In this document: piece after piece, positions 1 through 64,000 of the stretch | How positions within the stretch are numbered: position 1 is the stretch's first letter | How the letters are laid out: each line of letters starts with the position of its first letter | From: an uncultured Chloroflexia bacterium | GTDB lineage: Bacteria; Chloroflexota; Limnocylindria; Limnocylindrales; CSP1-4 | DNA length: 64,000 nucleotides | Direction: 5' to 3' | Assembly (NCBI GenBank): GCA_963766735.1 | Contig: CAVYBU010000006.1 | Span: 1 to 64,000 of the forward strand | The notes under the pieces: model-generated | The model's database searches: none | The model's input: only the letters and a program-made list of their open reading frames with translations | What the model was told of the DNA's origin: nothing | Made by a program: the position numbers and the translations under genes

Positions 1-540
1 GGCAGTGGCCAAAGATACTTCATCTAATGCTTCCAAAGTGTATAAGACAAAGACCGGTAAAACGGATCATAATACGGAGACCCACCCATTCGGACAGAGC
101 CTTAGCACTATCAAGATTAGCACAGAAGGCTTCGAACACAATTATCTGGAAATATATGAGGACAGGGATCCCATTTCTGGTGTATTAATAGCCGACCTGG
201 ATAGTAACGGTTTTGATGAAATTTACATAATTACAACTTCAGCTGGCACTGGTAGTTATGGAACAGTATTTGGGCTTGCTTCAAATAAAGACAAAAGCCT
301 GTCAATGATTAATTTCCCTGAAATACAAGAAGGAGACAGGAATTTCGAAGGATATATGGGACACGATACTTTCAGAATAGAGGATCGAACGCTTGTTAGA
401 ATTTTTCCCATATATAAAAAGGGCGACATCAATCAAAATCCGACCGGCAGGAAACGCAAATTGATTTATGGTTTATATCCAGGAGAGTAGCGATGTGGCA
501 ACTAAATTTAGAGAAGTCAGAAACACTGAACAGCCCATAA
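1..540 (+). CDS. PliI-like (lysozyme-inhibitor-like) protein, 5'-partial, probable frameshift near 487
   Basis: ADLDSNGFDEIYI..SAGTGSYG motif resembles PliI-family SAGSGSY. An alternative frame continues (MWQLNLEKSETLNSP) to TAA at 540. Confidence 0.5.
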
Positions 541-608
541 GCTGGGAATAGAATGAGAATATGCCAGTCAATATAAATAATGTTTTTGGAATTGAATCCG
601 AAAACTCT

Positions 609-787
609 GTATCTGACAAACTAACAATTTGACGTCTGAATTTTTGAAGATAATGTAAACATCTATGCGAAATGAACCGAGTCTCAAAATGTGTGATATC
701 AGATTACGATATATGCATTTTTGCCAGAGTTGGGATTACATCTACATATCTGTAATTCGGGAGAATTTGTGATATTTTATGACATCA
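609..787 (+). repeat. Composite intergenic repeat, copy A
   Basis: GTATCTGACAAA...GATAATGTAAACATCTATG (TGTAAAC 654-660)...TTTTGCCAGAGTTGGGATTACATCTAC...TTGTGATATTTTATGACATCA. Confidence 0.9.
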
Positions 788-837
788 CACATGAATGAAT
801 CTGACCAAATGAATTATGCATTTAAAGGAACGTTTTC

Positions 838-2049
838 ATGAGGAAAAAATGCAAGACGTATATTGTATTAGTGATGTTTTTTTTTGGAACCGTTGGGCAG
901 ATCAAGGCAGAGGAAAACATCATGATAAAAAACATAGCTCGGGATAACACCTTGTTTGCTCTGGATCTTTACAACCAGTTGAAAATGACTGACGGCAACC
1001 TATTTTTCTCGCCGTTTAGTATTTTTACTGCGCTTGCCATGACCTGGGCTGGAGCCCGCGAAAACACTGCCGTTCAGATGGCCGAAACGCTGCATTTCAC
1101 CGAGAAACCCGCTCAGTTTCATCGCGCTATAGGAGATCTGATTTCACAACTTAATGCCGTTCAAAAAGAAACCGATGTTGAACTCAGCATTGCCAATGCG
1201 ATCTGGGCTCAGAAAGGCTACCAATTTCTGGATGAATTTTTCCGGATAGTTCAGCAATCTTATCAGGCTGATCTGAAGCAGGTTGATTTTTCAAGCGCCG
1301 CTGAATCAGCTCGTCAGGCAATCAATGCCTGGGTGGAGCAGCAAACCAATGAGAAGATCAAAGATTTATTGCCGCCCAAAGTGCTCAATGCGCTCACCCG
1401 TCTGGTTTTGGTGAACGCGATTTATTTCAAAGGATTCTGGGACAATCAGTTTAAATCCCGTGACACACGGGAAATGGAGTTTTGGCTGTTGACCGAGGTC
1501 GCCGTTAAGGTGCCGATGATGCACCAGGAACATCAATTCGGATACTGGGAAAATGACTGGTTGCAGATAATTGAGATGCCGTATAAAGAAGAGTCTCTGT
1601 CTTTAATCGTTTTACTTCCCAAAGAAAAGACCGGAATTACTGATTTGGAGCAAAAACTGAATTTTGAAAATATGATGGCCTGGCAAAGCCGGTTGCGAAA
1701 ACGAAAGGTTATTGTTTTCTTTCCAAAATTCAAGATCGAATCGCAATTTAGTTTAGGTCAGACCCTTGCCTTGATGGGCATGCCGGATGCCTTTGATCCC
1801 GAACTGGCTGATTTTTCAGCCATGGTGGGTCAGAAAGAACTGTATATTTCGGCGGTGATTCACAAAGCCTTTTTGGAAGTCAATGAGGAAGGCAGCGAAG
1901 CGGCGGCGGCCACCGGTGTGGTGGTTAGCGTGACCTCCATTGCGCCATCGCCACCGATATTCAAAGCCGACCATCCGTTTGTTTTCTTTATTCGGGACAA
2001 TAAGTCACAAAGCATTTTATTTCTCGGACGGGTGCTAAATCCGGCTTAA
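838..2049 (+). CDS. Serpin (serine protease inhibitor), secreted
   Basis: NLFFSPFSI, LVLVNAIYFKG, hinge EEGSEAAAAT, FKADHPFVFFI; N-terminal signal peptide. Confidence 0.95.
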   Translation: MRKKCKTYIVLVMFFFGTVGQIKAEENIMIKNIARDNTLFALDLYNQLKMTDGNLFFSPFSIFTALAMTWAGARENTAVQMAETLHFTEKPAQFHRAIGDLISQLNAVQKETDVELSIANAIWAQKGYQFLDEFFRIVQQSYQADLKQVDFSSAAESARQAINAWVEQQTNEKIKDLLPPKVLNALTRLVLVNAIYFKGFWDNQFKSRDTREMEFWLLTEVAVKVPMMHQEHQFGYWENDWLQIIEMPYKEESLSLIVLLPKEKTGITDLEQKLNFENMMAWQSRLRKRKVIVFFPKFKIESQFSLGQTLALMGMPDAFDPELADFSAMVGQKELYISAVIHKAFLEVNEEGSEAAAATGVVVSVTSIAPSPPIFKADHPFVFFIRDNKSQSILFLGRVLNPA

Positions 2050-2060
2050 TCGTTAGAGTA

Positions 2061-2182
2061 CAACGTTATCTCAGGGGCGGGAGGGTGAGTTGTGATTCCA
2101 TCTACATATCTGGAATTTAATGATTTTACATGTATTCTCAATCACCAGCCTAGTGATATTTGGTTTTTGCCATACGATATCA
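2061..2182 (+). repeat. Composite repeat, copy B (central module missing)
   Basis: CAACGTTATCTCA...GAGTTGTGATTCCATCTACATATCTG...CATGTATTCTCAA...GATATCA; shares flanking modules with copies C, D and E. Confidence 0.7.
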
Positions 2183-2208
2183 AGACCTGGCGGAATCCAC
2201 GTTAATGA

Positions 2209-2238
2209 TTGACAAAATCCCATCGATTTGGGTATAAA
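2209..2238 (+). promoter_or_regulatory. Sigma70-type promoter
   Basis: TTGACA-18 bp-TATAAA upstream of the cyclase gene. Confidence 0.55.
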
Positions 2239-2400
2239 TAAATGAATTTATACTATTTCTAATTTTCCTATTCCATCTGATCTGAAATAGTACTCAATTA
2301 GCGCAATAGAATCTGACTTCTCATCCGACTTTTGTGCTCTTCCAAATAATCCACATACTGAGTCCCTTTGTTTGAAACCTTGAGACAAGGGGGTGACACT

Positions 2401-4317
2401 ATGGCAGAAAAGGGTTTTAAACGTAAACTCACAGCTATCCTTAGCGCTGATGTTGTTGAATACAGCCGCATGATGCGAGATGATGAGGATGCCACCATCC
2501 GCACGCTGACAAATTATCGTTCTGCCATGTCAAATCTCATCCAAAAATTCCGTGGTCATGTAGTGGACACCATAGGCGATAATCTGTTGGCTGAATTTAC
2601 CAGTGTAGTGGATGCCGTAAATTGTGCAGTTGAGATTCAACGAGAGCTTGCCGAACGAAATGCCGAGTTTTCTGAGGAGCGGAAAATGAAGTTTCGAATC
2701 GGTGTCAATCTTGGTGATGTTGTTGAGGAAGAAGGTCGAATTTACGGAGATGGAGTGAATATCGCCGCTCGGATGGAGAGCTTGGCTGTGGCTGGAGGCA
2801 TTTGCATATCCGGAAGCGTGTATGACAGTGTGGAAAGCAGATTGGGATTGGAATATGAATTTTTGGGCGAACAGGAAGTCAAAAACATCGACAGGCCCGT
2901 CAGGACTTACAGGGTCCTGTCTTTTCCCGGTGCTGCAGCCCACCGGGTAGTTCAGGCCCGGGAGGTAGTTGGGAAAAAGTGGCGTATGTCGGCAATAACG
3001 GCTGGGGCTGTTTTAGTGCTGGTGGCTGCCGGGGCAATCATATGGAACAGTTACCTTCGACCTGTCTCTGTGGAAAAGGCTTCCATTGAAAAAATGGCCT
3101 ATCCCCTGCCCGATAAACCCTCGATCGCCGTGCTGCCATTTGTCAACATGAGTGGTGATCCTGAACAGGAATATTTTAGTGATGGTTTCACCGAAGATCT
3201 CATTACGACACTCTCAAAGATACCGGATCTGTTCATAATCTCCCGTCAATCAACCTTCACCTATAAAGGTAAACCGGTTAAGGTGAACAAGGTCGCCGAA
3301 GACCTTGGTGTCCGCTACGTATTGGAGGGCAGCATCCAGAAATCCGATGATAAAGTGAGAGTAACCGCCCAGCTTATTGACGCCGTCAAAGGCAATCATC
3401 TATGGAGTGAGCGTTACGATCGAGAACTAAAAGACCTTTTTGAGCTCAAAGAAGGCATCATTTTGAAAGTTGCAAATGAGTTATTGGTTGGGCTAGTAAC
3501 CGGAGAGTTTCTACGCCAAATAGTTGGTTATACGGACGATCCTGAGCCTTGGCAGACAAACAATCTTGAGGCATGGGAGACTTATTGGGTTGCACAAAAG
3601 TACGCAAGACGCTTCAGAAAAGAAGACAATGCACGAGCCCGCGATCTTTACACAAAGGCTTACCAACTCGATCCCAACTGGTATATCCCATTAGTGGCTA
3701 TAGGCTATACCCATAGGAATGACGCACGGCATGGTTGGAGCGAGTCGCGTAAAAAATCGTTTGATCTGGCCACTGAGATGGCCAATAAAGTGCTCGCCAT
3801 TAATGATGAATCCGCCTCAGCCTACGGTCTTCTCGGTGCGATCCACCTGATGAAAAGAGAATATGAAAAAGCGAATTACTATAATGAAAAAGCACTGAGC
3901 CTCGCTCCTAACTACTCCGAAGCTCATGCGGGAAGAGGATTTTTGCTAAACTATTTAGGAAAGCCTCAAGAAGCGATCATGCATTTCAAAATAGCCATGC
4001 GGCTCAGCCCTTTTTACCCCCCGTGGTACCTCTATCATCTGGGGTTATCATATCATCTGACCGGGCAATACGAGCAAGCAATCGAAACCCTAAAAAAAGG
4101 GATTGAGCGAACACCGGATGTTATATTTCCACACGTTAGACTGGCTGCAGTATACAGCGACCTTGGTCGCGAGCAAGAGGCTCGCGCTGAGGCGGAAGAA
4201 GTTCTCAGGATAAAGCCAGACTTCTCAGTAGAGAACTATGCAAGAGCCAACCCCTTTAAAGACACTGCCATTGTGGAATACAGAAAGGAGTTGCTGCACA
4301 ACGCCGGGCTTAAATGA
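2401..4317 (+). CDS. Class III adenylate/guanylate cyclase with TM, TolB-like and TPR domains
   Basis: RKLTAILSADVVEYS, FRIGVNLGDV, GDGVNIAARME, PSIAVLPFVNMSGDPEQEYFSDG, C-terminal TPRs. Confidence 0.93.
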   Translation: MAEKGFKRKLTAILSADVVEYSRMMRDDEDATIRTLTNYRSAMSNLIQKFRGHVVDTIGDNLLAEFTSVVDAVNCAVEIQRELAERNAEFSEERKMKFRIGVNLGDVVEEEGRIYGDGVNIAARMESLAVAGGICISGSVYDSVESRLGLEYEFLGEQEVKNIDRPVRTYRVLSFPGAAAHRVVQAREVVGKKWRMSAITAGAVLVLVAAGAIIWNSYLRPVSVEKASIEKMAYPLPDKPSIAVLPFVNMSGDPEQEYFSDGFTEDLITTLSKIPDLFIISRQSTFTYKGKPVKVNKVAEDLGVRYVLEGSIQKSDDKVRVTAQLIDAVKGNHLWSERYDRELKDLFELKEGIILKVANELLVGLVTGEFLRQIVGYTDDPEPWQTNNLEAWETYWVAQKYARRFRKEDNARARDLYTKAYQLDPNWYIPLVAIGYTHRNDARHGWSESRKKSFDLATEMANKVLAINDESASAYGLLGAIHLMKREYEKANYYNEKALSLAPNYSEAHAGRGFLLNYLGKPQEAIMHFKIAMRLSPFYPPWYLYHLGLSYHLTGQYEQAIETLKKGIERTPDVIFPHVRLAAVYSDLGREQEARAEAEEVLRIKPDFSVENYARANPFKDTAIVEYRKELLHNAGLK

Positions 4318-4420
4318 ATTGGCTTGTTTTTTCTAAGCATCGCAATCCTATTAAGAAACAAGTGCAGATTGCTTCTTCAATAACCAACTATCTTGGGTCT
4401 TCAATTTTTACGGATTTCTC

Positions 4421-4541
4421 CAACGTATCTGACAAATTTTGGACCTCTAAAAATGTCAGATAATGTAAACATCTATGAAAATTTGACCTGTATTTAGAAT
4501 TTGTGGTATCAGATGCATTTTTACCAAAGTTGGGGTTACAT
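4421..4541 (+). repeat. Composite repeat, copy C (ends just before the YR/IS91 element's flanking hairpin)
   Basis: TATCTGACAAATTTT..AAAAATGTCAGATA hairpin, ATGTAAACATCTATG...AGTTGGGGTTACAT. Confidence 0.9.
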
Positions 4542-4550
4542 AGAATAGCG

Positions 4551-4654
4551 TTTTATCAATCGTTGCGCTGACGCAAATAAGGCAACAATACCGGTGGCAT
4601 TTTAGTTTCAGATAAATGTGTAGATGAGTTAAGCCTCAGCAATGATTGATAAAA
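4551..4654. repeat. Long imperfect hairpin flanking the element's left end
   Basis: TTTTATCAATCGTTGCGCTGA ... TCAGCAATGATTGATAAAA; the loop contains GTAGATG (inverted CATCTAC). Confidence 0.75.
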
Positions 4655-4947
4655 TGGTGAACTGTACCGCGGCTGGGCGGCAGGATTCGACGAGTGTAGT
4701 CTATGGGGATTATATGGATGGCATCAAGTCAATAGTTTTCATCGAGGGCACTGATTTGAGCAGGGTGAATTTAATAAAATGAAAAATTTGACCTATCTGC
4801 GCCCCATTTGTTGTTTGAAAATTATGATAAGTCTGCAAAATCATATTTGTATACACATCGATGGCAGAAAGCGTGCGCAGCTGTACTGTCGTGCTTTAAC
4901 AGCAACTTTTTAATCTTAGAAAATAAGCATCAAGACAGATATAGTGG

Positions 4948-6155
4948 CTATGATGAATTCAAATCATTTTTTGGCAATTTTCTGATTGGTATCATTTTAC
5001 CCTTCTTGCATTTCGGACAGCAGCTAATGTCTATGCCGGTCAATCGGAGCATCATTTCGCTGATGCTCTCTTTAATTTTCTCCGGCAATGTTGCATCCGG
5101 ATCGATTAATTTTCTAATAAGCGGGATATCTTTTTTTTTGTTTGTGTGAGCTAAAAAGCCAAAGTATCGGATTTTGAAAAAGCCCTTTGGCAGGACATGA
5201 AGCAAAAATCGGCCGATGAACTTATCAGCATCAAGGGTCATTTCTTTGATTTCATTGTCTTTTTGACGATCCCGGTAGGTAAAAGTGACGCTGCCGTTAT
5301 CAATGGAGATGATCCGATTGTTAGATATGGCAACCCGGTGAGTGTAGCGGCCAAGATACTCAAGTACCTGCTGGGGACCTGCAAAAGGGCGCTTTGCATA
5401 GGCGATCCATCTTTTTTTTGAAACCGAGTTAATCAGCTGTTGGAATGCTTGCCTGGAGTTAAGGGCAGCAGTTTTTTGGGTAAAAATCAACTCGTCTTTT
5501 AAATAGGCGTTCAACAGCAGTTTGAGATAGCGTTTTCTAAACTCCTTAGCCAGAGAAGTGATTTTAAACAGAAAGTTATCTTTGGTCGGTATCCATTTGT
5601 CTTTGGTGAAGGAAAGAGCCCCTGCGGGAATCAGGCAGTGCAGATGGAAATGGTCGATAAGCGTCTGTGACCAAGTATGCAAAACGCTGATGAATCCGAG
5701 CCGGCCTTCAAGTCTCCACTGAGGATCTTTGGCAAAGGCTTGAAGGGTTTGATTGACAGCGGCAAACAAGATGTTCAGGGTCGTTCTTTTGTTGGATAAT
5801 ATAATGGGATTAAGGTCATGTGGCAGGGTGAATACCAGGTGGAAGTAACCGCAGGGGAGCAGTTCTGCTTTGCGGTCATTAAGCCATTGTTCCTTTGTCA
5901 TCGTTTGACATTTAGGGCAATGTCGATCCCGACATGAATTATAAGCATTTTGCTCAAATGCACATTGGTCGCATTGCTCAACATGACCGCCAAGCACAGC
6001 GGTTCGGCATATTTCAATATGGTGCATGACTTTTAACTGTTCATAGGACGCGCGTGTGATCGCCGGTAATCATCTGCGTAAAGGCGGAAAATATCGGCCA
6101 GTTCCACTTGTTCTTTGTTTTTGGGGGCCAGGGAATCATTGTGTGTTTTTTTCAT
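4948..6155 (-). CDS. IS91-family transposase (zinc-binding + Y2_Tnp), frameshift near 6050
   Basis: CRTAVLGGH..C..C..YNSCRDRHCPKCQ, HLVFTLP, HTW..HFHLH (HUH), YLGRY (YxxxY), IRYFG; the N-terminus ELADIFR lies in another frame. Confidence 0.92.
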
Positions 6156-6167
6156 TATTGCACCTCC

Positions 6168-7022
6168 TTACTCATCATCTTCATAAAGGGTATCCAGCGG
6201 GCTTTTGCACTGTTGGACCCGCTCGGGTATGAGGTGGAGGTAAATAATGGTGGATTTTAAAGAGGAGTGGCCCAAAAAACGCTTAAGGGTGTAAAGATCC
6301 ATTCCTTGGTAAAGTGAATGAGTAGCGAAGGTGTGCCTCAGACAATGGATACCGAGGCCCTTGGTTAGACCGGCTTTTTTTTTGCGAGGTAAAAAGCGGT
6401 TTGTGCCGCGCCTTCACACAGGTGGGTTTGAGGCTTTTGTCCGGCAAACAACCATTTGCCGGGACGATATTTACTCCAATAAGTTCTCAGATCCGTAAGC
6501 AGCCTTTTGGGAAAGAATTGTGTAACGATCCTTTTTGCCTTTGCCCTGATCGACGCGAATCATCATGCGGTCAGCATCACTTTCGATGTGCTTGGGCTTA
6601 AGGCGAACCAGTTCACTGACCCGCAGCCCTGAGCCATAAACGGTTTGCAACAACAGCCGGTGTTTAAGATTTTCAGCTGCAGCAAGCAATCGTTTTACTT
6701 CCGGTTGGCTAAAAACAACCGGCAGTTTTTTAACACGGGGCCGGGGCGGGATTTGAAACTCGGCATCGTCCCATTTACAAATATGCCTGTAAAAGCAGAC
6801 AATACCGGACAAATAAGAATTACAGGTGCCCCAGGACAATTTGCGTTCTTCAAGCAAATGGCGGATATAGTCCTGGATCTGGTCGTTGGTCAAGGTGTCG
6901 GGCGATTGCATGTAATATTTGGACAATAGCTTAACACCAGTTACGTAGCTTCTCTTTGTGTGATCGGAAAATCGTTGCAAGGTCATGTAGTTGAGAAATT
7001 GGGTTTTCAGTTCACTGGCCAT
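6168..7022 (-). CDS. Tyrosine recombinase (N-terminal SAM-like domain), frameshifts near 6505 and 6385
   Basis: GLRVSE, KGKKDR, then in shifted frames HCLRHTFATH, LGH, STIIY; full R-K-H-R-H-Y set present. Confidence 0.9.
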
Positions 7023-7178
7023 AATAATACCTCCTTGGTAAAAAGTTAATATAATAGGACGCTTTACCTGGAGATACTATAAAACAATATAGCTTGGATT
7101 AGGAGGTTAAAGTTGATCTGTCGATAAAATGAATTCGGTGGGTAAACATTCTCCGCGAAGCGGTTCAGTTCATCTTAC

Positions 7179-7208
7179 TAATCACAGGTTTGCTTATTTC
7201 TGTGATTA
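7179..7208. repeat. Hairpin flanking the element's right end
   Basis: TAATCACAG-12 nt-CTGTGATTA immediately after CAGTTCATCTTAC. Confidence 0.7.
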
Positions 7209-7247
7209 CATAATAATATCCAAAATTTTGATCAGTGTATCAGCTTG

Positions 7248-7344
7248 TGTAAACATAGTCAGTTCACTCATGATTTAAAAAGATCAATTGTTGAGCCTCT
7301 GCTCAGCGAAACGACCGCTCCAGCAGAGTTGTGCTGACGTTACA
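7248..7344 (+). repeat. Divergent repeat-like hairpin
   Basis: TGTAAACATAGTCAG...AGAGTTGTGCTGACGTTACA; same TGTAAACAT/GTTACA ends, different interior. Confidence 0.5.
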
Positions 7345-7443
7345 ATATTTCCTCCGGCCCGCGCTATACTTTGGGAAAATAGTATTGATCGGGATCTGAC
7401 TGAGTTTGTTTCATATCAATGCATAAATCGACAGAGGTGAATA

Positions 7444-8100
7444 ATGGAAAACCCGATTCAGAATTACCGGCAGATAAGGTTGGCACGTGTAAAAGAGTCA
7501 TTGGAGGGGAACAATTTCGAGGCATTTATCGCAGAAAATGTAGAAGAGGCAAAACAAATCATGAAGGAGGAGATTCTGCCCAAATTAAGAGATATAAAAA
7601 TCGTTTCTAGAGGAGATTCCTTGACATTTGAAGCTACAGGTATGCTGGAGGTAATTGAAAAAAACACGGCCTTTGACTTCTTGGATCCCTTTGAAAAGGG
7701 TCTCCCTGATGAAGAAATATACGAACGGGGTAGGCAGGCACTTCTGACGGATCTATTTTTTACAGGAACAAATGCTCTGACAGAGACGGGTATCCTTGTC
7801 AACCTCGATGGGTGGGGAAATCGGGTTGCGGGTCTTACCTATGGACCCAAATACGTGATCGTTACGGTTGGCCGGAATAAGATAGTCCCTGATTTGGATA
7901 GTGCAATGTATCGGATTAAAGATTATGCAGCTCCGGTCAATGCCATGCGGTTCAACACGAAGACACCCTGTGTAAAGACATCCTTTTGTGAGGATTGCAA
8001 GAGCCAAGATCGCATCTGCAGCACCTGGACCATCACGGAAAAATCTTTTCCAAAAGGCAGGATAAAGGTGATTTTAATCAACGAAGAATTAGGATTTTGA
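7444..8100 (+). CDS. LUD-domain (LutC/YkgG-like) protein
   Basis: GTNALTETGILVNLDGWGNRVA, GRNKIV, TPCVKTSFCEDCKS. Confidence 0.88.
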   Translation: MENPIQNYRQIRLARVKESLEGNNFEAFIAENVEEAKQIMKEEILPKLRDIKIVSRGDSLTFEATGMLEVIEKNTAFDFLDPFEKGLPDEEIYERGRQALLTDLFFTGTNALTETGILVNLDGWGNRVAGLTYGPKYVIVTVGRNKIVPDLDSAMYRIKDYAAPVNAMRFNTKTPCVKTSFCEDCKSQDRICSTWTITEKSFPKGRIKVILINEELGF

Positions 8101-8158
8101 ATATTTATTTATTGGGTGCCTCAACAGCCAATTCTCATTTATTATGGATATGTTATGC

Positions 8159-8452
8159 ATATCTGCAAAAGGTTCTGTCTTAAAAAATTACAGATATTGT
8201 AAACATCTATGTAGAATTGACCGACCTATAAAACTTGTGATATCAGATTACGGATAGCCATTTTTGCCAGAGTTGCTGTATCATCTACGTGTCTTTACTT
8301 TTACACTTTTCCATGTATTCTCAACATCTATGCAAATTTGACCGACCTTCACAAATTGTGATATTAGATTACGGTATATGCGTTTTTGCAAGAGTTGGGG
8401 TTACATCTACTACCTGCAAGTTTCAGGTAAGTTGTGATATATTATGATATCA
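8159..8452 (+). repeat. Composite repeat, tandem copies D1 (core 8198-8289) and D2 (core 8323-8410)
   Basis: Two AACATCTATG...AGAGTTG..CATCTAC units joined by a ...CATGTATTCTCAA module, ending TGATATATTATGATATCA. Confidence 0.9.
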
Positions 8453-8577
8453 ATAGTTTTATAGAAAATTAGAATTTCAAAAATATTGTACCAAATAGAA
8501 TCTATGATATTGAATAGTATAGATTCCACCTAATACATGTTAGCTGAACATCAACACAATAAAGGAGATCCAAGTTC

Positions 8578-10005
8578 ATGAAAACCACACTGTCGAAAAT
8601 TCTTCTGAGCACGATGCTTGTGTTCGCGTCCCTTCCTTCTATTTCCGCCCACGCGGACATTGACCTCACTTCAGCGGAAATTGAGGCCATCGCCGAGGAA
8701 GGCTTCATCTACGGTCTACCGATCGTGATGAACTATGGGGTGATGAACGAATACGCGATCAACCGCGATTCCGGCCAGTTCAAGGCCCCGTTCAACCACA
8801 TCAAGAACGAGGCACGCGTCTTCACCTACAAGGACACCGCGATCATCACACCGAACAGCGACACACCTTACTCGCTGCTGTGGCTCGACCTGCGGGCGGA
8901 GCCAATCGTCCTGTCCGTTCCCGCGGTGGACAAGAACCGTTACTACTCGGTGATGCTCGAGGACGGCAACACCTTCATTTACGGCTACATCGGGAGCCGC
9001 GCCACCGGTTCCGAAGCGGGCGACTATATGGTCGTCGGCCCGGGTTGGAAGGGCGAGGTCCCGGACGGGATCAAGAAGGTTTTCCACTCCTCCACCCAGT
9101 TCTCGCTGGTTGCCTACCGCACCCAGCTGTTCAATCCTGAAGACATGCCAAACGTGGTAAAAATTCAGTCCGGTTACGGAGTGAAACCGCTCTCCGAGTT
9201 CCTCGGCCAGCCGGCTCCCAGCCCCGCGCCGAAGATCGATTTCCCGAAGTTCGACAAGGAAATGGTGAAAACGAAGTTCTTCGATTACCTGGAGTTCTCG
9301 CTCCAGTTCGCGCCTGCCGGTCCGGAGGAAAAAGAAATTCGCGCGAAGCTCGCCAAGATCGGAGTTGGCCCGGACAAGACCTTCGACTTGGACGATCTCT
9401 CTCCAGAGCAAAAGAAAGCAGTGGCAGCAGGCATGAAGGCCGGTGAAGCCAAAATCGCAGAATACCTCAAGACGCAGCTGATCGAACTGAATGGCTGGGG
9501 CATCAGCAGCTATTTTGGGGATCGCGCGTTCTATAACGGCGATTGGCTGAAACGTGCCGCAGGCGCGCAAGCTGGAATCTATGGTAACGAGTCCATCGAA
9601 GCCGCCTATCCGATCGCCAAAACACTGGCTGACGGCTCGCCACTCGATGGAAGCAAGAGCAACTACACGATCACCTTCCCGGCCGATGGATTTCCGCCGG
9701 TGAACGCCTTCTGGTCGGTGACCATGTACGACGGCAAGACCCAGTTGCTGATCAAGAACCCGATCAACCGCTACCTGATCAATTCGCCGATGCTGCCGGA
9801 CATGAAGAAGAACGCCGATGGATCACTGACTCTTTACATCCAGAAGGACAGTCCCGGAGCCGAAAAAGAGAGCAACTGGCTCCCGGCCCCCGACGGCCCG
9901 ATCTACCTCGCGATGCGCCTCTACTGGCCGCGCACGGAGTCGCCAACGATCCTGCCGATCGGCAAGGGCGACTGGAAGCCACCGGTCATCGTGGAGGTTA
10001 AGTGA
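8578..10005 (+). CDS. DUF1254/DUF1214 secreted protein
   Basis: FIYGLPIV, TPNSDTPYS, FWSVTMYD, NWLPAP, MRLYWP; signal peptide. Confidence 0.92.
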   Translation: MKTTLSKILLSTMLVFASLPSISAHADIDLTSAEIEAIAEEGFIYGLPIVMNYGVMNEYAINRDSGQFKAPFNHIKNEARVFTYKDTAIITPNSDTPYSLLWLDLRAEPIVLSVPAVDKNRYYSVMLEDGNTFIYGYIGSRATGSEAGDYMVVGPGWKGEVPDGIKKVFHSSTQFSLVAYRTQLFNPEDMPNVVKIQSGYGVKPLSEFLGQPAPSPAPKIDFPKFDKEMVKTKFFDYLEFSLQFAPAGPEEKEIRAKLAKIGVGPDKTFDLDDLSPEQKKAVAAGMKAGEAKIAEYLKTQLIELNGWGISSYFGDRAFYNGDWLKRAAGAQAGIYGNESIEAAYPIAKTLADGSPLDGSKSNYTITFPADGFPPVNAFWSVTMYDGKTQLLIKNPINRYLINSPMLPDMKKNADGSLTLYIQKDSPGAEKESNWLPAPDGPIYLAMRLYWPRTESPTILPIGKGDWKPPVIVEVK

Positions 10006-10007
10006 CC

Positions 10008-10137
10008 AGCTAACAATGGGCTCCAAGGGACCGGCGGGCAGCGCGGTTTTTCGAGGTTCAGCCTTGCTGCCAAATTTGTAAGTCAATCAAAGCTCAGTGC
10101 TGCAAATCTCCGCCGGCCTCTGGGCTCAAGGTTACAT
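10008..10137 (+). other. attC site (130 bp)
   Basis: R'' AGCTAAC just after the stop codon; arms GGGCTCCAAGGGACCGGCGG / CCGCCGGCCTCTGGGCTC; R' G|TTACAT. Confidence 0.85.
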
Positions 10138-10148
10138 ATGTCTGCGTT

Positions 10149-10310
10149 GTATCTGTAAAAAATGGAAGCCCCAAAAGTGCATATACTGTAAACATCTATG
10201 TAGAATTGACCGACCTTTAAAAAATGTGATATCTGTATTTTTGCCGGGGTTGGGGTACCATCTACGTATATGTAGTTTGGCGATTTTGCATGTATTCAAT
10301 ATACATGCAA
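10149..10310 (+). repeat. Composite repeat, copy E
   Basis: GTATCTGTAAAA...ACTGTAAACATCTATG (10187)...GGTTGGGGTACCATCTAC...CATGTATTCAA. Confidence 0.88.
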
Positions 10311-10441
10311 TTTTGATGAATGTGATTTTATTTATTATATCGCAAGTTTGGAGAAAGTAGTGGTTTCATCTTTATCAGGGTATTAGGTTGATAAATAAAA
10401 ATCGATATAACAACTAATGCTAAACCTAAGGATATGAAATT

Positions 10442-10825
10442 ATGGAGCCTAAAGCCAATGACAAGAGAGTATCATCTTCTTCACCAAACCTGCCTCAGAA
10501 AGTGCGCAAAATTTTAATTGTTTACCTTATATCTGCTGTTATTGTTTTGGTTATCTGTTTCATTTTTGGATGGCGATCAATAGAAAATATTGGAACCGGA
10601 TTTATATATGGTTCCTTGAGTCTGGCACTTTTCGGCGCATTGCTCTTGGCAGGGAATACGGTTCCTGCTCAACTTTCTAAACTTTCACTCCCCTCTGTTA
10701 GACGCCATCAAGAAAACGAAAGCGATGGTTCTCCGTCTAAGGATGAAGGAAAAAGATTCTTTTTTACGACTTTAATATGTGGAGCATTTTTATTTGTGAC
10801 AGGACTTATTTTAAAATTATTGTGA
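10442..10825 (+). CDS. Small membrane protein (3 TM), unknown function
   Basis: 127-aa ORF with hydrophobic segments and an AAGGA RBS. Confidence 0.7.
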   Translation: MEPKANDKRVSSSSPNLPQKVRKILIVYLISAVIVLVICFIFGWRSIENIGTGFIYGSLSLALFGALLLAGNTVPAQLSKLSLPSVRRHQENESDGSPSKDEGKRFFFTTLICGAFLFVTGLILKLL

Positions 10826-10894
10826 TATTTGGCATATCTGTAAAATGGCCCAACTGCATCAATATATCACAACTTGAGTTAAAGGGGCTGAGAG

Positions 10895-11944
10895 ATGAAA
10901 ATAGTGAAAAGGATTCTTCAAGGTTTGGGCATCTTCATTGGAATAATTGTCCTTTATCTATCAATCGTGACCTTTTTCCCTGGCTTCAAGGTTCTGGAAC
11001 AACCTCTTGAACAACGTAAGCAATTAAAAAGTGATGTAGACTCAGAACTATCTTCAAAAAGAAAAAATGTGAGTTTTAAAGTCAAAGGGACGTCGATAAG
11101 TGCATGGTTGTATCTTCCAGATAATTTATCTGTTCCAGTTCCTTGTATCATTATGGGTCATGGATTTGGGGGTACGAAAGATATGGGTTTGGAATCTTAT
11201 GCTATTCGTTTTCTGGAAGCTGGCTTTGCGGTGCTCATTTTTGATTACCGACACTTTGGCGAAAGCGAGGGAGAACCTCGGCAGTTGATATGGATTCCTT
11301 ACCAGCTGGAAGATTGGTCATCGGCGATCACTTATGCACGAGGGCTTAAGCAGATTGATCCATCAAAAATTGCTCTCTGGGGGACCTCTTTGAGTGGTGG
11401 CCACGTGATTGCAACTGCTGCAAAAGACAATCAGATTGCTTGTGTAGTCGCACAATGTCCTGGACTGGATGGTCGGGCATCCGGAGAGATGTTTTTTGAT
11501 AGAGTAGGAATCGGATATCTGCTTCGTATGGCAATGCACGGACAACGTGACTACTTGAGGTCGTGGTTTGGACTTTCGCCTCATAAAATACCAATTGTCG
11601 GAAAACAAGGAAGTATTGCTTGTTTGACTACTCCAGATGCTTACGACCATTTCAGAAAATTTGCACCAGCCAATTATATTAACGAAGTCTGTGCTCGTAT
11701 CTTTATTCGGGGAGACAAATACAGGCCGGTCAAACAGGCCCAGAATGTGCGTTGCCCAGTTCTGCTTCAGATATGCGAAAATGACAGTATAATTCCCAAA
11801 AGTGCAGCAGAAGAAACTGAAAGGCAATTAGGGAAATACGCAGAAGCGATATACTATCCAATCGGCCACTTTGATATCTATATAGGGGCTAACTTCGAAA
11901 AGGCTGTAAAGGATCAGCTTTTGTTTTTTAAGAAGCACCTGTAA
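10895..11944 (+). CDS. Alpha/beta hydrolase
   Basis: HGFGG, FDYRHFGESEGEPRQ, nucleophile elbow GTSLSG, GHFDIY. Confidence 0.92.
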   Translation: MKIVKRILQGLGIFIGIIVLYLSIVTFFPGFKVLEQPLEQRKQLKSDVDSELSSKRKNVSFKVKGTSISAWLYLPDNLSVPVPCIIMGHGFGGTKDMGLESYAIRFLEAGFAVLIFDYRHFGESEGEPRQLIWIPYQLEDWSSAITYARGLKQIDPSKIALWGTSLSGGHVIATAAKDNQIACVVAQCPGLDGRASGEMFFDRVGIGYLLRMAMHGQRDYLRSWFGLSPHKIPIVGKQGSIACLTTPDAYDHFRKFAPANYINEVCARIFIRGDKYRPVKQAQNVRCPVLLQICENDSIIPKSAAEETERQLGKYAEAIYYPIGHFDIYIGANFEKAVKDQLLFFKKHL

Positions 11945-11960
11945 TATCTCCAACAAAAAA

Positions 11961-12083
11961 CAACTATCTGGCATCACTTAAAACTGCATATACTGTAAAC
12001 ATCTATGCAGAATTGATAGGGCTTTAAAACTTGTGAAACCAAATTACGATATTTGCAATTTCACAAGATTTGGGAGTACAGCT
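11961..12083 (+). repeat. Composite repeat, copy F (degenerate)
   Basis: CAACTATCTG...ACTGTAAACATCTATGCAGAATTGA (11994)...TTACGATAT...AGATTTGGGAGTACA. Confidence 0.8.
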
Positions 12084-12120
12084 GAAACAATGTTGATATG
12101 AATATCAGAGGTTCGATGAG

Positions 12121-12651
12121 ATGAAGTCTAAAATAGCAGAAACTCTGATAGCTTCACTTGGAACACTATTTTTCCTATTTTTGATAATTCCTTTCTTTTT
12201 GATCTGGATACCCCATAGAATCCTTTTATCGCCTGAATATATTTACCGTTTTGACATCGGTATATATCGGTATTTTGGGCTGTCTCCGATAGTACTCGGT
12301 GTTGTAATATACATTTTTTGTTCTGGTAGTTTCGTATTTGTTGGCAAAGGTACACCGATACCTTTTACGCCAACTAAAGAGTTAATAGTGACTGGATTAT
12401 ACAGATTTGTTAGAAATCCATTGTACATTGCTGGAGTTCTTGTTTTGGCAGGAGAAGCAATTCTATTTCAATCTTTAGGCATATTTCTTTATTGCTTGGT
12501 AATGTTTGGGGTTTTCAATGTCCATGTCATCATGGAGGAAACTTTATTAGCAGAAAAATTTGGTGCGAGATACGAACAATATTGCAAGTCTGTTCCTCGT
12601 TGGATTCCAAGATTAAAACCCTATAGTAAAAAAGATACAGAGTCCAAATAA
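12121..12651 (+). CDS. Isoprenylcysteine carboxyl methyltransferase/PEMT family membrane protein
   Basis: GKGTPIP, LIVTGLYRFVRNPLY, EETLLAEKFG..YEQY...VPRWIP. Confidence 0.9.
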   Translation: MKSKIAETLIASLGTLFFLFLIIPFFLIWIPHRILLSPEYIYRFDIGIYRYFGLSPIVLGVVIYIFCSGSFVFVGKGTPIPFTPTKELIVTGLYRFVRNPLYIAGVLVLAGEAILFQSLGIFLYCLVMFGVFNVHVIMEETLLAEKFGARYEQYCKSVPRWIPRLKPYSKKDTESK

Positions 12652-12712
12652 ACAAATCTGCGAAGTTTCCAACTTTTTTCAGGTGAGCCTAAATTGCAGA
12701 TATCCTGCTATG

Positions 12713-12886
12713 GTATCGGAAAAAAATTGCCCGCCCAAAAGTACTGATACTGTAAACATCTATGCAAAATTGACCGGTCTTTAGAATCTGTGATATCAGA
12801 TTACGATATATGCATTTTTGCAAGAGTTGGGGTTACATCTTACGTATCCAAAGTTTGAGGAAATTTGTGATATTTTATGGTATCAA
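12713..12886 (+). repeat. Composite repeat, copy G (near consensus)
   Basis: GATACTGTAAACATCTATGCAAAA (12751)...TTTTGCAAGAGTTGGGGTTACATCT...TGATATTTTATGGTATCA. Confidence 0.9.
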
Positions 12887-13029
12887 AGGTTTTGAAAGGC
12901 GTGATCCTCGTTATATTTTCTCAAACGAAGGTTGATTTAAACTGAGACAATGGTTTGTTATTTTCAATCCTGATGAGGTAAAGATAACCTTTTGATAAAA
13001 AGACCCTGTAATTTTGAAAGGAGGTTGAA

Positions 13030-13209
13030 ATGGCTACTATAATCGTTGAGAGTAAATGGCCTGCTGCAAGTTCCGAAAAGCTTGCTAAGACATGGTTGGA
13101 AATGGGTGATGTAGCAGAATCGCAGAAAATGATTTGGGCCGGCACTTTAGATGATATTAATTTAGTAAGGATACGCTCACGGGCAAGTGAAAATTGCGTT
13201 TATGGGTGA
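13030..13209 (+). pseudogene. Short ORF probably interrupted by the IS4-type element
   Basis: Strong RBS GGAGG and ATG at 13030 (MATIIVESKWP...); coding character is lost near 13150. Confidence 0.4.
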
Positions 13210-13297
13210 ACTTTTTACCGAATAAAAAGCCTCCTTGTGGTAAGAATTACAAGCGCCAACTAATAATTCTACACCAAAAGCAAGGAGGCTAGAGACG

Positions 13298-13810
13298 ATG
13301 ATACACCAAATTGGCAGGAAATTGCGACAGCAAATTCATTATTTTTCGGGTGAACTTTGTAAGGTATGGGAACCGTGGCTTCCCGCTTTGTTGAGGAGGC
13401 CGTTTTTGGCATATCTGCCAGCGGATCTGTTCGGTTGACTGAAATCGGTCGGGCTTTAGAGGAAAAAATTCCGCTTCATGCGACCCACAAGCGTTTGAGT
13501 CGTAATTTGGCAGATCAAAGCCTTGAAGATAACCTGGGGAGCAACGTTCTCAAGTTGGGCTCAAAACGTATAAACGAAAATACGCTACTGATCGTTGACC
13601 CATCTGATGTTAAAAAAAAATACGCCAAGAAAATGCAATATCTAGCCGATGTGCGTGATGGCAGCGAGGATACAATCGGAAAGGGATACTGGTTATGCGA
13701 AATCGTTGGCTGTGAAGTCGGATCAAATGAGATTACACCGCTGGCACAAGAACTATGGTCGCAGGATGCGCCTGATTTTAAGAGCGATAACGATCAAATC
13801 CTTTACCTTG
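13298..13810 (+). mobile_element. IS4-type DDE transposase, N-terminal fragment truncated at the junction
   Basis: SVRLTEIGRAL, KRLSRNL, LIVDPSDVKKKYAKKMQYL..VRDGS..GYW; frameshift near 13365. Confidence 0.8.
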
Positions 13811-15321
13811 GCCGGGCCGGTGCAGCAGGTACCCCTGGCCCGCGTCAAAGCCCATCTCGATGACGGCCAGGAGCTGGTCGGGTGTCTCGATGCCCTCGGC
13901 GACGGTCGTCTGGCTGCGTCGCTGGGCAAGCTCGCGAAGCGCGCGCAGCACGGCCTGGGAAGACTCATCCCGGACCCCGGCCTGGACCAGCGAGAGGTCG
14001 ATCTTCATGATGTCGAACTCGAGCTCCCGCAACAGCCGGAGGCCGGCGTTGCCGGCGCCCACGTCGTCGGCCGCGATCCGCATGCCGTGCCCCCGAAGCA
14101 GCGTGATGGCCTGGCGGAGCCGGTCGAGATCCTCGACGGCCTCGCGCTCGGTCAGCTCCAGGACGATCCGGGCGGGGTCGAACCCGCGTTGGCGGACGAG
14201 CGCGAGGAACTCCTGGGGCTGGAAGGCATCTGCCTCGAGAGACCGCGGCGAGAGGTTGACCGACAGGTAGAGGTTCGCGCCCATCGTCCGCGCTCCGGTC
14301 AGGACGGTGTCGAGGCTGGCCAGGTCAAGCTCCACGGTGTGATCCGTCGACTCGGCCGCGATGAACAGGGCGCTCGCATTGGCGAACCCGGCGTCCGCAT
14401 TCGGGCGAACCAGGCCCTCGTAGCCCAGGACGCGTCCCGTCCGCAGGCAATGGATCGGCTGGTACACGGGCGTGAGGAGGCGGTCTGCCGAGACGCGGGC
14501 CACGGCGGCTGCCAGCTCCGGCAGAGACCGTCCGTCATCCACGATTCCGTGCCGGGTCGGGTCGAAGAGCTGGACGTCGGTGCGGCCGTGGCGCTTCCCC
14601 CAGTAGAGCGCGGCACCCGCCTGGTGGACCAGCTGCTTGAGATCCCTGGCCAGCTCGGGCATGGCCGAGACACCGATGGTCAGCGAGAACGGGGCGACGC
14701 CAAGCGTCCCGGAGCCACCGCTCAGTGCGCTCGCCAGGATCCGTCGCGCGGTGCCGACGGCCTCATCCGGCCCCCCGTCCGGCAGCACGATCGCGAAGTC
14801 GTCACCGCCGATCCGGAACCCACGTTCCGATCCGCGGAGGGTGCCCAGGATGATCCGGGCCGTGGCCCGGAGGATGTCGTCGCCAGCGGCCTGACCCTGG
14901 GCCTCGTTGATCTGCTTCAGGTCGTCCACGTCCAGGTACAGGAGCGCGATCGAGCCTGACTCGGCACGGGCCGATGTCACCTGGCGACCGAGCTCCTCCT
15001 GGAAGGCCCGGTGGTTGCCAAGGCCGGTCAGCCCGTCGCTCAGCGCATCCAGGCGGGCACGATCGTAGGCGTCCTTGAGCCCATCCTGCTCGTTGTCGAG
15101 ACTCGCCACCTGGCCCAGGATCCGCCGCAGGGCCAGCCCGGACAGGACGCTGAACGCGATCACGATGGACAGCCAGAGGAGCGAGCGCCCAGCGGAGCTC
15201 GGGGTTCAGTCTGCCACGCGATCAGCAGGGTCGCAGCGACCCACAGCGCGGCGCATGCAACGAACCAGCGCACCAGGCTCGTGCGAATCGTCCGCGCCAT
15301 CGGGGTCGCGGGAGTCTTCAT
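13810..15321 (-). CDS. Membrane GGDEF/EAL protein, 3' end truncated at the junction, frameshift near 15160
   Basis: DGLTGLGNHRAF, GGDDF, YEGLVR, LELTE, DDVGAG, KID, AEGIET, QGYL. Confidence 0.9.
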
Positions 15322-15543
15322 CTGGGTGGAGTCCGTCCCTGTGCGGTGCCACCGCTCGGCAGCCAACCTGTTGTACGCCCGCACCGGCAATCTGGCTCCG
15401 GTACCAAAGTCCGGGACGGCATGCCGGAGACTGGCCACCGGGGCACCGGCCAGCGTGCGGGGCTGCCCGCAGCGGCTCACCACGAGCGCGCCCGAGGGCT
15501 AGTCTGGAGTCCTTCACCCTGAAGCCACCACGGAGCGAACCCA

Positions 15544-16311
15544 ATGCGACTCGACGGCAAGGTCACGATCATCACGGGCGGCGGCAGCGGCATGGGCAGG
15601 ACCGCGGCCGAGCTGTTCGCGAAGGAGGGCGCACAGGTCGTCGTGGCGGACTTCTCGGAGGCCTCCGGCGAGGCGGCCGCGGCGGCCGTCAGGGCGGCCG
15701 GCGGCCAGGCGACGTTCGTCAGGGCGGATGTCTCCAACGAGGACGACGCTCGCGGGATGGTCCAGCACGCGATTGCCACCTATGGCCGCGTGGACGCGCT
15801 CTACAACAATGCCGGGGTCATGCCGGAGGCCGATCACTCGGTCATAGACACCGACGTGGACACCTGGGACAAGGTCATGGCCGTGAACGTGCGCGGCGTA
15901 TTCCTGGGCTGCAAGTACGCGATCCCGCAGATGCTGGAGCAGGGCTCCGGCTCCATCATCAACATCGCCAGCTTTGTCGCGATCCTCGGCTGCTCCGTGC
16001 CGCAGGATGCATACACGGCGTCCAAGGGGGCGGTCCTGGCCCTCACCCGCTCGCTGGCCGTCCAGTTCGCGGGCCGCGGCGTCCGCAGCAACTCGATCAG
16101 CCCCGGTCCCATCGAGACGCCGCTCCTCATGGACTGGCTGCTCAAGGACGAGGCCGCGAAGCAGCTCCGCCTCAACCGGAACCCGTCCGGCCGGTTCGGC
16201 AAGCCGGAGGAGATCGTCAACGTCGGGGTCTACCTTGCGTCCGACGAGTCGAAGTGGACGAATGGGGCAAACTTCGTCGTGGACGGCGGCATCAGCATCA
16301 ACTACTTCTAG
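15544..16311 (+). CDS. Short-chain dehydrogenase/reductase
   Basis: TGGGSGMG, NNAG, YTASK. Confidence 0.95.
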   Translation: MRLDGKVTIITGGGSGMGRTAAELFAKEGAQVVVADFSEASGEAAAAAVRAAGGQATFVRADVSNEDDARGMVQHAIATYGRVDALYNNAGVMPEADHSVIDTDVDTWDKVMAVNVRGVFLGCKYAIPQMLEQGSGSIINIASFVAILGCSVPQDAYTASKGAVLALTRSLAVQFAGRGVRSNSISPGPIETPLLMDWLLKDEAAKQLRLNRNPSGRFGKPEEIVNVGVYLASDESKWTNGANFVVDGGISINYF

Positions 16312-16392
16312 CCGAAGGCCGGCGGCCGCGACCGGTCTGACTGCAAGGCCGGCGACCGCGACCAGCCGGCCACCTTCGCGAGGAGCCTGCCC

Positions 16393-17301
16393 GTGAGCGA
16401 CGACACCTCTCCCCAGGACGACGCAACGACCGCCATCGCGGACGAGGCGACGGCACTGGCCGAGGCCCACGTCGGAGACGACCAGGACAAGGCGCCCGCG
16501 GCCGATGGTGAGCCGGTGGATCCCGGCGAGCGCCGGGTGGGGATCGGCGTTGACGTTGGCGGCAGCGGGATCAAGGCCGCGGCCGTGGACCTCGACACCG
16601 GGGAGCTGATCGGTCTTCGCCACCGGGTTCCCACGCCCCAGCCGTCCACCCCCGCCGCGGTCACCGCCTCGATCGCCCGGATGGTCAAGAAGATCGCCTC
16701 CGAGGTCAACCTGCGGCCCGACGTCCAGGTGGGCGTGGGCTTCCCCTCCGTCGTCATCGACGGCGTGACCCGGAGCGCCGCGAACGTCGATCCTGGCTGG
16801 GTGGACTTCGACGCGGACGGCGCCCTGGAGCGGGTGCTCAAGCGACCCGTCCACATGATCAACGACGCCGATGCGGCCGGCGTGGCGGAGATGCGGTTCG
16901 GCGCGGGCGTCGGCGAGCGCGGCACGGTGTTCCTCATCACGCTTGGGACGGGGACCGGGTCGGCGCTGTTCTACAACGGGCGGCTGATCCCGAATTTGGA
17001 GCTCGGGCACATGGAGATCCGGGGCCGGGATGCCGAGCGGCGCTCCGCCGCCGTGGCCCGCACCCGACGTGGGATCTCGTGGAAGGCCTGGGCGTCGGAT
17101 CTCGACGAGCACCTCCTCGCGATCGAGAAGCTGTTCTCGCCGCGCCTGTTCATCCTCGGCGGCGGCGTGTCCAAGCGCGCGGACCTGTTCATCCCGCGGC
17201 TGACGGTGCGGGCCCTCGTCGTGCCCGCGAAGCTGCGCAACGACGCGGGGATCGTTGGCGCGGCGATGGCCGCCGCCGAGCACGAGGCCTCAGCCGACTG
17301 A
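16393..17301 (+). CDS. ppgK: Polyphosphate glucokinase (ROK family)
   Basis: GVDVGGSGIK, NDADAAGVAE, TLGTGTG, PNLELGH, GGGVSK, NDAGIVGAA. Confidence 0.85.
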   Translation: MSDDTSPQDDATTAIADEATALAEAHVGDDQDKAPAADGEPVDPGERRVGIGVDVGGSGIKAAAVDLDTGELIGLRHRVPTPQPSTPAAVTASIARMVKKIASEVNLRPDVQVGVGFPSVVIDGVTRSAANVDPGWVDFDADGALERVLKRPVHMINDADAAGVAEMRFGAGVGERGTVFLITLGTGTGSALFYNGRLIPNLELGHMEIRGRDAERRSAAVARTRRGISWKAWASDLDEHLLAIEKLFSPRLFILGGGVSKRADLFIPRLTVRALVVPAKLRNDAGIVGAAMAAAEHEASAD

Positions 17302-17405
17302 CGTCCCCGGGGCGGAGCCCAGGTCCTGCGCGCGGGCGCGCAGTACCGAAACGTGCCGCTCCGTGCGCGGCGGGCGATGGCCTCCATCACGCTTGATCCT
17401 ATCGG

Positions 17406-19235
17406 TTGCCGGACCCGGATAATGGGCTCGTGCCGACCCTGCCCGAACTCACCATCGCGCTCGCCCCGGAGCTCCGGTTCATCCTGGACCTGGGTGTCGC
17501 CGTCGCGCTGGCGCTGGTGGGCGGGGCCGTGGCCGTCCGGCTGGGCCAGCCCCCGCTCGTCGGCTACCTCGCGGCGGGGGTCATCATCGGCCCCTTCACC
17601 CCCGGCTTCGTCGGTGACGCCGAGCAGATCGGGGAGCTGGCGGAGCTCGGCGTGGTGCTCCTGCTGTTCGCGCTCGGCGTCGAGTTCTCGCTGCGTGAGC
17701 TCGCGCGCGTCCGGCGGGTGGTCGTCCCTGGCGCGCTGGCCCAGATCCTGATCACCGCCGTGGCCGGCGCCGCGGTCGCCATCCCGCTGGGTCTCAACCT
17801 CACCGAGGCAGCCGTGATCGGCTCCGCGATCGCGATCAGCTCCACGCTCGTGGTACTCAAGATGCTGACGGAGCGAGGCGAGCTCGACAGCCTCCACGGG
17901 CGGACCGCGATCGGCTGGATGGTCATGCAGGACCTCGTGACGATCCTGCTGATCGCGATGCTGGAACCCCTCGCGGGCGCGGACCTCCTGGGTCCCGTGC
18001 TCTTCGCCGTCCTGCGCACGGCGGCTTTCCTCGCGCTGGCCTACCTGTTCGGAGCGCGGCTGCTGCCGTGGCTCCTTCGGACCGTGAGCCGGCTCGGGTC
18101 GCCCGAGCTGTTCCTGCTCACGGTCTTCGCAACCGCCCTGCTCGCCGCCTTCCTGTCCAGCGCGGTGTTCGGCCTGTCGCTGGCGCTCGGGGCGTTCGTC
18201 GCCGGGATCATCGTCTCCGAGTCCGATCTCTCCCACCAGGCGGCCAGCGAGATCACGCCCTTCCGGGACCTGTTCGCCGTCCTGTTCTTCGTGTCGGTCG
18301 GGATGCTGCTGGACCCGGCCGCGGTCCTCGACGACTGGCCGGCACTCCTTGCCCTGCTCGGTGTCGCGATGCTGGTCAAGGCAGGGCTGGGTGCGATCCT
18401 GGGCCGCCTGCTCAAGATGCCGCTGCGGAGCGCGATCCTGCTGGGTGCCACCATCGGGCAGGTGGGCGAGTTCAGCTTCCTGCTCGTGGAGCAGGCTCTC
18501 TCCCTGGGGCTGCTCGACGAGCGGGGCTACAACCTGGTCCTCGGGACGGCCGTCCTCAGCATCATCCTGACACCGCTCCTGGTCCGCGGCGCCGTGGGGC
18601 TGGTCACCCGGCTGGAGCATCGGCTGCTCGTGACCGAGCCGCCGGTTCCCGGCCAGGCTCCGACGACACGCGGAGAGCTGGCGTTCGGCGAGGATGGAGC
18701 GGAGGAACGTCCTGCGATCGTCGTGCTCGGTGGTGGCCGCGTCGGGCAGCTGGTGGTCCGCGCCGTTCGCGCCCGCGGTTTCCGGTGCGTGGTCGTGGAC
18801 CGCGACCAGAGGGCCCTCGACGAGCCGGCGTCCCTGGGCGCGGCAACCCTGTACGGGGACGCGGCCAGCCCGGCGATCCTGCGCCGCGCGGGCCTGGACC
18901 GTGCCCGCCTGCTGGTGGTCGCGATCGGGGATCCGCTGACCGCGCGTCTCGCCGTGGAGCGTGCCCGGGCCATCAACCCGCGCCTCACGGTCGTCTCCCG
19001 TGCGCGGGGCCGTGCCGAGGTGGTGACGCTCCGGGGACTCGGGGTCTCGCGGCTCGCCGACCCGGAGGTGGAGGCCGCCCTGGAGCTGGCCCGTGCCTCG
19101 CTGGCCCGGATGGGCGTCTCGGGCCCGGAACAGGCGGCCATCACCAGGGGCATCCGCCGCCGCGCCTACGGCGATCCGGGTGTCGAGGTCACCTGGGGCT
19201 CCAGCGAAGCGGAGTCGCGCCCGCCCGAGGGCTAG
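17406..19235 (+). CDS. CPA2 cation:proton antiporter with TrkA-N domain
   Basis: LAELGVVLLLFALGVEFS, ISSTLVV, QVGEFSF, GGGRVG; true start may be a few codons downstream. Confidence 0.92.
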   Translation: MPDPDNGLVPTLPELTIALAPELRFILDLGVAVALALVGGAVAVRLGQPPLVGYLAAGVIIGPFTPGFVGDAEQIGELAELGVVLLLFALGVEFSLRELARVRRVVVPGALAQILITAVAGAAVAIPLGLNLTEAAVIGSAIAISSTLVVLKMLTERGELDSLHGRTAIGWMVMQDLVTILLIAMLEPLAGADLLGPVLFAVLRTAAFLALAYLFGARLLPWLLRTVSRLGSPELFLLTVFATALLAAFLSSAVFGLSLALGAFVAGIIVSESDLSHQAASEITPFRDLFAVLFFVSVGMLLDPAAVLDDWPALLALLGVAMLVKAGLGAILGRLLKMPLRSAILLGATIGQVGEFSFLLVEQALSLGLLDERGYNLVLGTAVLSIILTPLLVRGAVGLVTRLEHRLLVTEPPVPGQAPTTRGELAFGEDGAEERPAIVVLGGGRVGQLVVRAVRARGFRCVVVDRDQRALDEPASLGAATLYGDAASPAILRRAGLDRARLLVVAIGDPLTARLAVERARAINPRLTVVSRARGRAEVVTLRGLGVSRLADPEVEAALELARASLARMGVSGPEQAAITRGIRRRAYGDPGVEVTWGSSEAESRPPEG

Positions 19236-19294
19236 GTGGTCAGGCTCGGGTCCGCGGACGCCGGGCAGAGATCCCGCCCCGATCGAGGACGCCG

Positions 19295-19958
19295 TCAGTA
19301 CTCCTCGCGGCCCCGGAACGCCTCGGGGATCACCGCGTTCGGATGCCGCAGCCGGACCCAGTCGTGGATCGCCCACCAGGACGTCTTGAAGCCGATGCCG
19401 TCCCACGGCAGCTCGTCCGCGCCGAACGCCCGGACCTCCAGTGCCTCCGGCGTGGTGTGGGCGGTGCCGCTCACGATGGGCGCCTCGAACACCAGCACGA
19501 CGACCGCCGCCTCCAGCCGCGAGTAGATGCCCACCAGCTCACCAGGCCGGACCACCAGGCCGGTCTCCTCCAGCGTCTCGCGGACCGCGCGCCTCGGCCA
19601 CCGTCTCGTCCACCTCGAGGAAGCCACCCGGCTGCGCCCACGTCCCGTACCCGGGCTCGATCCCCCGCCGCAGCAGCACCACCTCGCCCGAGTCCGTCAA
19701 CGGGATCGTGGTGACGACCACCCGGGGATTGATGTACGCGACATGACCGCAGGCGACACAGGCCAGGCGCTCGCGGTTCTCCTCCGGCAGCGTCGTGAGC
19801 GCCAGCTCCGCACCGCATCGCGCGCAGTAGTTGAGCGAGTGGGTCAGCCAGGCCGGCGCACCGCGGCCCGAGGCGATGTCGGTGGAGCGTCCGTCCGGGC
19901 CACGTCCCAGGGCCTCGACCGCGCGCCGCTCCTCGTCGTCCAGTCGTCGCTCGGTCAC
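19295..19958 (-). CDS. NUDIX hydrolase with zinc ribbon, frameshift near 19590
   Basis: YCARCG..CVACG..YINP; Nudix box PGGFLEVDET..A|VRETLEETG split across frames. Confidence 0.85.
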
Positions 19959-19959
19959 G

Positions 19960-20395
19960 TCAGGCCCCCAGCACCAGGATCGTCGCGGCAACGATCAGCA
20001 CGAGGAACACGAGGCTGACCAGGAGCCAGGCGAGCCGGAACAGGCCGCGTCCCCGGTTCACCGGCATCCACGCCCAGGCGGACCGCCAGATCCGGACCAT
20101 GGCATCCAGCGGTCGTCACGAACAGCAGCGGGGCGGCAACGAGCACGCACAGCTTGACGAGCAGGCTGCCGAAGCCCGCACCCATCTCCAGGGCGGTGAT
20201 GGCGATGGCCCCGGCCACCAGCGCGGGAGCCGAGAGCAGGACGAAGTGCTTCTGGAGCGGTGTCGGGGCGACCTCGGGGACGCTGCGAGGCGGGAGGCCG
20301 CGCAGGCTCGGTGGGAGCGAGGCGTCGCCGGACGGCCCCACGACCGCCTGGCGATCGAGGACCACCATGCCGGGCTCCCAGCGCTCGTCCTCCAT
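19960..20395 (-). CDS. Membrane protein, frameshift near 20107
   Basis: Hydrophobic helices; the second frame continues MVRIWRSAWAW...LVLGA. Confidence 0.6.
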
Positions 20396-20404
20396 CGGTT
20401 GAGC

Positions 20405-20908
20405 CTACCCCAGCGGCTCCGCGTTCGAGGAATCGCCCAGGACGGCATCCGTCTGGGCCTCCCGGTAGGCGTCCAGCCTGGCGGCGAGCGCCGGGTCCGA
20501 CAGCGCCAGGATCGAGGCAGCCAGCAGGGCCGCGTTCTCCGCGTTCCCGATCGCCACGGTCGCCACCGGGATCCCGCGCGGCATCTGGACGATGGACAGC
20601 AGGGAGTCCAGGCCGCCCAGGTGCTGGGTGGGGATCGGGACGCCGATCACCGGCAGGGACGTCTTGGCGGCCAGCATCCCGGGCAGGTGGGCGGCCCCGC
20701 CCGCACCGGCGACGATCACGCGCAACCCCCGCTCCCTGGCCGTTTCGGCATAGCGGAACAGGTGGTCCGGCGTCCGGTGGGCGGACACGACGCGCAGCTC
20801 GCACGGCACGCCCAGCTCGCCCAGAAGGGCCTGCGCCTTCTCCAGGACGGGGAAGTCGGAGCGGCTGCCCCCAACGATGCCGACCAGAGCCGGACCAGGA
20901 AGAACCAT
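20405..20908 (-). CDS. purE: N5-CAIR mutase
   Basis: GSRSD, VSAHRTP, AGAGGAAHLPGM, SIVQMPRGIPVATVAIG. Confidence 0.97.
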   Translation of the reverse strand: MVLPGPALVGIVGGSRSDFPVLEKAQALLGELGVPCELRVVSAHRTPDHLFRYAETARERGLRVIVAGAGGAAHLPGMLAAKTSLPVIGVPIPTQHLGGLDSLLSIVQMPRGIPVATVAIGNAENAALLAASILALSDPALAARLDAYREAQTDAVLGDSSNAEPLG

Positions 20909-21684
20909 CAGAAGGTCTCGATCTCAACGGGTTCCACGCCCAGAGTGTCGGCTATCACGCGCAACGTCGCAGCGTGGGGACGCACGACCTCGCCCCGCTC
21001 GATCCGGCCAATCTCCTTCGAGCTGATGCCAGGGAACCCGTCTCGCGGCACAGCGCGCTGGATCCGCAGTCGGCGCAGGCAAGCCCCGAAGGAGATGTCC
21101 GTCTCGACCTGGCGGTTCCGCTCTCGAGCCCGGTAGGCACGGTCGAAGTCGTAGAGGATCGCGTCCATGGAGGCCTCGTACGGGCCAAGACGGATCGCGA
21201 GGCCGGAATCCGTGACGGCGACGTCGCGGAAGTCCGGCTCCGTGCCTGTCCCGGACGGGCGAAACCAGACCCACGGGACGATCGTTCGGTCGAGATCACC
21301 TCGAATGATCACGATGGCTTCGCGTGCCTCGTTGACCAAGGCGCCCACGGCGAGGTCCGCGAAATGGGGTGCCAGCAGCACAGCGCCGATATCGTCGAAG
21401 GGCAGGAAGCCGGGCCTCGGGCCAGACACGACATCTGAGAACAGCGCCGCCAGAAACGCGTGGAGGGACGAGTCGAGCTCCTCGGTCACCAGCAGGCGGT
21501 CCCGGCCAAGACGATCGACGGGCTGGAAGCGCTCGGTCTGGGCGGCCGAGGTGGCGATCCAGTGGCGGGTTCGATCCGAGACGCGGAGGCACATCAGCCC
21601 GGGCTCCACGATGGTCAGGCGCCCGGACTGTTCCCCGTGCTCGTCTTCCCGGTAGGGATCGTCAGGAAGATCCAGGAGGGTCAC
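20908..21684 (-). CDS. DUF2442-like protein with C-terminal XRE HTH (putative antitoxin)
   Basis: C-terminal FGACLRRLR...IGRIERGEV..PHAATLRVIA; translationally coupled to the DUF4160 gene. Confidence 0.6.
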   Translation of the reverse strand: MTLLDLPDDPYREDEHGEQSGRLTIVEPGLMCLRVSDRTRHWIATSAAQTERFQPVDRLGRDRLLVTEELDSSLHAFLAALFSDVVSGPRPGFLPFDDIGAVLLAPHFADLAVGALVNEAREAIVIIRGDLDRTIVPWVWFRPSGTGTEPDFRDVAVTDSGLAIRLGPYEASMDAILYDFDRAYRARERNRQVETDISFGACLRRLRIQRAVPRDGFPGISSKEIGRIERGEVVRPHAATLRVIADTLGVEPVEIETF

Positions 21685-21968
21685 GGCTTGTCCTCTGTCT
21701 TGGTGACGGGATTGCCAGGGTGCGTCAGGTCCCAGAGACGCACGAGCTCTGCATGCTTCGCGAGCAGGAGGGCGCGGATCTCAGAGGGCACGTCGCGAGG
21801 ATGGGGCTCCCTGTTCATGAACTGGCGCGACCGAAGGTTCCAACGCCACGCGAGGTGACCCCGGACCACCGTGGCGTGGGGCGGCTCCAGACACTCGTTG
21901 TCATAGATCTTGATCTTCCAACGTTGGGTGGCGAGCCTTTCGGAGAGCGGGAGTTGCGCCGGCATCAC
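21681..21968 (-). CDS. DUF4160-like protein
   Basis: IKIYDNE..EPPHATV...LVRLWD. Confidence 0.7.
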   Translation of the reverse strand: MMPAQLPLSERLATQRWKIKIYDNECLEPPHATVVRGHLAWRWNLRSRQFMNREPHPRDVPSEIRALLLAKHAELVRLWDLTHPGNPVTKTEDKP

Positions 21969-21991
21969 CCTTCACTCCGCGAGCTGATGCC

Positions 21992-22035
21992 AGTATGTCC
22001 CTCTGTGCGTATGTGTCAAGTAGGACATATATGTC
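21992..22035 (-). promoter_or_regulatory. Promoter with adjacent palindromic operator
   Basis: Minus strand TTGACA-16 bp-CATACT; perfect palindrome GACATATATGTC at 22024-22035. Confidence 0.55.
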
Positions 22036-22198
22036 ATGGGATCATCCTGCCTCGGTGACAGCGGGGAGTCGCAGGATGAGGAGGACCGCTTCACTGGGGC
22101 TTTGATGGGCGGCATGGAGGCCGCCGCCATCTCGGGCTTCAGCCGGAGCGCAGGAGCCGATCTCCGCGGGCTGGCCCAGTCCGCAGGAGACGAGGAGG

Positions 22199-23917
22199 TC
22201 AGTCCTCCCAGCTCAGCGCCGCGCGGGCCCGCCGGGCCCGCTCCAGGGCCTCGTCAACGTCGCGGCCGACGACCGTCACGTGCCCCATCTTGCGCCGCTC
22301 GAACACCCGGCGCTTGTCGTAGACGTGCACGTGGGCGTCCGGATCTGCCAGGGCACCGTCCAGGCCGGCGAGCCGTGCCGGCCGGTCCGCTCCGGTCCCC
22401 AGCAGGTTGACCATCGCGCTGGCGCCGTGCGGCCGGACCGATCCCAGCGGCAGCCCCGCGATCGCGCGCACGTGCTGCTCGAACTGCGAGGTGACCGCCC
22501 CTTCGATGGTCCAATGGCCGGAGTTGTGCACCCGCGGGGCCAGCTCGTTGATCATCAGCCCGCCGCCGCGCAGCTGGAACAGCTCCGCCGTCATCACGCC
22601 CACCAGGTCAAGCCCGCGCGCGAGGTTGTCCACGATCGCGGCCGCGTCGGCCGCCACCAGCGGGTGGACGGGCGCGGGGGCCACGGTCTCGACCAGGATC
22701 CCGGCGTCGTGCACGTTGCGCGAGACCGGCCACGCGAGCGTCCGGCCGTCACGCCCTCGCGCGCACACCACGGACAGCTCCGCCTCGAAATCGATCTCGC
22801 GCTCGAGCAGCAGGGGCCGGCCGGCGTCGCCACCCAGCAGCGCCACCGCGGCCGCGACCTCGGCACGCGACGTGACCCGCACCTGGCTCCGCCCGTCGTA
22901 CCCGCCCAGCGGAAGCTTCAGGCGGGCCGGGTAGCCGAGCGCTTCCGCCGCCGCCTCCGCCTCCGCGACGCCCCGCACCTCCCGCCAGGGCGCCGTCCAC
23001 TCCCCGATCTCACGGATGAAGCGGCGCTCCGCCAGACGGTCCTGGGTGGCGCGCAGGGCAGCAAGCCCCGGTCGCAGCGGTGCGATCTCGCCGGCCGCCG
23101 CCGCCGCCTCGAGGCCCACGTGCTCAAGCTCGTAGGTGACCACGTCCGACATCGAGGCCAGCCGCCGGGCCGCGTGTGCATCGTCGTACCGGCCGACGAC
23201 GATCTCGTCCGCGACCGCCGCCGTGGGGCAGGCCGGGTCCGGGTCCAGCGCGATGAGCCGATACCCCATGGAGAGAGCCGCGAAGCCCAGCATCCGGCCC
23301 AGCTGGCCACCGCCCATGACCCCGATCGTCGAGCCGGGCGGCAGGGGATCCGGCGGGTCGGCCGGGCCCTGGCGGATCCCCAGGCGGTAGAGCGCGTCCT
23401 CGACGAAGTTGCCCTTGTGGACGGTGTAGAGCAGGTTCGCGTCTCCGTCCGGCGCGGCCTCCACGATCCGCCGCTTGGCCTCGGCGTAGGCATCGCGCAG
23501 GGCGCCGTCGGCCCGGAGGGCGTCGCGGAACGCCAGCTGCTCGGCCAGCTCCCGGCGTGCCGGAGGCATCACGTGGCAGTGGATCCGGAACGTGTCGCCG
23601 TCGTGGCGGACTGCACCGAACAGCAGCGGGCGCGTGGGCGGGAACGGCGCGAGCCCGACCTGCCCCTGGAACCCGAGCGAGCGCAGCGCATCCACCACCG
23701 CCGGGATGTCGTCCGGGGCTGCCTCGATGCCCAGGTCCACGATGTTCTTGCCGGGAAGGCCCGGGACCGCGGTGCTGCCGACGTGCTCCGCGGTGGTGCC
23801 GGGGAGTGCGGACGCGATCAGCCGCGCCAGCTCCCGGGCGACGTCGATCGTCCGGGGATCCCACGGGTGGAACGCGGCCGGCTGGCGCTCGTACGGGCGG
23901 ATGGGCAGGTCCGACAT
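22199..23917 (-). CDS. purK: N5-CAIR synthetase with N-terminal GrpB (UPF0157) domain
   Basis: N-terminus EHVGSTAVPGLPGKNIVD, FRDALR, YAEAK; then GGGQLGRM, GYDGRSQ, NELAPRVHNSGH, RKMGH. Confidence 0.92.
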   Translation of the reverse strand: MSDLPIRPYERQPAAFHPWDPRTIDVARELARLIASALPGTTAEHVGSTAVPGLPGKNIVDLGIEAAPDDIPAVVDALRSLGFQGQVGLAPFPPTRPLLFGAVRHDGDTFRIHCHVMPPARRELAEQLAFRDALRADGALRDAYAEAKRRIVEAAPDGDANLLYTVHKGNFVEDALYRLGIRQGPADPPDPLPPGSTIGVMGGGQLGRMLGFAALSMGYRLIALDPDPACPTAAVADEIVVGRYDDAHAARRLASMSDVVTYELEHVGLEAAAAAGEIAPLRPGLAALRATQDRLAERRFIREIGEWTAPWREVRGVAEAEAAAEALGYPARLKLPLGGYDGRSQVRVTSRAEVAAAVALLGGDAGRPLLLEREIDFEAELSVVCARGRDGRTLAWPVSRNVHDAGILVETVAPAPVHPLVAADAAAIVDNLARGLDLVGVMTAELFQLRGGGLMINELAPRVHNSGHWTIEGAVTSQFEQHVRAIAGLPLGSVRPHGASAMVNLLGTGADRPARLAGLDGALADPDAHVHVYDKRRVFERRKMGHVTVVGRDVDEALERARRARAALSWED

Positions 23918-24117
23918 CGCACCTGAGTGTAGGTGAGTCCCCGACCAAGCCCGAAGGCTCTCCGCCGCCCGCCCTCGGCCGGCGCCCCGCCACCCGGCTG
24001 GTGACCCAACGGTTCCGTCCTGGAACAGCCTGCCCGCCCCGCACCTCGTTTGACTTTTTTGATGTTCAGCAACAGACTGAGCCCTGCGGACCTTGCCCAC
24101 GACCCGGAGGACACCCA

Positions 24118-24501
24118 ATGGCTCCCACCACGGCCCTTCTCACCGACGAGGAACAGCAGACGCTCAAGGCCGTGCTGCCCGCAATCCGGCGTACATCGCC
24201 GGACGCCGCGAGGATCCTCAACCGCCTGATGCGCGCGATCGCGTCGGGCAAGGTCACCGACGCCGGCCTGTATGCCTCGGTGACCGAGGTGGCGGCAGCC
24301 TTTGACGTGACCCCGCAGACGATCCGCAACTGGGCCGACCGTGGCTGGCTCCCGAGCGAGCGGACCATGGGCGGCGCGCGCCGCATACCGCGCTCGGCGC
24401 TCGCCTCGGCACAGGCGCTTGCCCGGCCGCGGCCCGCCACGCCGGACCTCTCTCCCGAGCAGATCGCCGCCATCATCAACGCCCCGCGTCGCGCCAAGTG
24501 A
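24118..24501 (+). CDS. MerR/excisionase-like HTH protein (putative antitoxin)
   Basis: SVTEVAAAFDVTPQTIRNWADRGWL..RT.GGARR; GGAGG RBS. Confidence 0.75.
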   Translation: MAPTTALLTDEEQQTLKAVLPAIRRTSPDAARILNRLMRAIASGKVTDAGLYASVTEVAAAFDVTPQTIRNWADRGWLPSERTMGGARRIPRSALASAQALARPRPATPDLSPEQIAAIINAPRRAK

Positions 24502-24968
24502 CCGCCCGCCCCATCGTCGTCATCGACACGAGCGTCTTCCTCCAGGACGCGTTCTCGAAGGCGCGAAGGGGCGCGGCATCGCAGCTGCTCGCGATCGTGC
24601 CGGTGATCGCGCACGTGGTGATGTGCGATGACATCCGCGACGAGATCCTCGAGAAGTTCGAAGAGCACCTGGGCTGGTCGAGGGCGCAGGTGCTCTCCAC
24701 CTACGGTCCGGTCTTTCGGGTCGCGCTCTGGGCCACGCCGGTCGAGGAGCGCGAGGACCACCGGCGGATCGTGAACGACGACTCGGATGACACGATGTTC
24801 GTGCGTGTGGCCGAGGCCATCTACACGGACCTCCCGACGATCATCGAGGCCGACCAGATCCGCCTCATCGTCAGCGAGAACACGAACGACTTTCGACCCG
24901 GCACCGCCTACGCGGGGTTCATCTTCGGAACCGCCCACGATGCACTGGTGGCCCTGGGCGCGATCTGA
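24498..24968 (+). CDS. PIN-domain protein (putative toxin)
   Basis: VVIDTSVF, DDSDD, IVSENTNDF; overlaps the HTH gene. Confidence 0.75.
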   Translation: MTARPIVVIDTSVFLQDAFSKARRGAASQLLAIVPVIAHVVMCDDIRDEILEKFEEHLGWSRAQVLSTYGPVFRVALWATPVEEREDHRRIVNDDSDDTMFVRVAEAIYTDLPTIIEADQIRLIVSENTNDFRPGTAYAGFIFGTAHDALVALGAI

Positions 24969-25013
24969 AGGACGAGCGGGATCCGCCCCATCGCCCGCTG
25001 TTATCCTCGCGCC

Positions 25014-25748
25014 ATGCTCAACGGCGCACCCGGACCCTACGGCGTGGCGGCGCCCCGGATCCTCATCGTGGACGACGATCCGAACCTGCTGGTGATCCTC
25101 GCCGACCAGCTGCGGGCCGACGGCTACCAGGTCCAGACGGCCCGCGACGGCGAGGAGGCCCTGCGCCGGCTGGACAGCGCCTGGCCCGACCTCCTGGTCA
25201 TCGACATGCTCATGCCGCGCATGGACGGCCTGACGCTTGCGCGCGAGGTCAAGGCCCGCGCCGACCTGCCGATCATCGTGCTGTCCGCCATCGACACCGC
25301 GGACTCCAAGGCGGACCTCCTCGACGAGGTGGCCGAGGACTACGTCACCAAGCCGTACCACTACCCGGAGCTGCGGGCGCGGATCCAGCGCGTCATGCGC
25401 AGGCTCGGCGACCGGGTCCCGCGCCAGCGCCTGGACCTGGGGCCGAACCTCGCCCTGGAGCTGCACCGGCGGGAGGCGATCGTGGCCGGCAACGTCGTGT
25501 CGCTCACGCCCACCGAGTCCCGGCTGCTGTACGCGCTCGCCGCCAACCTCGGCCAGACCGTGACCACCGAGACGCTCCTCGTCCGCGGCTGGGCCGACAC
25601 CGAGGACGCCGACCCCAGCTACGTCTGGGTGACGATGCGGCGCCTGCGCCAGAAGGTGGAGGTGGACCCCGGCAAGCCGGCCCACCTGCTCACCGTCCGC
25701 GGCATCGGCTACCGCCTGGTGAGCGCCGGGACGCCCGTCGAGCCGTGA
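25014..25748 (+). CDS. OmpR-family response regulator
   Basis: ILIVDDD, DMLMPRMDG, DYVTKP, LTPTE, RLRQK, TVRGIGY. Confidence 0.95.
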   Translation: MLNGAPGPYGVAAPRILIVDDDPNLLVILADQLRADGYQVQTARDGEEALRRLDSAWPDLLVIDMLMPRMDGLTLAREVKARADLPIIVLSAIDTADSKADLLDEVAEDYVTKPYHYPELRARIQRVMRRLGDRVPRQRLDLGPNLALELHRREAIVAGNVVSLTPTESRLLYALAANLGQTVTTETLLVRGWADTEDADPSYVWVTMRRLRQKVEVDPGKPAHLLTVRGIGYRLVSAGTPVEP

Positions 25749-27286
25749 CCCCGCCGGTGGAGAACGGTGAACCCGCCGGCCGAGCCGTGACCGCGCCGGA
25801 GGAGAGCGCGGAGCCCGTCCCCCGCACCCGGAGCTCCGGCCTGGGCTTCCGGACGCGCCTGACGCTGGGCCTGATCACGGCCGCCGTCCTCCCGGTCGCC
25901 GCCTTCGGCGTCGTCGTGCTCATCGTGACCGGCACCGGTGTCGAGGCGGATGCGACCATCGCCCGCGTCCTGCTCCTGGCCATCGCGCTCACCGTCGTGT
26001 TCGCTGTGCTCCTGGCGGCGTTCATCGCCGCGGATCTCGGCGCGCCGCTCCGGGCGATCGCCCGGTCCGTGGACCGCGTGTCCGCGGGCGACCTCACGAC
26101 ACCGCTGGAGCTGCCCGGCGACGACGAGTTCAGCCGCCTGGCGGAGAGCCACAACCGCCTCGCCCGTGACCTTGTGCGCCGCAACCAGGAGCTGCGCAGG
26201 ATCCTGGCGGCGCTGGAGTCGATCACCCTCGACGAGCGCCCCGAGGACCTGGCGCTCCGGGCGGCCGGCCGAGCGCGCGAGGCCTTCGGCATGATCGAGT
26301 GCGCGATCCTGTTCGAGGACCCGCGCGACGTCCCGGTCCAGGAGCAGGTGCCCGGAGACCCCGTTCCGGTGCGGGCGGAGCTCTCTGCCGCCGGCGAGGT
26401 GCTGGGCGTGGCCGTGGGCCACCTGCCGGCCACGCGCCGCTGGGAACGCGCCGACCAGGACCTGTTCGAGCTGTTCGCGATCGAGGTCTCCGCGGCCATC
26501 CGCAACGCCCAGCTGTACGCCCGCGTGGAGGACCAGAACCGGCGCCTGGTGGAGCTGGACGAGGCCAAGGACGACTTCCTCCGCGGCGTCTCGCACAACC
26601 TGCAGACGCCGCTCGCGAGCATCCGCGGCTACGCGCAGCAGCTGGCCACGGAGGCCCCGGACCGGCGGCTGGGCATCATCACCGAGCAGGCCGACCGCCT
26701 CTCGCGCATGGTCCGCCAGCTGCTGACCGTCAGCCGCATCGAGTCGGGCGCGCTGCGTCCCCGCCTGGAGGTGTTCGCCCCCGCCGCGCGCGTTCGGAAG
26801 ACGTGGGAGGCGCTGGGTGCCGCCGACGTGCCGTTCACCCTCGAGGACCGCTCGGCGGGGTGGCTGGCGCTGGCGGACCCGGACCAGCTGGACCAGGTCC
26901 TGTGGGCGATCCTGGACAACGCGGTGAGCCACGGCGGGCGGACGCCGGTGGACGCCGTGGTCCGCCTGGATGAGGCCGCGTCCGGGATCGCCATCACGAT
27001 CGCGGACCGCGGGCCAGGCGTCGGGGACGAGGATCGGGACCGGCTCTTCCAGCGCTACGAGCGCGGCGTGGCCCGGTCGAGCGACGAGGGCTCCGGCCTT
27101 GGTCTCTACGTCTCGCGGGAGCTGTGCCGGGCGATGCACGGCGACCTGGTCCTGGAGCCCGCCGGAGAGAATGGCGGCGCGGCAGACGCCGCGCAGGACG
27201 GTGCGCCAGCCGGCACGGATCGAGGCGCGCCCATCGGCGCCGCGCTCACGATCCACCTCCCCGCGGAGGCCCCCGAGGAGTCCTGA
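25745..27286 (+). CDS. Sensor histidine kinase (TM-HAMP-GAF-like-HisKA-HATPase)
   Basis: VSHNLQTPL, LDNA, DRGPG, GSGLGL. Confidence 0.93.
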   Translation: MTPPVENGEPAGRAVTAPEESAEPVPRTRSSGLGFRTRLTLGLITAAVLPVAAFGVVVLIVTGTGVEADATIARVLLLAIALTVVFAVLLAAFIAADLGAPLRAIARSVDRVSAGDLTTPLELPGDDEFSRLAESHNRLARDLVRRNQELRRILAALESITLDERPEDLALRAAGRAREAFGMIECAILFEDPRDVPVQEQVPGDPVPVRAELSAAGEVLGVAVGHLPATRRWERADQDLFELFAIEVSAAIRNAQLYARVEDQNRRLVELDEAKDDFLRGVSHNLQTPLASIRGYAQQLATEAPDRRLGIITEQADRLSRMVRQLLTVSRIESGALRPRLEVFAPAARVRKTWEALGAADVPFTLEDRSAGWLALADPDQLDQVLWAILDNAVSHGGRTPVDAVVRLDEAASGIAITIADRGPGVGDEDRDRLFQRYERGVARSSDEGSGLGLYVSRELCRAMHGDLVLEPAGENGGAADAAQDGAPAGTDRGAPIGAALTIHLPAEAPEES

Positions 27287-27382
27287 GGGACCCGATCGGC
27301 TGCCCCGTCCGTCCTGGCCCGACGGTCCGGGGCAGTCATGGCCCGCCGTGCGTGTTGGGTGCCACTTGGCACCACTTCCGCG

Positions 27383-27432
27383 TGCCATTCGGCACTCATG
27401 CAATGTCGGCTGCAAGGTCCGCCCGGCACGCT
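27383..27432 (+). promoter_or_regulatory. Shared Tad-triplet upstream motif, copy 1
   Basis: TGC-N6-GCA..TGCAAT-N6-TGCAAG-N10-CACGCT. Confidence 0.55.
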
Positions 27433-27464
27433 GCCCCCAACGTCGTCCACACACCGTCCGGGGT

Positions 27465-28721
27465 ATGCGTCCCATGTCGTCCCTGTGGCCCGCAAGGGGC
27501 CCATCTCACCTGAGCACTGGAGGCGTCCGACCGCGTGGCTCGTCACGTCGGCGCTCGGACCCCGGGGTCCGCTCACGCGGCCAGTCGCGTCGTCGAGTTC
27601 GCGCTGGTTCTGCCGCTCCTCTTGCTGCTCGTCATGGGTGGCCTCGACTTCGGGCGTGTGTTCCTCGGCTGGGTCAGCCTCAACAACACGGCCCGCATCG
27701 CGGCCAACTTCGCGGCGTCGAACGCCGGGCTGATCAGCTCGGGCAACACGGCGGCCCTGGCTGCCTACAACAGCCTGGTCCAGGACGACGCGACGGCGAC
27801 CAACTGCGCGCCGCCGGACCCGATCCCTGCCCCCACGTACTCGCCCACCGCCGGGATCGGTGGCGACGCCACCGTTGGCCTGTCCTGCGACTTCCAGATC
27901 ATCACGCCCATCATCTCGGTGGTCCTCGGCAACCAGGTCACGGTGAGCGCGTCTGCCGTCTTCCCGGTTCGGACCGGGGTCGTCGCCAACGTTCCCGGGG
28001 GCGGTCCGCCGAGCCCGGTGGCCGCGTTCAACGTCAGCCCTGCCACCGGAGATGCCCCCCTGAGCGTGACGTTCAACAACGTCTCAACTGGCAACCCGAC
28101 GACCTATGCGTGGGACTTCGAGAACGACGGCATCGTCGACTCGACCGCCAAGGATCCGCCCGCACACGTCTACAGCGTCCCCGCCACGTACACCGCCGTC
28201 CTCACGGTTTCGAACGGCCTCGTGTCGTCCAGTGCGAACCGGACGATCACGGTGACGACGCCGCCCGGCCCGATCGCCAACTTCACGGTCACCCCGATGA
28301 CCGGCACGGCGCCGCAGACCGTCACGTTCGCCAACATCTCCACCGGGACGATCACCTCGTACGCGTGGGACTTCGACGGCGACGGGACGACGGACTCCAC
28401 GGTCAAGGACCCGCCGACCAGGTCGTATGCCGAGGGCAACTGGACGATCACCCTCACCGTGGCCGACGCCCTCGCCCAGTCATCCACGACAAGCAAGGTG
28501 GTCAGCTTCGCGGCCCCGATTCCGCTGTGCACCGTCCCCAACTACAAGAACCAGGACACGGACAACAACATCCAGCAGCAGTGGACGACGGCCGGGTTCC
28601 AGACAACGGTCATCTTCAACCCGTCGCGACCCCCGAATTCAAGATCACGAAGCAGTCGCGGCGGCCGGCTCGCCGAACAGCGTCGTGCGCGACCACCGTG
28701 ATGACGGTGTACGACAAGTGA
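27465..28721 (+). CDS. TadE-like minor pilin with two PKD domains and a PASTA-like domain (frameshifts)
   Basis: RGQS|VVEFALVLP, two YAWDF PKD repeats, CTVPN. Confidence 0.8.
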   Translation: MRPMSSLWPARGPSHLSTGGVRPRGSSRRRSDPGVRSRGQSRRRVRAGSAAPLAARHGWPRLRACVPRLGQPQQHGPHRGQLRGVERRADQLGQHGGPGCLQQPGPGRRDGDQLRAAGPDPCPHVLAHRRDRWRRHRWPVLRLPDHHAHHLGGPRQPGHGERVCRLPGSDRGRRQRSRGRSAEPGGRVQRQPCHRRCPPERDVQQRLNWQPDDLCVGLRERRHRRLDRQGSARTRLQRPRHVHRRPHGFERPRVVQCEPDDHGDDAARPDRQLHGHPDDRHGAADRHVRQHLHRDDHLVRVGLRRRRDDGLHGQGPADQVVCRGQLDDHPHRGRRPRPVIHDKQGGQLRGPDSAVHRPQLQEPGHGQQHPAAVDDGRVPDNGHLQPVATPEFKITKQSRRPARRTASCATTVMTVYDK

Positions 28722-28729
28722 GGCGCGCG

Positions 28730-29165
28730 ATGGGTGTGCGATGGTCGGGACGCGACTCCAGCCGGGGCCAGGGGCTCGCGGAGTTCGCGCTGATCTTCCC
28801 GGTCATGATGCTGCTCCTGGTGGCGATGTTCGACGCAGGACGGCTGGTCTTCGCCTACAACGACATCACGAATGCGGCCCGCGTCGGAGCACGGTCGCAA
28901 TCGTCAACCAGGGCTCCGGCGTGGCCGAGGCCGCGACGGTCGGCCAGGCGACCTCCCTGGGCCTGTCCAACTCGGACGTGACCGTCACCTACCTGCAGCC
29001 CGATCTCAGCGGGAGCTGCGCACAGCCCCGATGCCCTGGGCTGCGTGGCAGAGGTGAACGTGCCAGTTCGACTGGGCGGCGATCACGCCCATCATCGGCA
29101 ACGTCATCGGCCCCATCACGATCACCACGGAGACCCGCATGCCCATCGAGCGGGTGTTCCCGTGA
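28730..29165 (+). CDS. TadE-like minor pilin (frameshifts)
   Basis: RGQGLAEFALIFP, DAGR, TNAARVGAR; C-terminus MPIERVFP. Confidence 0.8.
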
Positions 29166-29209
29166 TCCATATCGTCCATCCCGTCGAGCCTCACCGGGGG
29201 TACATCGCC

Positions 29210-30418
29210 ATGAACCAGACGGCCGTACCACCCGTTCGGGGGGTCCAGGCCCTCGTCGTGATGGTCCTTGCCATGCTGACCATCGTCGCTGGCCTCGGCC
29301 TCATCATCGACGGCGGCAACGCCTGGGCCCAGCAGCGAATCACGCAGGCCGGCAACGATGCCGCCTCCGAGGCCGGTGCCATGGTCCTCGCCCAGAACCT
29401 CGCCGGGGCGACGACGCCCGCCGGGGGGTGGGACGGCGCGGTGAACACCGCCGTCACCGGTGCTGCCTCCAACAACGGCGCGGCGGTGGATGTCGCCTAC
29501 TACACGGATATCTGCGGCACCCTCCTCCGAAGCGATGGCACCAAGGCGGCCGGGCCCGGCGACGCGGCGGTCGTAGGCGCCGGCGTGCTGCCTACCAACA
29601 ACAACACCAATCCGGACTGCCCGGCGGGTGTCGTCGGACCGGTGGCGGGCGTCCAGGTCGCGGCTTCGCGCCAGTTCAGCACCTTCGTGTCCGGCGTGAT
29701 CGGGATCACGGGCCTGACGGCCAGTACCACCGCGACCGCGGTCAGCGGGCTGCTCCAGGGCAGCTGCGCGGCCGAGAGCGGCTGCATCGTCCTGCCGATC
29801 ACCGTGCCCGTGACCGTGGTTGACGTGCGCCGGCAACGGCGACGCCGAGCTCAGGGTCCCGACACGGTGGCCCAAGAACACGCGGAGTCATCGTCCCGCT
29901 GTGCAAGAACAACCCGGGCAACGTGGGCTGGCTGGACTGGACGCCCAAGGGCGGTGGCGCCGCCGAGCTGGAGCAGGCCATCCTCCACCCGAACAACCCG
30001 CCGATCGACCTGCCGTCCTGGAACTACGTGACAGAGACCGGAAACCCGAACTCGAAGACGATCGAGGACGCGCTCAACACCTACATGGGCCAGATCGTCC
30101 TGTTCCCGCTGTTCGACCTGACGTGCGGCGAGGATCCGGACCTCTCGCAGACCGCGATCGGTCCGGACTACGGGTGCGGGGACGTAGGCGACCGGGCCAG
30201 AACCAGTGGTACCGCTTCCCGGCGTTCGCCGCGTTCGAGCTCGAGGAGGCGTACGTCAACGGCAACGATAAGCAAGCCGGCCTGCGACACCGGGAACGGC
30301 GCGACGTCGTGCCTCATCGGCATAGTTCGTGGACTTCATCACGGTCGGGACCGTGGGGCCGGGCATCGGCGGCGGCACCACCGACGGCGCCGTGATCGGG
30401 ACGCAGCTCATCCGCTGA
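29210..30418 (+). CDS. TadG-like (Tad_N) protein (several frameshifts)
   Basis: GLIIDGGNAW, NDAASEAGA, GWLDW, Cys-rich, ends QLIR. Confidence 0.8.
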
Positions 30419-30534
30419 CGGTCGCGGCCCTCGTCCCGCGTCGCCTGGCGGACGGCGGTCGAGAGCGCAGCGAAGTTGGCGCGCGGGCGCGCGGTCAACT
30501 GGCGTCAGCTGGCGGCGGCCTCGCGGCCGAGTGG

Positions 30535-30762
30535 TCAGGCCGGTTCGCCCACTCGCGACGGGGTCGTCATCGCGACGGCGGCCTCGGCCGTGTCCTTGCG
30601 ACCCCAGATCCGGCCCATCGGGTCGCCGGCGATGAGCATCGCCACGGCCGCACCGAGAACTGGACCCCAGAGCTCCGTCAGGCCAGCGTAGGCCGCGATG
30701 AAGCTCCATGCGTACCAGGTGACGTAGAACCAGAGCAGACCGGCGAGAACGCGCTTCTTCAT
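30535..30762 (-). CDS. Small membrane protein
   Basis: MKKRVLAGLLWFYVTWYAW...DPMGRIW, 75 aa, two TM segments. Confidence 0.6.
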   Translation of the reverse strand: MKKRVLAGLLWFYVTWYAWSFIAAYAGLTELWGPVLGAAVAMLIAGDPMGRIWGRKDTAEAAVAMTTPSRVGEPA

Positions 30763-30829
30763 GGCCGCAGGTTCCACCCTCGGCGTCCTGGCGGCAATGG
30801 CATCTTCGTACCGGGACCAAAGGGGCCGT

Positions 30830-30880
30830 TGCGCTCTCGCGCCGCTCGCAAGGCGCGCGGCAAGGTACCAGGACGATAGT
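30830..30880 (+). promoter_or_regulatory. Shared Tad-triplet upstream motif, copy 2
   Basis: TGC-N6-GCG..CGCAAG-N6-GGCAAG-N10-GATAGT. Confidence 0.55.
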
Positions 30881-30928
30881 CCTAGTCTGCCGTCGGGGGG
30901 CGCGCGCACCGGGGAGTGCCGTACTGAT

Positions 30929-32119
30929 ATGCCCAGTCTCTTTCGGCGGCCGCGGCCGCCTCGCGCCAGCACGGGCCTGCGAAAGAGCCGCGGCCAGTCG
31001 CTCGTCGAGTTCGCGCTCATCCTGCCCGTCTTGCTCCTCCTTCTCTTGGTGGCCATCGACTTCGGCCGGGTGTTCCTTGGTTGGGTGGCCCTCCAGAACA
31101 TGGCGCGGGTCGGCGCCAACTTCGCCGCGGAAAATCCGGACGCATGGCCCGCCGGGAGCGCGACAAGCACCTCAGCGGCGGCAGATCGAGCACGCTATAA
31201 ATCACTCATGCTCGCAAACGTCGGCGAAACGAATTGTTCGGTGGCGACGCCCTTGCCGTCTCCGGCCTTCGGGCTCACGAAGAACCCGGGAGACCCGGTT
31301 CAGGTCAATCTGTCGTGCCAGTTCACGGTGATGACGCCGCTGATTGACGCCATCGTCGGGAAGCAGGTCACTCTCTCCGCTAGCTCGAGTTTTCCCATCA
31401 CGTCAGGCTGTCTGGCAGACTGCGGCAGCACCCCCGCCGTAGTGCCGCCGCCGCCCTTGTCCAACTGCCGGACGGTGCCGCAGGTCGCTGGGCTGTCGGT
31501 GGCAGGTGCGCGGCTCGCGTGGGAAGCGGCTGGTTTCACCGGAATCTTCTCGCCCTTGTCGTCGGCCGGCTTCGAGACGGCGACCGTTGATGGGCCGATC
31601 AGCATCGAGCTGGCCGACGATGCCGAAACCTGTCCGTCAGGCGAGGCGTTCTTCTCATCTTCAGGGACTGTCGGCCACTTGCCCTCACCTGAGCCCGAAT
31701 GCGTTCCGAACCTCCTGGGCGTCACGGTTGCGATGGCACGCGCAAGTTGGACGGCCTCGGGGTTCACGGGGTCGTTCACACCGCCGCAGAGTAGCTCGAC
31801 CGACCCGAAGATCGTGATCCTCCAAGAAACAACACCGGACTCCCAGCCCGGCGAATGCATCGACTTGGCAACCCCGGTCAAGGTCTCCTACACCGATCCC
31901 CCAGTGGCCCCGCCGCCGCCATGCAAGGTGCCGAGCTTCATCGATACGAGCACGGCGGGTGCGCAAGCTTTGTGGGGGACCGGTGAGGGCGGCGCCGGGT
32001 TCACCGGCCCACTGACAATCGGCCCACCCGCCAACAATCCGTACATGATCCAAGCGCAAACGCTTGTGGGCGGGACCTACGCTTCGTGCGGATCTTCGAT
32101 CACGGTGTCCAAGAAGTGA
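30929..32119 (+). CDS. TadE-like minor pilin with three PASTA-like domains
   Basis: RGQSLVEFALILP; three VPxxxG/D...A...W...GFTG repeats. Confidence 0.85.
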   Translation: MPSLFRRPRPPRASTGLRKSRGQSLVEFALILPVLLLLLLVAIDFGRVFLGWVALQNMARVGANFAAENPDAWPAGSATSTSAAADRARYKSLMLANVGETNCSVATPLPSPAFGLTKNPGDPVQVNLSCQFTVMTPLIDAIVGKQVTLSASSSFPITSGCLADCGSTPAVVPPPPLSNCRTVPQVAGLSVAGARLAWEAAGFTGIFSPLSSAGFETATVDGPISIELADDAETCPSGEAFFSSSGTVGHLPSPEPECVPNLLGVTVAMARASWTASGFTGSFTPPQSSSTDPKIVILQETTPDSQPGECIDLATPVKVSYTDPPVAPPPPCKVPSFIDTSTAGAQALWGTGEGGAGFTGPLTIGPPANNPYMIQAQTLVGGTYASCGSSITVSKK

Positions 32120-32520
32120 GCCGCCGAGTGCGGCGGCAGCAGGGTCAAGGGCTCGCCGAGTTTGCCCTTGTCCTCCCGGTTCTCATCCTCCTCTTGATGG
32201 GGGTCTTCGATTTCGGCCGGGCGATCATGGCATACAACACTGTCGCCAACGGCGCACGTGGGGCGATGCGAGCCGCGATCGTCGACCAGAACACGACCGT
32301 GATCCGCGACGCGGCCCTTGTGCAGATGACGTCTCTAGATGGCGACGGCATCACCGTGAGCTACACGCCCTGCGCGACGCCCAAGATTGGCTGTGCGGCA
32401 TCGATCGCCGTGTCGTATGTCTGGAGTCCGATCACACCTGTGATCGGCACGATTGTCGGACCAATCACGCTCTCGTCGACTACTTCGATGCCGACGGAAC
32501 GCGTCTACACGAGTCCTTGA
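32116..32520 (+). CDS. TadE-like minor pilin
   Basis: QGQGLAEFALVLP, DFGR, ANGARGAMR, MPTERV. Confidence 0.88.
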   Translation: MSRRVRRQQGQGLAEFALVLPVLILLLMGVFDFGRAIMAYNTVANGARGAMRAAIVDQNTTVIRDAALVQMTSLDGDGITVSYTPCATPKIGCAASIAVSYVWSPITPVIGTIVGPITLSSTTSMPTERVYTSP

Positions 32521-32530
32521 GGGAACCATC

Positions 32531-33676
32531 ATGAAGACTGGACAGAGCTTCAGACGCCAAGGCGGACAAGTGCTCGTCCTGTTTGCGCTCGCTCTGGTCG
32601 CGATCATTGCTGCGGTCGGGCTGGTTGTCGACGTCGGGTATGCGTGGTCAGAGCAGCGACACGATCAGAATGCGTCGGATGCGGCGGCTCGCGCCGGGGC
32701 GACCGTTCTGGCGCGCAAGGCGGCGGAGGGCTCGGACACGACCCTCACGTCCGCACAATGGGACGAGGCGGTGCGCAACGCCGTCAGCGTCTCAGCAACC
32801 ACGAACGGCACCGCGGTCCTAGCCGCAACGTACACGGACTACCTGGGCAATGCCCTTGCGGGCTCACCCACCGTGGGCGGAGGGAGTGTTCCAGCCGGGG
32901 CCGCCGGCGTGTACGCCACGACGGGCCGAACGGCTGGCACATACTTCGTGCGGGTTGTTGGCATCAACCAGTGGAACATTGCGACGCAGGCGACTGCCGT
33001 CTCCGGGCCGTCGACGGGATGTCTCGAGACGGTCGACAGATGCGTGTTCCTGCCGGTGACGTTCCCTGTCACCGTCTACGGCTGCGACAGCACCGGGAAG
33101 ACGCAACTTGGCACGCTGCCTTGGGAGTCCGGGGTCGAGCTCACGCTTCCGCTCTGTGGAGGAAACCCGGGGAGCGTCGGATGGATCGACTGGAACCCGC
33201 CGGACGGTGGGGTCCCCGAAATCATCGCCTCCATCGAGAACCCCCCCGACATCGACATCCCGCTGCCATCGTGGAAGTACATCACCGAGACTGGCGGCAT
33301 CTCGGCGATCACGCTCGAGGATGCGATCAACGTGTACGCCGGTCAGGTCGTCTGGATCCCGATGTTCGACTCGACCTGCAACATCACGCCAACGCCAACC
33401 GATCCGGAGGTCAGTGGATGTCCGCCTGAGAATGTGGGGGGCAGTGGCGTAAATCAGTGGTACCACATCCCAAGATTCCTGGCGTTCAGGCTCTCCGATC
33501 CGCAGGGCGCCTTCATTAACGGGAACAACTCCGTTGCGTGCGAGGCTGCCCCGAACGCGACACAGTGCCTGAAGGGGACCTGGGTGCAGTTCGTCGACAA
33601 GGGGTCCGTTGGACCGCCCTGTACGGGTGGGGACTGCCCGAAGGGGACGGCCTTCGCAGTCCAGCTGGTTCGCTAG
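32531..33676 (+). CDS. TadG-like (Tad_N) protein
   Basis: GGQVLVLFAL, VVDVG, QNASDAAARAGA, GWIDW, ends QLVR. Confidence 0.88.
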   Translation: MKTGQSFRRQGGQVLVLFALALVAIIAAVGLVVDVGYAWSEQRHDQNASDAAARAGATVLARKAAEGSDTTLTSAQWDEAVRNAVSVSATTNGTAVLAATYTDYLGNALAGSPTVGGGSVPAGAAGVYATTGRTAGTYFVRVVGINQWNIATQATAVSGPSTGCLETVDRCVFLPVTFPVTVYGCDSTGKTQLGTLPWESGVELTLPLCGGNPGSVGWIDWNPPDGGVPEIIASIENPPDIDIPLPSWKYITETGGISAITLEDAINVYAGQVVWIPMFDSTCNITPTPTDPEVSGCPPENVGGSGVNQWYHIPRFLAFRLSDPQGAFINGNNSVACEAAPNATQCLKGTWVQFVDKGSVGPPCTGGDCPKGTAFAVQLVR

Positions 33677-33810
33677 GCGATCCCTCGCTTTGGCGGCAAC
33701 GTGCGAGCCGCCAACCTTGCCTGGTGGATAAACTGAGCGGAGGGCACCAGCCCTCCGCTCTTTCGATTCCCGGGGTACTTCTTCGGGCGCTGAAGCGGAC
33801 CGATGGGCTA

Positions 33811-33860
33811 TGCACCCGCGCACCGTTTCAAGCCACGCTGCAAGCCGTGACACCGAGCAT
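33811..33860 (+). promoter_or_regulatory. Shared Tad-triplet upstream motif, copy 3
   Basis: TGC-N6-GCA..TTCAAG-N6-TGCAAG-N10-GAGCAT. Confidence 0.55.
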
Positions 33861-33892
33861 CCTGCTCAGTCACCTCCGCAGCGTGTGGTTCG

Positions 33893-34753
33893 ATGCTCAC
33901 TTCCGTCCTCAGGCGAATCCGAAGGCACCGCGCGACCCGGTCCCGCGGCCAGAGCCTGGTGGAGTTCGCGCTGATCCTGCCCCTGCTCATGGTGTTGTTC
34001 GCGACCACCCTGGACCTGGGCCGGCTCGCCCTGTCCCAGCTCTCCATCACGAACGCCGCCCGGGAGGGTGCGTTCCAGGCCTCGACGACGCCGGCCAGCT
34101 TCGATAACACGCAGGGCTGCCCGGCCGACGGCAAGACCAACCTGGTCGTGTGCCGCGTGCTGCTCGAGGCGAAGGCGTCCGGCATCACGATCGCGCCAGC
34201 CGATATCACCCGGACGTGCTCCCCGTCGGGCTGCGCGACCGGGCTGGGCAACCGGGTCACGGTGTCCGTCGTGGGCCACTTCCAGCTGCTGACCCCGCTC
34301 CTCGCCGGCTTCTTCGGCGGATCGCAGGCCATCACGTTCACGCGGTCGTCGACGAGCCAGATCGAGACGCTCCCCGACCCGCCCGTGGTCTACCCGAATC
34401 CGACCCCGACGCCGAGCCCGACACCGACGCCGGATCCGTCCGCCTCGCCTTCGGCCGAGCCGACGCCGACCGCGATGCCGGCCTGCACGATCCCGAGCGC
34501 CGGGTTCACGTTCACGGTCTCGCCCGTGAGCCACCAGCCGCCGGTGACGATCTCGGTCGTCGACACCACCACCTCGCCCAACTGCGCGATCACCTCCTGG
34601 TTCTGGAACTGGGATGACGGATCGACCTCCCTGCTCCAGAACCCCGGGAGCCACACGTACGGGGTCGAGGGAACGTACGAGGTCACGCTCAGGGTGACCA
34701 ATGCGGCCGGCTCCAACACCACCGGTTCCGTCCAGGTGAAGGTGAAGAAGTGA
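33893..34753 (+). CDS. TadE-like minor pilin with Pro/Thr linker and PKD domain
   Basis: RGQSLVEFALILP, TNAAREGA, PTPTPSPTPT, WFWNWDDG..HTY...GTYEVTL. Confidence 0.9.
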   Translation: MLTSVLRRIRRHRATRSRGQSLVEFALILPLLMVLFATTLDLGRLALSQLSITNAAREGAFQASTTPASFDNTQGCPADGKTNLVVCRVLLEAKASGITIAPADITRTCSPSGCATGLGNRVTVSVVGHFQLLTPLLAGFFGGSQAITFTRSSTSQIETLPDPPVVYPNPTPTPSPTPTPDPSASPSAEPTPTAMPACTIPSAGFTFTVSPVSHQPPVTISVVDTTTSPNCAITSWFWNWDDGSTSLLQNPGSHTYGVEGTYEVTLRVTNAAGSNTTGSVQVKVKK

Positions 34754-35217
34754 GCGCACCGCGAAGCAACCGCAGGCGCCAGAAGAGCCTCGGGCAGGGG
34801 CTGGTGGAGTTCTCGCTGGTCCTGATCCCGTTCCTGTGGATCCTGATGGGCATCCTTGACCTTGGCCGCGGGATCTACACCGCCAACGGCGTGGGACAGG
34901 CGGCCCGCGAGCTCGCACGAGCCACCAGCGTCCACACCTGCAATACCAGCGTTTCCCCGTGCACCCTGGGCACGTCCCCCGAGACGGCCGCAGTGCTGGG
35001 CACCCAGCAGAACCTGGTCCCGGGCCTCGGCGGCCCCGGATCGACCGTCACGTACACCTGCACCACGATCACGGATGCCGTGCTGCCGAGCACCTCGTGC
35101 ACGTCGGGCTCCTTCGTCCGGGTGACGGTCTCCGTGCCGTTCTCGGTGATCACGCCGCTGCTCAGCATGGTCGCCCCGGCGACCCTCTCCTCCACCACGC
35201 ACATCCAGATCCCGTGA
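34750..35217 (+). CDS. TadE-like minor pilin
   Basis: GQGLVEFSLV, DLGR, AARELAR. Confidence 0.88.
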   Translation: MSAPRSNRRRQKSLGQGLVEFSLVLIPFLWILMGILDLGRGIYTANGVGQAARELARATSVHTCNTSVSPCTLGTSPETAAVLGTQQNLVPGLGGPGSTVTYTCTTITDAVLPSTSCTSGSFVRVTVSVPFSVITPLLSMVAPATLSSTTHIQIP

Positions 35218-35225
35218 AGGAGCAC

Positions 35226-36164
35226 ATGACCATGAGTGCCGCCATCGACGGCGAGCGCCAGCGGGGCCAGATGCTGGCACTCTTCGCCATCTGCCTGGTC
35301 GCGATCATCGCGATGACCGGCCTGGTCATCGACGGCGGCATGACCTTCACCCAGCGCCGGGACCAGCAGAACGTCGCCGATGCTGCGGCGATGGCGGGCG
35401 CATACGCCTACGCCATGACCAGCGACGCGGCTACCGCGGTCACCCAGGCGCAGAACACCGCGACGGCGAACGGCTACACGCACGGCCAGGACGGCGCGAT
35501 CGTGAACGTCACGGTGTCGACCGCGACCGGCGTTGCCACCGTCATCGCGAGCGTGACCAAGCCGCACCGCAACTACTTCTCCGGGATCGTCGGGTTCGGG
35601 TCCTGGGACGTGTCCGTGACCGCCAGCGCGATCGCCGGCCTGCCGAATGCCGCCATGGGGGCGATGCCGCTCCTGTTCAACAAGAAGGCGTTCCCGGGCG
35701 GCCACGGACCGGCCAACGAGGTTGCGTTCGATGAGCCGGGCGTAGGCAACGAGGATGTCCCGCAGACCGCCGACCAGTTCAACTGGACGGTGTACTGCAC
35801 CGCGAGTGGCAACCCGTGCAACGCCGATTCGAGCACGGTCCGCGGCCTCATCAACGGCGACGGCAAGTCCACGGTGGTCAAGCTCTCGGACGAGATCGGG
35901 CCGCTCAATGCCGGCGCCCACACGACGCTGTTCAGCGACCTCGCCGCCTACGTGGGGCAGGAGTTCCCAATCGCGATCGTGAACGACGACGGCGAGATGC
36001 AAGGCTGGGCGATGTTCCATCTCACCGGGTCCGTCGGCGGCAGCACCAAGCAGATCCGCGGGTACTTCGTGTCGCCGGTGAATGCCACCTCCCTGTCGAT
36101 CGTCGGGGGCGGCGGCAACGCCAGCGGCAACTTCGGCGACACGGTGGTGAAGCTGACGAACTGA
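35226..36164 (+). CDS. TadG-like (Tad_N) protein
   Basis: RGQMLALFA, LVIDGG, QNVADAAAMAGA, ends KLTN. Confidence 0.88.
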   Translation: MTMSAAIDGERQRGQMLALFAICLVAIIAMTGLVIDGGMTFTQRRDQQNVADAAAMAGAYAYAMTSDAATAVTQAQNTATANGYTHGQDGAIVNVTVSTATGVATVIASVTKPHRNYFSGIVGFGSWDVSVTASAIAGLPNAAMGAMPLLFNKKAFPGGHGPANEVAFDEPGVGNEDVPQTADQFNWTVYCTASGNPCNADSSTVRGLINGDGKSTVVKLSDEIGPLNAGAHTTLFSDLAAYVGQEFPIAIVNDDGEMQGWAMFHLTGSVGGSTKQIRGYFVSPVNATSLSIVGGGGNASGNFGDTVVKLTN

Positions 36165-36204
36165 GTCGGGCGGGCGCCGACCCTTCGACGGGACGGCGCC
36201 CAGC

Positions 36205-36975
36205 TCAGCGGATGCCGGTGTCGTAGGCCACGTCGAGCCAGGCCACGTCGCCGTCGGTGACGATGAACGTGACGGGGGACGCCGTCCCCATGAGCCCTTC
36301 GACGGGCTGCGGCTCGAGCATGTACTCGCCGGGCTCGAGCGCGAACCGGAAGAGGCCGCTCCCGTCGGTCGTGTAGCTGGCGACCTCCCCGCCGGCGCCG
36401 TCGCGGACGAGCAGCACGGCTCCCGCCACCATCCGCGGTGCGCAGGCCGGGTCGTTCGGACGCTCCACCGGGCAGGTGGGACCGGCCGTCACCCGCCCGC
36501 CCGCTCCCGGGCCCTTCGCATCGCGGCGGAGGCCGGCGAGGAGCTGGTCGTTGAGCGGGGAGCCCTCCTCCGAAACGAACGTGACGGTGCCGTCGGTGGT
36601 GACGTCCCAGGTCCAGGTATGGCGGTCGATGCAGCCGGCCTGGCAGTCGCCCCAGCCCGCGGTGAACCTGACCGTCCAGCCGGTCGGGGGATCCGTCCCG
36701 TCCAGCGGCTGGGTCTCCCACCAGCGGTCCTGGCCGATCATGTCCGGGTTCACCGGGCCGAAGGTGTCGAACAGCGGGGTCCGCGCCTGCACGGCTTGCA
36801 CGGCGGCCTCCGGGGAGTCGACCGGCGCGGGCGTCGGGGTTGGGGCGGACGCGCTGCACGCGGCGAGGACGGCGGCGACGAGCGCAAGGACCGCGAGGGG
36901 CAGGAGCACGACGGCGGAGGCGCGGGCGGGAGATCGCATGGCCCGCTGACGGGCGACGGGCGCGGCAGGTTCCAT
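36205..36975 (-). CDS. Lipoprotein with carboxypeptidase-regulatory-like C-terminal domain
   Basis: Lipobox LAAC; GWGDCQAGCI; GPTCPVE; YDTGIR. Confidence 0.75.
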   Translation of the reverse strand: MEPAAPVARQRAMRSPARASAVVLLPLAVLALVAAVLAACSASAPTPTPAPVDSPEAAVQAVQARTPLFDTFGPVNPDMIGQDRWWETQPLDGTDPPTGWTVRFTAGWGDCQAGCIDRHTWTWDVTTDGTVTFVSEEGSPLNDQLLAGLRRDAKGPGAGGRVTAGPTCPVERPNDPACAPRMVAGAVLLVRDGAGGEVASYTTDGSGLFRFALEPGEYMLEPQPVEGLMGTASPVTFIVTDGDVAWLDVAYDTGIR

Positions 36976-37004
36976 CAGCGGACAGCGTAGCCGACGCCGG
37001 AGCG

Positions 37005-37335
37005 TCAGGCCAAGAGCCTGAGGGCTGCGGCCTTCATGCCCGGCAGATCGTCCCGAACAGTCGCCGCCACGACGTCCACGTCGAGATCCTCGTACTCGTG
37101 GGCGATGATCGTCCGCATGCCCTTGGCGGCAACCCAGTCGACATCGGGGGCTGCGGCCAGCGTGTCCGCACCGATGGACTTGACCTTCTCGCCGATGTCC
37201 TCGAGACGCTTGGCAATCGCGTCGACTGCCATGTCGTCCTCCGGCCAGCCAGACCCAACTTGCTCCAGGTAGCTCTCGATCTTCTCGATGTGCTCGACGA
37301 TCCGGTCGCAGGGCCTCCCTATCTCGCGGCGTCAT
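37005..37335 (-). CDS. HepT/DUF86 HEPN ribonuclease toxin, frameshift near 37305
   Basis: LEDIGE, W...GMRTIIAHEY (R-X4-H). Confidence 0.85.
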
Positions 37336-38197
37336 AGAGAACCACCCCATCCCGCTTGATGCGCTCCGCGAGCGAGCGTCGCCTCACCGGCGCGGTGACG
37401 ATGTCGACGTCTCGGCCGAAGAGGCTCTCCACCTCGGCCCAGAGCCGGACTCGATCACCGACGCTCGTCAGATACCCCGGCCTGGGCTCGACAAGCAGGT
37501 CGACATCGGAGTCCTCGCGGAAGTCGGCGCGTGTCGCCGACCCGAAGGCAAGGATGCGCCGGAGGCCATGGGTCTTCGCGAGGCGATCAAGTCGGCGGCG
37601 GCTGGGGCCATGAACCATCGGGTTCAGTCGTCCGAGGGGTGCCGCGTCGAAGTCTCCGCGGCGTGTCCGATCGGGGAACGTCCTCTCGATCGATCCCGCC
37701 AGGATGCGGAGGCCCTCTGCTCGCGTGCGCGCGGACGCGTCGTACGGAAAGCTGCTCGAGGAGATCCTCCTTGCGAACGAACTCCACCTTCAGGTCGGTG
37801 GCGAGCGCCTGCAGCCTCGCAACGACCCGCTCCACCCGCGCCTCGTCCTCCGGTCGAGTGAAGCGTCGAAAGACGATGAGTGCGTTGCCGGCGTCGATCC
37901 CGGCAAACTCCACGGCGGGGTTGCCGACCGCGATCGCCCCAAGCGCCGCGCTCGCAGGAAGGATGGCAAGGGCGAATTCGCGCACCGCCTCCGTGCGGGC
38001 CGAGGCGACGATCGAGTAGCGATGGTCATCGCAGGCTGCCAGCCCCTCCGCTCGCAGCGTCTCGAGAGCCTTCTCGGCTCCCGTGTACGACGATACGGAG
38101 CAGCCGTGACCATCTCGGCCGTGCGAAGACCGGCCTCGTCCTGGTCGAGTACCAGCAGGGCTCGAAGTGCGTGCTCGGAGGCCACCAGTCGGGTCAT
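37319..38197 (-). CDS. MntA-type nucleotidyltransferase antitoxin with long N-terminal extension (frameshifts)
   Basis: C-terminal FGSATRADFREDSDVDLLVE..GRDVDIV; upstream frames join into a winged-HTH-like N-terminus (MTRLVASEHALRALL). Confidence 0.7.
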
Positions 38198-38200
38198 GGA

Positions 38201-38232
38201 CAGATAATCACTCCAGCAGAGTGACAAGTCAA
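38201..38232 (-). promoter_or_regulatory. Near-leaderless promoter with inverted-repeat operator
   Basis: Minus strand TTGACT; TCACTC-N5-GAGTGA (38208-38224) lies in the spacer just upstream of the ATG. Confidence 0.5.
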
Positions 38233-38488
38233 CACGCCCATCGTGGTTGGACGAGGTGTCGGACATGAAACAGCGGGCTCGCGGTCCGGCCATTGCTCCG
38301 GTCGGCCGGGGGTTCCTGCGTCCGGTGCCTCGAAGGTCTTCCGGATCGGTGGTCGGCCAGTTTGGAGCCGGCGTTCGGTTTGCTCGTACCAGCGGGCCGC
38401 GAGCCTCGCGTGCCCCAACCATCGCACCGTGGGCGCACCAAACGGAGGGCCGAACGTCCCGAGTTTCAGGCTGGGTCCGGGAGCGGCC

Positions 38489-40119
38489 CTACTCGGGGCC
38501 CAGGTCGTAGCCCATCACGCGGGGGACACGGACCAGCCAGCGGAGCGGCGGCGGGACGTAGACGCCGGTGTCGTCGCGCTGCTCCGCCTCCACGATGGCC
38601 TCGCGGATCACGCGCGCGCCCAGGTACCGGAACGGCTCCGGCGGGAAGCGCCGCGCGCGGTGACCCACCAGCGGCAGCCGCGTCACCGGGTCGTCAAGCC
38701 GGTCCAGGGCCAGCGCGGCGAGGATCCGCCCGCCCAGCCAGCACGGCCCCACGCCGTTCCCTGAGAAGCCGTGGCCCCAGTGGATCCGGCCGCGATCCCG
38801 GGCGCCGGCTCGCTCGCCGTCGCGGCCCGCCACCCCGGCCACCGTTTCGGCCTCCGTCCAGCCCGCCGTCCAGGGTCCCGAACGCCGGCAGGTGGTCCGG
38901 GGAGATGTCGATGGGGCCGCCCCAGGCGTCCTCCAGCGCGACGTCGTCCAGCATCGGGAACCAGCGCCGGAACCCGCGGGCGGCCAGCGCGGTGGAGCCG
39001 CGGTCCCGCGTCACCCAGTCGCCGGTGCGCCCGCCGTAGCCCGCCCGGCCGCCGCCGCCGCCGAACGCGATGCGCCCATCGGCGGTGGTCCGGACGTAGT
39101 GGTTGGTGAACCGGCAGTCGGAGATCCCCTCCCCGCCCGTCCAGCCGATCTCCCGCAGGCGGTCCGGGATCGGCTCGGTCAGGACCATGTAGCTGGACCA
39201 CGTGATGAGCCGGCTGCCGAAGCCGCCGCCGGGCCAGCCCGCCGCCCAGGCATTCAGCCCGAGCACGACGTGGGACGCGGTGATGGTGGCCCCGGCGTCC
39301 GTGACGATGCGCACGACGTCCCCCTCGCGGCGCGCGGCGGTGGCGCGGGTGCCTTCGTGGATGGTCACGCCACGCTCCAGCAGGACACGCCGGAGCCCGC
39401 GCGCCAGGCGGGCGGGGTGGACCGTGGCGTCCGACGGGCTCAACAGCCCGCCCCGGAGCACGGGAGAGGCACAGCGGGCCTGGACCTCCGCCGCGGACAG
39501 CTCCCGGGCGCTGTCCTCCACGCCCAGGCGTCGCGTCAGCCCGAGGAGGTCGTCCCACGCCCCATCCTGCGCGGGTGACGAGGCGGCCAGGATGGACCCC
39601 GCGGGCGTGAACCAGGCATCGACTCCGTGGCGCACCGTCCACTCCCCGATCGCCGCCGGCGCCTCCTCGAGGGCCTCGGCCGTCGCCAGGCCTTGCTCGT
39701 CTCCGAAGTGAGCGACGAGCGACGGCAGGTGGTCCCAGCCGCCGGTCACGAACCCGCCGTTGCGGCCCGACGCACCGCCACCCACGATGTCCGCCTCGAG
39801 CAGGACGATCCTGGTTTCGGGCGCCTGCTCGGTCAGCCACCACGCGGTCCAGAGACCGGTGAAGCCACCGCCGATGATCGCCACGTCCGCCGTCCCGTCG
39901 CCCGGACGGCGGCGGACAGGGCGCGCCCGGGTCCGCATCGAGCGCCTCCCGCAGCCACCAGGCACGCCGGTTGCCGGGCCGGAGGGTTACGAGGTCACGG
40001 GCAACCAGTCGCCGCAGGCGAGCGCGATCCTCACGGCCACGGGTGCTCGGGTGGGCGGCGGGCGGGGCGTCTGCGGTGGGTTGAGCGTCAGCGACAGGTG
40101 GATCGACGGGCGGGGTCAT
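38489..40119 (-). CDS. FAD-dependent oxidoreductase (DAO/PuuB-like), frameshifts
   Basis: IIGGGFTGLW, GASGRNGG, HPARLARGL, WGGPID, GFSGNGVG. Confidence 0.85.
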
Positions 40120-40136
40120 CGGCGTGGTCGGCCGCG

Positions 40137-40988
40137 TCAGCCGGCCGGTCGGTCCGGCGCAGAGAGCGCGGCGTGGGCGGCGGGGGCTGCGAGGCAGCTG
40201 GGGCGGCGATGACAGCCCGCTCGATGTCGTCCAGCTTCGCGCGGATCGCCGCGGATCGGTCCTCCTGCTCGGCCAGCAGCAGGCGCAGCTCGTCCAGCTC
40301 CGCCCCGATCGATCCCGTCGGCTGGGGATCGCGTTGGGCCAGCCTTCCGGGGCGCCAGGAAAGCGTTGGCGATGAAGCCGGTCAGCACCGAGAACAGGGC
40401 AATCCCCGCGAACAGCAGGAAGACGCCGACCACCCGGCCCTCTTGGTGACGGGGTAGAGATCCCCGTAGCCGACCGTGGTGATGGTCACCAGGCCCCACC
40501 AGATGGCGTCCCCGGCGCTGGTGATGTTGGCCCCGGGCGCACCCTCCTCGGCGTGGAAGACACCGATCGCCGGCGAACTCCACGACCAGGATCACGAGGA
40601 ACATCGTCAGGAAGAAGGTGGCGCTCGCCCTGCCGACGACGAGGTCCCGGACGATGCGCTTGGTGCCGGACTCGCGGGCGACGCGGATGACGCGGATGAC
40701 GCGGAAGACGCGGAAGACGCGGAGCAGGGGAATGACGGCGACCAGGTCCGCCCAGCCATAGTCCCGGATCAGATAGCCGGGCCGCGACGGCGCCGTCCTC
40801 AGACGGTAGAGGAAGTCGAACAGGAAGATCGGGATCGTGATGAACTCGATCGCCACCGCCACCTGCTGGGAAACGGACCCAGGCAACAGGAGGACGATGA
40901 CGAGGTTGGCCATGGACAGGATGCTGAGCAGGAAGATGAACAGCTCGTACCCGGAGCCCTTGAGTCCCTGCCGCCATTGCTCAGCCAT
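40137..40988 (-). CDS. Potassium channel / ion transporter, frameshifts
   Basis: S4-like LLRVFRVFRVIRVIR; WWGLVTITTVGYGD in a shifted frame; 3' end uncertain. Confidence 0.8.
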   Translation of the reverse strand: MAEQWRQGLKGSGYELFIFLLSILSMANLVIVLLLPGSVSQQVAVAIEFITIPIFLFDFLYRLRTAPSRPGYLIRDYGWADLVAVIPLLRVFRVFRVIRVIRVARESGTKRIVRDLVVGRASATFFLTMFLVILVVEFAGDRCLPRRGGCARGQHHQRRGRHLVGPGDHHHGRLRGSLPRHQEGRVVGVFLLFAGIALFSVLTGFIANAFLAPRKAGPTRSPADGIDRGGAGRAAPAAGRAGGPIRGDPREAGRHRAGCHRRPSCLAAPAAHAALSAPDRPAG

Positions 40989-41083
40989 GCGCCCTCACCT
41001 CGTCCCGCTCGTCGAGCATTGTGCCGGGTCCGGAACGGGTTCGGGGGGCGGTTTCCAGTTCGGCGGTGAGGTCCGCGCGACGA

Positions 41084-41935
41084 TCAGTCCGGTGACGGGC
41101 CGCGCGCGGCGGCCAGCTCCTGGCGCAGGGCAGCGATCTCGGCCCTGATGTCCGCCAGCTCGCTGACCGGAACCGTCACGGTTGCCGGGCCGTCGCCGAG
41201 GGCCGCCGCATCGCCCGTTGGCGACGCCGCCTCGGCCTTCGCTGCCTCCGGTTCCTCCGGTGTCGCGGGCGCGACCAGCATGGAGGCGAGGATGCTGGCC
41301 AGGGCACCGATGATGCCGATGCCGGCAACCATGACGAAGACGGCGGTCAATTGTCCCAGGAACGTCACGGGGTAGTGGTCGCCGTAGCCCACGGTGGTGA
41401 TGGTCACGATGCCCCACCAGATGGCATCGCCACCGTTCAGGATGTTGGCGTTGGGGTCCTTGCTCTCGAACTGCAGCACCAGCACGCTCGCCACGGAGAG
41501 CACGATCCCCGCCAGCAGGATCGTGATGAAGGTGGCGTACTCGCCGCGGTTCTTGAGCACGTCCACCACGAGGTCCTTGCCGGCCTGGCCCCGCAGCAGC
41601 TTGGTGATCCGCGCGAGGCGGCTGAGCCGGGCGAGGCGGAGGAGAGCGCCCAGCTGGAAGATCCCGATGCTCGGGACCGAGCCGAGCAGGTCCAGCCAGC
41701 CCCGCTCGCCGATGAAGTACCCCCGCTTCGGCTTCGACCCGGCGAGGTTCATGGCGAAGTCGATCAGGAAGATCACGCAGATGACGTTGTCGTAGAGGTT
41801 GACCAGCTGGCGCGTGTCGCCGTCCAGGGGCAGGAGCAGCACCACCATGAGGACCAGCGAGAAGATCGTCAGGACCAGGATGAAGATGTTGTACGAGTTG
41901 CCGTGCGTGCGCATCACCGGTGCTGCGGCGGTCAT
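41084..41935 (-). CDS. Potassium channel / ion transporter
   Basis: LLRLARLSRLAR, WWGIVTITTVGYGD. Confidence 0.92.
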   Translation of the reverse strand: MTAAAPVMRTHGNSYNIFILVLTIFSLVLMVVLLLPLDGDTRQLVNLYDNVICVIFLIDFAMNLAGSKPKRGYFIGERGWLDLLGSVPSIGIFQLGALLRLARLSRLARITKLLRGQAGKDLVVDVLKNRGEYATFITILLAGIVLSVASVLVLQFESKDPNANILNGGDAIWWGIVTITTVGYGDHYPVTFLGQLTAVFVMVAGIGIIGALASILASMLVAPATPEEPEAAKAEAASPTGDAAALGDGPATVTVPVSELADIRAEIAALRQELAAARGPSPD

Positions 41936-42105
41936 GCCTGCGGATCCTCCTCGTGGTGGGCCCTGTCGGGGCTGGCGCCATCCTACCTATTCGGACGAGG
42001 CTTCCGGGCACCGCGGGCGGTGGTATTGACGAGAGGGCCGGACTGTCACCGCTCTGTCACGCCCCCGCTGCACCATCCGCCGCGGGGAAGACGCCGGCCC
42101 TTGCC

Positions 42106-45100
42106 CTACGGCGTGAAGTAGCCGGTGACGTCGAACACGACGTGGGCCGTCCTGCCGCTGGTCCGCGCGACATAGGTGATCGAGAGCGTGCCCCCCGAGC
42201 CGAGGGCGACGGTGACCCCGTTGGCCCGGGTGTCCCCTGTCGGGAAGTTGAGGGTCGAGCTGGTGGGGGCGCTGGTGGCGACCGGACCCAGGTACAGGTA
42301 GCCCGCACCGGTCTGCCCGGTCACGGTGAGGGTGCCGGTCACGGCTGTGGCGTTGGCGGGGACCCCGCCCCTGTTGGTCACCTGGACAGTCCGGGCCACC
42401 TTGGTCTTGAACGCGCCGGCGAGGCCGTTGCCGCTCCGGCTGTCGAGCAGCCGGACCGGGGTGAGGGCGTGGTACGTGGCTCCGGTGGCATCGGGCGTGA
42501 AGTAGCCGGTGACGTCGAACACGACGTGGGCCGTCCTGCCGCTGGTCCGCGCGACATAGGTGATCGAGAGTGTGCCCCCCGAGCCGAGGGCGACGGTGAC
42601 CCCGTTGGCCCGGGTGTCCCCTGTCGGGAAGTTGAGGGTCGAGCTGGTGGGGGCGCTGGTGGCGACCGGGCCCAGGTACAGGTAGCCCGCACCGGTCTGC
42701 CCGGTCACGGTGAGGGTGCCGGTCACGGCTGTGGCGTTGGCGGGGACCCCGCCCCTGTTGGTCACCTGGACAGTCCGGGCCACCTTGGTCTTGAACGCGC
42801 CCGGTGAGGCCGTTGCCGCTCCGGCTGTCGAGCAGCCGGACCGGGGTGAGGGCGTGGTAGGTGGCTCCGGTGGCATCGGGCGTGAAGTAGCCGGTGACGT
42901 CGAACACGACGTGGGCCGTCCTGCCGCTGGTCCGCGCGACATAGGTGATCGAGAGCGTGCCCCCCGACCCGAGGGCGACGGTGACCCCGTTGGCCCGGGT
43001 GTCCCCTGTCGGGAAGTTGAGGGTCGAGCTGGTGGGGGCGCTGGTGGCGACCGGGCCCAGGTACAGGTAGCCCGCACCGGTCTGCCCGGTCACGGTGAGG
43101 GTGCCGGTCACGGCTGTGGCGTTGGCGGGGACCCCGCCCCTGTTGGTCACCTGGACAGTCCGGGCCACCTTGGTCTTGAACGCGCCCGGTGAGGCCGTTG
43201 CCGCTCCGGCTGTCGAGCAGCCGGACCGGGGTGAGGGCGTGGTAGGTGGCCCATGCCGTCCGGTCGATCGTGACCGTGCCGGCGGCGACCGCGGCGGCGG
43301 GACCCGGGTTGCCCGCGGCATCGGTGACGCTGGCTGCCTTGAGGGCCAGGATGACCGTGCCCGCGGAGCATGCGGTGACCGGGACGGCGTAGCTGGCGCC
43401 CGCACCTGTCGGCGTGCCGACGACGCAGCCCGTGGCGGTGCCGGTCCGGGTGAAGTCGGCGGCGGCGAGCCCGGTCACGCTCTCGCTGAACGCGAGGGTG
43501 TAGGAGAGGGTTGTCGCCTTGGTCGGGGATGCCGGGGCGGTGAGGGTGGCGGAGGGCGGCGTCCGCTCGATCGTGACCGTGCCGGCGGTGACCGCGGCGG
43601 CGGGACCCGCGTTGCCCGCGGTATCGGTGACGCTGGCTGCCTTGAGGGCCAGGATGACCGTGCCCGCGGAGCATGCGGTGACCGGGACGGCGTAGCTGGC
43701 GCCCACACCTGTCGGCGTGCCGACGACGCAGCCCGTGGCGGTGCCGGTCCGGGTGAAGTCGGCGGCGGCGAGACCGGTCACGCTCTCGCTGAACGCGAGG
43801 GCGTAGGAGAGGGTTGTCGCCTTGGTCGGGGATGCCGGGGCGGTGAGGGTGGCAGTCAGTCCAGCGCCGTTGACCGAGTGGGCCAGGAGGTTCGGGCTTC
43901 CCGTGCCGATCCCGGTCAACACGCCCGGCGTGGCGTCGGCAAGGACGGCCGCGCCGACGGTCGCGGCGCTCCCCGAGGGGTTCAGTCCATACACGACGGC
44001 CGCGATACCTGCCACGTGGGGTGCAGCCATGGACGTGCCGCTCCAGGTCGCGCTGGCGGTGTCTGATGTGATGCCTGCGGAAAGAACACCCACACCGGGC
44101 GCAAACAGGTCCAGACACGACCCGAAGTTGCTGAACCCGGCCCGGCTGTCCGTCTTGTCCGTTGCCCCAACCGTCAATGCCTGGGGAGCGCTCGCGGGCG
44201 AGGTCAAGCACGCGTCCTCGGTGGAGTTCCCAGCCGCCACGACCACAACAACGCCATCGGCAACCGCGTTGGCGATCGCCGCGTTCAGAGCAGAGCTGAA
44301 AGCCCCTCCGATGCTGAGGTTGGCAACTGCCGGTTCGCCGGAAGCGTGGTCTTCGATCATCCAGTTCAGGGCGGCGATCGTCCAGGAGCTCCAGCCCGAA
44401 CCCGCGCAGTCAATCGCTCGGATGGGGACAAGCGTCACCGCCTTGGCGACTCCATAGGTCGCTCCACCGATCGTGCCGGCGACGTGGGTTCCGTGCCCAT
44501 GGCAGTCGTCCGTGTCGGTGGCGTCGATCCGGTCAGGCACGAGGTTCGCCCCGGATCGGACGCGCCCGCGGAACTCGTCATGGGTGGCGCGGATGCCAGA
44601 ATCGATCACGTAGGCGGTGACACCGGCGCCGCCGTTGGGCACGTATTCGTACGTCCCGGAGAGCGGGAGGGTCCGGCTGTCGATCCTGTCGAGCCCCCAC
44701 GGGGGCCCGACCTGACTGTCCGTGGTCGTGAGGATCACGTCGGGCACCACCGACTTGACGTTGGGGTTGTGGAGTAGCGCCGACAGCTGCCCGGCATTCA
44801 GCCAGGCGGCGAACCCGTGCATCGCTGCCCCGTACCTGTGCGTGACCGCCCCAGCCGGAAGGTCGCGTGTCACATCACGAACGTTCGTCCGTGGAGCGAC
44901 TTCAACCAGGTAGGGACAGGCTCCGGCGTCGCCGGCGCCGGACCACGGCGCGGCCGACGGGTCGCACGGCTCGGATGGGGCGGCGGACGGCGAGATGGCA
45001 GCGGGGAGGCCAGGGGCCGCCGGCCACGGGTCCGTGGTGCCGTGGGCACCGGTGGCAACCCGGGCCGAGGTCGCGAATGCCGTCCCGGCGAGACCGCCCG

Positions 45101-45155
45101 AAGCCAGCGCCACGGCAACAGCCAGCGCCGCGATTCGCGGCCGAAGGTGCTTCAT
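42106..45155 (-). CDS. Secreted S8 subtilase with I9 propeptide, 2 Ig-like and 3 C-terminal repeats (two frameshifts)
   Basis: [28 protein letters not shown]; signal peptide. Confidence 0.92.
42110..43250 (-). repeat. Three near-identical 384-bp intragenic repeats
   Basis: [14 protein letters not shown]...[11 protein letters not shown]; TTGGTCTTGAACGCG recurs at 42401, 42785 and 43170. Confidence 0.95.
43260..43855 (-). repeat. Two near-identical 303-bp intragenic repeats (Ig-like)
   Basis: [27 protein letters not shown]...TD.AGN occurs twice. Confidence 0.93.
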
Positions 45156-45546
45156 CGAGCGGCCCACGCCTGTCCACGAGGGCACGGCTTCCCAACTGCG
45201 CTATAGAACGCAAGGGGCGGCGGCAGCCTCCCGTTCGGCAACGGTGAACCTCGTCTTGGCCTGTTGGCGGCGGCCACGAGCCCGTCTGAGCTCGTTCGTG
45301 GCCACCTGCTCATAACACGATAGGGGCTGTGATTGCGATAGCCGTACTTGTGGAAACCCATAAGGCCCATGCGGCCAGTAGCACGGTACAACCGACCCAA
45401 TGATCTACGCATGGCAAGCGTGGTCGATCCACCCCACTTCATGCCCGCGGGGAGGGAGCAGCCGCGGGTGAACGTGGAGCGGATGCACCGCCCAATAGAT
45501 GCTGCCCGCAAGCGCAGGTCACCGGGTGCGCTAGGATACTGACCAC

Positions 45547-45621
45547 GCCGACATAGCTCAGCGGTAGAGCAGCTGTTTCGTAAACAGCAGGTCCTCGGTT
45601 CAAATCCGAGTGTCGGCTCCA
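45547..45621 (+). tRNA. tRNA-Thr(CGT)
   Basis: Acceptor GCCGACA/TGTCGGC, anticodon stem GCTGT/ACAGC with loop TTCGTAA, GGTTCAAATCC, encoded CCA. Confidence 0.97.
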
Positions 45622-45634
45622 GCGATCTGAACGT

Positions 45635-45662
45635 GAAACCCGGTCGAGAGACCGGGTTTCTT
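45635..45662 (+). terminator. Hairpin downstream of the tRNA
   Basis: GAAACCCGGTC-GAGA-GACCGGGTTTC, then TT. Confidence 0.65.
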
Positions 45663-45908
45663 GCTGCCACCCACGCCGCTGCGGCCCCAGAGCTGCGACT
45701 CAAGGCGGCCGGCATCGCGAACTTGCGCCGTCAGCCGATCACGGCGGCGGCTCACCGCTCGATGTCGGCTCCCAGGCAGCTGTTCCCCCTTCACGCGACG
45801 ACGACAACAGCTGCACGACCACACGATCGTGGTTCTTGCCGGCGATGGTCGGAGTGATCGCGCCCCGGGTCCCACCCACCATGACCGACGGGTCAATCCG
45901 GGAGGTCG

Positions 45909-46367
45909 ATGCGGCACTCCCGGCGGTCACGTCCTCGGCTGACAATTCGGCTCGTGTCCGCACTCGCCACCACCCTGGTCGCGCTGTTCATGATCGTCAT
46001 GGGCCTTGGGATGGCCGGGATCTGGACCGTCGACATCGTGCGCAGCCCCGAGGTGGACCGCTCGCGAGGCCTGGTGAAGGCTCGTGACCGCTCCACGCGA
46101 TCACTCCTCGTCCCGCACTGGCTTGCGGAATACAGCACGGCGACACTGCTGCTCATCGGCGGTCTCGGACTCCTGGTGGGGTTCGACGCCGCGTCCTGGG
46201 CCTGGCTCATCGGGGCGGGCCTCGGTGCCCTCGCCTACTCGGCGCTCAACAGCCTCGGCTGGGTTCTGGCAGATCGCGCGCGGTTCGTCTACGCGCTGCC
46301 GATGACCGTCGGCCTCATCGGAGCGATCGTCTCGCTCGGTCTCCTTGCAGGTGGGGCGCTGCCTTGA
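45909..46367 (+). CDS. Membrane protein, unknown function
   Basis: Four hydrophobic segments; start uncertain. Confidence 0.6.
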   Translation: MRHSRRSRPRLTIRLVSALATTLVALFMIVMGLGMAGIWTVDIVRSPEVDRSRGLVKARDRSTRSLLVPHWLAEYSTATLLLIGGLGLLVGFDAASWAWLIGAGLGALAYSALNSLGWVLADRARFVYALPMTVGLIGAIVSLGLLAGGALP

Positions 46368-46371
46368 TCGC

Positions 46372-47610
46372 CTACCTGCGGCCCAGCCCGGTCTCGGGCG
46401 CTCCGACGAGGATGACGCGGTTGCCGAATGTGTCCTTGCCGGACTCCATGTCGGCGTGAGCCTGGCCAACCTGGTCGAACGGGTAGACCCGTCCCAGGCA
46501 GGGATCGAGCTTGCCCGCGCGCATCAGGTCGTTGAAGGCAGTCCCCTGGACGTCGTTGCAGCCGTGCGATCCCTGCAGGCGCTTCTGGCGTACCCAGTGA
46601 TAGCGCAGGTCCACCGACGCCGAGTACCCGGACGTCCCCGCGCAGATCACCACCATCCCGCCCGCCTCGCAGACGAAGATGCTGGTGGGAACGGTGGCCT
46701 CGCCCGGATGCTCGAACACGATGTCCGGACTGCGCTTCTCGCCCAGCACGTCCCAGATTGCCTTGCCGAAGGCGCGGCACCCGGCCGTCCACTCCTTCTG
46801 GCCCGCATCGTCGGTCCAGTGCGGCGGGATGCCCCAATGGCTGAAGTTGTTGCGGTTGATGTAGCCGACCGCGCCGAGCTTCTTGCAGTACTCACCGCGC
46901 TCGTCATCGGAGACCACCGCGACCGCCCTGGCGCCGTGCACGGTCGCCAGCTGGATCGCCTGGGAGCCAAGCCCGCCGGAGCCGCCCCACACCAGCACGA
47001 CATCCCCGGCCTTGAGCTCGTTGCCCTTCCACCCGAACAGGCTGCGATAGGCGGTCGTCCCGACCAGGGTGGGGGCGGCGGCCTCTTCCCAGGTCAGGTG
47101 CGTCGCCTTGGGCAGGACCGCGTGGTCCTGCGCAACGCAGAACTGGGCGAACGAGCCGAAGTTGGTGTTGTAGCCCCAGATCGCCGCGGACGGGGCGATC
47201 ATCGGATCCTTGCCGGCCTTGATCCAGGGATCATCCGGGTTCCAGTAGCCGTGGTGGACGATGACCTCGTCGCCGACCGTGACGTTGGCCACCTCGGCGC
47301 CGACCTTGTAGACGATGCCCGACACGTCGCTGCCGCCGATGTGGAAATCGTATGGCTCGCCCATCTTCTGGCGGATGGCGATCACGTCGATCGGGAGGCC
47401 GCGGGCCGCCCACACGTTGTTGAAGTTGACGCCCGCCGCCATCGTGCCGATCAGGACCTCGTGCGGCTTGAGCGGCGGCACGTCGACCTCTTCGACCTGG
47501 AACGCGGTGCGTGGGTCGCCATAGCGGCTCTGCCGGACGACCTGGGCCAGCATCCGCTGCGGGACGTCGCCAACGGGCGGAAGCGATCCAATCGGATAGG
47601 ACTCAGCCAT
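46372..47610 (-). CDS. ccr: Crotonyl-CoA carboxylase/reductase
   Basis: [51 protein letters not shown]. Confidence 0.9.
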
Positions 47611-47754
47611 TACGCACGCACCTCCTGCCGGGGGTTCAACAACGGCGACGGACGACTCGGACGGCTCCCGCGCGCCGCTCGGACACTCTGCGGCGAGCGC
47701 TCCCAGTCTACTTTGACGCCGGATCGCGGTCACAGGTGCGCCTGCTCCGGGGTC

Positions 47755-48150
47755 TCAGCGTCCCTCCGGCTCCACCGGCAACCCGGCCTCCGACCACGCC
47801 GTGAACCCGCCGACCACGTCAGCGACGCTCGCAAACCCGAGGTCGCGCAGAGTCGCCGCGGCGATGCTTGACGAGTAGCCGTCGGCGCAGATGAGGATCA
47901 CCGGACGCTCGAGATCCGAGAGGGCCGGATCGTCGTAGCCGGAGCTCGGGTCGAGCCGCCAGAACAGGACCGACAGCGGCACATGGGCCGAGCCCGGGAT
48001 CACCCCGGCCTCACGACGGCCCTCCCCACAGCGCGTATCCACGAGGAGCGCGCCGTCCTGCAGGGCGCGGTAGGCGTCCTCCGGCGCGAGGCGCTCGATC
48101 CGCTCCCGCGCGGCCGCGAGCAGGTCGTCGATCGTCCGTCGTGCGCTCAT
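47755..48150 (-). CDS. Rhodanese-like protein
   Basis: LLVDTR, IPGS, CADGYSSS, GGFTAW. Confidence 0.88.
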   Translation of the reverse strand: MSARRTIDDLLAAARERIERLAPEDAYRALQDGALLVDTRCGEGRREAGVIPGSAHVPLSVLFWRLDPSSGYDDPALSDLERPVILICADGYSSSIAAATLRDLGFASVADVVGGFTAWSEAGLPVEPEGR

Positions 48151-48356
48151 CGCCGTTCCCCGGGCCGCATCACCATCGCCGCATCCTGACGGCACGAGAC
48201 CACGGTGGCAACTCCCCCTGCGTCTGGGGTGTCAGCCAGCGCGCAATAAGACGGTCGCGGACGCCGTTTCCCGGACGCACCGCCCGGGGACGTACCCGGG
48301 TGACACGCGCTGCCGGCGCCCCTAGGATGGACGCTTCGCACATGGAGGGCGACGCG

Positions 48357-48599
48357 ATGGCCGACACGATCTGGACATGGGCCACACTCGATAGCCACGG
48401 TATCGATGTTGTCGAGGAGGCGGAGCGGACGCTCGGTGCCGACTTCGTCCTGGCGTACACGGCCGGCGAGCCGCGGACGGACCTGCCGGCGCTCCTGCCG
48501 ATGGTTGCGGCAAACCTGGACGAGAGTCAGCTCGAGTGCCTGCGCGGGCTCGAGGCGCAGCTCGGCGTCGTGGCGGTCGCCTACCGGCTGTCCGCCTGA
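48357..48599 (+). CDS. Hypothetical protein
   Basis: GGAGG RBS, 80 aa, GC3-rich codons. Confidence 0.6.
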   Translation: MADTIWTWATLDSHGIDVVEEAERTLGADFVLAYTAGEPRTDLPALLPMVAANLDESQLECLRGLEAQLGVVAVAYRLSA

Positions 48600-48646
48600 C
48601 CCGCCCCGACCCCGGGGCCCGTGGGATCGAGAGTCTGGAGGGCGAG

Positions 48647-49790
48647 ATGTTTGGGACATTGAAGCGGCCAACGGCCGTCCTGCTGACGGCAGGTCTGGCG
48701 TTGTCCCTGGGGGGCGGCGCCACGAGGGCCCAGGCCGCCAACCCTTCGCTGGCCTCGGCCTCGTTCACCCCCTACTTCGGGGACCTGCACGCCCACACCG
48801 GCTACTCCGACGGCAAGCGGGGCACGACGCCCGACGACGCCTTCTCGTTCGCGGCGGCGGCCGAGGCGGACTTCATGGCGACGACCGATCACCAGGGCTC
48901 GCTGACGTCCGCGGAGTGGGCGGACACCCTGGCGGCGGCCGAGCGCAACACGACGGACTCGTTCGTCGCGATGGCCGCCTACGAGGCCTGGGTCGTCGGC
49001 GTCGGCGAGATCAACATGTTCAACACTCCGAACTGGCCGAAGGAACCGACCGGGAAGGGGGCCGACAAGGCGAACTCCGGCCACCACGGCAACCGCTGGC
49101 TGAGCCTGCCGATCACCTACGACTGGCTCGCGAACGAGTCGGGCGCGGTCGGCCAGTGGAACCACCCGACGGCCTACGCCGGCGCATCGAGCGAGAACTT
49201 CGTCGCCTTCGGGGATCGGAACGATGACCGCGACCAGGGTATGGGCCTGATCGAGGTCTTCAACGACGTCGTCTACGAATTCGAGCTACGTCCTGGCCCT
49301 CGATGCGGGCTGGCACGTGATGCCGTCGGCGAACTCCGACACCCACGGCGCCGACTGGATCTCCGGTTCCGACGTGCGGACGGTGCTGCTCGCCGACACC
49401 CTGGCGCCTGACGCTCTCTACGCAGCCATGAGCGCCGGCCGGGGCTACGCGACGATCGACAAGAACCTGCGCGTGCGGTTCGACGTCAACGGCGCGGTGA
49501 TGGGGTCCGTCCTGGGCGGCCTGCCCTCGACATTCGAGATCCAGGTCCAGGTGGAGGACCCGGACGCCGTCGATGGGGACCAGGGGGACCTCGTCACGAA
49601 GGTGGAGATCGTCTCCGACGGGGGTGTCGTGGTGGCGACCCATGACGTCTCCGACTCCACGGTGGAGTGGACCACTACCCTCACCTCTGCGACGGCGCAC
49701 TACTTCTACGCGCGCATCTCGACCGCCTCGGGGCCCGACGGAGTGCCGGGACCGACGGCCTGGACCGCACCGGTCTGGACCGGCCGCTGA
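48647..49790 (+). CDS. Secreted PHP-like (CehA/McbA-type) metallohydrolase, frameshift near 49280
   Basis: GDLHAHTGYSDG, TDH, NHP, NSDTH, AWTAPVW. Confidence 0.85.
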
Positions 49791-49929
49791 TAGATCGGCT
49801 GGGCGCCGCGCCCTCGCCCTGATCGACGAGGCCGCCCGCTCGATTGGTCTCGCCGAGTGGCCGGACCCCCGTCGGATGCTCGCCGGCTGATCGTCCGTCG
49901 GATCCGTGACGGCAGGATAGAGTTCGTCC

Positions 49930-50733
49930 GTGCTACGTGAGGTCGCCGAATACCCGAACTCCTTCGGCCCGCTCGGGCCGCGGGACGAGCGGATCGATAC
50001 AGGCCGCTACACGCTGTGCCTGGGCATGGGCAAGACGTGGAACACGGTCCAGCGGCAGCGGTTTCCGCTCGAGGAGCTGGACCAGGTGCTGACCGAGGTG
50101 CGAGCGGCGCTCCGGGAGCGTGGGCGCACCCGGACGCAGTGGGAGGTCGGCAGCTCGGCGCCCTCAGGACTCGTCGACGCCCTGCTGGAGCGCGGCCTGG
50201 TGCGTGACAAGGACCCCTACGCGGTCGCGCTGGTTCTGACGCGGGAGCCGCCGGCTGCGGGACCGGATCTCGTGGCCCGCCGGGTCGAGACCTTCGACGA
50301 CTACCAGCGCGCGAATGCCGTCCAGTGGGAGGCGTTCGGCATGACGGAGGACGAGATCGCGGAGGCCCGCGAGCTGCTCCCCGAGCGCTTCCGCGAGAGG
50401 GTGAACCTCATGCACGCGGTGTGGCTCGACGGGGAGCTCGTCTGCGCCGGAACCTCGGCCCCGACCGGGCACGGGCTCCTGCTGTACGGTGGCGCCACCA
50501 GCCCCCGTGCCCGCGGCCGGGGCGCCTACCGCGCGCTCGTGCGTGCCCGCTGGGACGAGGCCGTGGCGCGCGGCACGCCGGCCCTGCTCACCCAGGGAGG
50601 CGCGATGTCGCGCCCGATCCTGGAGCGCCTGGGCTTCGAGCCCGTCGGGGAGGTTCACATGCTCGTTGACGACCTCGAGCCCCACGTTCAGGACGGCCCG
50701 CTCACCCACCACATCGAGGAGCCGATGCCATGA
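49930..50733 (+). CDS. GNAT-family acetyltransferase
   Basis: GGATSPRARGRGAYRAL, SRPILERLGF. Confidence 0.82.
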   Translation: MLREVAEYPNSFGPLGPRDERIDTGRYTLCLGMGKTWNTVQRQRFPLEELDQVLTEVRAALRERGRTRTQWEVGSSAPSGLVDALLERGLVRDKDPYAVALVLTREPPAAGPDLVARRVETFDDYQRANAVQWEAFGMTEDEIAEARELLPERFRERVNLMHAVWLDGELVCAGTSAPTGHGLLLYGGATSPRARGRGAYRALVRARWDEAVARGTPALLTQGGAMSRPILERLGFEPVGEVHMLVDDLEPHVQDGPLTHHIEEPMP

Positions 50734-51968
50734 AGGTCCTCGTCGCCGACCAGTTCGAGCAATCGGGCCTCGCCGGCCTGGCGGACGCCGGGTGCGAGGT
50801 CGTCTTCGATCCGGCCCTCCAGGGCGGGGTGCTCGCAGCGGCGCTCCACGAGACCCGAGCCGAGGTCCTCATCGTCCGATCGACGAAGGTGACCGCGGAC
50901 ATGATGTATGGCGGCGACCTGGCCCTCATCGTCCGGGCGGGAGCGGGCTACAACACGATCGACGTCGCCGCCGCGTCCGCCGCCGGGATCTACGTCTCGA
51001 ACTGCCCGGGCAGGAACTCGGTCGCCGTCGCCGAGCTCGCCTTCGGCCTGATCCTGGCCCTCGACCGCCGCATCCCCGACAACGTTGCCTCGCTCCGCGC
51101 CGGGCGGTGGGACAAGAAGGAGTTCTCGAAGGCGGCCGGCCTCAAGGGCAGGACGCTCGGGCTCCTTGGCTTCGGGGCGATCGCCCAGGAGGTCGCCCGC
51201 CGCGCGCAGGCGTTCGGGATGGACATCGTCGCCTGGAGCCGCCGGTTCGAGGACGGCGCTCCCGTGGACTTTGCTGCCTATGGCCTCGACCCGGCTGCGC
51301 GCGATTCGCGGGTCACCGCCGTCACCTCGCCGGCCGCGGTCGCCGAGGCGGCCGACATCCTGAGCGTCCACCTCGGCCTCGGACCCGCGACCCGCGGCCT
51401 CGTGGGCGCCGACCTCCTCGGCCGGCTCCGCCCCGGTGCCTTCCTCGTCAACACGTCGCGCGCGGAGGTCATCGACCACGAGGCGCTCGCCGTAGCCGTC
51501 CGGGAGCGCGGGATCCGCGTCGGTCTCGATGTCTACCCCGACGAGCCCACGACCGGGACCGCCGCGTACCACCTCGCCCTGCTCGACGAGCCCGGCGTCT
51601 ACGGGACCCACCACATCGGCGCCTCGACCGATCAGGCGCAGGAAGCGATCGCCTCCGAGACCGTCCGGATCGTGCGCGCGTTCGCCGAGACCGGCCGGGT
51701 CCCGAACGTCGTGAACCTGTCCCGGCAGTCGCCCGCGACACACATGCTGGTCGTCCGCCACCGCGACCGCCCGGGCGTCCTCGCGCACATCTTCGAGCAG
51801 CTCCACGACGCCGGCATCAACGTCCAGGAGACGGAGAACGTCGTGTTCGAGGGAGCCGAGGCCGCCGTCGCGCGGATCAACCTCGACCACGCCCCGACGG
51901 CCGACCTCCTCGCTGCGATCTCGGCCGGCAATGAGAACATCCTGAGCGCGCAGCTCGTCGCCCTTTGA
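50730..51968 (+). CDS. serA: D-3-phosphoglycerate dehydrogenase with ACT domain
   Basis: RAGAGYNTID, GFGAIA, NTSR, HIGAST, HRDRPGVL; adjacent to serC. Confidence 0.9.
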   Translation: MKVLVADQFEQSGLAGLADAGCEVVFDPALQGGVLAAALHETRAEVLIVRSTKVTADMMYGGDLALIVRAGAGYNTIDVAAASAAGIYVSNCPGRNSVAVAELAFGLILALDRRIPDNVASLRAGRWDKKEFSKAAGLKGRTLGLLGFGAIAQEVARRAQAFGMDIVAWSRRFEDGAPVDFAAYGLDPAARDSRVTAVTSPAAVAEAADILSVHLGLGPATRGLVGADLLGRLRPGAFLVNTSRAEVIDHEALAVAVRERGIRVGLDVYPDEPTTGTAAYHLALLDEPGVYGTHHIGASTDQAQEAIASETVRIVRAFAETGRVPNVVNLSRQSPATHMLVVRHRDRPGVLAHIFEQLHDAGINVQETENVVFEGAEAAVARINLDHAPTADLLAAISAGNENILSAQLVAL

Positions 51969-51990
51969 GCGGCCAAGGAGGCCCCACACC

Positions 51991-53076
51991 GTGACCGAAC
52001 GCATCTACAACTTCTCGTCGGGGCCGGCCGTCCTCCCGCTGCCCGTCCTCGAGCAGGCGCAGCGTGACCTCGTCGCCCTCCCTGGCGTCGGCATGTCCGT
52101 CATGGAGATCAGCCACCGCTCAAAGACGTTCGAGGGGATCCTCGTCAAGGCCGAGGCGGACATGCGCCGGCTGGCCGGGATCCCGGAGGACTACCGGATC
52201 CTGTTCCTCCAGGGTGGTGCAACTCTCCAGTTCTCGATGGTCCCACTCAACCTGCTGACCGAGGGCCGGACCGCCGACTACGTCATGACCGGCACCTGGG
52301 CCGCCAAGGCCGCCAAGGAGGCGCAGCGCGTCGGGAGCGTCCACGAGACCGGGTCGACCGCCTCCACCGGCTTCAACCGGATCCCGACCGATGCGGAGCT
52401 CGAGTTCACGCCCGGCGCGGCGTACGTCCACGTGACCTCGAACAACACGATCGAGGGCACCCAGTGGCACCGGCTGCCGCCGGTCGGCGATGTCCCGCTG
52501 GTCAGCGACGCCTCGTCGGACATCTTCAGCCGCCCGATCGACGTGTCGCGGTATGGCGTGGTCTACGCGGGCGCGCAGAAGAACCTCGGCCCGTCGGGGC
52601 TCACGGTGGTGGTCATCCGGGAGGACCTGCTGGAGCGCTCGACCAAGGCGCTCCACACGATGCTCAACTACGCGGTCCACGCCGAGAACGGCTCCCTCTA
52701 CAACACCCCGCCGGCCTTCGGGATCTACGTCCTCGGCCTGGTCCTCGAGTGGATCCTCGGGCAGGGCGGCCTGCCCGCGATCGCCGCCGTCAACGAGCGG
52801 AAGGCCGGCAAGCTCTACGCCGAGCTCGATCGGACGGGCTTCTGGCGCCCGACGGCGGAGACGGCGAGCCGGAGCCTGATGAACGTGACCTTCCGCCTCG
52901 CGACCGAGGACCTCGAGAAGGCGTTCGTCAAGGAGTCGACGGCGGCGGGCTTCGACGGCCTCAAGGGCCATCGCTCCGTCGGCGGGATGCGGGCATCGAT
53001 CTACAACGCGTTCCCCGAGCAGGGCGTCGACGACCTCGTCGCGTTCATGCGCGAGTTCGAGCGACGAAACGGCTAG
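51991..53076 (+). CDS. serC: Phosphoserine aminotransferase
   Basis: NFSSGPA, EISHRS, GAQKNLG, NTPP, GHRSVGGMRASIYNA. Confidence 0.97.
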   Translation: MTERIYNFSSGPAVLPLPVLEQAQRDLVALPGVGMSVMEISHRSKTFEGILVKAEADMRRLAGIPEDYRILFLQGGATLQFSMVPLNLLTEGRTADYVMTGTWAAKAAKEAQRVGSVHETGSTASTGFNRIPTDAELEFTPGAAYVHVTSNNTIEGTQWHRLPPVGDVPLVSDASSDIFSRPIDVSRYGVVYAGAQKNLGPSGLTVVVIREDLLERSTKALHTMLNYAVHAENGSLYNTPPAFGIYVLGLVLEWILGQGGLPAIAAVNERKAGKLYAELDRTGFWRPTAETASRSLMNVTFRLATEDLEKAFVKESTAAGFDGLKGHRSVGGMRASIYNAFPEQGVDDLVAFMREFERRNG

Positions 53077-53253
53077 CGCCCCGGTTCGGCGGGATGCGGT
53101 GAGGCCCGCGAGGGCGAGGGAACAGCCGGTGGCGGCTGCTTCGATGCAGACCCGGTCCGGGCTGCTCCATCGCACGGGTATGATCGCGTCGCGACCGCGC
53201 ACCTCGGTCGCGTCTCGCGGCCCGGCAGTCGCGGCCCGGCACAGGAGCAACGC

Positions 53254-54888
53254 ATGAGCGCCGACGCAGCCACCGCCTCCCGATCGGCCGCGCCGGACCC
53301 CGCCGCGGCCCCCGTCGTCATCATCGGGGCCGGCCTTGCCGGCGTGACGGTCGCCCTGCGCCTTGCGGATCGATACCCGGTCGTCCTGCTTGCCAAGCGC
53401 AGCTTCGAGGAGGCCGGCACGGCCTGGGCCCAGGGCGGCATCGTGGGCGTCCTGGGCGACGATGACAGCGTCGCGCTGCACGTGCAGGACACGCAGGCGG
53501 CCGGCGCCGGCCTCGTCGACGAGCATGCCGCGGAGTTCATCGCCGAGCACAGCCGCGAGGCCATCCAGTGGCTCGTCGACCAGGGCGTGCCGTTCACGAA
53601 GGACCCGGCGGGCCCCCTGGGACTCCACCTGACGCGCGAGGGCGGCCATGCCGTCCGGCGCATCGCCCACGCCGCCGACGCGACGGGCCGCGCGATCCTC
53701 GACGTGCTCGTTGCCCGCGCCCGGCTCCACCCGAACATCACGATGCGGGAGCGCTGGATGGCGGTGGATCTCGTGACATCCCGGCACGTCGGGCGCGACG
53801 AGTCCCCGCGGTGCTACGGCGTCTACGTGCTGGACATGGATACCGGGCGGGTGGAGACGCTGCCGGCCGCGGCCGTCGTGCTCGCCACCGGCGGCGTCGG
53901 CAAGGTGTACCGCTACACGACGAACCCGGAGACCTCCACCGGTGACGGGATCGCGATGGCGTGGCGGGCCGGCTGCCGGGTGGGGAACATGGAGTTCATC
54001 CAGTTCCATCCGACCTGTCTCTACCACCCCGAGGAGCGCAGCTTCCTGATCAGCGAGGCGCTCCGCGGCGAGGGCGCCCACCTGACGCTGCCCGACGGCA
54101 CGCGGTTCATGGCGGCCCACGACCCGCGCCTCGAGCTGGCGCCGCGCGACATCGTCGCCCGGGCGATCGACTTCGAGATGAAGAAGCACGGCCTGGACCA
54201 CGTCTGGCTGGACGCGACGCACCTGGGCGAGGCCTTCCTGGTCGAGCACTTCCCCACGATCCATGCGCGGTGTCTCGAGCTCGGCATCGACATCGCACGG
54301 CAGCCGATCCCCGTTGTGCCCGCCGCGCACTACACCTGCGGCGGCGTGGTCACCGACCTCGACGGACGCACGGACCTGCCGGGGCTTTACGCCGTCGGCG
54401 AGACCGCCCACACGGGGCTGCACGGCGCCAACCGGCTAGCCAGCAACTCGCTGCTCGAGTGCGTCGTCATCGGCCAGTCCTGTGCCGCCCGTATCGAGAG
54501 CGAGCCGCCGGGCGACGCGGCGGTGCTCCCCCACTGGGACGAGAGCCGCGTGGAGAACGCCGACGAGCAGGTCGTCATCTCGCACAACTGGGACGAGCTG
54601 CGGCTGGTGATGTGGAACTACGTCGGCATCGTGCGGACCACCAAGCGGCTCGACAGGGCGCTTCGCAGGATCCACCTCCTGAGCGCGGAGATCGACGAGT
54701 ACTACGCCTCCTTCCGCGTCACCCGTGACCTGCTGGAGCTGCGCAACCTCGTGGTCTGCGCGGAGCTCGTCGTCCGGTCCGCGCTGGAGCGCCACGAGAG
54801 CCGCGGCCTGCACTACAGCCGCGACTACCCGTACACGCTCCCGGCCAGCTTCCCGACGATCCTGATCAAGGGACCGCGCGAGGCCTGA
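53254..54888 (+). CDS. nadB: L-aspartate oxidase
   Basis: [41 protein letters not shown]. Confidence 0.97.
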
Positions 54889-54979
54889 GGCGAGGACCGC
54901 GCGACGTCTGGGGCCGGGCCCCGGCGAGGTTTGATCCTGGGGCCCGGCGACGGCCGGGCGACGTCTGAGGCGGAGGCCG

Positions 54980-55849
54980 CTACACGCGGCGCATCGAGTA
55001 GTCGATCGCCCGCACGTCCTTGGTCAGGGCGCCAACCGAGATGCGGTCGACGCCCGTCGCCGCGATCTCGCGGAGCCGGTCCAGGGTCACGCCGCCCGAG
55101 ACCTCCAGGAGCGCCCGTCCAGCGGTCAGGACCACTGCCTCGCGCACGCGATCGAGCGGGAAGTTGTCCAGCAGGATGCTGGTGGCGCCCGCCTCAAGCG
55201 CCTCGCTCAGCTGGTCCAGGCGCTCCACCTCGACCTGGATCTCAACCCCGGCCCGCAGCGCGAACGCCCGCTCCAAGGCCGCCGTGACGCCCCCCGCCGA
55301 TGCGATGTGGTTCTCCTTGATCAGGATCCCGTCCCACAGGGCGATGCGCTGGTTCGTCCCGCCGCCGGCTCGGACCGCGTACTTCTGGGCCAGGCGCAGG
55401 CCCGGCATCGTCTTGCGCGTGTCGAGGATCGCGCAGCCGCGCGGGTTGGGCGAGGCACCCTCTATCGCGCGCACGTGGCGTCGGGTAATGGTCGCCGTGC
55501 CCGACAACAGCTGCAGGAAGTTGAGCGCCGGGCGCTCGGCCGTGAGCAGCGCGCGGGCGTCAGCGTGCACCTCGCAGACCACCGTGTCGGCCGCCATGTC
55601 GTCGCCATCCGCGTAGCGCCAGTCGATCCGCGCGCCGGGGTCGATGGCCCCGAAACACTCCTCGAACCAGTCCCGCCCGCACAGGACGGCCTGCTCGCGG
55701 ACGCGGACCCTCGCCGTGGCCGGGCCCGGCGGGACCAGGCGCGCGGTCCAGTCGCCGGTCCCGACGTCCTCGCGCAGCGCGTCGCGCACGTTGCGAGCCC
55801 GCGCCTCCTCGAGCGTCTCGTTCTCGAGCTCCGGGATGAACGCCTCCAT
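54980..55849 (-). CDS. nadC: Quinolinate phosphoribosyltransferase
   Basis: DTRKT, LIKENH, EVE, LLDN, EVSGG. Confidence 0.97.
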   Translation of the reverse strand: MEAFIPELENETLEEARARNVRDALREDVGTGDWTARLVPPGPATARVRVREQAVLCGRDWFEECFGAIDPGARIDWRYADGDDMAADTVVCEVHADARALLTAERPALNFLQLLSGTATITRRHVRAIEGASPNPRGCAILDTRKTMPGLRLAQKYAVRAGGGTNQRIALWDGILIKENHIASAGGVTAALERAFALRAGVEIQVEVERLDQLSEALEAGATSILLDNFPLDRVREAVVLTAGRALLEVSGGVTLDRLREIAATGVDRISVGALTKDVRAIDYSMRRV

Positions 55850-55859
55850 GCCGGCGGGC

Positions 55860-56972
55860 TCAGGCCGAGCCGATGTGGGGCACGAACCCGTGCCGGGGCG
55901 CGATCAGGCTGTCCGGGTTGGCCGCGACGAATGCCAGCATCCGCTCGATGCATCCCTGGGCGAGGGCGCGGGTCGGCTCGGGGACGAGGATCTCGCCCGT
56001 CCCGCGCTCGAGGCAGTTGATGACGCCCTCCACGGCGTTCATGGCCATCCACGGACAGTGCGCGCAGCTCTTGCAGGTGGCGCTGGTGCCCGCAGTGGGG
56101 GCCTCGATCAGCGTCTTGTCGGGCGCCAGCTGGCCCATCCGGTGGAAGATCCCGTTGTCGGTCGCGACGATGTACTCGCGGGCATCTCCTTCGACCACCG
56201 CCTTCAGCAGCTGGGTCGTCGAGCCGACGACGTCTGCCTGGGCCACGACGTCCTCGGGCGATTCGGGGTGGACCAGGACCTGAGCGTCGGGGTGCTCCTC
56301 GCGCAGGAGGGACAGCTCGATGCCCTTGAACTCGTCGTGCACGATGCAGCTGCCGTTCCAGCTCAGCATGTCCGCGCCGGTCTCGCGCGCGATGTAGGCG
56401 CCGAGGTGTCGATCGGGCGCCCACAGGATCTTCTGGCCCGCTTCCGCCAGGTGACGCACGACCGCCAGCGCGCAGGAGCTGGTCACCATCCAGTCGGCGC
56501 GCGCCTTCACGGCCGCGCTCGTGTTCGCGTAGACCACGACGGTCCGGTCCGGGTTCGCGTCACAGAACGCCGCGAATTCCTCCGGCGGACAGCCGAGATC
56601 CAGGGAGCAGGTCGCGTCGATGTCGGGCACGAGAACGCGCTTCTCGGGGCTCAGGATCTTGGCGGTCTCGCCCATGAAGCGGACGCCCGCGACGACCAGC
56701 GTGCTGGCCGGATGATCGCGCCCGAAACGGGCCATCTCGAGCGAATCCGAGACGCAGCCGCCGGTCTCGAGGGCGAGGTCCTGGACGTCGCCGTCGACGT
56801 AGACGTGGGCCACCAGGACGGCATCGTGGGCCTTGATCAGGGCGGCGGCCCGCTCCTTCAGCTCCGCACGCTGGGCGGGCGTCGGCACGACGGGGACCTT
56901 CGCCCACGCGAGGTCGATCCGATCCGAGCCGTCGGGGTTGGGCCGCAGGTACTCGATCTGCTTTGTCTGCAT
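55860..56972 (-). CDS. nadA: Quinolinate synthase
   Basis: [32 protein letters not shown]. Confidence 0.96.
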
Positions 56973-57069
56973 GGTTCCGGTTCGCTCGGTGCGGGATGGG
57001 CGGCGCCTGCGCGCGGCGGGACGATCGTACCCCGCGACTGCCCGGGTGTCCGCCGGCCGTCCTGGCCGC

Positions 57070-57867
57070 TCAGTCTCCCAGGAGGAGCGTGTCCAGACCC
57101 CGAACGAGACCCACGACATCAGGCACTGCCCGAACGGCGAGCAGCGTGCCGGAGACGTAGGGGGTTGCGCTGCTCCCCGCGTCGTGGCGAATGGAGAGGC
57201 GCTCGTCGAACTGAGCGAAGATGACCTCGGTGGACAGCACGAAGCCTGGCAGCCGCAGCGAGTGGACCTGCGTGCCACCGATGCCGGCGCCACGCGCCTC
57301 GGGGTAGCCCAGGGTCTCGGCGACCGGAACCGCCAGGGGGTGCATGGACACCTGCCCGAGGCGTTCGGCCAGCTCGCGCGCGGTGCCACTCGGGGAGTCC
57401 GGCTTGCCCGCAGAGGCGTAGTCGATGATCTCGCGCTGCGGCAGGAACCGGGCCGCCAGGAGCGCCGCTGCCTGGGCCATCGCGGCCGTCAGGGAGAAGT
57501 TCCCCGCGGCCACCACGCCAACGCCCGCGGCCCGGGCGGCTGCGTCGATGTCAGCGAAGTCCGACGCCGACAGGCCGCTCGTGCCGATGACGACGTGGAC
57601 TCCCGCCCCGATGGCCGCCATCGCATGGTCCTTGGTCGCCCCCGGGGCGGTGTAGTCGACGAGCACGTCGATGCCGGCCAGCGCCTGGGTGACGTCGCCA
57701 ACTACCGTCACTCCGACCGGCGCCTGGCCCCACGCCTCGCCCAGGTCGCGACCCGCCGCGGATCGGGAGACCGCGCCCCGCAGGACAAGGTCCTCGGAGG
57801 TCAGGACGGCCTCGGCGACGGCCCGGCCGGCCCACCCCGTGGCTCCGGCAACACAGACGGTGGTCAT
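57070..57867 (-). CDS. dapB: 4-hydroxy-tetrahydrodipicolinate reductase
   Basis: [29 protein letters not shown]. Confidence 0.88.
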
Positions 57868-57998
57868 GAACGTTCCTCCGGGACGGGCGCCTTGATCGAC
57901 GGCGAGTGGAGGCTAGCACTCCGTCAGGCGGCGGAGTCGCTGGGGGACAGGGCGAACTGCCGCACCCCAGGCATCGGCTCGGGTCGCGTGCGTGACGA

Positions 57999-58403
57999 TC
58001 AGGGCTCCCAGATGGTCAGTCCCACATGCGGCGCCATGAGCGCGAAGTCACGGTCGGTCGAGAGCATGACGAGGTCGTGGCGAACGCACAGCTGAGCAAG
58101 CAGCGCGTCGATCGTGCCGACCTGGATCCCACTCCGGCGGCAGGCGTTCCTTGACTCGGCTGCCTCGACGTGGTCGGTCCTGTCGGGGATGAGCAGCGGC
58201 AGCGACGAGAAGCGATCGACGATAGCGTCGCGGGCCGTGGGCCCTCGAAAGCCCTGGAGCAGCTCCTGGAGCACGAGCCCGGTCGTGAAGACGCCCTCAC
58301 CACCATCGAGAGCATCACGCAGGCGCCGGACGCTCGGCTCGCCACCGGTCTCGTTACGTCGCAGCGCCAGCGACCAGACGCTCGTGTCAACGAAGAGATT
58401 CAC
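57999..58403 (-). CDS. VapC PIN toxin
   Basis: VDTSVW, QELLQG, IDALLA, STDRDF. Confidence 0.9.
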   Translation of the reverse strand: MNLFVDTSVWSLALRRNETGGEPSVRRLRDALDGGEGVFTTGLVLQELLQGFRGPTARDAIVDRFSSLPLLIPDRTDHVEAAESRNACRRSGIQVGTIDALLAQLCVRHDLVMLSTDRDFALMAPHVGLTIWEP

Positions 58404-58600
58404 GAACGCGAGCGCTCTTCCTTGTAGTCGTATTCCGGATCCCAATCCAGGGCACCGAAGAGCTCAACAAGCCGCTTCTGCTCATGGCGAGCGACGAACT
58501 CGCGCAAGGCTCGCGTGACCGCGGCTGTCTTGGTGCGCTCACCACTCACCTTGACGGCCCGATCCAGAAGGCGTGGGTCGATATCGAGGTTGGTCGGCAT
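58400..58600 (-). CDS. VapB antitoxin
   Basis: TNLDID..LL..A......TKTAAVTRAL; upstream inverted repeat TGTGCGGA...TCCGCACA at 58600-58629. Confidence 0.88.
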   Translation of the reverse strand: MPTNLDIDPRLLDRAVKVSGERTKTAAVTRALREFVARHEQKRLVELFGALDWDPEYDYKEERSRS

Positions 58601-58703
58601 GTGCGGATCGTCGCACATACGTCCGCACAAGGTCAACCGGTTCGAGAGCCGCGCAGCTCTTCGCGGGGCTCGCCGGCATTGGGTCGGTCCCGGCGCGCCG
58701 TCG

Positions 58704-59090
58704 TCAGACGCGGATCACCCGGAGCCCCGGGACGTCGACGTGGTCGTCGTCCTGCGTCACGAGCGGGATGTCGAGCGCGATCGCCGTCGCCGCGATCCAG
58801 GAGTCGTTGACCGCCATCCTCCGGCCACTGTCACGAAGCGCGACCCGAAGACGGGCCCAGGCTGCCGCGACATCGTCATCCACGGGCACCGGGCTCAGAG
58901 CGAGGACCGCGGTGAGGGTGGCGAGGCGACGGTCGCGCGTCTCGAGGTCCTGGGCCGCGAGGACCCCGGCCCGGAGCTCGCCCAACGTGATGACCGAGAC
59001 GGCGAGCCGGTCCGGCAGCATGTCGGTCCGCACCGGCCGACCGCTCTCATGGGCGATGAAGATGCTCGTGTCGGCGAGCCCGTCGCTCAC
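58704..59090 (-). CDS. VapC PIN toxin
   Basis: DTSIFI, TLGEL, NDSWIAATA, VTQDDD. Confidence 0.9.
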   Translation of the reverse strand: MSDGLADTSIFIAHESGRPVRTDMLPDRLAVSVITLGELRAGVLAAQDLETRDRRLATLTAVLALSPVPVDDDVAAAWARLRVALRDSGRRMAVNDSWIAATAIALDIPLVTQDDDHVDVPGLRVIRV

Positions 59091-59410
59091 GGGACCGGCT
59101 CGTCGTCGGTGGTGCCCGGCGCAAGGTCGCGAAGCTCGAGGCGAAGCCCCGCGTCCGCCTGGCGGCGGAGGATGGACCCGATGAACGCATCACGATCGAT
59201 CCATCTCGGCCGTTCCAGGGATGGTCCCTGCGGCTGGTGCCCGGGCAGGTCGGGGGCGAGAGCCTGGGGCGCCTCGGCCACCTGGTGGCGGGCGATCACC
59301 GCGTCGATCCCAGCTCTGACCAGGTGGGCCCCACTGCGACCTTCTGCCGCCGCGGTGCGCTCCAGAGCGGCCTTCTGCTCGGTGGTGAGGTAGACGGTCG
59401 TCTTCTCCAT
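59087..59410 (-). CDS. RHH/CopG antitoxin
   Basis: MEKTTVYLT..QK.AL...A..EGRS; overlaps vapC. Confidence 0.82.
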   Translation of the reverse strand: MEKTTVYLTTEQKAALERTAAAEGRSGAHLVRAGIDAVIARHQVAEAPQALAPDLPGHQPQGPSLERPRWIDRDAFIGSILRRQADAGLRLELRDLAPGTTDDEPVP

Positions 59411-59605
59411 GCCACCCATTCTGCCATATGTAGCTGGCAACCTGCGGGCGGGTGCGCCCCGCGGCCGGCCGGCCTGCCACGGACCGTGGTCGACGCCGTG
59501 CCCGCCCACTCGACCAACGCTGGCAGGGGATCCGGCCCGCGAGGAAGATCCTCCGCCGTGCGACGATTGGGCGTGTCCACCGATCGCCCGTCAGCGCGAC
59601 GCCGG

Positions 59606-60919
59606 ATGTCGCCGCTCGCGTCACTGCGCGCCTTGCCCAGCGAGTTTCCGCGCGTCGTGCTGGTCCTGGCCGCCGGCGATCTCGTCGCGAGCTTCGGCTT
59701 CAGCCTGTTCTTCCCGTTTCTGACGATCTACCTCGTCCAGACACTCGGCGCGTCGGCCGCCCAGGCCGGCCTGGTCGTCGCCGCGTACTCGATCTTCTCG
59801 GTCGTCTCGGGGATCGCGGGAGGCTGGCTGGCGGATCGGATCGGCCGCCGCCCGGTGCTCATCGGCTCGATCTCGTGTACGGCAATCCTCGTGCTCTCCA
59901 TGGCCATGGTGTCCGAGGTGTGGCACGTCGCGCTGGTCATGCTCCTCCTCGGCCTCATCGACCCCGCGTTCGTCCCGGCCGCCCGGGCAGCGGTCGCCGA
60001 CACGGTCGAGGAGCCACGGCGGCCCAGGGCATTCGGCCTGCTCAGCGTTGCCAACGCGATCGGCTGGATCGCCGGACCGATCATCGGCGCCGGCCTGTCC
60101 TCGTTCGGCTACCCCCTGCTGTTCGGCATCAGCGGCGTCCTGGTCGGGACCTACTCCGTCATCGCGTACCGATGGCTCCCCGAGACCCGCCCGGCGCGGG
60201 CTGCCCCGCCCGTGCACGAGGATGCGGATGGGTCTCTGGCTCCGGACGTGCGCACCATGCCCGGCCCGCCCGACCCGAACAGGGGGCTCCGACTCAGGAT
60301 CTTCGTGGCGCTGCTCCCGCTGCTCGCGATCACGCACGGGCTCACGTTCCTGTGGGTGACCACGCTGCCGATCTACGCTGCCGTCAGCCTGGGGCTCCCC
60401 ACTCCGGTCTGGGGGCTCCTGTTCGGGCTCAACGGGCTCCTCATCGTCCTGTTCCAGCTCCGGATCGCGACCGCGACCGAGCGGCGATCGAAGCCCCGGG
60501 TCATGGCCGTTGCGGTCTGCCTCTACGCCGGCGGGCTGGCGCCCGTCGCGCTGCTGTCGCCCTCAACCGCGGTCGTCGGCCTCGCGGTCGCGATCGCCCT
60601 CGTCACCCTGGGCGAGATGCTGCTCATGCCCGTCGTGGCCGCCTTCGTGTCCGACCTCTCGCCCGTGAGCCGGCGCGGAACGTACCAGGGGGTCGCCCTC
60701 GCGGCCGGCAGCATCGGGTCCGGGATCGGGCCGCCGGTCGCCGGGTTCGCCCTGGACGCGTCCCATGGTCAGGGGCTGTGGCTGGTCGCGGCCGCCATCC
60801 TCGCGGTTGTCGGCCTGGGCTTCCTCGTGCTCGCGAGGTGGACGGACAGGCTGCCCGCGGCGGACGCCTCGACGACCAGAACGGCTGCTCCCGGCATCGG
60901 CCCGTTGCCCGCGGGGTGA
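59606..60919 (+). CDS. MFS transporter
   Basis: GWLADRIGRR motif A, about 12 TM segments. Confidence 0.92.
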   Translation: MSPLASLRALPSEFPRVVLVLAAGDLVASFGFSLFFPFLTIYLVQTLGASAAQAGLVVAAYSIFSVVSGIAGGWLADRIGRRPVLIGSISCTAILVLSMAMVSEVWHVALVMLLLGLIDPAFVPAARAAVADTVEEPRRPRAFGLLSVANAIGWIAGPIIGAGLSSFGYPLLFGISGVLVGTYSVIAYRWLPETRPARAAPPVHEDADGSLAPDVRTMPGPPDPNRGLRLRIFVALLPLLAITHGLTFLWVTTLPIYAAVSLGLPTPVWGLLFGLNGLLIVLFQLRIATATERRSKPRVMAVAVCLYAGGLAPVALLSPSTAVVGLAVAIALVTLGEMLLMPVVAAFVSDLSPVSRRGTYQGVALAAGSIGSGIGPPVAGFALDASHGQGLWLVAAAILAVVGLGFLVLARWTDRLPAADASTTRTAAPGIGPLPAG

Positions 60920-61137
60920 TGCGTCCCAGATCCAGTCGCCTCCTCGCTGAATGTCCTGCACGACATGATCACGCCGGATCGCGATAGCCAGCAGGTGGAC
61001 CTGGTCTACCCGGTTCTCATCGACCTGATGTCCCGGCCCTGACGGGCCAGCATGTTGCTGACTCTCGCATAGACACGCATCTGCAGATACGTCTAGAATG
61101 CGGGACCTGCCCCACCCAAAGCATTGGAGTTGACATC

Positions 61138-61530
61138 ATGAGCGGACGACCCCTGGGAATCACCATCATCGCCATCATCCTGGCCGTCAGCGGCGTGTTC
61201 CAGGTCCTGGTCGGGACCGAGGCCCTCGGCGTCACCGGCTTCCTCGGCCTCGGCGCGGCGGCGGACTCCGCCGGCGTGAGCGGGTGGGCGTCGGTGATCG
61301 GCGGCGTGCTCTCGATCATCGTCGCGGGCGGCATGTTCACCCTCGCGGGCTGGGCCTGGATGCTTGCCGTCGTCGTCCTGGCCATTCGGATCGCCGTCGA
61401 CGTGTTCGCTGTGGTGACCCACGGAGCCGGTTCGACGCTCGGGATCAGCGCGGTCACGAACGTCGTCATCTCCGCCGTCATCCTGTGGTACTTCACGCGC
61501 CCGGGCGTCAAGGCGGCCTTCGGCCGCTGA
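61138..61530 (+). CDS. Membrane protein
   Basis: RPLGITIIA..., four TM segments, ILWYFTRPGVKAAF. Confidence 0.75.
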   Translation: MSGRPLGITIIAIILAVSGVFQVLVGTEALGVTGFLGLGAAADSAGVSGWASVIGGVLSIIVAGGMFTLAGWAWMLAVVVLAIRIAVDVFAVVTHGAGSTLGISAVTNVVISAVILWYFTRPGVKAAFGR

Positions 61531-61583
61531 CCACGTCGGGACAACCGGGAGGTCACTCTCGGTGGTCCGGTACCCTCACCGGG

Positions 61584-62045
61584 ATGGGAAGCTCGATCAC
61601 ACCTGACTCCTCCGCGAGGCGCGCCGTAGGTGCTCCTCGCGATGTCCGGGCGGTACGCGGCCTGCGGGTCCTCGTGCTCCTGGGCGCCTTCGGGCACCAG
61701 GCGCACGAGGCGCTGGTCGAGCAGTCCCGAAACCCTGACCTCGTGACCAACGCCCAGGTGGTGGCTGTCTGCGAGCTCGCGCTGCGCGGTCCCCTCCGGC
61801 CCATGGACCTGCAGGCTGCAGCGGCCCTCACCAGCGGCGGTACCACCAAGCTGCTCGACCGTCTCGAGGAGCTGGGTCTGGTCGAGCGTGCCTACGGCCA
61901 GATCGAGGGCGACCGTCGCGGCATCGTCGTCTCGCTCACGCCCGAGGGACACGAGGCCGCGGCGAACATGTCGGCTGCGCTCGAGGCGCGGATCGACACC
62001 GTCTCAGCGCTCAGCAACCAGCTCGCCGAGCTGCTCGGGGAGTAG
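61584..62045 (+). CDS. MarR-family regulator
   Basis: TSGGTTKLLDRLEELGLVER...DRRG...LTPEG. Confidence 0.88.
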   Translation: MGSSITPDSSARRAVGAPRDVRAVRGLRVLVLLGAFGHQAHEALVEQSRNPDLVTNAQVVAVCELALRGPLRPMDLQAAAALTSGGTTKLLDRLEELGLVERAYGQIEGDRRGIVVSLTPEGHEAAANMSAALEARIDTVSALSNQLAELLGE

Positions 62046-62170
62046 CCAGGACAGCCGGCAGGGGCACCCGCGCCCGGGTACTCGAGGCGGCGATCCCGGT
62101 GAGCTCGCGGTCAGACTGACGGCCACCGCATGGCGATTGGCGCTATACAGAGGAGACCCGGGGTGACCAG

Positions 62171-63280
62171 GTGAAGCGATCCCTGCTCGGTGCGCGACGC
62201 GACCACGCCGAGCGCTACCTGTTCCTGACAATCGCGGCGTTCGCGATCACCGTTGCCCTGACCCGCTGGTATCTCGATCTCACGGGCTACCCCAAGATCG
62301 GCGGAGGAGGGCTGCACGTCGCCCACATGCTGTGGGGCGGCTTGCTCCTGATCGTGGCGGCGCTCCTGCCCCTGTTGTTCGTCGGCCGGCGCATGCTCAT
62401 CGTGTCATCGGTAGCCGCCGGCATCGGCGTGGGCCTGTTCATCGACGAGGTGGGCAAGTTCATCACCGAGACGAATGACTACTTCTTCGCGCCGGCAGCG
62501 CCGCTGATCTACGGCGCCCTGCTGCTGCTGGTTGCGCTGCTGCTCGTCGTCCGGCGCAGCTCGGCCGACTCGGCGCACGACGCGATGCAGGCCTCAGTCG
62601 ATGCCACACGTGATGGTCTGGACGGCCGTCTCAACGCACTTGATCGCGATCGCGTGGTGCGTGGGCTGGCTGGCGCCCTCACATCCGACGATCGATCCGT
62701 CGCCTCCCTCGCAGAGCGGCAGGTGGCACTGCTGACGTCGCCCGAGATGGAGGCGCTCCTGGTCGCGCCGGGCTGGCTAGCCCGGGGCGACGGCCGCGCC
62801 CTGCTCGAACGGGTCCTGCCGCTCAGGCTCGAGCGGGCCCTGGTGCTCATCGGGCTGCTCTGGATGGCCGTCGTCGCCGCGTTCTCCTCGCTGCTGCTCC
62901 TCGCCCTCGCGTGGGTCAACGGACCGCTCGAGATCCCCGTGCCCAAAGGTCCGGTCGAATTCCCGACCGAACCGATGTGGGTCGTGCTGCTGCTGATCAT
63001 CGGGGTGATCGTCGGCATCCTGTGCGGGATTGCCGCGGTGCAGATCCTGCGCCACCGCGAGCGGGCCGGCCTCCGAACGGCGACCGTCGCTGTCCTCGTC
63101 AACCTGGTCGCCGGTGGCCTGCTCACGTTCTACGTCCAGCAGTTCGGCGCCGTGGCGTCCACCATCGAGCAGTTGCTGCTGCTTGGGCTGCTGCTCGATT
63201 ACAGCCGACGGCTGGGTTCTGCCCAGGTGGGCACCGGAACGCCGGGCGACACGCCGAAGCCGAACGACACGCCGACGTGA
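62171..63280 (+). CDS. Integral membrane protein, unknown function
   Basis: LHVAHMLWGG, GLFIDEVGKF; many TM segments. Confidence 0.8.
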   Translation: MKRSLLGARRDHAERYLFLTIAAFAITVALTRWYLDLTGYPKIGGGGLHVAHMLWGGLLLIVAALLPLLFVGRRMLIVSSVAAGIGVGLFIDEVGKFITETNDYFFAPAAPLIYGALLLLVALLLVVRRSSADSAHDAMQASVDATRDGLDGRLNALDRDRVVRGLAGALTSDDRSVASLAERQVALLTSPEMEALLVAPGWLARGDGRALLERVLPLRLERALVLIGLLWMAVVAAFSSLLLLALAWVNGPLEIPVPKGPVEFPTEPMWVVLLLIIGVIVGILCGIAAVQILRHRERAGLRTATVAVLVNLVAGGLLTFYVQQFGAVASTIEQLLLLGLLLDYSRRLGSAQVGTGTPGDTPKPNDTPT

Positions 63281-63324
63281 GACGCCTGGCCGCGTCACCC
63301 CTAGGTTGATCAAACGCATCGGGG

Positions 63325-63993
63325 ATGCCTGACGAGATGGACCAGACGATGGGGGACCTGCTCCTCCTGAGCTCCCTGATCGCGGTCGGATTCCTGTTCG
63401 CCGTCGCCTTCTACGAGTCACTGTCGACGCGCGACGTGCTCATCCGTCACACGATGCGCGCGGCCCGCCGGATCTCCTCGCGTCGCTGGTTTGTCGGTGC
63501 CATGTACGTCGCCACCGTGGGCATCGGGATCCCGTTTCTCGTGCTGGTCTGGACCGTGATCCTGGAGCTGGCACTCGTCTTCGTGGGCTCCGTGGACCGC
63601 ATCGGGAATGTCGCCGTCATCGCGGTGGCGATCGTGGCGGCGGCGCGGATCCTCGCCTACGTCCGGGAGAAGACCTCCCACGAGCTTGCCAAGGCCATCC
63701 CGCTCGCCCTGGCCTTCGCGCTGCTCACCGGCGGCACCTTGAGGTTCGAGGAGAACCTCACGCGCATGATCGAGCGGCCGGAGGGTCAGGCCCTGACCGA
63801 GGAGATGATCGTCTTCCTCGTGACCCTCGAGGTCGGCCTCCGGCTGCTGACGGACACGTCGAACGCGGCGCTCGGTGCGATCAGGGAGCGCCGTGGGATC
63901 GACAGCGACCTCGGGGTCTGGCGAACGCTGTTGTCGGCGATCAAGCGTCCCGTCGCACCGCCGGTGCCGGCCGAGGATTCATTTGGCTCATGA
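63325..63993 (+). CDS. Membrane protein, unknown function
   Basis: RILAYVRE..SHELAKAIP; TM-rich. Confidence 0.7.
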   Translation: MPDEMDQTMGDLLLLSSLIAVGFLFAVAFYESLSTRDVLIRHTMRAARRISSRRWFVGAMYVATVGIGIPFLVLVWTVILELALVFVGSVDRIGNVAVIAVAIVAAARILAYVREKTSHELAKAIPLALAFALLTGGTLRFEENLTRMIERPEGQALTEEMIVFLVTLEVGLRLLTDTSNAALGAIRERRGIDSDLGVWRTLLSAIKRPVAPPVPAEDSFGS

Positions 63994-64000
63994 GCCTCCT

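Follow-up and report, generated by a model that had tools for sequence, protein, structure and literature searches.

What kind of genetic system produces a run of functionally unrelated genes that all point the same way and are separated by copies of one long repeat? The question is raised by a 64,000-nucleotide stretch of DNA (hereafter the window) in which seven co-oriented repeat copies, together with fragments, lie between unrelated genes at positions 608-12893. Recombinase-driven single-gene cassettes appear to be the best reading of this and related arrays, one to which we would give an even chance of being correct.

Repeat copies and cargo genes in the window

An HMM made from the window copies detects all seven with nhmmer on the + strand (E-values of 2e-34 to 7e-51), and a repeat-family search of the window returns families of 6, 4, 3 and 7 copies; the positions and single orientation that an earlier, sequence-only reading had assigned to the repeats are thereby upheld. 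Copy 1 (608-794, E = 2e-44) consists of module A, the spacer S1 (TGTAAAC, 654-660), module B, the spacer S2 (CATCTAC, 739-745) and module C. Copy 2 (4420-4541; HMM match 4420-4591, E = 2e-34) contains A, S1 (4464-4470) and B and is broken inside S2, and copies 3 (8157-8320, E = 3e-40) and 4 (8298-8464, E = 3e-41) stand back to back at 8157-8464 with a gene-free junction (S1 at 8198-8204, S2 ending at 8288 and 8410). Copy 5 (10145-10318, E = 3e-40; S1 at 10187-10193, S2 ending at 10265) has a B shortened by 13 letters, copy 6 (11960-12137, E = 6e-38; S1 at 11994-12000) is the most diverged, and copy 7 (12710-12893, E = 7e-51; S1 at 12751-12757, S2 ending at 12843) is the best match to the family. 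The core word TGTAAACATCTATG begins at 654, 4464, 8198, 10187, 11994 and 12751, and the copy at 8323 reads TCTCAACATCTATG in its place. The partial copies reported earlier exist as well, on the same strand: 2087-2141 holds the last 19 letters of B and S2 (ending at 2105), followed by a C2-type module; 7169-7256 is a remnant in which what is left of the broken S2 (ATCTTAC) is followed by sequence resembling C and by an end resembling S1, TGTAAACAT, with no gene between; and an A-like fragment occupies 10826-10894.

The cargo identified with Pfam is functionally unrelated, as had been proposed, and lies on the + strand throughout. It includes a serpin gene (838-2049, Serpin E = 1e-130; the cargo of the unit 746-2105), an adenylate cyclase gene with TPR repeats (2368-4317), a LUD-domain gene (7444-8100, LUD_dom E = 2e-45), a DUF1254/DUF1214 gene whose composition, 58% GC, is unlike that of its neighbors (8578-10005), a membrane protein gene (10442-10825, from the ORF list and Pfam), an alpha/beta hydrolase gene (10895-11944) and a PEMT/ICMT-type methyltransferase gene (12121-12651). 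The membrane protein and hydrolase genes are separated by just the A-like fragment. The suggestion that at least one gene has its own promoter finds no backing in the count of sigma-70-like sites, which is 29 as against 27.7 +/- 6.2 in shuffled sequences.

Origin of the low-GC block

The whole array is contained in a block of 13.8 kb (positions 1 to ~13806) with ~42% GC overall and ~35-58% per kb, the sole stretch below 52% GC in 3.6 Mb of a host genome of ~70% GC, in which the remainder of the window and every one of the 35 contigs have 64-75% GC. The block matches, with 98 and 86% identity, two genomes denoted G003 and G001, which were reached through records of Desulfobacterales or delta proteobacterium MAGs. 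At the abrupt join, which the sequence and public contigs place at 13806-13810, contigs from runs X1, X4 and X6, of three different studies, match from 13810 on and carry different high-GC letters upstream, and none of the public contigs listed bridges ~13806-13809. The join is most likely an assembly chimera. Given this lack of public-contig support, the array is assigned to a Desulfobacterales-like organism and not to the host genome; most likely it derives from a Desulfobacterales-type chromosome and was misjoined to the present contig. A GGDEF-EAL gene on the minus strand (13778-15163) belongs to the high-GC side. The sequence-only reading missed both the GC break at ~13806 and the unsupported join.

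Anatomy of the composite repeat

The repeat is a modular composite of ~250-300 bp with a highly conserved sequence. Modules B and C form the start of a unit and modules U and A its end, such that neighboring units join at S1, a dyad in which 10-letter arms (YTGCAGATAY and its inverse) flank the seven-letter spacer TGTAAAC. Inside the repeat are two more spacers built in the same way, AGATTAC and CATCTAC (S2), of which S2 has one good arm only. Of 157 distinct copies, 153 have TGTAAAC as the S1 spacer. The 10-mers on its two sides match as complements at 5.45 of 10 positions, compared with 2.54 in the control, and eight or more such positions occur in 14 of the 157 copies and in none of the controls.

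The same spacers are the points at which units break. They have seven letters and end in AC, TGTAAAC being the main one: repeat homology stops at the 3' edge of the spacer, array ends are exact half-elements ending in TGTAAAC, and 21 of 109 partial matches end at model positions 89-99, which correspond to S1. Downstream of S1, 165 copies continue into B (88), an RTATCTG module (27) or other sequence (50). Truncated B copies recurrently begin at B position 39-47, just past AGATTAC, and seven high-identity segments common to different loci stop right at S1 or S2 or no more than 15 letters away.

In its architecture, the 10-7-10 dyad with breakpoints at the spacer is that of a simple tyrosine-recombinase core site of the Xer/Cre type. 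We read S1 and the two spacers inside the repeat as putative core sites for such an enzyme, which would bind and cut them as double-stranded DNA. Two sites in direct repeat would then recombine to release a circle consisting of one gene and one composite site, and the same reaction would insert this circle at any other copy of the site. The predicted outcome is many loci with co-oriented arrays, arrays that end in half-sites, and one and the same unit in varied neighborhoods. Two considerations weigh on the other side. The 5' truncations of B begin at variable points, which is not predicted by a clean site-specific reaction and argues against cassettes, and most of the breakpoints could also be explained by homologous exchange within the best-conserved words of the repeat.

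Clear termini or target-site duplications of the MITE type were not found around the repeat. The two arms of A, separated by 23 nt, show no covariation: 6.29 of 8 positions match, and 6.24 do so after arms have been exchanged among copies. B and reversed C have a word of ~22 nt in common; one copy folds with a z-score of -4.7 and a window copy with -1.2.

Single-gene units across loci and genomes

Beyond the window, 114 inter-repeat gaps over 165 loci have a median length of 1.5 kb. Exactly one co-oriented ORF of at least 80 aa is present in 80 of 110 gaps, the longest ORF has the orientation of the repeats in 100 of 111, and the repeat modules point the same way at 76 of 77 metagenome loci, as they do in 22 of the 26 clusters of G001 (a closed relative, below) that have several copies. 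The most direct view of a unit comes from the serpin gene: window positions 694-2142 are 98% identical to contig C105 of G003, where the neighbors differ, and the near-identity of the 1.37-kb unit begins and stops at CATCTAC on both sides. These counts, the shared serpin unit and the breakpoints at the seven-letter spacers support the view that the repeats behave like boundaries of single-gene units. Against cassettes counts the small number of units found in common between genomes, only two or three.

The distribution of the repeat invites a different explanation, namely a passive mosaic intergenic element of the REP/BIME/BOX type, possibly protein-binding, a terminator or an insulator, that multiplies between genes and degenerates there. 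The arrays would then be flexible repeat-dense regions shuffled by homologous exchange, and the IS91-type element and small recombinase unit described below would be parasites that prefer the repeat as a landing site. This main rival to cassettes appears rather unlikely. In G001, the closed 7-Mb genome of a relative, the repeat occurs at no fewer than 60 loci along the whole chromosome, with 55 matches on the + strand and 49 on the minus strand, and 34 of 60 repeat clusters are single matches, which suit a dispersed intergenic repeat equally well. Alternative modules, many partial and rearranged copies, inverted-repeat words and an extragenic location are likewise features of REP/BIME/BOX elements, and A arms that do not covary fit protein-binding words or recent copies.

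What a passive repeat leaves unexplained is the presence of one gene per interval in strict co-orientation, the exact half-elements at which runs end with TGTAAAC, the dyad symmetry about a spacer of seven invariant letters, and the 1.37-kb unit, 98% identical in another genome, with the same bounding word on both sides. Furthermore, the present repeat is much longer than REP units, has no stable palindrome and delimits single genes in runs. REP/BIME sequences proper, 20-40 nt stable palindromes accompanied by a RAYT Y1 transposase, were considered and set aside, given that the copies fold no better than shuffled sequences, that the A arms do not covary and that G001 has repeats close to just 1 or 2 of its 19 Y1_Tnp loci. 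Genome-wide scatter in both orientations beside syntenic housekeeping genes had been named beforehand as the observation that would speak against gene capture. The scatter half of this is real, since G001 has the repeat on both of its strands and at no fewer than 60 loci, yet locally the copies are co-oriented with their genes.

In an order-level census, the repeat is present in 5 of 151 genomes, with negatives that are weak because just 17 candidates were scored per genome.

The embedded IS91-type element

The earlier claim that all cargo genes are on the + strand does not extend to the two genes of an embedded IS91-type insertion sequence (4542-7168, minus strand). It encodes a Y2 HUH transposase (4948-6027; Y2_Tnp, 2e-57) with the N-terminal zinc-binding domain of the family (Zn_Tnp_IS91, 9e-26) and, upstream, a broken or frameshifted tyrosine recombinase (Phage_integrase; 6471-7022 plus 6028-6470), all on the minus strand. 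Some IS91 members carry such an accessory tyrosine recombinase gene, and the present element resembles these IS91/ISCR elements in all three components. It differs in its setting, an insertion into one repeat copy of an array that is framed otherwise. The ends of the element, AGAATAGCG... and ...GCGGTTCAGTTC, split the S2 of copy 2 after GGGGTTACAT; they recur in other contexts and, in G003, as a ~400-bp derivative, and the element is 86% identical to G001. Unlike ends with subterminal hairpins are a further mark of the IS91 family. The element is an insertion sequence in its own right, for which a repeat copy served as the landing site, and it does not frame the array.

The tyrosine recombinase/HUH pair had been put forward as the possible engine of the array, a role that its insertion inside a repeat speaks against, as does the presence of Y2_Tnp in 64 of the 151 genomes, including 60 of the 146 repeat-free ones, versus 5 with the repeat. 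Another mechanism, rolling-circle capture by an IS91/ISCR-like or IS200-like enzyme that nicks after the AC of the spacer, with the A inverted repeat plus TGTAAAC as the fixed end and the other end variable, is improbable. It would agree with unit ends that are precise at TGTAAAC while the 5' truncations of B vary, with a 477-bp gene piece from another locus at an array edge, and with the fact that each of the three Y2_Tnp loci of G001 has repeats no farther than 4 kb away, one of these loci being beside a Y1_Tnp gene. However, the ends of the IS91-type element and those of the units have no sequence in common; the wide occurrence of Y2_Tnp in genomes lacking the repeat and the rarity of repeats near Y1_Tnp loci in G001 count against capture by HUH enzymes too, and single-strand DNA folds of the copies were no better than shuffles in eight of eight cases (z from -1.44 to +0.91).

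Relationship to integrons

Co-oriented, mostly single-gene units with a repeated site between them and unrelated accessory cargo like that of chromosomal integrons bring to mind an integron cassette array or a CALIN, with the repeats as unusual attC sites used by the host IntI. An IntI that passes the TIGR02249 cut-off is encoded in G001 and in another genome, G002, and CALINs far from intI are common (PMC4889954). At least two repeats less than 4 kb from each other on one strand with genes between is the spacing of attC arrays and is also seen here, although not specific to them.

The sites themselves argue otherwise, in line with the earlier view that they are not attC. When folded as a single strand, attC forms an imperfect hairpin that is conserved and has R and L boxes (PMC4889954). 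Neither strand of window positions 1-13810 contains a pair of complementary R''/R' boxes (RYYYAAC and GTTRRRY, 50-160 nt apart), compared with a mean of 1.19 in 200 shuffles, and the unit boundary CATCTAC is 16 letters past the sole GTT candidate. RNAalifold finds no consensus pairs in 43 copies, the individual folds are no better than those of shuffled sequence, and a scan of the repeat against Rfam, which may or may not contain an attC model, has no match at E<=1. Pfam detects no IntI gene in the window, and the stretches searched around the IntI genes of G001 and G002, 60 kb and 40 kb long, contain no repeat copy at E<=1. Unlike integrons, with one platform and an attI, these chromosomes bear dozens of small arrays, their conserved modular sites are ~250-300 bp long, and the units carry leaders of 100-200 nt. 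An ordinary integron array is therefore a very improbable explanation.

A candidate Xer-like recombinase

A gene for a 278-aa Xer-like recombinase recurs within related arrays as a ~1.1-kb unit between such sites, and no member of its family is encoded in the window. Among 120 metagenome loci chosen by repeat pattern alone, homologues with at least 50% identity are present in 4 (0.21 expected, P = 7e-5); others are found in G001 (loci L054 and L087) and in the array of G003 that carries the serpin unit (L047). The family is encoded in four of the five repeat-bearing genomes and in 29 of 146 others (hypergeometric p ~0.008). In NCBIfam, the protein is nearest to Xer-type recombinases, under every curated cut-off, and scores 44-55 bits against the IntI model, for which the cut-off is 265, a further difference from integrons.

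As in integrons, where the recombinase gene is antisense to the cassettes and arrays without an adjacent integrase occur, this gene runs opposite to the repeat modules at all seven loci. The left end of its unit is a reversed S2 motif that abuts C, a reversed S1 lies 100-190 nt past the stop codon in four loci, and the arm motif CAGATAY is found 77-79 nt upstream of the start in 7 of 13 loci, including one array-free genome. The 278-aa enzyme is the likely engine and a better candidate than the embedded IS91-type pair. It would act in trans on the units of the window, its own gene being one antisense unit elsewhere. The anatomy, the breakpoints, the shared unit and the association of this enzyme with the arrays are observations, and its binding and cutting of the sites and the formation of circles are inferred.

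On the other side, the gene has no fixed place within arrays and may follow S1, precede C or precede A. The same unit also lies at two G080 loci and one G001 locus with no direct-repeat families, and at a G023 locus with a single 120-nt tandem pair. Because the unit occurs where no arrays were found, it may be a self-sufficient mobile element that targets the repeats, like the IS91-type element; its presence in genomes without visible arrays and the insertion of two unrelated mobile elements in the repeat speak for a passive repeat.

If the arrays are cassettes, a tentative extension that we hold with less than even confidence is a second, integron-independent cassette system with composite sites of ~250 bp, double-stranded 10-7-10 cores and a small Xer-like recombinase that is itself a cassette. 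Were this true, chromosomes of sediment Desulfobacterales would hold dozens of small arrays and exchange units between species, and the repeats may give sediment bacteria a second way, besides integrons, of collecting and shuffling genes.

Comparison with plasmid dif modules

In Acinetobacter plasmids, dif modules consist of genes between short dyad Xer-type sites and are shuffled between replicons; these pdif sites are 28-bp copies of dif in alternating orientation. The units described here resemble these and other Xer-dependent mobile elements in being bounded by short dyad sites, putatively for a Xer-type recombinase, and in apparent module shuffling between replicons, and differ in that the sites are all direct, have a seven-letter spacer, lie inside a long composite repeat and are chromosomal. 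Putative dif sites were located in G001 and G002, and the sites described here do not resemble them: for a dif-like 28-bp site (11-6-11), the best ungapped match in the window is 19 of 28 letters and the maxima of 20 shuffles are 16-19.

Cargo families

The 135 cargo proteins examined across loci are diverse, and no recombinase family is among their 25 commonest families. PEMT accounts for 4 of the 135 and Guanylate_cyc for 13, which makes adenylate cyclase the commonest cargo family of such units; many adenylate cyclase paralogues also adjoin repeats in G001.

Anatomy of the repeat family

A repeat search of the low-GC block that opens the window (positions 1 to ~13806) yielded families of 6, 4, 3 and 7 copies, all co-oriented. 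A hidden Markov model (HMM) built from the copies places seven of them on the + strand between positions 608 and 12893 (E values of 2e-34 to 7e-51), which bears out the sequence-only reading that this is a real repeat family in one orientation; fragments of the repeat lie at 2087-2141, 7169-7256 and 10826-10894. According to Pfam, the genes between the copies encode a serpin, an adenylate cyclase with TPR, a LUD domain protein, a DUF1254/DUF1214 protein, a small membrane protein, an alpha/beta hydrolase and a PEMT/ICMT-type methyltransferase, in agreement with the same reading's description of the cargo as functionally unrelated. Its placement of all cargo genes on the + strand needs one correction: two genes of the stretch, those of a Y2 HUH transposase and of a broken tyrosine recombinase, are on the - strand.

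Alignment of 38 extended copies resolves the repeat into a composite of ~290 nt in which the modules follow each other in the order U, A, S1 (TGTAAAC), B, S2 (CATCTAC) and C. Module A is an inverted pair, GTATCTG...CAGATAC, with a spacing of 23 nt in 95 of 153 copies; module B spans 85 nt and also occurs in a short form that lacks 13 letters; and modules A, B and C each come in alternative versions. Truncated copies of B recurrently start at B position 39-47, directly after AGATTAC, and the repeat therefore contains three spacers of one build, namely seven letters ending in AC followed by RTATCTG. Array runs open with B-C, in which B is often truncated, and close with A-TGTAAAC, beyond which unrelated DNA begins. 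The sequence that follows S1 in 165 copies is B in 88 cases, an RTATCTG module in 27 and something else in 50, so that B evidently can be cleanly absent.

Distribution and cassette-like organization

The closed 7 Mb chromosome of a relative, G001, contains at least 104 matches to the repeat in 60 clusters, 55 on the + strand and 49 on the - strand, a lower bound from a sequence-only model with which 150 of 2886 candidates were scored. Single matches make up 34 of these clusters and the other 26 hold 2-5 copies; orientation is uniform in 22 of the 26 multi-copy clusters, and some of the four mixed ones are mixed because of opposite-strand echo matches. The genome-wide scatter in both orientations that the sequence-only reading had set against its own proposal is thus found in G001 as far as dispersal is concerned, but local ordering is kept: the repeat is dispersed yet locally ordered. 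With few candidates scored per genome, the repeat was detected in 5 of 151 genomes sampled from the order, and at least 120 metagenome contigs match the repeat pattern; the modules are present in 77 of the 80 contigs examined and co-oriented in 76 of these 77.

The gaps between repeats (n = 114) have a median length of 1.5 kb. The longest open reading frame (ORF) runs in the same direction as the repeat in 100 gaps and in the opposite direction in 10, one gap having no ORF, and exactly one ORF of at least 80 aa is found in 80 of 110 gaps. A Pfam census of the cargo comprises 135 proteins and 129 families, the commonest being the cyclase with TPR (13 proteins), the beta-lactamase fold (9), SpoIIE (4), alpha/beta hydrolases (4) and PEMT (4); none of the 25 commonest families is a recombinase family. 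At the array edges of five loci, Pfam searches detected ordinary genes and no recombinase or transposase.

The adenylate cyclase-TPR genes belong to a large family of paralogues, with at least 20 nucleotide-level matches in G001. A conserved leader ~190 nt long precedes their start codons (window 2177-2367 and many loci of G001-G006), and many of the genes adjoin repeat copies. In G001, a gene without a Pfam match has a 477 bp piece duplicated at 98% identity (L051:1954-2571 and L099:4317-4793, in loci that are partly N-masked). The duplicate adjoins the first repeat of an array, with ...GCCAAC meeting ATCTATG at the join, and resembles flanking DNA that travelled with the array.

Comparison with integron attC sites and other structured elements

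The defining features of attC sites and of CALINs follow PMC4889954. Neither strand of the 13.8 kb block has a complementary RYYYAAC...GTTRRRY pair, 1.19 being expected from shuffles. RNAalifold predicts no consensus base pairs in 43 repeat copies and none of eight single-strand DNA folds of the repeat is better than shuffles, results on which a long-range hairpin was rejected. Integron integrases (IntI) above the curated cut-off are encoded in G001 and in a second closed genome, G002 (one each), and no repeat copy was found near these genes in the 60 kb and 40 kb searched, respectively. The view that the repeats differ from attC sites is accordingly upheld, and their identification with attC, which would make the arrays ordinary integron cassettes of mostly single co-oriented genes, is highly improbable. 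About 20 kb from intI of G002, at L045:8149-12815, there are four tandem units of 1.1-1.4 kb, 60-73% alike, that are unrelated to the repeat studied here.

The arms of module A display no covariation, and their G-T and A-C mismatches are equally frequent (52 and 54), so that neither strand is favoured and structural selection on the A hairpin was rejected. The B-C palindrome gives a good fold in one G001 copy (z-score of -4.7) and none in the window's copy (-1.2). A scan of window positions 1-14000 against Rfam at E up to 1 gave no match. A promoter function of the repeat is also unsupported, because predicted sigma-70 sites (29) are at the level of shuffles (27.7 +/- 6.2) and only one of the seven copies is flagged.

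The embedded IS91-type element

The IS91-type insertion sequence at window positions 4542-7168 interrupts S2 of repeat copy 2 between GGGGTTACAT and ATCTTAC. Both of its ends recur elsewhere: the element is also present in G001 at L049 (G001:5617207-5620017) and L085 (G001:3481878-3483690), and a two-end derivative of ~400 bp occurs twice in another genome, G003 (L047:7519-7883 and L050:14311-14675). The element has an upstream tyrosine recombinase gene, which is intact (345 aa) in one G001 copy but split in another and in the window. Its insertions follow CAT, either within a repeat or next to one. In G001 a repeat lies no more than 4 kb from each of the three Y2_Tnp loci, and the element therefore favours these sites. 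The Y2_Tnp family is found in 64 of the 151 genomes, among them 60 of the 146 without the repeat, and the ends of the element are unlike the unit ends. For these two reasons the element was rejected as the engine of the array, and the suggestion that the embedded tyrosine recombinase/HUH pair serves the array is not sustained; the element is a guest of the array. With the proximity of the Y2_Tnp loci to repeats on one side and this wide distribution on the other, assembly of the arrays by rolling-circle capture is considered unlikely.

Y1_Tnp matches number 19 in G001 and 15 in G003, most of them in open frames of 320-350 aa, longer than IS200-type transposases; these genes are not generally near repeats.

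A candidate recombinase and its putative core site

Two copies of a gene for a 278-aa Xer-like recombinase, 94% identical, adjoin repeats in G001 (L054, at 4114-4947, and L087). The protein combines Phage_integrase and SAM-like domains (Pfam), and its nearest NCBIfam models are Xer-type, with scores below every cut-off. The recombinase gene of L054 and a small EF-hand ORF lie between two S2 words that form a perfect inverted pair of 12 nt. Homologues were encountered in 4 of 120 metagenome loci fetched by the repeat pattern alone (0.49 Mb; 0.21 expected, P = 7e-5), and another is encoded in L047 (14911-15690), part of the G003 array with the serpin unit. The gene is antisense to the repeat modules in all seven loci. 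The shared unit measures 1.07-1.15 kb; its left end is a reversed S2 word in three loci and abuts module C in L151, a reversed S1 is located 100-190 nt past the stop codon in four loci, and CAGATAY lies 77-79 nt ahead of the start codon in 7 of 13 loci, including three of G080, a genome in which no arrays were seen. The family is represented in 33 of the 151 genomes of the order, that is, in 4 of the 5 with the repeat and in 29 of the 146 without it, and no arrays accompany the homologues in four loci of repeat-free genomes. Being present also without arrays, the recombinase unit may only target the repeats.

Of 157 distinct copies of S1, 153 have TGTAAAC as the spacer. Complementarity between the flanking 10-mers extends to 5.45 of 10 positions, compared with 2.54 for a shifted control, and at least eight complementary positions are found in 14 of the 157 copies and in none of the control, as exemplified by GTACAGATAC TGTAAAC GTATCTGTAA. 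Simple tyrosine-recombinase sites have this 10-7-10 layout, and S1 thus resembles the core site of a recombinase.

The XerD-arm word is common to the TGTAAAC site of the repeat and the putative dif of G001 and G002, which ends in TTATGTAAACT. A dif-like reading of TGTAAAC was nevertheless rejected, with only this word in common and an ungapped 28-letter scan of the window that performs no better than shuffles. The closed chromosomes of G001 and G002 share an identical site of 26-28 nt, ...GTCTGATAA GATATA TTATGTAAACT, within unrelated flanks (G001:C1:912490-912510 and G002:C1:2862926-2862946; L232 and L233), which is probably the chromosomal dif.

Units shared between genomes and the nature of the system

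Window positions 694-2142, which take in the serpin unit, are 98% identical to a segment of contig C105 of G003. The near-identity starts at the CATCTAC upstream of the gene and ends directly after the CATCTAC downstream, and the flanking modules and neighbour genes are unlike. Other segments common to different loci end at S1 or S2, or at most 15 letters away, in seven cases, and a 299-aa gene is common to three genomes at 98%, the contexts diverging near the repeat.

A recombinase-driven cassette system fits this anatomy best, because units hold one gene, are strictly co-oriented and form runs that end in exact half-sites; because the core is a dyad with an invariant spacer and a unit is common to different genomes; and because a recombinase with the arm word is met repeatedly in the arrays. 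We give this interpretation about an even chance. Against it, the recombinase unit also lives without arrays, many repeat copies stand alone, the dyad of S2 is poor and the truncation points of B vary; that the repeat is a passive mosaic is possible, if less probable. The finding is rated as belonging with site-specific gene-cassette systems, its nearest known kinds being integrons and CALINs as well as the dif modules of Acinetobacter plasmids. Full-text literature searches brought up no account of the repeat, nor of any cassette system other than integrons in these bacteria.

Among the bacterial systems known to stockpile single genes as mobile cassettes, only integrons are well understood, and the origin of their cassettes is open. 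If the cassette interpretation is correct, the same logic would operate with another recombinase and with core sites of the ordinary, double-stranded sort, gene-cassette platforms would have evolved more than once, and the flexible gene pool of sulfate reducers that abound in sediments would be explained in part; it would also provide a compact, directly testable recombinase-and-site pair.

Origin of the low-GC block

The GC content per kb is 35-58% from window position 1 to ~13806 and 64-75% everywhere after, the switch being abrupt in the sequence, and nowhere outside the 13.8 kb block does the 3.6 Mb genome (35 contigs, 68-72% GC each) have a stretch below 52% GC. In a comparison over window positions 12700-14900, in which uncovered stretches were not counted as evidence, contigs from three public runs (three studies) agree with the window from 13810 on and have different high-GC letters before it; no listed public contig bridges the join at ~13806, and none of the public runs screened for words of this interval contains half of them. 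Because of the GC switch, the divergent public contigs, the lack of a bridging contig and the coincidence of the window start with a contig end, the block appears to be mis-joined, and the contig an assembly chimera. The join at 13806-13810 (G000:C6) connects a Desulfobacterales-like block of ~42% GC with a GGDEF-EAL gene, at its 3' end, from a 70%-GC organism.

The repeat pattern is present in 35 records, 26 of them titled as Desulfobacterales or delta proteobacterium MAGs and 9 as other phyla or classes; 8 of these 9 match the repeat HMM. The true owner of the block is close to the organisms behind the Desulfobacterales and delta proteobacterium titles. The practical lesson is that repeat-rich arrays of this type get mis-binned and mis-joined, here by fusion to a 70%-GC contig. 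Within the ~42% GC block, the DUF1254/DUF1214 gene (window 8578-10005) has a GC content of 58%, which points to a further, separate origin of this unit.

Follow-up and report, generated by a model that had tools for sequence, protein, structure and literature searches.

The repeated sequence found between positions 609 and 12886 of the window (the whole 64,000-nucleotide stretch of DNA that was analysed) is genuine and is not a product of chance; the best reading is that it represents a new polar, mosaic junction or upstream element. In its fuller form, this reading is of a lineage-specific, polar, mosaic intergenic element that occupies the upstream space of accessory genes and is reshuffled by recombination between copies, a tentative explanation to which a probability of about 45% is assigned.

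The repeat and its host block

A repeat search from 609 to 12886 returned families of 6 × 85 nt and 7 × 29 nt, and seven copies were located within 609–12925, between unrelated genes of one orientation. The sequence TGTAAACATCT occurs six times, always on the + strand of 654–12751, and nowhere else in the 3.6-Mb assembly. All seven copies lie inside a block of 42% G+C (1 to ∼13,800), which is foreign to the 70% G+C genome. In an earlier note the copies had been divided into modules (U0, U1 and U2, the last of types a and b) joined at two sites (core1 and core2), and these labels are retained in the following list.

585–793, + strand: copy A, comprising the 5′ piece, U0 (610–652), core1 TGTAAACATCT (654–664), U1, core2 CATC (739–742) and U2a (743–790)
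838–2049, + strand: serpin gene, 403 amino acids
2087–2142, + strand: copy B, comprising the last 16 nt of U1 with core2 (CATCTAC, 2099–2105), U2b and the TCTCAAT end (2136–2142)
2143–4317, + strand: leader (2143–2400) and adenylate cyclase + TPR gene (start 2368 or 2401, stop 4317)
4407–4541, + strand: left part of copy C, comprising the 5′ piece, U0, core1 and U1, ending ..GGGGTTACAT
4542–7173, − strand: IS91-family insertion sequence, ∼2,632 bp, with ends ambiguous by a shared CAT
7174–7275, + strand: right part of copy C, CTTACTAATCACAGG..CTGTGATTAC (a U2 variant) and a degenerate 3′ piece
7444–8100, + strand: LUD-domain gene
8138–8461, + strand: copy D (double), comprising U0-U1, CATC (8282–8285), U2b (8286–8324, TTCTCAA end), a second U1 (starting CATCTATG at 8325, with CATC at 8404–8407) and U2a
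8578–10005, + strand: DUF1254/DUF1214 gene
10129–10345, + strand: copy E, comprising U0, U1 with a 13-nt deletion, GGGGTACCATCTAC (CATCTAC, 10259–10265), U2b and a second, U2a-like piece
10442–11944, + strand: 127-amino-acid membrane ORF (10442–10825) and alpha/beta-hydrolase gene (10895–11944)
11939–12120, + strand: copy F, comprising U0 of type b (CTCCAACAAAAAACAAC..), core1, U1 and a degenerate core2 (GTACAGC)
12121–12651, + strand: PEMT/ICMT-like methyltransferase gene
12685–12925, + strand: copy G, comprising the 5′ piece, U0, core1, U1, CATC (12836–12839), U2a and the 3′ piece (TCTCAA end)
13800–13815, no strand: boundary at which the 42% G+C block gives way to the 70% G+C rest of the contig

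The DUF1254/DUF1214 gene has a G+C content of 58%, against ∼40% around it. The leader at 2143–2400 is conserved among adenylate-cyclase paralogues, and many matches in G001 start at query positions 2177–2209. A short palindrome of copy F directly precedes the start codon.

Distribution and polarity

The family was shown to be dispersed, and is found in a few Desulfobacterales (sulfate-reducer relatives), with matches in five of the 121 genomes of this order that were sampled. The complete 7-Mb chromosome of G001 contains at least 40 matches on both strands (95 candidates, 40 scored), and there are a further 19 in G002 and two in G003. Identity between copies is 74–88% over 100–170 nt and ∼80% overall; in an alignment of 39 copies, U1 carries genome-specific signatures, which fit concerted evolution within each genome.

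The downstream gene has the same orientation as the element in 41 of 46 copies. The five exceptions are copy C, which is split by the insertion sequence, two fragments (HMM positions 1–45 and 1–106), the copy at position 6685869 of G001, which is without the usual U2, and one copy beside masked sequence. Genes on the upstream side share the element's orientation in 37 of 42 copies and are divergent in five, and none of these five divergent neighbours is a recombinase. Among the 33 downstream genes that were scanned there are five cyclases and ten genes without a family, the remainder belonging to differing families.

Architecture of the element

The 39-copy alignment contains a conserved 5′ piece (AGCCTCAATTACCGATAT) and a conserved 3′ piece (GGTTTTGGGAGGCGTGGTTTTTTGCAAATTATCTCAAT), so that the unit is longer than first read and consists of at least five modules: the 5′ piece, U0, U1, U2 and the 3′ piece. 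The element is ∼290 bp in length, starts with AGCCTCAAT.., ends with ..TCTCAAT and has a direct, not inverted, CTCAAT repeat at its ends. Copy G is the most complete copy (HMM positions 3–240, 206.7 bits), while copy A, upstream of the serpin gene, matches the full-element HMM over 617–793 with 148.5 bits. From its sequence, U2b looks like a deletion form with the same TCTCAAT end as the full element.

The CAT of core2 is invariant or nearly so across the aligned copies. U1, of ∼95 bp, contains two pairs of short inverted repeats (TGTAAAC/GATTACA and TGCAAAA/TTTTGCA) with 5 nt between the left pair, and its most conserved stretch is TTGACC-N14-GTGATATC. Exact matches to TTGACC-N13–17-GTGATATC number 20 in G001, eight in G002, one in G003, three in G013 and none in G088, with a spacing of 14 nt in 31 of the 32 matches, and the reversed control pattern gave one match in all. 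This stretch may be a candidate promoter of the downstream gene. However, a sigma-70 scan passed one of the seven window copies and found 29 overall against 27.7 expected, that is, chance level; the candidate −10 is without its final T. Furthermore, in G001 an apparent pair of ABC-transporter genes (proteins 18 and 19) has copies between its two members, a place with no obvious need for a promoter. The sediment runs consist of contigs and hence are without readable transcript starts.

Inspection by eye upheld much of the original parse of the window. Core1 is present in six of the seven U1 copies, with TTCTCAA-CATCT in its place in D2; U2a follows copies A, D2 and G and U2b follows B, D1 and E, as claimed; and the order of copy D is indeed U0-U1-U2b-U1-U2a, including an 'empty' 122-bp unit. 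Elsewhere the parse needs amendment. Copies A, B, D1, D2 and G have core2 in its full form, AGTTG-N6-CATCT, but in E it starts with GGTTG, in F it has degenerated and in C it breaks off after CAT. Copy B, which was said to have no U1 at all, retains its last 16 nt although the remainder is missing, and the proposed U0 hairpin arms are complementary in copies C and D but in no other window copy. The proposal that the core2 spacer tracks the next module holds in six of six cases in the window but only partially in the 39 copies, where U2b follows 'TTAC' spacers in 0/23 cases and other spacers in 5/16, and 'TACC' precedes U2a six times and U2b three times.

The insertion sequence in copy C

The tyrosine recombinase and the HUH enzyme encoded in the window had been suggested as the machinery of the repeat. 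Both are part of a single IS91-family element lodged within copy C, and neither is a neighbour of the other copies. The IS91 family is defined by a HUH transposase of the Y2 type that carries a zinc-binding domain at its N terminus, and both parts were found here (Y2_Tnp, 1.7e-56; Zn_Tnp_IS91, 9.1e-26), with 408 bits for NF033538 against a cut-off of 125. The element is a decayed, separate insertion that landed in core2 of copy C. Its transposase is broken (4948–6027, with the N-terminal piece in another frame at 6033–6167), as is its tyrosine recombinase, which is spread over three frames (7022–6471, ∼6559–6368 and 6413–6171), and a copy in G001 matches the element with 86% identity along 2,341 nt. 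Removal of the element in silico gave copy C a single HMM match of 138.7 bits, compared with 111.9 + 16.8 before. IS91-type ends touch copies of the repeat twice, in core2 in the window and upstream of U0 in contig C43 of G002.

Integron integrases contain an extra domain of ∼35 amino acids inside the catalytic domain. The recombinase at 6171–7022 was considered as such an integrase and rejected: its N-terminal piece, taken alone, scored 98.6 bits with TIGR02249, whose cut-off is 265, and the Phage_integrase matches at 4–79 and 118–169 have ∼35 amino acids between them for 38 profile positions. In the IntI of G001, by contrast, 159 residues span 121 profile positions.

Folding

The modules had been described as hairpins, a description that folding does not bear out. 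When 19 module segments were folded as single-stranded DNA, 17 gave z values of −1.65 to +1.09, the exceptions being one at −4.7 and one at −2.3; for U1 the range was −1.63 to +1.09 in all seven copies, i.e. no better than shuffled sequence. Likewise, RNAalifold returned no consensus pairs for the 39 copies. The named helices are paired in 59–74% of cells compared with 66% in shuffles; in helix 2, 68% of cells are paired and one R-box position never is, and one L-box pair of helix 4 is formed in six of 38 copies. A search of Rfam with positions 1–14000 gave no match at E values up to 1.

Reassortment and exchange edges

The modules are exchangeable, as had been proposed, and each pairing of U0 type a or b with U2 type a or b is represented (by 6, 3, 4 and 2 copies). 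A deletion of 13 nt in U1 is linked to the 'TACC' core2 variant within U1 and is free of U0 and U2. Deletion and duplication variants have their joints at CAT, TGTAA or TCTCAA, and the core2 joint is also the site of the IS insertion and the starting point of several deletion variants.

Three blocks shared between genomes locate the edges of exchange. The serpin block (739–2105) is ∼99% identical to contig C105 of G002, where the neighbours differ; the repeat parts that adjoin it are 78% identical (35/45 and 29/37), and both of its edges are compatible with CATCTAC. The methyltransferase gene (12121–12651) is 93.6% identical (497/531) to contig C672 of G013. The left edges lie at or just past core2 in all three blocks, while the right edges lie at CATCTAC, at 12711|12712 before U0 and at 10503 inside an ORF. 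Sediment contigs break or change variant at the two edge sites of the serpin block, and in a third haplotype, from one sediment run, the U1 end resembles that of the window while the U2b resembles that of G002. Comparison of a 16-kb G001 array with four genomes revealed no additional block above 90% identity.

The idea that modules were exchanged by recombination at the CATC cores is supported by the edges that coincide with CATC joints, but not by those at 12711|12712 and 10503. In G001 the four-gamete test, which is noisy at 20–25% divergence, gave incompatibility in 199 of 267 site pairs within U1, similar to 258/319 across core1 and 212/286 across core2. Incompatibility inside U1 as frequent as across the cores fits general exchange between copies. 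Tyrosine-recombinase cores consist of two inverted binding arms flanking an overlap region of 6–8 bp, and the cores had been likened to these from arms of only 4–5 bp; taking the best of 30 arrangements (five shifts × six spacer lengths), the core2 arms agree at eight or more of ten positions in four of 39 copies and at six or fewer in 29, so that the likeness is not sustained.

Under the preferred explanation, spread and reshuffling would occur via recombination among the element's own copies, by gene conversion, unequal exchange and deletion, the last perhaps at short direct repeats such as the ACATCTA common to core1 and core2. The copies would act as portable homology through which incoming single genes could replace or join residents. 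That genes move with their own U2 leader is shown, so that the interspecies blocks begin right after the CATC of core2. Counting against this explanation, a single 7-nt site accommodates the two edges of the serpin block, a neater outcome than exchange driven by homology would require.

Alternative explanations

A first alternative is a dedicated site-specific cassette system, in which a U2 leader, a gene and a 3′ U0-U1 are cut and joined at core2 CAT^CTAC by a recombinase encoded elsewhere, following integron-like logic with another site and dispersed arrays. Such a system is unlikely, although it deserves serious consideration. Besides the serpin-block edges with their flanks of only 78% identity, it would account for the third sediment haplotype, the three left edges at or just past core2, the single unrelated genes between copies (one with foreign G+C), the strict polarity, the near-invariant CAT and the 'empty' unit of copy D. 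However, no recombinase is a regular neighbour of the copies, core2 is without classical inverted arms in 35 of 39 copies and the right edges vary; the divergent upstream gene in 5/42 copies means that U0-U1 is not always a cassette 3′ end. Furthermore, only three informative blocks were found, and the G001 array added none. The more specific proposal of an undescribed, integrase-independent system of marine-sediment Desulfobacterales, which would capture, excise and swap single genes and their leader at CAT^CTAC in a 290-bp junction bearing expression signals, is slightly less probable again; if it were true, there would be many small arrays scattered over the chromosome instead of one integron. 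Integron attC sites in integrase-less arrays (CALIN type), acted on in trans by a genome-encoded IntI, are very improbable. The arrays of single co-oriented genes resemble cassettes, U1 is ∼95 bp long with its two inverted-repeat pairs, and one IntI of G001 (388.8 bits) and two of G003 score above the cut-off for the family. An attC site belongs to an array beside an intI gene, or to a group of similar sites in a genome with an integron; yet the 37.5 kb covered around the G001 IntI, within 20 kb of it, contain no copy, nor do the 6.0 and 4.0 kb parts of the two G003 IntI contigs, and the array beside the G001 IntI has another type of site, AACGCC..GGCGTTATAT. In the attC consensus, R′ is GTTRRRY and is divided at G|TT by the cassette edge, and R″ is RYYYAAC. 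GTTACAT is found in six of 39 copies, the remainder having ATTAC, GTACC or TTCC; TGTAAAC matches RYYYAAC in AAC and one Y only; the block edges fall after CAT(C), past position 738 and after TTA, not at G|TT; and a hairpin of paired R and L boxes was not found by RNAalifold or in U1.

A miniature non-autonomous transposon (MITE or palindrome-associated), moved by a transposase elsewhere, for example of the IS200/IS605 or IS91 type, is improbable. The high copy number, the ∼80% identity between copies, the internal-deletion variants and the two contacts with IS91-type ends favour it, as do the sequences TTAC, ahead of the core2 joint, and TCAA, at the 3′ end, which presumably resemble the cleavage tetranucleotides of IS608. 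MITEs are defined by terminal inverted repeats and target-site duplications, but this element has direct CTCAAT at both ends and a non-random orientation relative to genes; no filled site with an empty counterpart was found, the sequence past the element end being unrelated in G013, and 12 loci around Y1 transposase genes hold no copy (Y1_Tnp matches: 18 in G001, 15 in G002 and 13 in G003). There is similarly little probability that a regulon has the repeat in common as a structured RNA leader, serving as riboregulator or as processing site. A gene in the same orientation always follows the repeat, and an RNA-library contig spans 708–2109, from U1 through the serpin gene; however, such contigs carry no transcript-end information and the library possibly contains DNA, entire modules are present, absent or duplicated, and neither the Rfam search nor the consensus fold, with helices paired as in shuffles, supports a conserved structure.

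Relation to known systems

The BIMEs of Escherichia coli are lineage-specific mosaics of REP palindromes and other short motifs, present in hundreds of copies. They are associated with a RAYT (Y1) gene and for the most part follow genes or separate convergent ones. The present element is likewise a dispersed, lineage-specific intergenic repeat built from a small motif set in several combinations; unlike BIMEs, it points at the downstream gene (41/46), its palindromes are weak and it was found at 0/12 of the fetched Y1 loci. The BOX elements of Streptococcus pneumoniae, with modules boxA, boxB and boxC, are also intergenic and modular, with an inner module that varies in presence or number, but they have a predicted stable fold and occur in either orientation, whereas the element described here is without a consensus fold and strictly polar. 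In integron arrays, for example those with the Vibrio cholerae repeats, single unrelated co-oriented genes are separated by a repeat; here, repeats of 100–300 bp separate such genes, and the same gene occurs in differing neighbourhoods across genomes with edges within the repeat. In contrast to integrons, these arrays are without an adjacent integrase, the site is without GTTRRRY in 33 of 39 copies and without an attC-like fold, the copies are scattered over the chromosome and the conserved stretch continues downstream of the exchange point. The pdif modules of Acinetobacter plasmids, genes flanked by 28-bp XerC/XerD sites with an 11-6-11 inverted-arm layout, are similar as small gene modules in varied contexts bounded by short conserved sites, but differ in those arms, which core2 is without in 35 of 39 copies.

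Putative mobile promoters, as described in one survey (PMC3575422; Nijveen, Matus-Garcia and van Passel, 2012), are highly similar non-coding sequences upstream of unrelated genes of one genome, common to related taxa, with no Rfam match and an unknown route of movement. They were recognized by an identity of 80% or more, along 50 nt or more, in front of non-paralogous genes, and mostly as pairs in 100-nt upstream windows. Judged by sequence, the copies would qualify, with 74–88% identity over 100–170 nt and unrelated downstream families, and the likeness extends to their presence across related taxa and the absence of an Rfam match. The present element differs in its dozens of copies per genome, its length of ∼290 bp, its modularity and its block edges, which point to exchange at fixed joints.

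Structure and distribution of the repeat

The copies A–G in the first 13 kb of the window belong to a repeat of ~290 bp. The earlier note parsed it as U0, core1, U1 and core2 followed by either U2a or U2b, and this parse was borne out by the repeat search and by the intergenic sequences, the latter of which also reproduce the order U0-U1-U2b-U1-U2a in the double copy D. Copy B was described as lacking U1 altogether; most of the module is indeed absent, but its last 16 nt are retained. A total of 46 distinct copies were gathered, 39 of which were aligned, leaving out five that scored below 50 against the profile and two with masked N. In the alignment the unit extends beyond the limits originally assigned to it, and its parts are as follows.

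Parts of the repeat unit, in order, in the alignment of 39 copies
1: 5' piece, AGCCTCAATTACCGATAT
2: U0, at least two alternative versions
3: CTGTAAAC
4: ATCTATGCA or TAATCTGCA
5: U1
6: GTTG-N-GATTACATC
7: TAC-N-TATCTG plus one of several U2 versions
8: 3' piece with terminal TCTCAAT

The terminus of U2b is the same TCTCAAT as that of the 3' piece, and U2b looks like an internal-deletion form. The best-conserved letters across the 39 copies are TGTAAAC, AAATTGACC, parts of TGTGATATCAGATTA and GATATCTG, and the CAT of core2.

Genome contigs were scanned with the 14-mer TGTAAACATCTATG, giving at least 120 loci; a real repeat was present at three of these (L008, L081 and L091; nhmmer E < 1e-3), the others being chance 14-mers, and the genomes G001, G002 and G003 were reached via these three loci. 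G001, a complete Desulfobacterales chromosome of 7.0 Mb, has at least 40 matches (40 of the 40 scored, of 95 candidates), spread over both strands between 0.49 and 6.96 Mb and including some small groups of three to five copies. There are 19 matches in G002 and two in G003, and the repeat is matched in five of 121 genomes sampled from this order. The exact pattern TTGACC-N13-17-GTGATATC was found 20, 8, 1, 3 and 0 times in G001, G002, G003, G013 and G088, respectively, with a spacing of 14 nt in 31 of the 32 matches, against one match in total for the reversed control. Among sequencing runs, part of the stretch was present in 20 rows from 16 studies, none of which held half or more of the sampled words. 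The four runs that were compared with the window, up to position 13,800, all consisted of contigs; apparent joints between copies in the runs were other copies of the family and not deletions.

Low-G+C block and the genes between the copies

The first 13.8 kb of the contig, which hold every repeat copy, are compositionally foreign to the rest of the genome. The assembly, in which the window forms the first 64 kb of contig C6, comprises 3.6 Mb in 35 contigs, each with 68–72% G+C. Per kilobase, G+C is 35–49% (~42% overall) from position 1 to ~13,800, save for one gene at 58%, and 64–75% (~70%) from 14,001 onwards, with a sharp switch at 13,815/13,816 that falls within an IS4-like ORF (13366–13863) and at the end of the following gene.

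13778–15163, minus strand, GGDEF/EAL gene with its 3' end at the G+C switch

The word TGTAAACATCT occurs six times in the low-G+C block and not at all in the rest of the assembly. Since the relatives of the block are Desulfobacterales genomes and its G+C content is foreign, it is likely to be either a chimeric join (in assembly or binning) or a very recent acquisition.

The genes between the copies all lie on the plus strand and are mutually unrelated.

Genes between the copies
Between copies, plus strand, serpin
Between copies, plus strand, adenylate cyclase with TPR repeats
Between copies, plus strand, LUD-domain protein
8578–10005, plus strand, DUF1254/DUF1214 protein
Between copies, plus strand, small membrane protein (127-aa ORF)
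Between copies, plus strand, alpha/beta hydrolase
Between copies, plus strand, PEMT/ICMT-like methyltransferase

The DUF1254/DUF1214 gene, with 58% G+C compared with ~40% around it and no DNA match in G001–G003, G013 or G088, looks like a foreign gene between two repeat copies. Adenylate cyclase genes with TPR (or zinc-ribbon/AAA) domains form a large paralogous family in many places in G001, G002 and G088; the paralogues of the window gene (gene region 2143–4317) share a conserved leader of ~250 nt (2143–2400), and many of the matches of this region in G001 start at query positions 2177–2209. A sequence resembling a lone U2a-type piece lies at 10822–10870, in the gap from the 127-aa ORF to the hydrolase gene; it is a short palindrome, GTGATAT..ATATCAC, accompanied by the motif ATATCTG.

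Blocks shared between species

The block carrying the serpin gene is shared with G002, where the gene has other neighbours. Identity is 96/99 over 739–837 and 1201/1212 in the gene, with no mismatches over 1915–2105, and the parts of the repeats outside the block match at only 35/45 (694–738) and 29/37 (2106–2142). The left flank has its last mismatch at 738 and the right flank its first at 2106, so that both edges fit the 7-nt CATCTAC (739–745 and 2099–2105). In sediment, contigs of two DNA runs extend from 739 to 2142, and one from an RNA library spans 708–2109 before passing into a U2b of the G002 type, giving a third combination.

The methyltransferase block matches G013 at 497/531 in the gene, climbs to full identity between 12085 and 12105 and stops at 12711/12712, just before U0, with unrelated sequence beyond. 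The block containing the 127-aa ORF, compared with contig C25 of G013, has its left edge directly after the CTAC of a core2 and its right edge inside the ORF, with a U1 fragment joined on. In addition, a paralogous pair in G002 has U0 joined to U2 without U1. A search with a 16-kb array of G001 in four genomes gave no further shared block above 90% identity. The expectation that breakpoints would map to the CATC cores thus holds for the left edges, all three of which lie at core2, but the right edges disagree.

Exchange and folding of the modules

Among the repeat copies, the four combinations of U0 types a and b with U2 types a and b occur in six, three, four and two copies. Both types of U0 and of U2 are represented in a class of eight copies with a deletion in U1; seven of the eight share the same 13-nt deletion, that of copy C being different, and the 13-nt deletion is paired with a 'TACC' variant of core2 in 7/7 copies. 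The core2 spacer had been said to track the next module, which is correct in so far as U2b follows none of the 23 TTAC spacers and five of the 16 others; however, TACC is followed by U2a in six cases.

For the 20 copies from G001, four-gamete incompatibility was 199/267 within U1, 258/319 across core1 and 212/286 across core2, and in all 39 copies it was 359/727, 403/512 and 364/571, respectively. These single-site counts, from a test that is noisy at the divergence of these copies, are against a special role for the cores. Pairwise maximum-chi-square tests were significant for 340 of 741 pairs, with clusters at alignment columns 55–74 (90 pairs) and 165–184 (124 pairs). The clusters coincide with the module borders and are mostly the product of a conserved U1 flanked by variable sequence; they were not taken as support for exchange because such an arrangement produces an identical pattern when no exchange has occurred.

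The view of the modules as hairpins is only weakly borne out. RNAalifold gave no consensus pair in the 39 copies. The four named helices were paired in 68.9% of cells, compared with 66.2% after shuffling and 34–53% with the partner slid; some double changes occur in the U0 and U2a helices, and in the U1 helices one position is never paired and another is paired in six of 38 copies. Single-stranded DNA folds of 17 of the 19 module segments in the window were within −1.65 to +1.09 SD of shuffles, the only outliers being U0 of copy C (z = −4.7) and U2a of D2 (z = −2.3).

IS91-family element in copy C

Copy C is interrupted by an IS91-family element (4542–7173).

4948–6027, minus strand, Y2 transposase of the IS91 family (408 bits against a cut-off of 125)

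A tyrosine recombinase split over three frames lies upstream of the transposase, the N-terminus of which is in another frame, so that both IS genes are frameshifted. The extra domain typical of integron integrases would not fit in the recombinase, in which ~35 residues span 38 profile positions. The segment 4630–6963 has a counterpart in G001 with 86% identity, and the depth of the element in sediment metagenomes is 10–20 times that of its flanks. Removal of 4542–7173 in silico joins ..GGGGTTACAT to CTTACTAATCACAGG.., and the joined copy C gives one full-element profile match of 138.7 bits, compared with two (111.9 and 16.8 bits) when the IS is present; the IS therefore lies inside core2. The recombinase and HUH enzyme previously put forward as the machinery of the repeat both belong to this unrelated IS, and that proposal is abandoned. 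A second IS91-type end (CCGCGAAGCGGTTCAGTT) abuts another repeat copy, on contig C43 of G002.

Orientation of the copies and the promoter question

ORFs were assigned simply by taking the longest. On this basis the closest ORF downstream has the same orientation as the repeat for 41 of 46 copies; upstream, the ORF is co-oriented for 37 of 42 and divergent for five. These counts overstate the number of events because copies within one array are not independent. Downstream co-orientation fails for copy C, which is split by the IS, for two fragments (HMM 1–45 and 1–106), for the copy at G001:6685869, which does not have the usual U2, and for a copy beside masked sequence. Among the five divergent upstream neighbours are a TypA/BipA fragment and a Mu-type transposase, but no recombinase. 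Of 33 downstream genes scanned, five have a cyclase domain, ten have no family match and the others belong to different families. At one G001 locus (L164, 2418–6000; G001 6682417–6686000) repeats separate genes for a lone branched-chain-type ABC permease, a lone ABC ATPase and a PEMT-like protein, so that the transporter genes are single units and not an operon.

A promoter and terminator scan was at chance level overall for both; it listed U1 of D2 and a hairpin in copy E, and only one of the seven window copies passed its promoter consensus. A putative promoter role for U1 is suggested by two observations, namely its conservation and the polarity of the copies. Three more specific candidates were rejected: an invertible promoter, as no copy with a reversed U1 was found; a CRP site in U2a, as TGTGA and TCACA are 12 nt apart and not 6 (by eye); and a sigma-54 promoter, as GG is missing at −24 (by eye).

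Interpretation and comparison with known systems

The joint after the CAT of core2 is a recurrent edge in the shared blocks, in the deletion variants and in the IS insertion. The proposal that modules were swapped at CATC joints stands as regards exchange units and this recurrent edge, but not as regards the type of site: inverted arms of at least 8/10 are present in only four of 39 copies, and the cores do not resemble those of tyrosine recombinases. The reading that we favour, with a probability of roughly 0.45, is that the repeat is a polar mosaic junction or upstream element that would be reshuffled by recombination between its own copies. That a dedicated cassette system acts at CATCTAC, the motif with which both edges of the serpin block are compatible, is considered less likely; the right edges of the shared blocks disagree. 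Among known systems, an integron was weighed because IntI is encoded in G001 and G003; no repeat copy lies near these IntI genes, the array beside IntI has another kind of site, and the repeat does not have the features of attC sites. As regards a REP/RAYT system, all 12 Y1 transposase loci that were covered lack the repeat; neither inverted ends nor an empty site was found for a MITE, and neither an Rfam match nor a consensus fold for a structured RNA. The nearest published concept is that of putative mobile promoters, the survey of which describes mostly pairs (PMC3575422). A literature search found no report joining Desulfobacterales with integron attC and, among the papers listed, none relevant on Desulfobacteraceae repeats.

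If recombination between copies is the only way in which the repeat spreads, it adds one lineage-specific family to those of its kind; even so, it would be an unusually clear example of a large 'mobile upstream region' before dozens of unrelated accessory genes, and it illustrates how short repeats can act as portable homology for gene exchange between sediment species. If exchange at CATCTAC were enzymatic, it would represent a second, independent solution to the task of integrons in an abundant uncultured group, with a defined site for seeking the enzyme.

Two further loci in these genomes were noted. Upstream of the G001 IntI gene at 5494437 (L161, 8000–20000), the ORF of which covers only model positions 2–281 of 315, small minus-strand ORFs are split by AACGCC..GGCGTTATAT sites, and the arrangement resembles a common integron cassette array that has an attC type of its own. 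On the reverse strand of contig G002:C105 (L168 and L169; 14719–16711), a 468-aa ORF lies between a U0-core1 half and the second half of a U1 and is flanked by another repeat pair of ~130 bp, ACGGCTATG..GGAATA..TTGGCAAGA, which may be a second junction-repeat family.

Follow-up and report, generated by a model that had tools for sequence, protein, structure and literature searches.

A likely dead IS91-family insertion sequence with a tyrosine recombinase gene, inserted in an intergenic repeat

One segment of the window (the whole 64,000-nucleotide stretch of DNA analyzed here) is, in our judgment, likely to be a dead insertion sequence of the IS91 family that carries a tyrosine recombinase gene, has one ter-like and one ori-like end and would have moved by the nicking, slippage and recombinase steps described below (Table 1). 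Judged by its genes and ends, the element is a member of the IS91 family, from a subgroup whose HUH (Y2) transposase gene is immediately preceded by that of a Xer/IntI-like tyrosine recombinase (YR), and it is an occasional tenant of the repeats that surround it, not their engine. What appears to be new lies at the level of the family: the exact ter and ori ends together with an internal inverted copy of ter, a 17-nt dyad target and a YR gene split by a -1 frame shift.

Table 1 Features of the element and of the repeat copy that it interrupts (positions in the window).
Feature	Positions	Strand	Description
Whole element	4540-7171	genes on -	2,632 bp; likely a defective IS91-family insertion sequence with YR gene
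Left half of interrupted repeat copy C	4401-4539	+	Ends in GGGGTTAC
Terminal 11 nt of ori-like end	4540-4550	+	ATAGAATAGCG; family form A-W-N-GAATAGCG
oriIS-like subterminal hairpin	4551-4654	+	16-20 bp stem across the family; 72-nt loop
Internal inverted copy of ter 12-mer	4659-4670		GAACTGTACCGC on + strand, 11/12; "left TIR" of the first-pass annotation
IS91-family HUH (Y2) transposase gene	4948-6155	-	N-terminal zinc-binding domain; PF14319 + PF04986
Tyrosine recombinase gene (Xer/IntI-like)	6168-7022	-	PF13495 + PF00589; stop codon 6168-6170
A9 run (T9 on + strand)	6375-6383	-	Ends in heptamer A_AAA_AAG; -1 frame change in YR gene
terIS-like end	7153-7171	+ (bottom) strand	Palindrome CCGCGAAGCGG followed by TTCA and a terminal GTTC
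Right half of repeat copy C	7172-7235	+	ATCTTAC...; contains the right hairpin of the first-pass annotation (7179-7208); flank

The limits of the element were set by homology breaks against the relatives L007, L058, L008, L049, L060, L071 and L076. Similarity stops at 7171/7172 on the right and reaches 4539/4540 on the left, with an ambiguity of one base (4539-7170 fits equally well). The first-pass annotation had extended the element over 4541..7344; because homology to the relatives ends at 7171/7172, positions 7172-7344 are flank and lie outside it. That the element interrupts a repeat copy, as the same annotation had proposed, was confirmed: excising 4540-7171 gives back the exact repeat consensus, GGGGTTAC joined directly to ATCTTAC, and contigs from sequencing runs contain uninterrupted forms of the repeat. 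Copy C does stop just before the left hairpin, at GGGGTTACAT (4541), and the sequence beyond the right end (7172-7235) aligns with the right parts of other repeat units.

The gene content, previously read as a YR plus IS91-type operon, is supported by both Pfam and NCBIfam profiles. Window positions 4948-6027 matched PF14319 (E = 9e-26) and PF04986 (E = 2e-56), the zinc-binding domain and HUH Y2 transposase that characterize the IS91 family, and a 99%-identical intact relative (P0001) scored 429 bits with NF033538 (cut-off 125). Of the 81 related loci with enough upstream DNA, 69 have a YR gene immediately before the transposase gene, and the same pair, in the same order, is annotated on the Rhizobium plasmid pT136b, where RefSeq has 8 nt between a tyrosine-type recombinase and the IS91 family transposase downstream of it. 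A complex prediction for transposase and recombinase scored 0.00 and gave no verdict either way.

Three frameshifts had been counted in this copy. Two of them are 1-nt indels private to it relative to five intact relatives (~6504 and ~6052): an additional nucleotide at 6503/6504 in the YR gene and a missing one at ~6049-6052, near residue 40 of the transposase. The third is a -1 shift shared by the family. Since the private indels break both genes, the window copy is dead. Contigs from marine-sediment runs are without the two indels; they derive from other copies and so cannot decide between decay and assembly error, and the indels could be assembly errors instead of real decay. In itself the copy in the window is ordinary, a dead insertion sequence.

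The best-scoring named equivalogs for the recombinase all stayed below cut-off (XerA, 180 versus 220; IntI, 159 versus 265; XerC, 143 versus 335; XerD, 137 versus 330). Its top PDB match was IntI4, and a profile search for the IntI-specific insert gave no match in the YR. The catalytic residues of a tyrosine recombinase (R134, K159, H224, R227, H250 and Y259 in the YR of A2) are invariant, and the window copy encodes them in a broken frame. Across 75 distinct C-terminal sequences, down to ~35% identity, the catalytic H-x-x-R, H and Y are retained, with the exception of the degenerate L017 and of variants outside the search patterns.

The ends of the element follow the classical IS91 plan, with ter upstream of the genes and ori downstream of the transposase gene. 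In the published IS91 account, the tnpA-upstream end has terIS, a subterminal palindrome adjoining the cleavage tetranucleotide, an orf121 upstream of tnpA improves terIS recognition, and ori in the studied members abuts GTTC/CTTG, a short specific target word, without target duplication (PMC13181058). The arrangement described for terIS was found at 7153-7171. Among 130 scanned sequences, which yielded 51 upstream and 67 downstream ends (36 sequences having both), this ter-like end was conserved in 51, the other sequences being without it; it is also present in a distant clade. The base preceding AACTG was G in 39 of 39 distinct upstream flanks.

Two 15-mers, at 4656-4670 on the minus strand and 7160-7174 on the plus strand, are identical at 13 of 15 positions and had been taken for terminal inverted repeats. 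The match is real and the right 12-mer (7160-7171) is truly terminal, but the left copy lies about 119-130 nt inside the element, so that inverted repeats do not stand at both termini as in a terminal-inverted-repeat transposon, and the left end runs on by that distance past the repeat that had been thought to delimit it. The suggestion of two oriIS-like GTTC ends fails likewise: the upstream end is ter-like, the downstream end is ori-like and the second GTTC 12-mer is internal. The 12-mer core of the 15-mers occurs in only two places in the window, a recurrence that by itself is not beyond chance (at least two matches in 11 of 100 shuffles). The weight of the pair comes from its conservation across the family, not from window statistics, with the internal copy kept in 53 of 53 distinct family sequences plus distant relatives.

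Downstream of the transposase gene, the subterminal palindrome expected of an oriIS is present as a hairpin whose 16-nt arms (4551-4566 and 4639-4654) are 94% complementary. Its stem shows covariation, with one compensatory pair (C:G<->A:T) among relatives, and two G.T pairs are kept on the bottom strand in 9-10 of 10 sequences. The bottom strand gave the more stable fold in 46 of 63 sequences (top strand in 16, one tie); the asymmetry is modest (mean, 1.4 kcal/mol), and the 63 sequences, being related, are not an independent sample. Together, the G.T pairs and the better bottom-strand fold hint at rolling-circle transposition via single-stranded intermediates. The same ter/ori plan recurs in relatives that are only ~45% identical, from Acidobacteriota, Mesorhizobium and Singulisphaera.

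A hairpin had been assigned to each end of the element. The left one is conserved element DNA, but the right one, with arms TAATCACAG (7179-7187) and CTGTGATTA (7200-7208), belongs to the flanking repeat unit. The inverted CATCTAC noted in the left loop is there (GTAGATG at 4621-4627), and CATCTAC-like words characterize the loop of window-type elements. Two or three sequence types account for the loops across the family. We rejected a role for the loop as target guide, because loops are constant within these types while the 7-nt target centres vary.

The preferred target is a 17-nt dyad, GATW-N6-W^G-WWATC. Among the 39 distinct upstream flanks, the invariant G at -1 is accompanied by G, A and T at -12, -11 and -10 in 25, 30 and 31 cases, and 52 distinct downstream flanks have A, T and C at +7, +8 and +9 in 41, 38 and 37. 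The word adjoining ori is TTAC in the window, with a bottom-strand consensus of W-W-C then A in the family, and is related but not identical to the classical GTTC/CTTG; WWC^W is common to all three of the cut sites. The window copy is inserted at GGGGTTAC^ATCTTAC with the repeat consensus intact and without duplication, and no regular direct repeat was found across the 36 loci with both ends. A regular 3-4 bp target duplication was rejected, given that base use differs between upstream flank and downstream tip and that the 4 nt at the downstream tip track element lineages, not the upstream flank. Coincidences do occur, among them TAG/TAG in L010. The flanks are mostly taken from short metagenome contigs, and because the element is multi-copy, the upstream and downstream flank of a given contig may not be a true pair; L073 and L085 have identical upstream and different downstream flanks.

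Comparison with IS91, IS801 and IS1294 brings out both the kinship and the peculiarities of the family. A zinc-binding, Y2 HUH transposase is common to all, as are a ter palindrome at GTTC upstream of the genes, an ori palindrome downstream of tnpA and insertion beside a short specific word at ori without target duplication. The upstream gene of the window element is a catalytic YR, whereas theirs is orf121 or none. Relative to IS91, the ori word is TTAC or T-W-W-C instead of GTTC/CTTG, the target preference spans ~17 nt with dyad symmetry, and an inverted copy of the ter 12-mer lies beside the ori hairpin. Recombinase genes in this position have been catalogued before: the ISfinder IS91 entries ISSod25, ISShvi3, ISWz1, ISMno23 and ISAzo26 have an upstream 'phage integrase' gene. 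Passages on ISShvi3 and ISWz1 in published accounts make no mention of the integrase gene, and in the literature searched we found no description of the ends, target or recoding of recombinase-bearing IS91 elements.

We infer the following steps of transposition from the sequence. The transposase would make two nicks in the strand antisense to the genes, one at the ori flank and one at the ter GTTC, each behind a WWC-type word, and this strand would then move as single-stranded DNA in the manner of IS91. Pairing in the moved strand between the 3' ter 12-mer and the inverted copy that lies internally, next to the hairpin, could bring the ends of the element together. Full-length recombinase would require a slip at the A run, by the ribosome or during transcription, without which the N-terminal fragment alone would be made; the recombinase may contribute the extended dyad preference, or aid integration or resolution.

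The recombinase might instead be accessory or regulatory only, like Orf121 of IS91, with the HUH enzyme performing all DNA chemistry; the YR would then enhance ter recognition by binding the ends, or transposition would be repressed by its short frame-0 product. Frame 0 does encode a 218-aa DNA-binding N-terminal fragment without the Tyr, which recalls OrfA of IS3-type elements. The position of the YR gene and its near-overlap with tnpA also match orf121, which is described as improving terIS recognition (PMC13181058). We regard this explanation as possible if somewhat doubtful: deep divergence has left the catalytic H-x-x-R, H and Y in place and the -1 frame is without internal stops, which would not be expected of a pure DNA-binding regulator.

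Rather improbable, to our minds, is a coupled reaction in which the HUH enzyme makes a single-stranded circle and the Xer/IntI-like YR integrates it by exchanging one strand, in the way of CTX phage or integron attC. The ter 12-mer and its internal copy would form one arm and the hairpin stem the other, separated by an unpaired centre of 6-7 nt, with the joint GTTC^AWN at the arm/centre boundary and the dyad target GATWWC^W-N6-WATC as partner. The recombinases nearest to the YR act on single strands in folded form or on Xer-type sites, conservation of its catalytic residues extends down to ~35% identity, the 17-nt dyad far exceeds the 4-nt IS91 target with insertion at the edge of a 7-nt centre, and the conserved G.T pairs favour bottom-strand folding; the lack of duplication and of a centre-identity requirement is consistent with one-strand exchange. 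However, the classical IS91 reaction accounts for the junctions equally well, the cut sites sharing WWC^W, and the two arms of the putative folded circle are dissimilar, so a homodimer site is not evident.

CTX phage and attC serve here as a working analogy only: the nearest recombinase family, an imperfect hairpin conserved on one strand and duplication-free insertion bordering a short centre are alike, but once inserted the window element still has its hairpin whole at one end, and, against integron attC, the IntI-specific insert is unmatched and the flanking repeats are not attC. By this analogy one could picture a two-enzyme transposon whose HUH-made strand circle folds into a YR site and is inserted by slip-made YR through one-strand exchange at GATW-N9-WATC, which we consider unlikely.

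Among 85 evaluable loci, 62 have the C-terminal part of the YR in the -1 frame, 22 keep it in frame and 1 has it in the +1 frame. All 62 shift at a run of eight or nine A followed by GCC; the A8 variants have a preceding T, and both the frame and the A_AAA_AAG heptamer are preserved. The downstream frame has no internal stops and the catalytic frame is conserved, which gives the slippery heptamer with two open, conserved frames that is expected of programmed -1 recoding. An A9 run is also a classic sequencing-error site. The -1-split YR forms a large marine-sediment clade, in which a whole reading is obtained only through a -1 slip, in contrast to the single-frame YR gene of the Rhizobium type.

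Because the shift is constant over many assemblies and both frames are conserved, programmed recoding of the YR is its probable explanation. That a homopolymer error recurred, or that the recombinase gene is dead throughout the clade, is very unlikely: sequencing and replication are both prone to errors at A9 runs and length variants do exist (L091 in frame, L092 +1), but the same -1 arrangement recurs in the 62 loci across many assemblies and studies at 52-100% YR identity, the T of the A8 variants is compensatory, and the downstream frame is open with catalytic residues intact. The arrangement resembles IS3/IS1-type frameshifting, with A_AAA_AAG within A8-9, a DNA-binding part in frame 0 and the catalytic part in the -1 frame. 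The putatively recoded gene here differs in being a YR accessory to an HUH transposase and not the transposase.

Finally, we examined how the element relates to the repeat that it interrupts, of which the first-pass annotation had made it either the engine or a specialized parasite. The related 7-Mb Desulfobacterales genome G001 contains at least 40 scored copies of the repeat (119 first-look candidates, 40 scored), on both strands and chromosome-wide, and only one interrupted element copy; element matches were found in 15 of 301 sampled genomes of the same order, mostly on contigs of ~2.7 kb. These figures speak against an engine. The idea of a parasite keeps some substance, as 5 of 52 distinct downstream flanks belong to this repeat family, at the same position and in the same orientation, but the remaining 47 lie outside it and have the short dyad motif alone in common. 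Repeat-targeting insertion sequences of the REP/BIME type, such as IS1397, ISKpn1 and IS621, offer a parallel in that they too enter a dispersed intergenic repeat at a single point and in a set orientation; they belong to other transposase families, and only the 5 of 52 insertions of the window family are in the repeat.

The reading first given, of an element bounded by terminal inverted repeats, with two oriIS-like ends and hairpins, that builds or parasitizes the array, has real inverted 12-mers, the shared repeat point and orientation of the window copy and four other distinct insertions, and the CATCTAC-like words of the window-type loop in its favour, but is scarcely credible with the left 12-mer internal, the right hairpin in the flank, 47 of 52 downstream flanks different from the repeat, repeats dispersed in G001 beside a single interrupted element copy, the element in only 15 of 301 genomes of the order, and loops constant per type against variable target centres.

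We also rejected an integron reading of the array. Integron attC sites are stable imperfect hairpins arrayed beside an integron integrase; repeat-unit folds had z-scores of -0.95 to +1.11 (both strands, three units), the copies are dispersed in G001, and the true intI of that genome lies ~120 kb from the nearest listed repeat copy. With E values up to 1 allowed, an Rfam scan of window positions 1-14,000 gave no match.

The first 13.8 kb of the contig are probably foreign to the attached high-GC genome. A chimeric join is suspected at the GC break near 13.8 kb. Among the pieces listed from contigs of runs X1, X2, X4 and X6, none spans the element or this break, and parts that are uncovered count as no evidence.

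For the family, these results have several implications. The repeat 'array' near the element is a caution: with units that fail to fold and copies scattered over G001, it is not an integron. For the little-studied recombinase-bearing IS91 elements, the ends, target and splitting of the YR become testable family-level facts. If it is true that the YR acts on the single-stranded product of the transposase, the family would represent a natural hand-over from an HUH nuclease to a tyrosine recombinase, and such a hand-over may also offer a compact, site-preferring DNA insertion system.

The element in the window is a defective member of a recombinase-bearing subgroup of the IS91 family; ISfinder lists IS91-family members that carry a recombinase gene. 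We compared it with loci that encode close relatives of its transposase, 49 from genomes and 80 from metagenomes. This transposase belongs to a large family (at least 8,000 proteins scored at E ≤1e-30, many of them encoded on contigs of ~2.6-3 kb). The pairing of a tyrosine recombinase (YR) with an IS91-type transposase, proposed in the first-pass annotation, was confirmed by domain matches (PF13495/PF00589 and PF14319/PF04986) and by the relatives: in 69 of the 81 loci that have at least 950 nt of upstream sequence, a YR gene immediately precedes the transposase gene. RefSeq annotation shows this gene pair on a Rhizobium plasmid. The best-scoring models for YR were XerA, IntI, XerC and XerD, every score falling under its cut-off, and the closest solved structures were IntI4 and archaeal Xer proteins. 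In four of the 12 exceptions to the pairing (L063, L107, L127 and L128), homology breaks off at one shared element position, 837, upstream of which lie two other tyrosine recombinase genes on the opposite strand (412-426 aa and 305 aa); a second mobile element, inserted at one fixed point, may sit inside the YR gene at these loci. Position 837 is just 3' of the A-run described below.

Features of the element, its relatives and its surroundings (window coordinates unless a locus is named)
Feature	Position	Strand	Description
Intergenic repeat copies	620-790; 2087-2141; 4401-4539+7172-7235; 8135-8455; 10125-10345; 11935-12100; 12690-12890		
Gene row	1-13,800	plus	serpin, adenylate cyclase-TPR, LUD-domain, DUF1254/DUF1214, alpha/beta hydrolase, PEMT/ICMT-like methyltransferase; mutually unrelated
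YR gene	between cyclase and LUD gene	minus	PF13495, PF00589
IS91-type transposase gene	between cyclase and LUD gene	minus	PF14319, PF04986
Right (ter) end		plus, antisense to genes	CCGCGAAGCGG-TTCA-GTTC
Left (ori) end, in order	hairpin arms 4551-4566 and 4639-4654		ATAGAATAGCG, hairpin, TGGT, GAACTGTACCGC
Loci that lose homology at element position 837	L063 471-2623; L127 482-2676; L107; L128		

Relatives of 90-94% identity align, in element orientation, from AACTGAACCGC (window 7170/7171) to ACGCTATTCTATG (window 4540). Of 130 sequences scanned by pattern, 51 contain the upstream end, 67 contain the downstream end and 36 have both. The G that precedes AACTG in 39 of 39 distinct flanks was assigned to the element because it is also present in the internal inverted copy. 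Excision of 4540-7171 in silico yields GGGGTTAC joined to ATCTTAC, the exact consensus of intact repeat units; contigs of the marine-sediment sequencing runs contain the repeat without interruption, as GGGGTTACATC leading into the sequence from window 7176 on, and may derive from other repeat copies. On these comparisons, the homology limits and the restored repeat consensus therefore define an element of 2,632 bp, inserted without target duplication, and assign 7172-7344 to the flank, revising the limits of 4541-7344 drawn earlier. The right hairpin (7179-7208), previously counted as part of the element, can be aligned to the right-hand portions of other repeat units and is likewise flank, while the interrupted repeat unit, copy C, does stop at GGGGTTACAT as described. 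The no-duplication model offers no explanation for coincidences between tip and flank at four related loci: the rare word TAG stands at the upstream-flank end and again at the downstream tip of L010, and six bases are shared between these positions in L073, L082 and L085.

The symmetrical layout of the first-pass annotation also required correction, as the element at 4540-7171 has one ter and one ori-like end. A recent paper on IS91 (PMC13181058) describes terIS as a single subterminal palindrome adjoining the cleavage word, which is GTTC in IS801, IS1294 and IS1294b. In its description, oriIS consists of one or two subterminal palindromes that border directly on the target word, and duplication is absent; the right end of our element, a palindrome plus GTTC, fits the terIS plan set out there. 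The window contains both 15-mers, both hairpins and, within the left loop, GTAGATG, as annotated, and the left 12-mer, formerly read as a terminus, sits 119 nt inside the element. This 12-mer, GAACTGTACCGC, repeats the ter 12-mer in inverted orientation and agrees with it at 11 of 12 positions. Within a single window the pair is not beyond chance (two matches in 11 of 100 window shuffles), and its weight comes from conservation across the family rather than from rarity in the window: the internal 12-mer and hairpin are present in 53 of 53 distinct family sequences examined, and the end plan is kept, with other stem sequences, in ~45% identical relatives from Acidobacteriota, Gemmatimonadota, Mesorhizobium and Singulisphaera. 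One stem pair varies in a compensatory manner (C:G in seven sequences, A:T in three), and two G.T pairs persist on the bottom strand in 9-10 of 10 sequences, at sites where the gene strand would have A.C mismatches. Across 63 related sequences, the better-folding strand was the bottom in 46 and the top in 16, with one tie (mean 1.4 kcal/mol). Two or three conserved types of hairpin loop can be distinguished, that of the window containing a CATCTAC-like word. Separately, TCTATGGGGATTATATGG (window 4713-4731), ~45 nt inward of the internal 12-mer and reading TATAAT on the gene strand, is nearly invariant in elements down to ~72% identity and could serve as a promoter directed outward or as a site for protein.

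The flanks share a target motif. Upstream (39 distinct flanks, element orientation), G occupies -1 in 39 and T or A occupies -2 in 38, with G, A and T at -12, -11 and -10 in 25, 30 and 31, respectively. Downstream of CTATTC, 52 distinct sequences read N-W-T-G (T in 49, G in 49) and then W-W-A-T-C (A in 41, T in 38, C in 37). The four bases at the tip vary less than those of the upstream flank and track element lineages (TTA-GATG, for example, is common to L073, L082, L083, L085 and L086), and for these reasons we place them in the element. From these flank and tip counts, the empty site is therefore GATW-N6-W^G-WWATC, a 17-nt dyad. On the bottom strand, the word WWC^W is common to the target, the ori flank and the ter end, paralleling the shared tetranucleotide described for IS91 (PMC13181058).

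Of the 52 downstream flanks that are distinct, only 5 (those of the window, L064, L073, L077 and L099) match the left half of the intergenic repeat, at 18-24 of 26 positions in equal register and orientation, compared with a maximum of 17 in 10,400 shuffles. The proposed tie between element and repeat holds for these insertions, and the remaining downstream flanks are not repeat. The repeat is REP-like, with units of ~130-200 nt bearing two ACATCTA cores ~95 nt apart; G+C of the genes that it follows is uneven. In G001, a related 7-Mb Desulfobacterales chromosome, 119 first-look candidates were found and 40 scored, giving at least 40 copies of one unit on both strands chromosome-wide. Given the few repeat-type flanks and this dispersal, the repeat counts as one good example of the target motif. 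An attC identity was rejected on fold z-scores of -0.95 to +1.11 (three repeat units, both strands), on dispersal, and on the position of the genuine G001 integron integrase, which scores 389 bits (cut-off 265) and lies ~120 kb away from the closest copy among the matches listed. An origin as product of the element was rejected as well, at least 40 dispersed copies standing against a single, interrupted element in G001; the same contrast, with element matches in 15 of 301 sampled genomes of that order, argues against the earlier view of the element as engine of the array. The G001 element (L011 3800-4100) is interrupted near the YR start by an IS200-like coding sequence, and its downstream flank is masked.

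Two of the three frameshifts noted earlier are peculiar to the window copy and mark its decay: relative to five intact relatives, it has one extra base at 6503/6504, within the YR gene, and lacks one at ~6049-6052, near the transposase N-terminus. Run contigs carry the unshifted form at 6503/6504 in all covering depth of X1 and X2, and at 6049-6051 in all covering depth of X1 and X6, most of X2 and ~40% of X4; these contigs come from other copies and are therefore neutral on whether the two indels are real. The third is a -1 shift that most of the related loci share. Of 96 loci with both YR halves, 11 were too partial; of the 85 judged, a count that includes repeated finds of the same element in different samples, 62 have the C-terminal half in the -1 frame, 22 have it in frame and one has it in +1. 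In each of the 62, the shift falls on an A9 run (or T+A8) with GCC directly after it, preserving the heptamer A_AAA_AAG, across YR identities of 52-100%; the in-frame group comprises a distant clade plus L013, L033 and L091. Frame 0 terminates after 218 residues, and the post-shift frame is open and retains the H-x-x-R, H and Y that are invariant in an alignment of 34 single-frame homologues. Our reading of this pattern is programmed recoding, either through a -1 shift of the ribosome or through slippage during transcription; a literature search for an account of YR recoding found none.

G+C is ~42% over window 1-13,800 and ~70% from ~13,800 onward, and a repeat copy follows each gene of the plus-strand row. 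The window probably contains a chimeric join, with Desulfobacterales-like DNA in its first 13.8 kb attached to a high-GC contig. The G+C step falls at 13,780-13,830; an X1 contig matches the window up to 13,799 and then diverges into other sequence; and repeat family and IS are confined to the first 13.8 kb of the 3.6-Mb assembly. The high-GC part holds tandem repeats at 42,032-43,853 (~385 bp ×3, 81-99% identity; ~303 bp ×2, 98%) and, at 27,576-34,868, an 81-nt N-terminal coding motif common to five genes (repeat family D5), which we take to be similar to TadE/pilus-assembly leader regions.

By analogy with IS91, nicks in the bottom strand would follow WWC at ori and GTTC at ter, this strand would be transferred, and the 3' ter 12-mer would pair with the internal copy beside the hairpin, bringing the ends together. 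YR might carry out integration through a CTX/attC-like one-strand exchange, only sharpen target or ter recognition, or resolve the products. The interest lies in the family-level features, namely the ends, the target and the recoding, rather than in the window copy.

Follow-up and report, generated by a model that had tools for sequence, protein, structure and literature searches.

How does an integron gene cassette, complete with its own attC site, come to lie alone among intergenic repeats? The question is raised by a DUF1254 gene in the stretch of DNA analyzed here (the window), which covers the initial 64 kb of contig C6 in an assembly of 3.6 Mb and 70% GC. The original prediction took this gene for a canonical integron cassette set into a non-canonical array at an attI-like or secondary site, where it would have arrived either through an integron integrase (IntI) acting in trans or through a cassette-capturing system of the array's own. 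Single attC sites lacking an integron integrase have been termed SALINs and are reported to be common, with 3400 found in 2469 of 21,105 genomes (bioRxiv 10.1101/2022.09.11.507474). The same source describes attG sites, which recombine in double-stranded form and share the consensus GWT, and states that inserted cassettes are expressed if they lie near a promoter (bioRxiv 10.1101/2022.09.11.507474).

Results

The cassette lies in low-GC DNA that is probably foreign to the assembly

From position 1 to ~13,800, the GC content of the window is 35–49% (~42% overall), while in the remainder it is 64–75%; the sole kilobase of the low-GC part that reaches 58% is 9001–10000, and this is the cassette's own. 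The switch from ~40% to ~70% GC is abrupt, falling within 13800–13820 (at about 13,805–13,815), and cuts a transposase-like ORF (13366–13863). We take this point to be a probable chimeric join of the contig. The low-GC stretch is unique across all 35 contigs of the assembly and is located at a contig end. A profile of the ~290-nt repeat that surrounds the cassette gave eight matches in the 3.6-Mb assembly, all of them inside C6:645–12,924, and the repeat is also present in metagenome-assembled genomes titled Desulfobacterales, Deltaproteobacteria, and Gammaproteobacteria. Furthermore, the IS91 transposase of the low-GC segment is 88% identical to one in a Desulfobacterales chromosome (G003). 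Given its unique GC content, its position at the contig end, the confinement of the repeat to it and its Desulfobacterales relatives, we read the segment as foreign: bases 1–13,800 are probably DNA of another organism, most likely joined chimerically to the 70% GC genome. The true host of the cassette is most likely a Desulfobacterales-like bacterium, and not the 70% GC genome under which the contig is filed.

We found no IntI above the TIGR02249 cut-off in the 13.8 kb, which start at the contig end, in line with the earlier statement that the window contains no intI. The whole assembly, in which the original prediction would have had the source genome's intI sought, likewise held none over the cut-off, the best match, which is the local Xer-like recombinase described below, reaching 96.8 + 57.3 bits against the 265 required. 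Since the low-GC 13.8 kb probably do not belong to the 70% GC genome, the absence of intI from that assembly says little about the host of the cassette. Among the public runs, none contained at least half of the sequence words of 7400–10400.

A single-gene cassette with homologous boundaries in other contexts

The cassette occupies 8540–10131 on the plus strand (1592 bp), from TTAGCT up to and including the last G of its attC, with boundaries that were read in the sequence and from homology with two other loci, L051 and L052. Its GC content of 56.8%, compared with 42.8 and 38.9% in the flanks, bears out its description as GC-richer. At the left junction (8539–8545, plus strand; crossover between 8539 and 8540), the target's G is followed by TTAGCT, the cassette half of the R′ core site, and the resulting GTTAGCT is the exact reverse complement (7/7) of AGCTAAC at 10008–10014. 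Every position and motif on which the original prediction relied was present in the sequence, namely the G at 8539, TTAGCT at 8540–8545, AGCTAAC, the 130-nt attC, and the terminal G↓TTACAT (the arrow marks the crossover).

The sole gene of the cassette (8578–10005, plus strand) is preceded by a ribosome binding site and encodes a 475-aa protein with an N-terminal signal-like segment, in which Pfam recognizes DUF1254 (143 bits) and DUF1214 (124 bits). The protein has more than 8000 homologues, the nearest of which is 95% identical, and its solved relatives are all uncharacterized Vibrio proteins, with 3u07 as the best match (E 3e-46). The product is a predicted secreted DUF1254/DUF1214 protein, encoded by an apparently promoterless gene.

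We fetched 80 homologue loci and dropped 16 in which the match touched the locus edge or was longer than the gene, which left 64 with readable flanks. A cassette boundary (GTTAGCT upstream and AGCTAAC directly after the stop codon) was found in two of the 64, L051 and L052, and these are also the only loci among those examined with more than 80% identity to the cassette (90 and 94.6% at the nucleotide level, respectively, and 92–93% at the amino acid level). Homology among the three starts at G↓TTAGCTG and stops at AGCTAAC, with unrelated DNA to its left in all three contexts, and the upstream flank of L052 is itself attC-like and ends in G. The recurrence of the same motifs next to unrelated flanks identifies GTTAGCT and AGCTAAC as true cassette boundaries, as had been proposed.

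The attC site belongs to a chromosomal-integron family

The attC is 130 nt long (10008–10137, plus strand), with its R″ box (AGCTAAC) at 10008–10014, its R′ box (GTTACAT) at 10131–10137, and the crossover between 10131 and 10132; AGCTAAC begins three bases past the stop codon of the 8578–10005 ORF. Its arms form an imperfect inverted repeat with a score of 12, a value that none of 2000 random arm pairs of the cassette reached (maximum 4). In the minimum-energy fold, the R box and L stems are paired and the extra bases form a 2-nt bulge on the R″-L″ arm. The folding energy was another matter: the bottom strand in its array form gave a z of -0.09, and the circular form folded at -22.7 kcal/mol, compared with -17.0 ± 3.2 kcal/mol for shuffles, 18 of 300 of which folded equally well. 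We therefore set folding energy aside as a test for attC, since GC-rich shuffles fold as well and the measure does not discriminate. The expectation that the site would fold as an attC was thus borne out by the pairing of its arms and not by its energy.

Among 401 genomes from the order to which G003 belongs, three contained homologues of the attC (two sites in G245, and others in G085 and G063), at 75–82% identity. AAC and GTT keep their register in these copies, whose outer flanks are unrelated. The consensus stem of seven sites has 14 pairs, 11 of which show compensatory changes on both sides. We built a covariance model from five sites of other genomes, leaving the window sequence out; this model, which is specific to the family and is not the general model of IntegronFinder, matched the window attC over its full length (105.9 bits, E 4e-24) and gave no other significant match on either strand of the 64 kb (next E 8.7). 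Applied to G063, it found 24 sites, including dispersed copies. Ten of these lie on the plus strand at 3,972,791–4,008,556, several of them ~467 nt apart, 5′ of a divergently oriented intI on the minus strand (3,966,820–3,967,764) that scores 428 bits (cut-off 265). This bona fide intI and the ten same-strand sites have the layout of a classical integron, and the origin of the window attC can be followed to a chromosomal-integron family of the same order. Three attC-family sites also occur in a row in G245:C212.

In the low-GC 13.8 kb, neither the family model nor a heuristic scan for AAC...GTT hairpins found a second attC. The heuristic scan placed the window attC first on both strands, with shuffles reaching -17.3 kcal/mol; it overlooked the short attC-like sites of L052 and is thus not a general detector. 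An Rfam scan of 1–14000 (E <= 1) returned no family. The homologue boundaries, the compensated stem pairs, the covariance model, and the array beside an intI all agree with the earlier identification of a canonical cassette whose attC is a member of an integron family, and we conclude that 8540–10131 is a bona fide integron gene cassette with one gene and its own attC.

The presumed array is a dispersed intergenic repeat

The sequence repeated around the cassette is ~290 nt long, and an alignment of 36 distinct full-length copies, drawn from five sources, spans this length. In the 7-Mb chromosome of G003 the repeat is dispersed over both strands (106 candidates, 40 of which were scored and all 40 matched), and it also occurs there and in the window in local runs, in which one strand carries single genes and repeats in alternation. 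One run in G003 parts an ABC-transporter permease from its ATPase, after which a PEMT-family gene follows. What had been described as a non-canonical array is thus a dispersed intergenic repeat that lies on both strands of G003 and even inside an ABC-transporter operon. We considered the repeat as an attC and rejected it, since its conservation extends over ~290 nt, past any AAC/GTT pair, and its consensus fold is weak on both strands (~-11 kcal/mol); it behaves as an oriented intergenic repeat and not as an attC. A PEMT gene with a repeat behind it is found in the window too.

Upstream of the cassette lie the repeat copies R3a (8126–8320) and R3b (8322–8461), which together span 8126–8461 on the plus strand. 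R3b contains a sigma-70-like motif at 8338–8365 (TTGACC-16-GATATT, with TG upstream), ~175 nt upstream of the target. On the other side lies R4 (10127–10344, plus strand; nhmmer score 158.8, profile positions 45–277), the conserved part of which begins at the right junction of the cassette (profile position 45) and in which a terminator-like hairpin is found at 10286–10310. The repeat consensus at the start of R4 is AATTACAG, not GGTTACAT. Joining the two flanks in silico gave a repeat match of 158.4, compared with 158.8, and no extension, and so gave no support for the left flank as a missing left arm of R4. Other repeat copies (L045, L138, L048, and L043) showed no convincing cassette at the corresponding place.

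A further copy, R2, is split at profile position ~192 (4374–4541 and 7171–7240) by a two-gene IS91-family element on the minus strand (~4542–7170), whose insertion point, between 4541 and 4542, is just past GTTACAT. The element encodes a Y2 transposase of the IS91 family (4948–6027, minus strand; NF033538, 416.9 bits, cut-off 125) and, directly upstream of it, an Xer-like tyrosine recombinase (6168–7022, minus strand) that is spread over three frames by two frameshifts. This is the local recombinase of the original prediction. It scores far under the cut-offs of both Xer and IntI models and, where the IntI profile has its specific insert, falls ~41 aa short of that profile, so that the reported lack of this insert stands. 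A recombinase gene was directly upstream in all five IS91 transposase hits with at least 37% identity (in G003 and G002), among 14 hits in five genomes. The literature, searched for IS91 elements that carry an integrase gene, yielded nothing useful, and the apparent association of recombinase and transposase comes from the genome comparison made here alone. The further suggestion that this system can capture integron cassettes was not upheld, as the recombinase, Xer-like and frameshifted, is the companion of an IS91 transposase and the repeat is dispersed and intergenic.

The cassette sits alone at a simple G↓TT site

Both junctions of the cassette show a GTT-type G↓TT crossover. The flank to the left contains a 51-nt imperfect palindrome (8487–8537; 25-nt arms, 72% complementary), which belongs to the target and is not an attC; the inverted repeat that had been noted before the junction, GAATCTAT/ATAGATTC, is part of it. 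The triplet AAC is absent from 8411–8539, including the 128 nt that precede the junction (the closest upstream AAC is at 8323), so no canonical attC can end at 8539. When the flanks were compared with seven attI-side regions of integrons from the order Desulfobacterales, they shared words of at most 10 nt (best E 0.31), and the resemblance to the attI1 simple site, judged by eye against the motif as originally written, comes to ~8/15 ungapped identities, which is weak in AT-rich DNA. With no intI nearby and no similarity to the seven attI-side regions, the description of the site as attI-like was not borne out. The components of a complete integron (an intI with the additional domain and an adjacent attI) are lacking in the 13.8 kb around the cassette, and the arrangement is instead of the SALIN/attG type, with a single attC, no integrase, and a G↓TT (GWT) crossover at a place without attC or attI structure. 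The insert is also flanked by a 5-bp direct repeat, TACAT, at 8534–8538 and 10133–10137, which integrase-mediated insertion does not predict.

A 206-nt contig from a run of another study (X2) spans the right junction from 9964 to 10167 with 14 differences (93% identity), so that the right junction is real and not recent. The left junction was covered by none of the contigs listed for the public runs X1, X2, X3, and X5. The contigs of these runs, which are short unitigs from relatives, did not contain the empty site either, and the uninterrupted target that the original prediction had hoped to see in relatives was not found in the five repeat-bearing genomes (G003, G004, G259, G002, and G014), where the match to the left flank (8411–8539) is limited to its first 50 nt, the tail of the repeat. 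Since neither the five genomes nor the public-run contigs hold an empty site, insertion is an event that we infer and have not seen. A joint from 8251 to 10229 was considered as an excision product and rejected; it is instead a jump between two repeat copies.

Discussion

The lone cassette is likely a SALIN, set into a secondary G↓TT site of the attG type by an integrase that acted in trans. This was one of the routes put forward at the outset, and with neither an attC nor an attI at the site it is the best reading of the locus. The cassette would have come from a lineage with G063-type integrons, and its circular form would have offered the attC as a folded bottom strand. An IntI encoded elsewhere in the true host would then have recombined this attC with a double-stranded G↓TT, originally ...CATG↓TTACAT..., leaving G↓TTAGCT on the left and, on the right, the G of the attC with TTACAT behind it. 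Two ~290-nt repeat copies enclose the target, and the promoter-like motif in R3b may drive the gene. We thus infer the action of an integrase in trans, a single crossover at G↓TT, and an upstream repeat from which the gene is expressed. That the true host encodes an integrase is plausible, since an IntI over the cut-off was found in two of the four repeat-bearing genomes checked.

The 51-nt imperfect palindrome that abuts the left junction allows for a different history, in which an attI, or the attC of a preceding cassette, received the insertion and is now degenerate, the palindrome and its flank being what is left of a decayed integron or CALIN. TTGTACC at 8486–8492 agrees by eye with the expected R″ (the complement of GTTACAT) at 5/7 positions, and G063 does contain dispersed attC-family copies. 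However, AAC is absent from 8411–8539, the spacers of such a site would be 5 nt vs. 11 nt, no intI fragment occurs in the 13.8 kb (the sole tyrosine recombinase there is Xer-like and tied to IS91), the seven attI-side regions show no similarity, and the flanks are made up of a host-type repeat and ordinary genes; we therefore judge this history unlikely. The TACAT direct repeat would in turn suit transposition with a 5-bp target duplication, and homologous recombination of a larger fragment could likewise have brought in the G↓TT junctions as an inheritance. Routes of this kind strike us as very unlikely, since 8540–10131 holds a single ORF with neither a transposase nor terminal inverted repeats, both junctions fall exactly at the canonical crossover and coincide with the shift in GC, and a 5-nt match is weak in AT-rich DNA with some freedom of offset. 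They would predict a single TACAT at the empty site, whereas insertion by an integrase predicts CATGTTACAT.

A third history would make the repeats and their genes a separate cassette system, whose own tyrosine recombinase took up the cassette at a GTTACAT core. GTTACAT is indeed found in the right-hand core of the repeat, both the window and G003 have repeats alternating with single genes along one strand, and the IS91-family element likewise lies right after GTTACAT (between 4541 and 4542). We nevertheless disfavor this view as extremely unlikely: the recombinase is twice frameshifted, is ~41 aa short at the IntI-specific insert, and sits upstream of the IS91 transposase in 5/5 of the hits with at least 37% identity (14 in all), while the repeat, with 106 candidates on both strands of a 7-Mb chromosome, splits an ABC-transporter operon, has a weak consensus fold (~-11 kcal/mol), and at ~290 nt reaches well beyond any AAC...GTT pair. 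That the contig is probably chimeric at ~13.8 kb also brings up misassembly as a means of splicing the cassette into low-GC sequence. An artefact of this sort is scarcely credible, as the contig from an independent run spans the right junction at 93% identity and both junctions have the exact reciprocal core-site structure of recombination.

The reading we prefer, with an integrase at work in trans on a G↓TT site, can be set beside several known systems. Sedentary chromosomal integrons have family-type attC sites, the Vibrio VCR arrays being the classic example, and the locus resembles them in that its 130-nt attC is a member of a sequence family whose central part is conserved and which forms an array beside intI in G063. 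In contrast to such integrons, the window copy is outside any array, its background carries a different repeat family, and its gene is GC-richer than either context. The insertion of resistance cassettes at secondary sites in plasmids by IntI1 was described in the literature of the 1990s; here, too, a single cassette lies outside an integron, at a simple site of the G-T-T type, but there is no resistance gene and no class 1 context. An attC without an integrase is also the mark of CALINs, which need at least two attC sites, whereas the family model and the heuristic scan found one in the 13.8 kb of the true host that are at hand; an intI or more attC sites may lie just past position 1, where the contig ends. 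With the SALIN/attG insertions treated in the preprint, the locus shares the combination of one ORF and one attC with no nearby intI or attI, a G↓TT that fits GWT in a target without attC or attI features, and the position of the cassette downstream of a promoter-like element (bioRxiv 10.1101/2022.09.11.507474). It differs from what the preprint describes in being a natural case in uncultured Desulfobacterales-like DNA, known from sequence alone, and in having its site at the edge of a host intergenic repeat (bioRxiv 10.1101/2022.09.11.507474).

A lone cassette outside an integron is a known and ordinary route of cassette spread, of which this is a new example in the form of a probable SALIN. 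Here a natural integron cassette is found outside an integron, with both junctions intact, in an environmental genome that resembles those of sulfate reducers, and the case supports the view that cassettes are spread by integrases to ordinary G-T-T sites across genomes, a view that has so far come mostly from E. coli experiments and RefSeq surveys. For users of the assembly, the locus also carries a caution, in that the initial 13.8 kb of the contig are probably from another organism and the apparent cassette array is a dispersed intergenic repeat.

The Desulfobacterales repeat, with its promoter-like and terminator-like parts, might even be a preferred landing pad for mobile DNA, its GTTACA-type motifs having been used twice in the 13.8 kb. 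At the left edge of R4, IntI would have put the cassette into G↓TTACAT, and the IS91-family element with its recombinase would have entered right after GGTTACAT in R2. We hold this idea to be rather improbable; if it were true, the repeat would be a dispersed, attI-like expression platform through which cassettes could exit the integron and be expressed chromosome-wide.

Finally, the three homologous cassettes (that of the window, L051, and L052) share the gene and R″, and their attC bodies, of ~50, 66, and 130 nt, are unrelated. Ordinary cassette movement provides no explanation for this difference, which may reflect exchange at R″.

Origin of the low-GC segment

The GC content of the window shifts abruptly, the first ~13.8 kb (1–13,815) having ~42% GC and the sequence beyond it 70%. 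No second low-GC stretch of this kind occurs within the 3.6-Mb assembly. A transposase-like ORF (13366–13863) is interrupted at the switch and Desulfobacterales-type repeats are present in the low-GC ~13.8 kb; the contig in this MAG is probably chimeric at the point where low-GC and high-GC sequence meet. We found that a PEMT-family methyltransferase gene is followed by a repeat copy both in the window (12121–12651) and in G003, a 7-Mb Desulfobacterales chromosome (L171:11251–11817), and that adenylate-cyclase/TPR genes adjoin the repeat in both sequences. Because these two gene-repeat neighbourhoods are common to the window and G003, the low-GC segment appears to be ordinary chromosomal DNA from a relative of G003.

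The repeat itself is an oriented intergenic family with a unit of ~290 nt. Its copies in the low-GC part lie at 645–789, 2087–2183, 8126–8320, 8322–8461, 10127–10344, 11940–12080 and 12655–12924, together with R2, a copy in two pieces (4374–4541 and 7171–7240). More than 100 candidate copies were detected on the 7-Mb Desulfobacterales chromosome, and the family occurs in local gene-repeat-gene runs, one of them within an ABC-transporter operon. Its summed contig depth was very high in marine-sediment runs, reaching a maximum of 2837 (one bin, public sequencing run X5). The repeat contains a promoter-like motif (TTGACC-N16-GATATT), and some of its copies also have a terminator-like hairpin; an Rfam scan of window 1–14000 returned no match to the repeat. 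R2 is split by a two-gene IS91-family element (4542–7170, minus strand), inserted directly after GGTTACAT, in which a Xer-like tyrosine recombinase gene with two frameshifts is followed by a Y2 transposase gene. This gene pair is also found in G003 and in a further comparison genome, G002.

attC sites of the cassette and its relatives

The window cassette and its two nearest homologs, at loci L051 and L052, carry genes that are 90–95% identical, and share the left boundary and R'' (AGCTAAC), the core site after the stop codon. Homology ends where R'' ends, and the attC bodies of the three cassettes (window, 10008–10137; L051, 1960–~2010; L052, 2911–~2980) are mutually unrelated, differences that may stem from attC replacement through exchange at R''. 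Sites of the same family as the window attC were found in a complete chromosomal integron of a Desulfobacterales-order genome (G063:C1:3,966,820–4,008,556; locus L173 covers its initial 7.5 kb), where a minus-strand intI (428 bits) is followed by at least 10 plus-strand attC sites, five of which, at 4,006,548–4,008,556, are spaced by ~467 nt. Two further intI genes in G063 scored over the cut-off.

The 5-nt word TACAT flanks the window cassette as a direct repeat (8534–8538 and 10133–10137); since integrase-mediated insertion creates no target duplication, this reflects either chance or another route.
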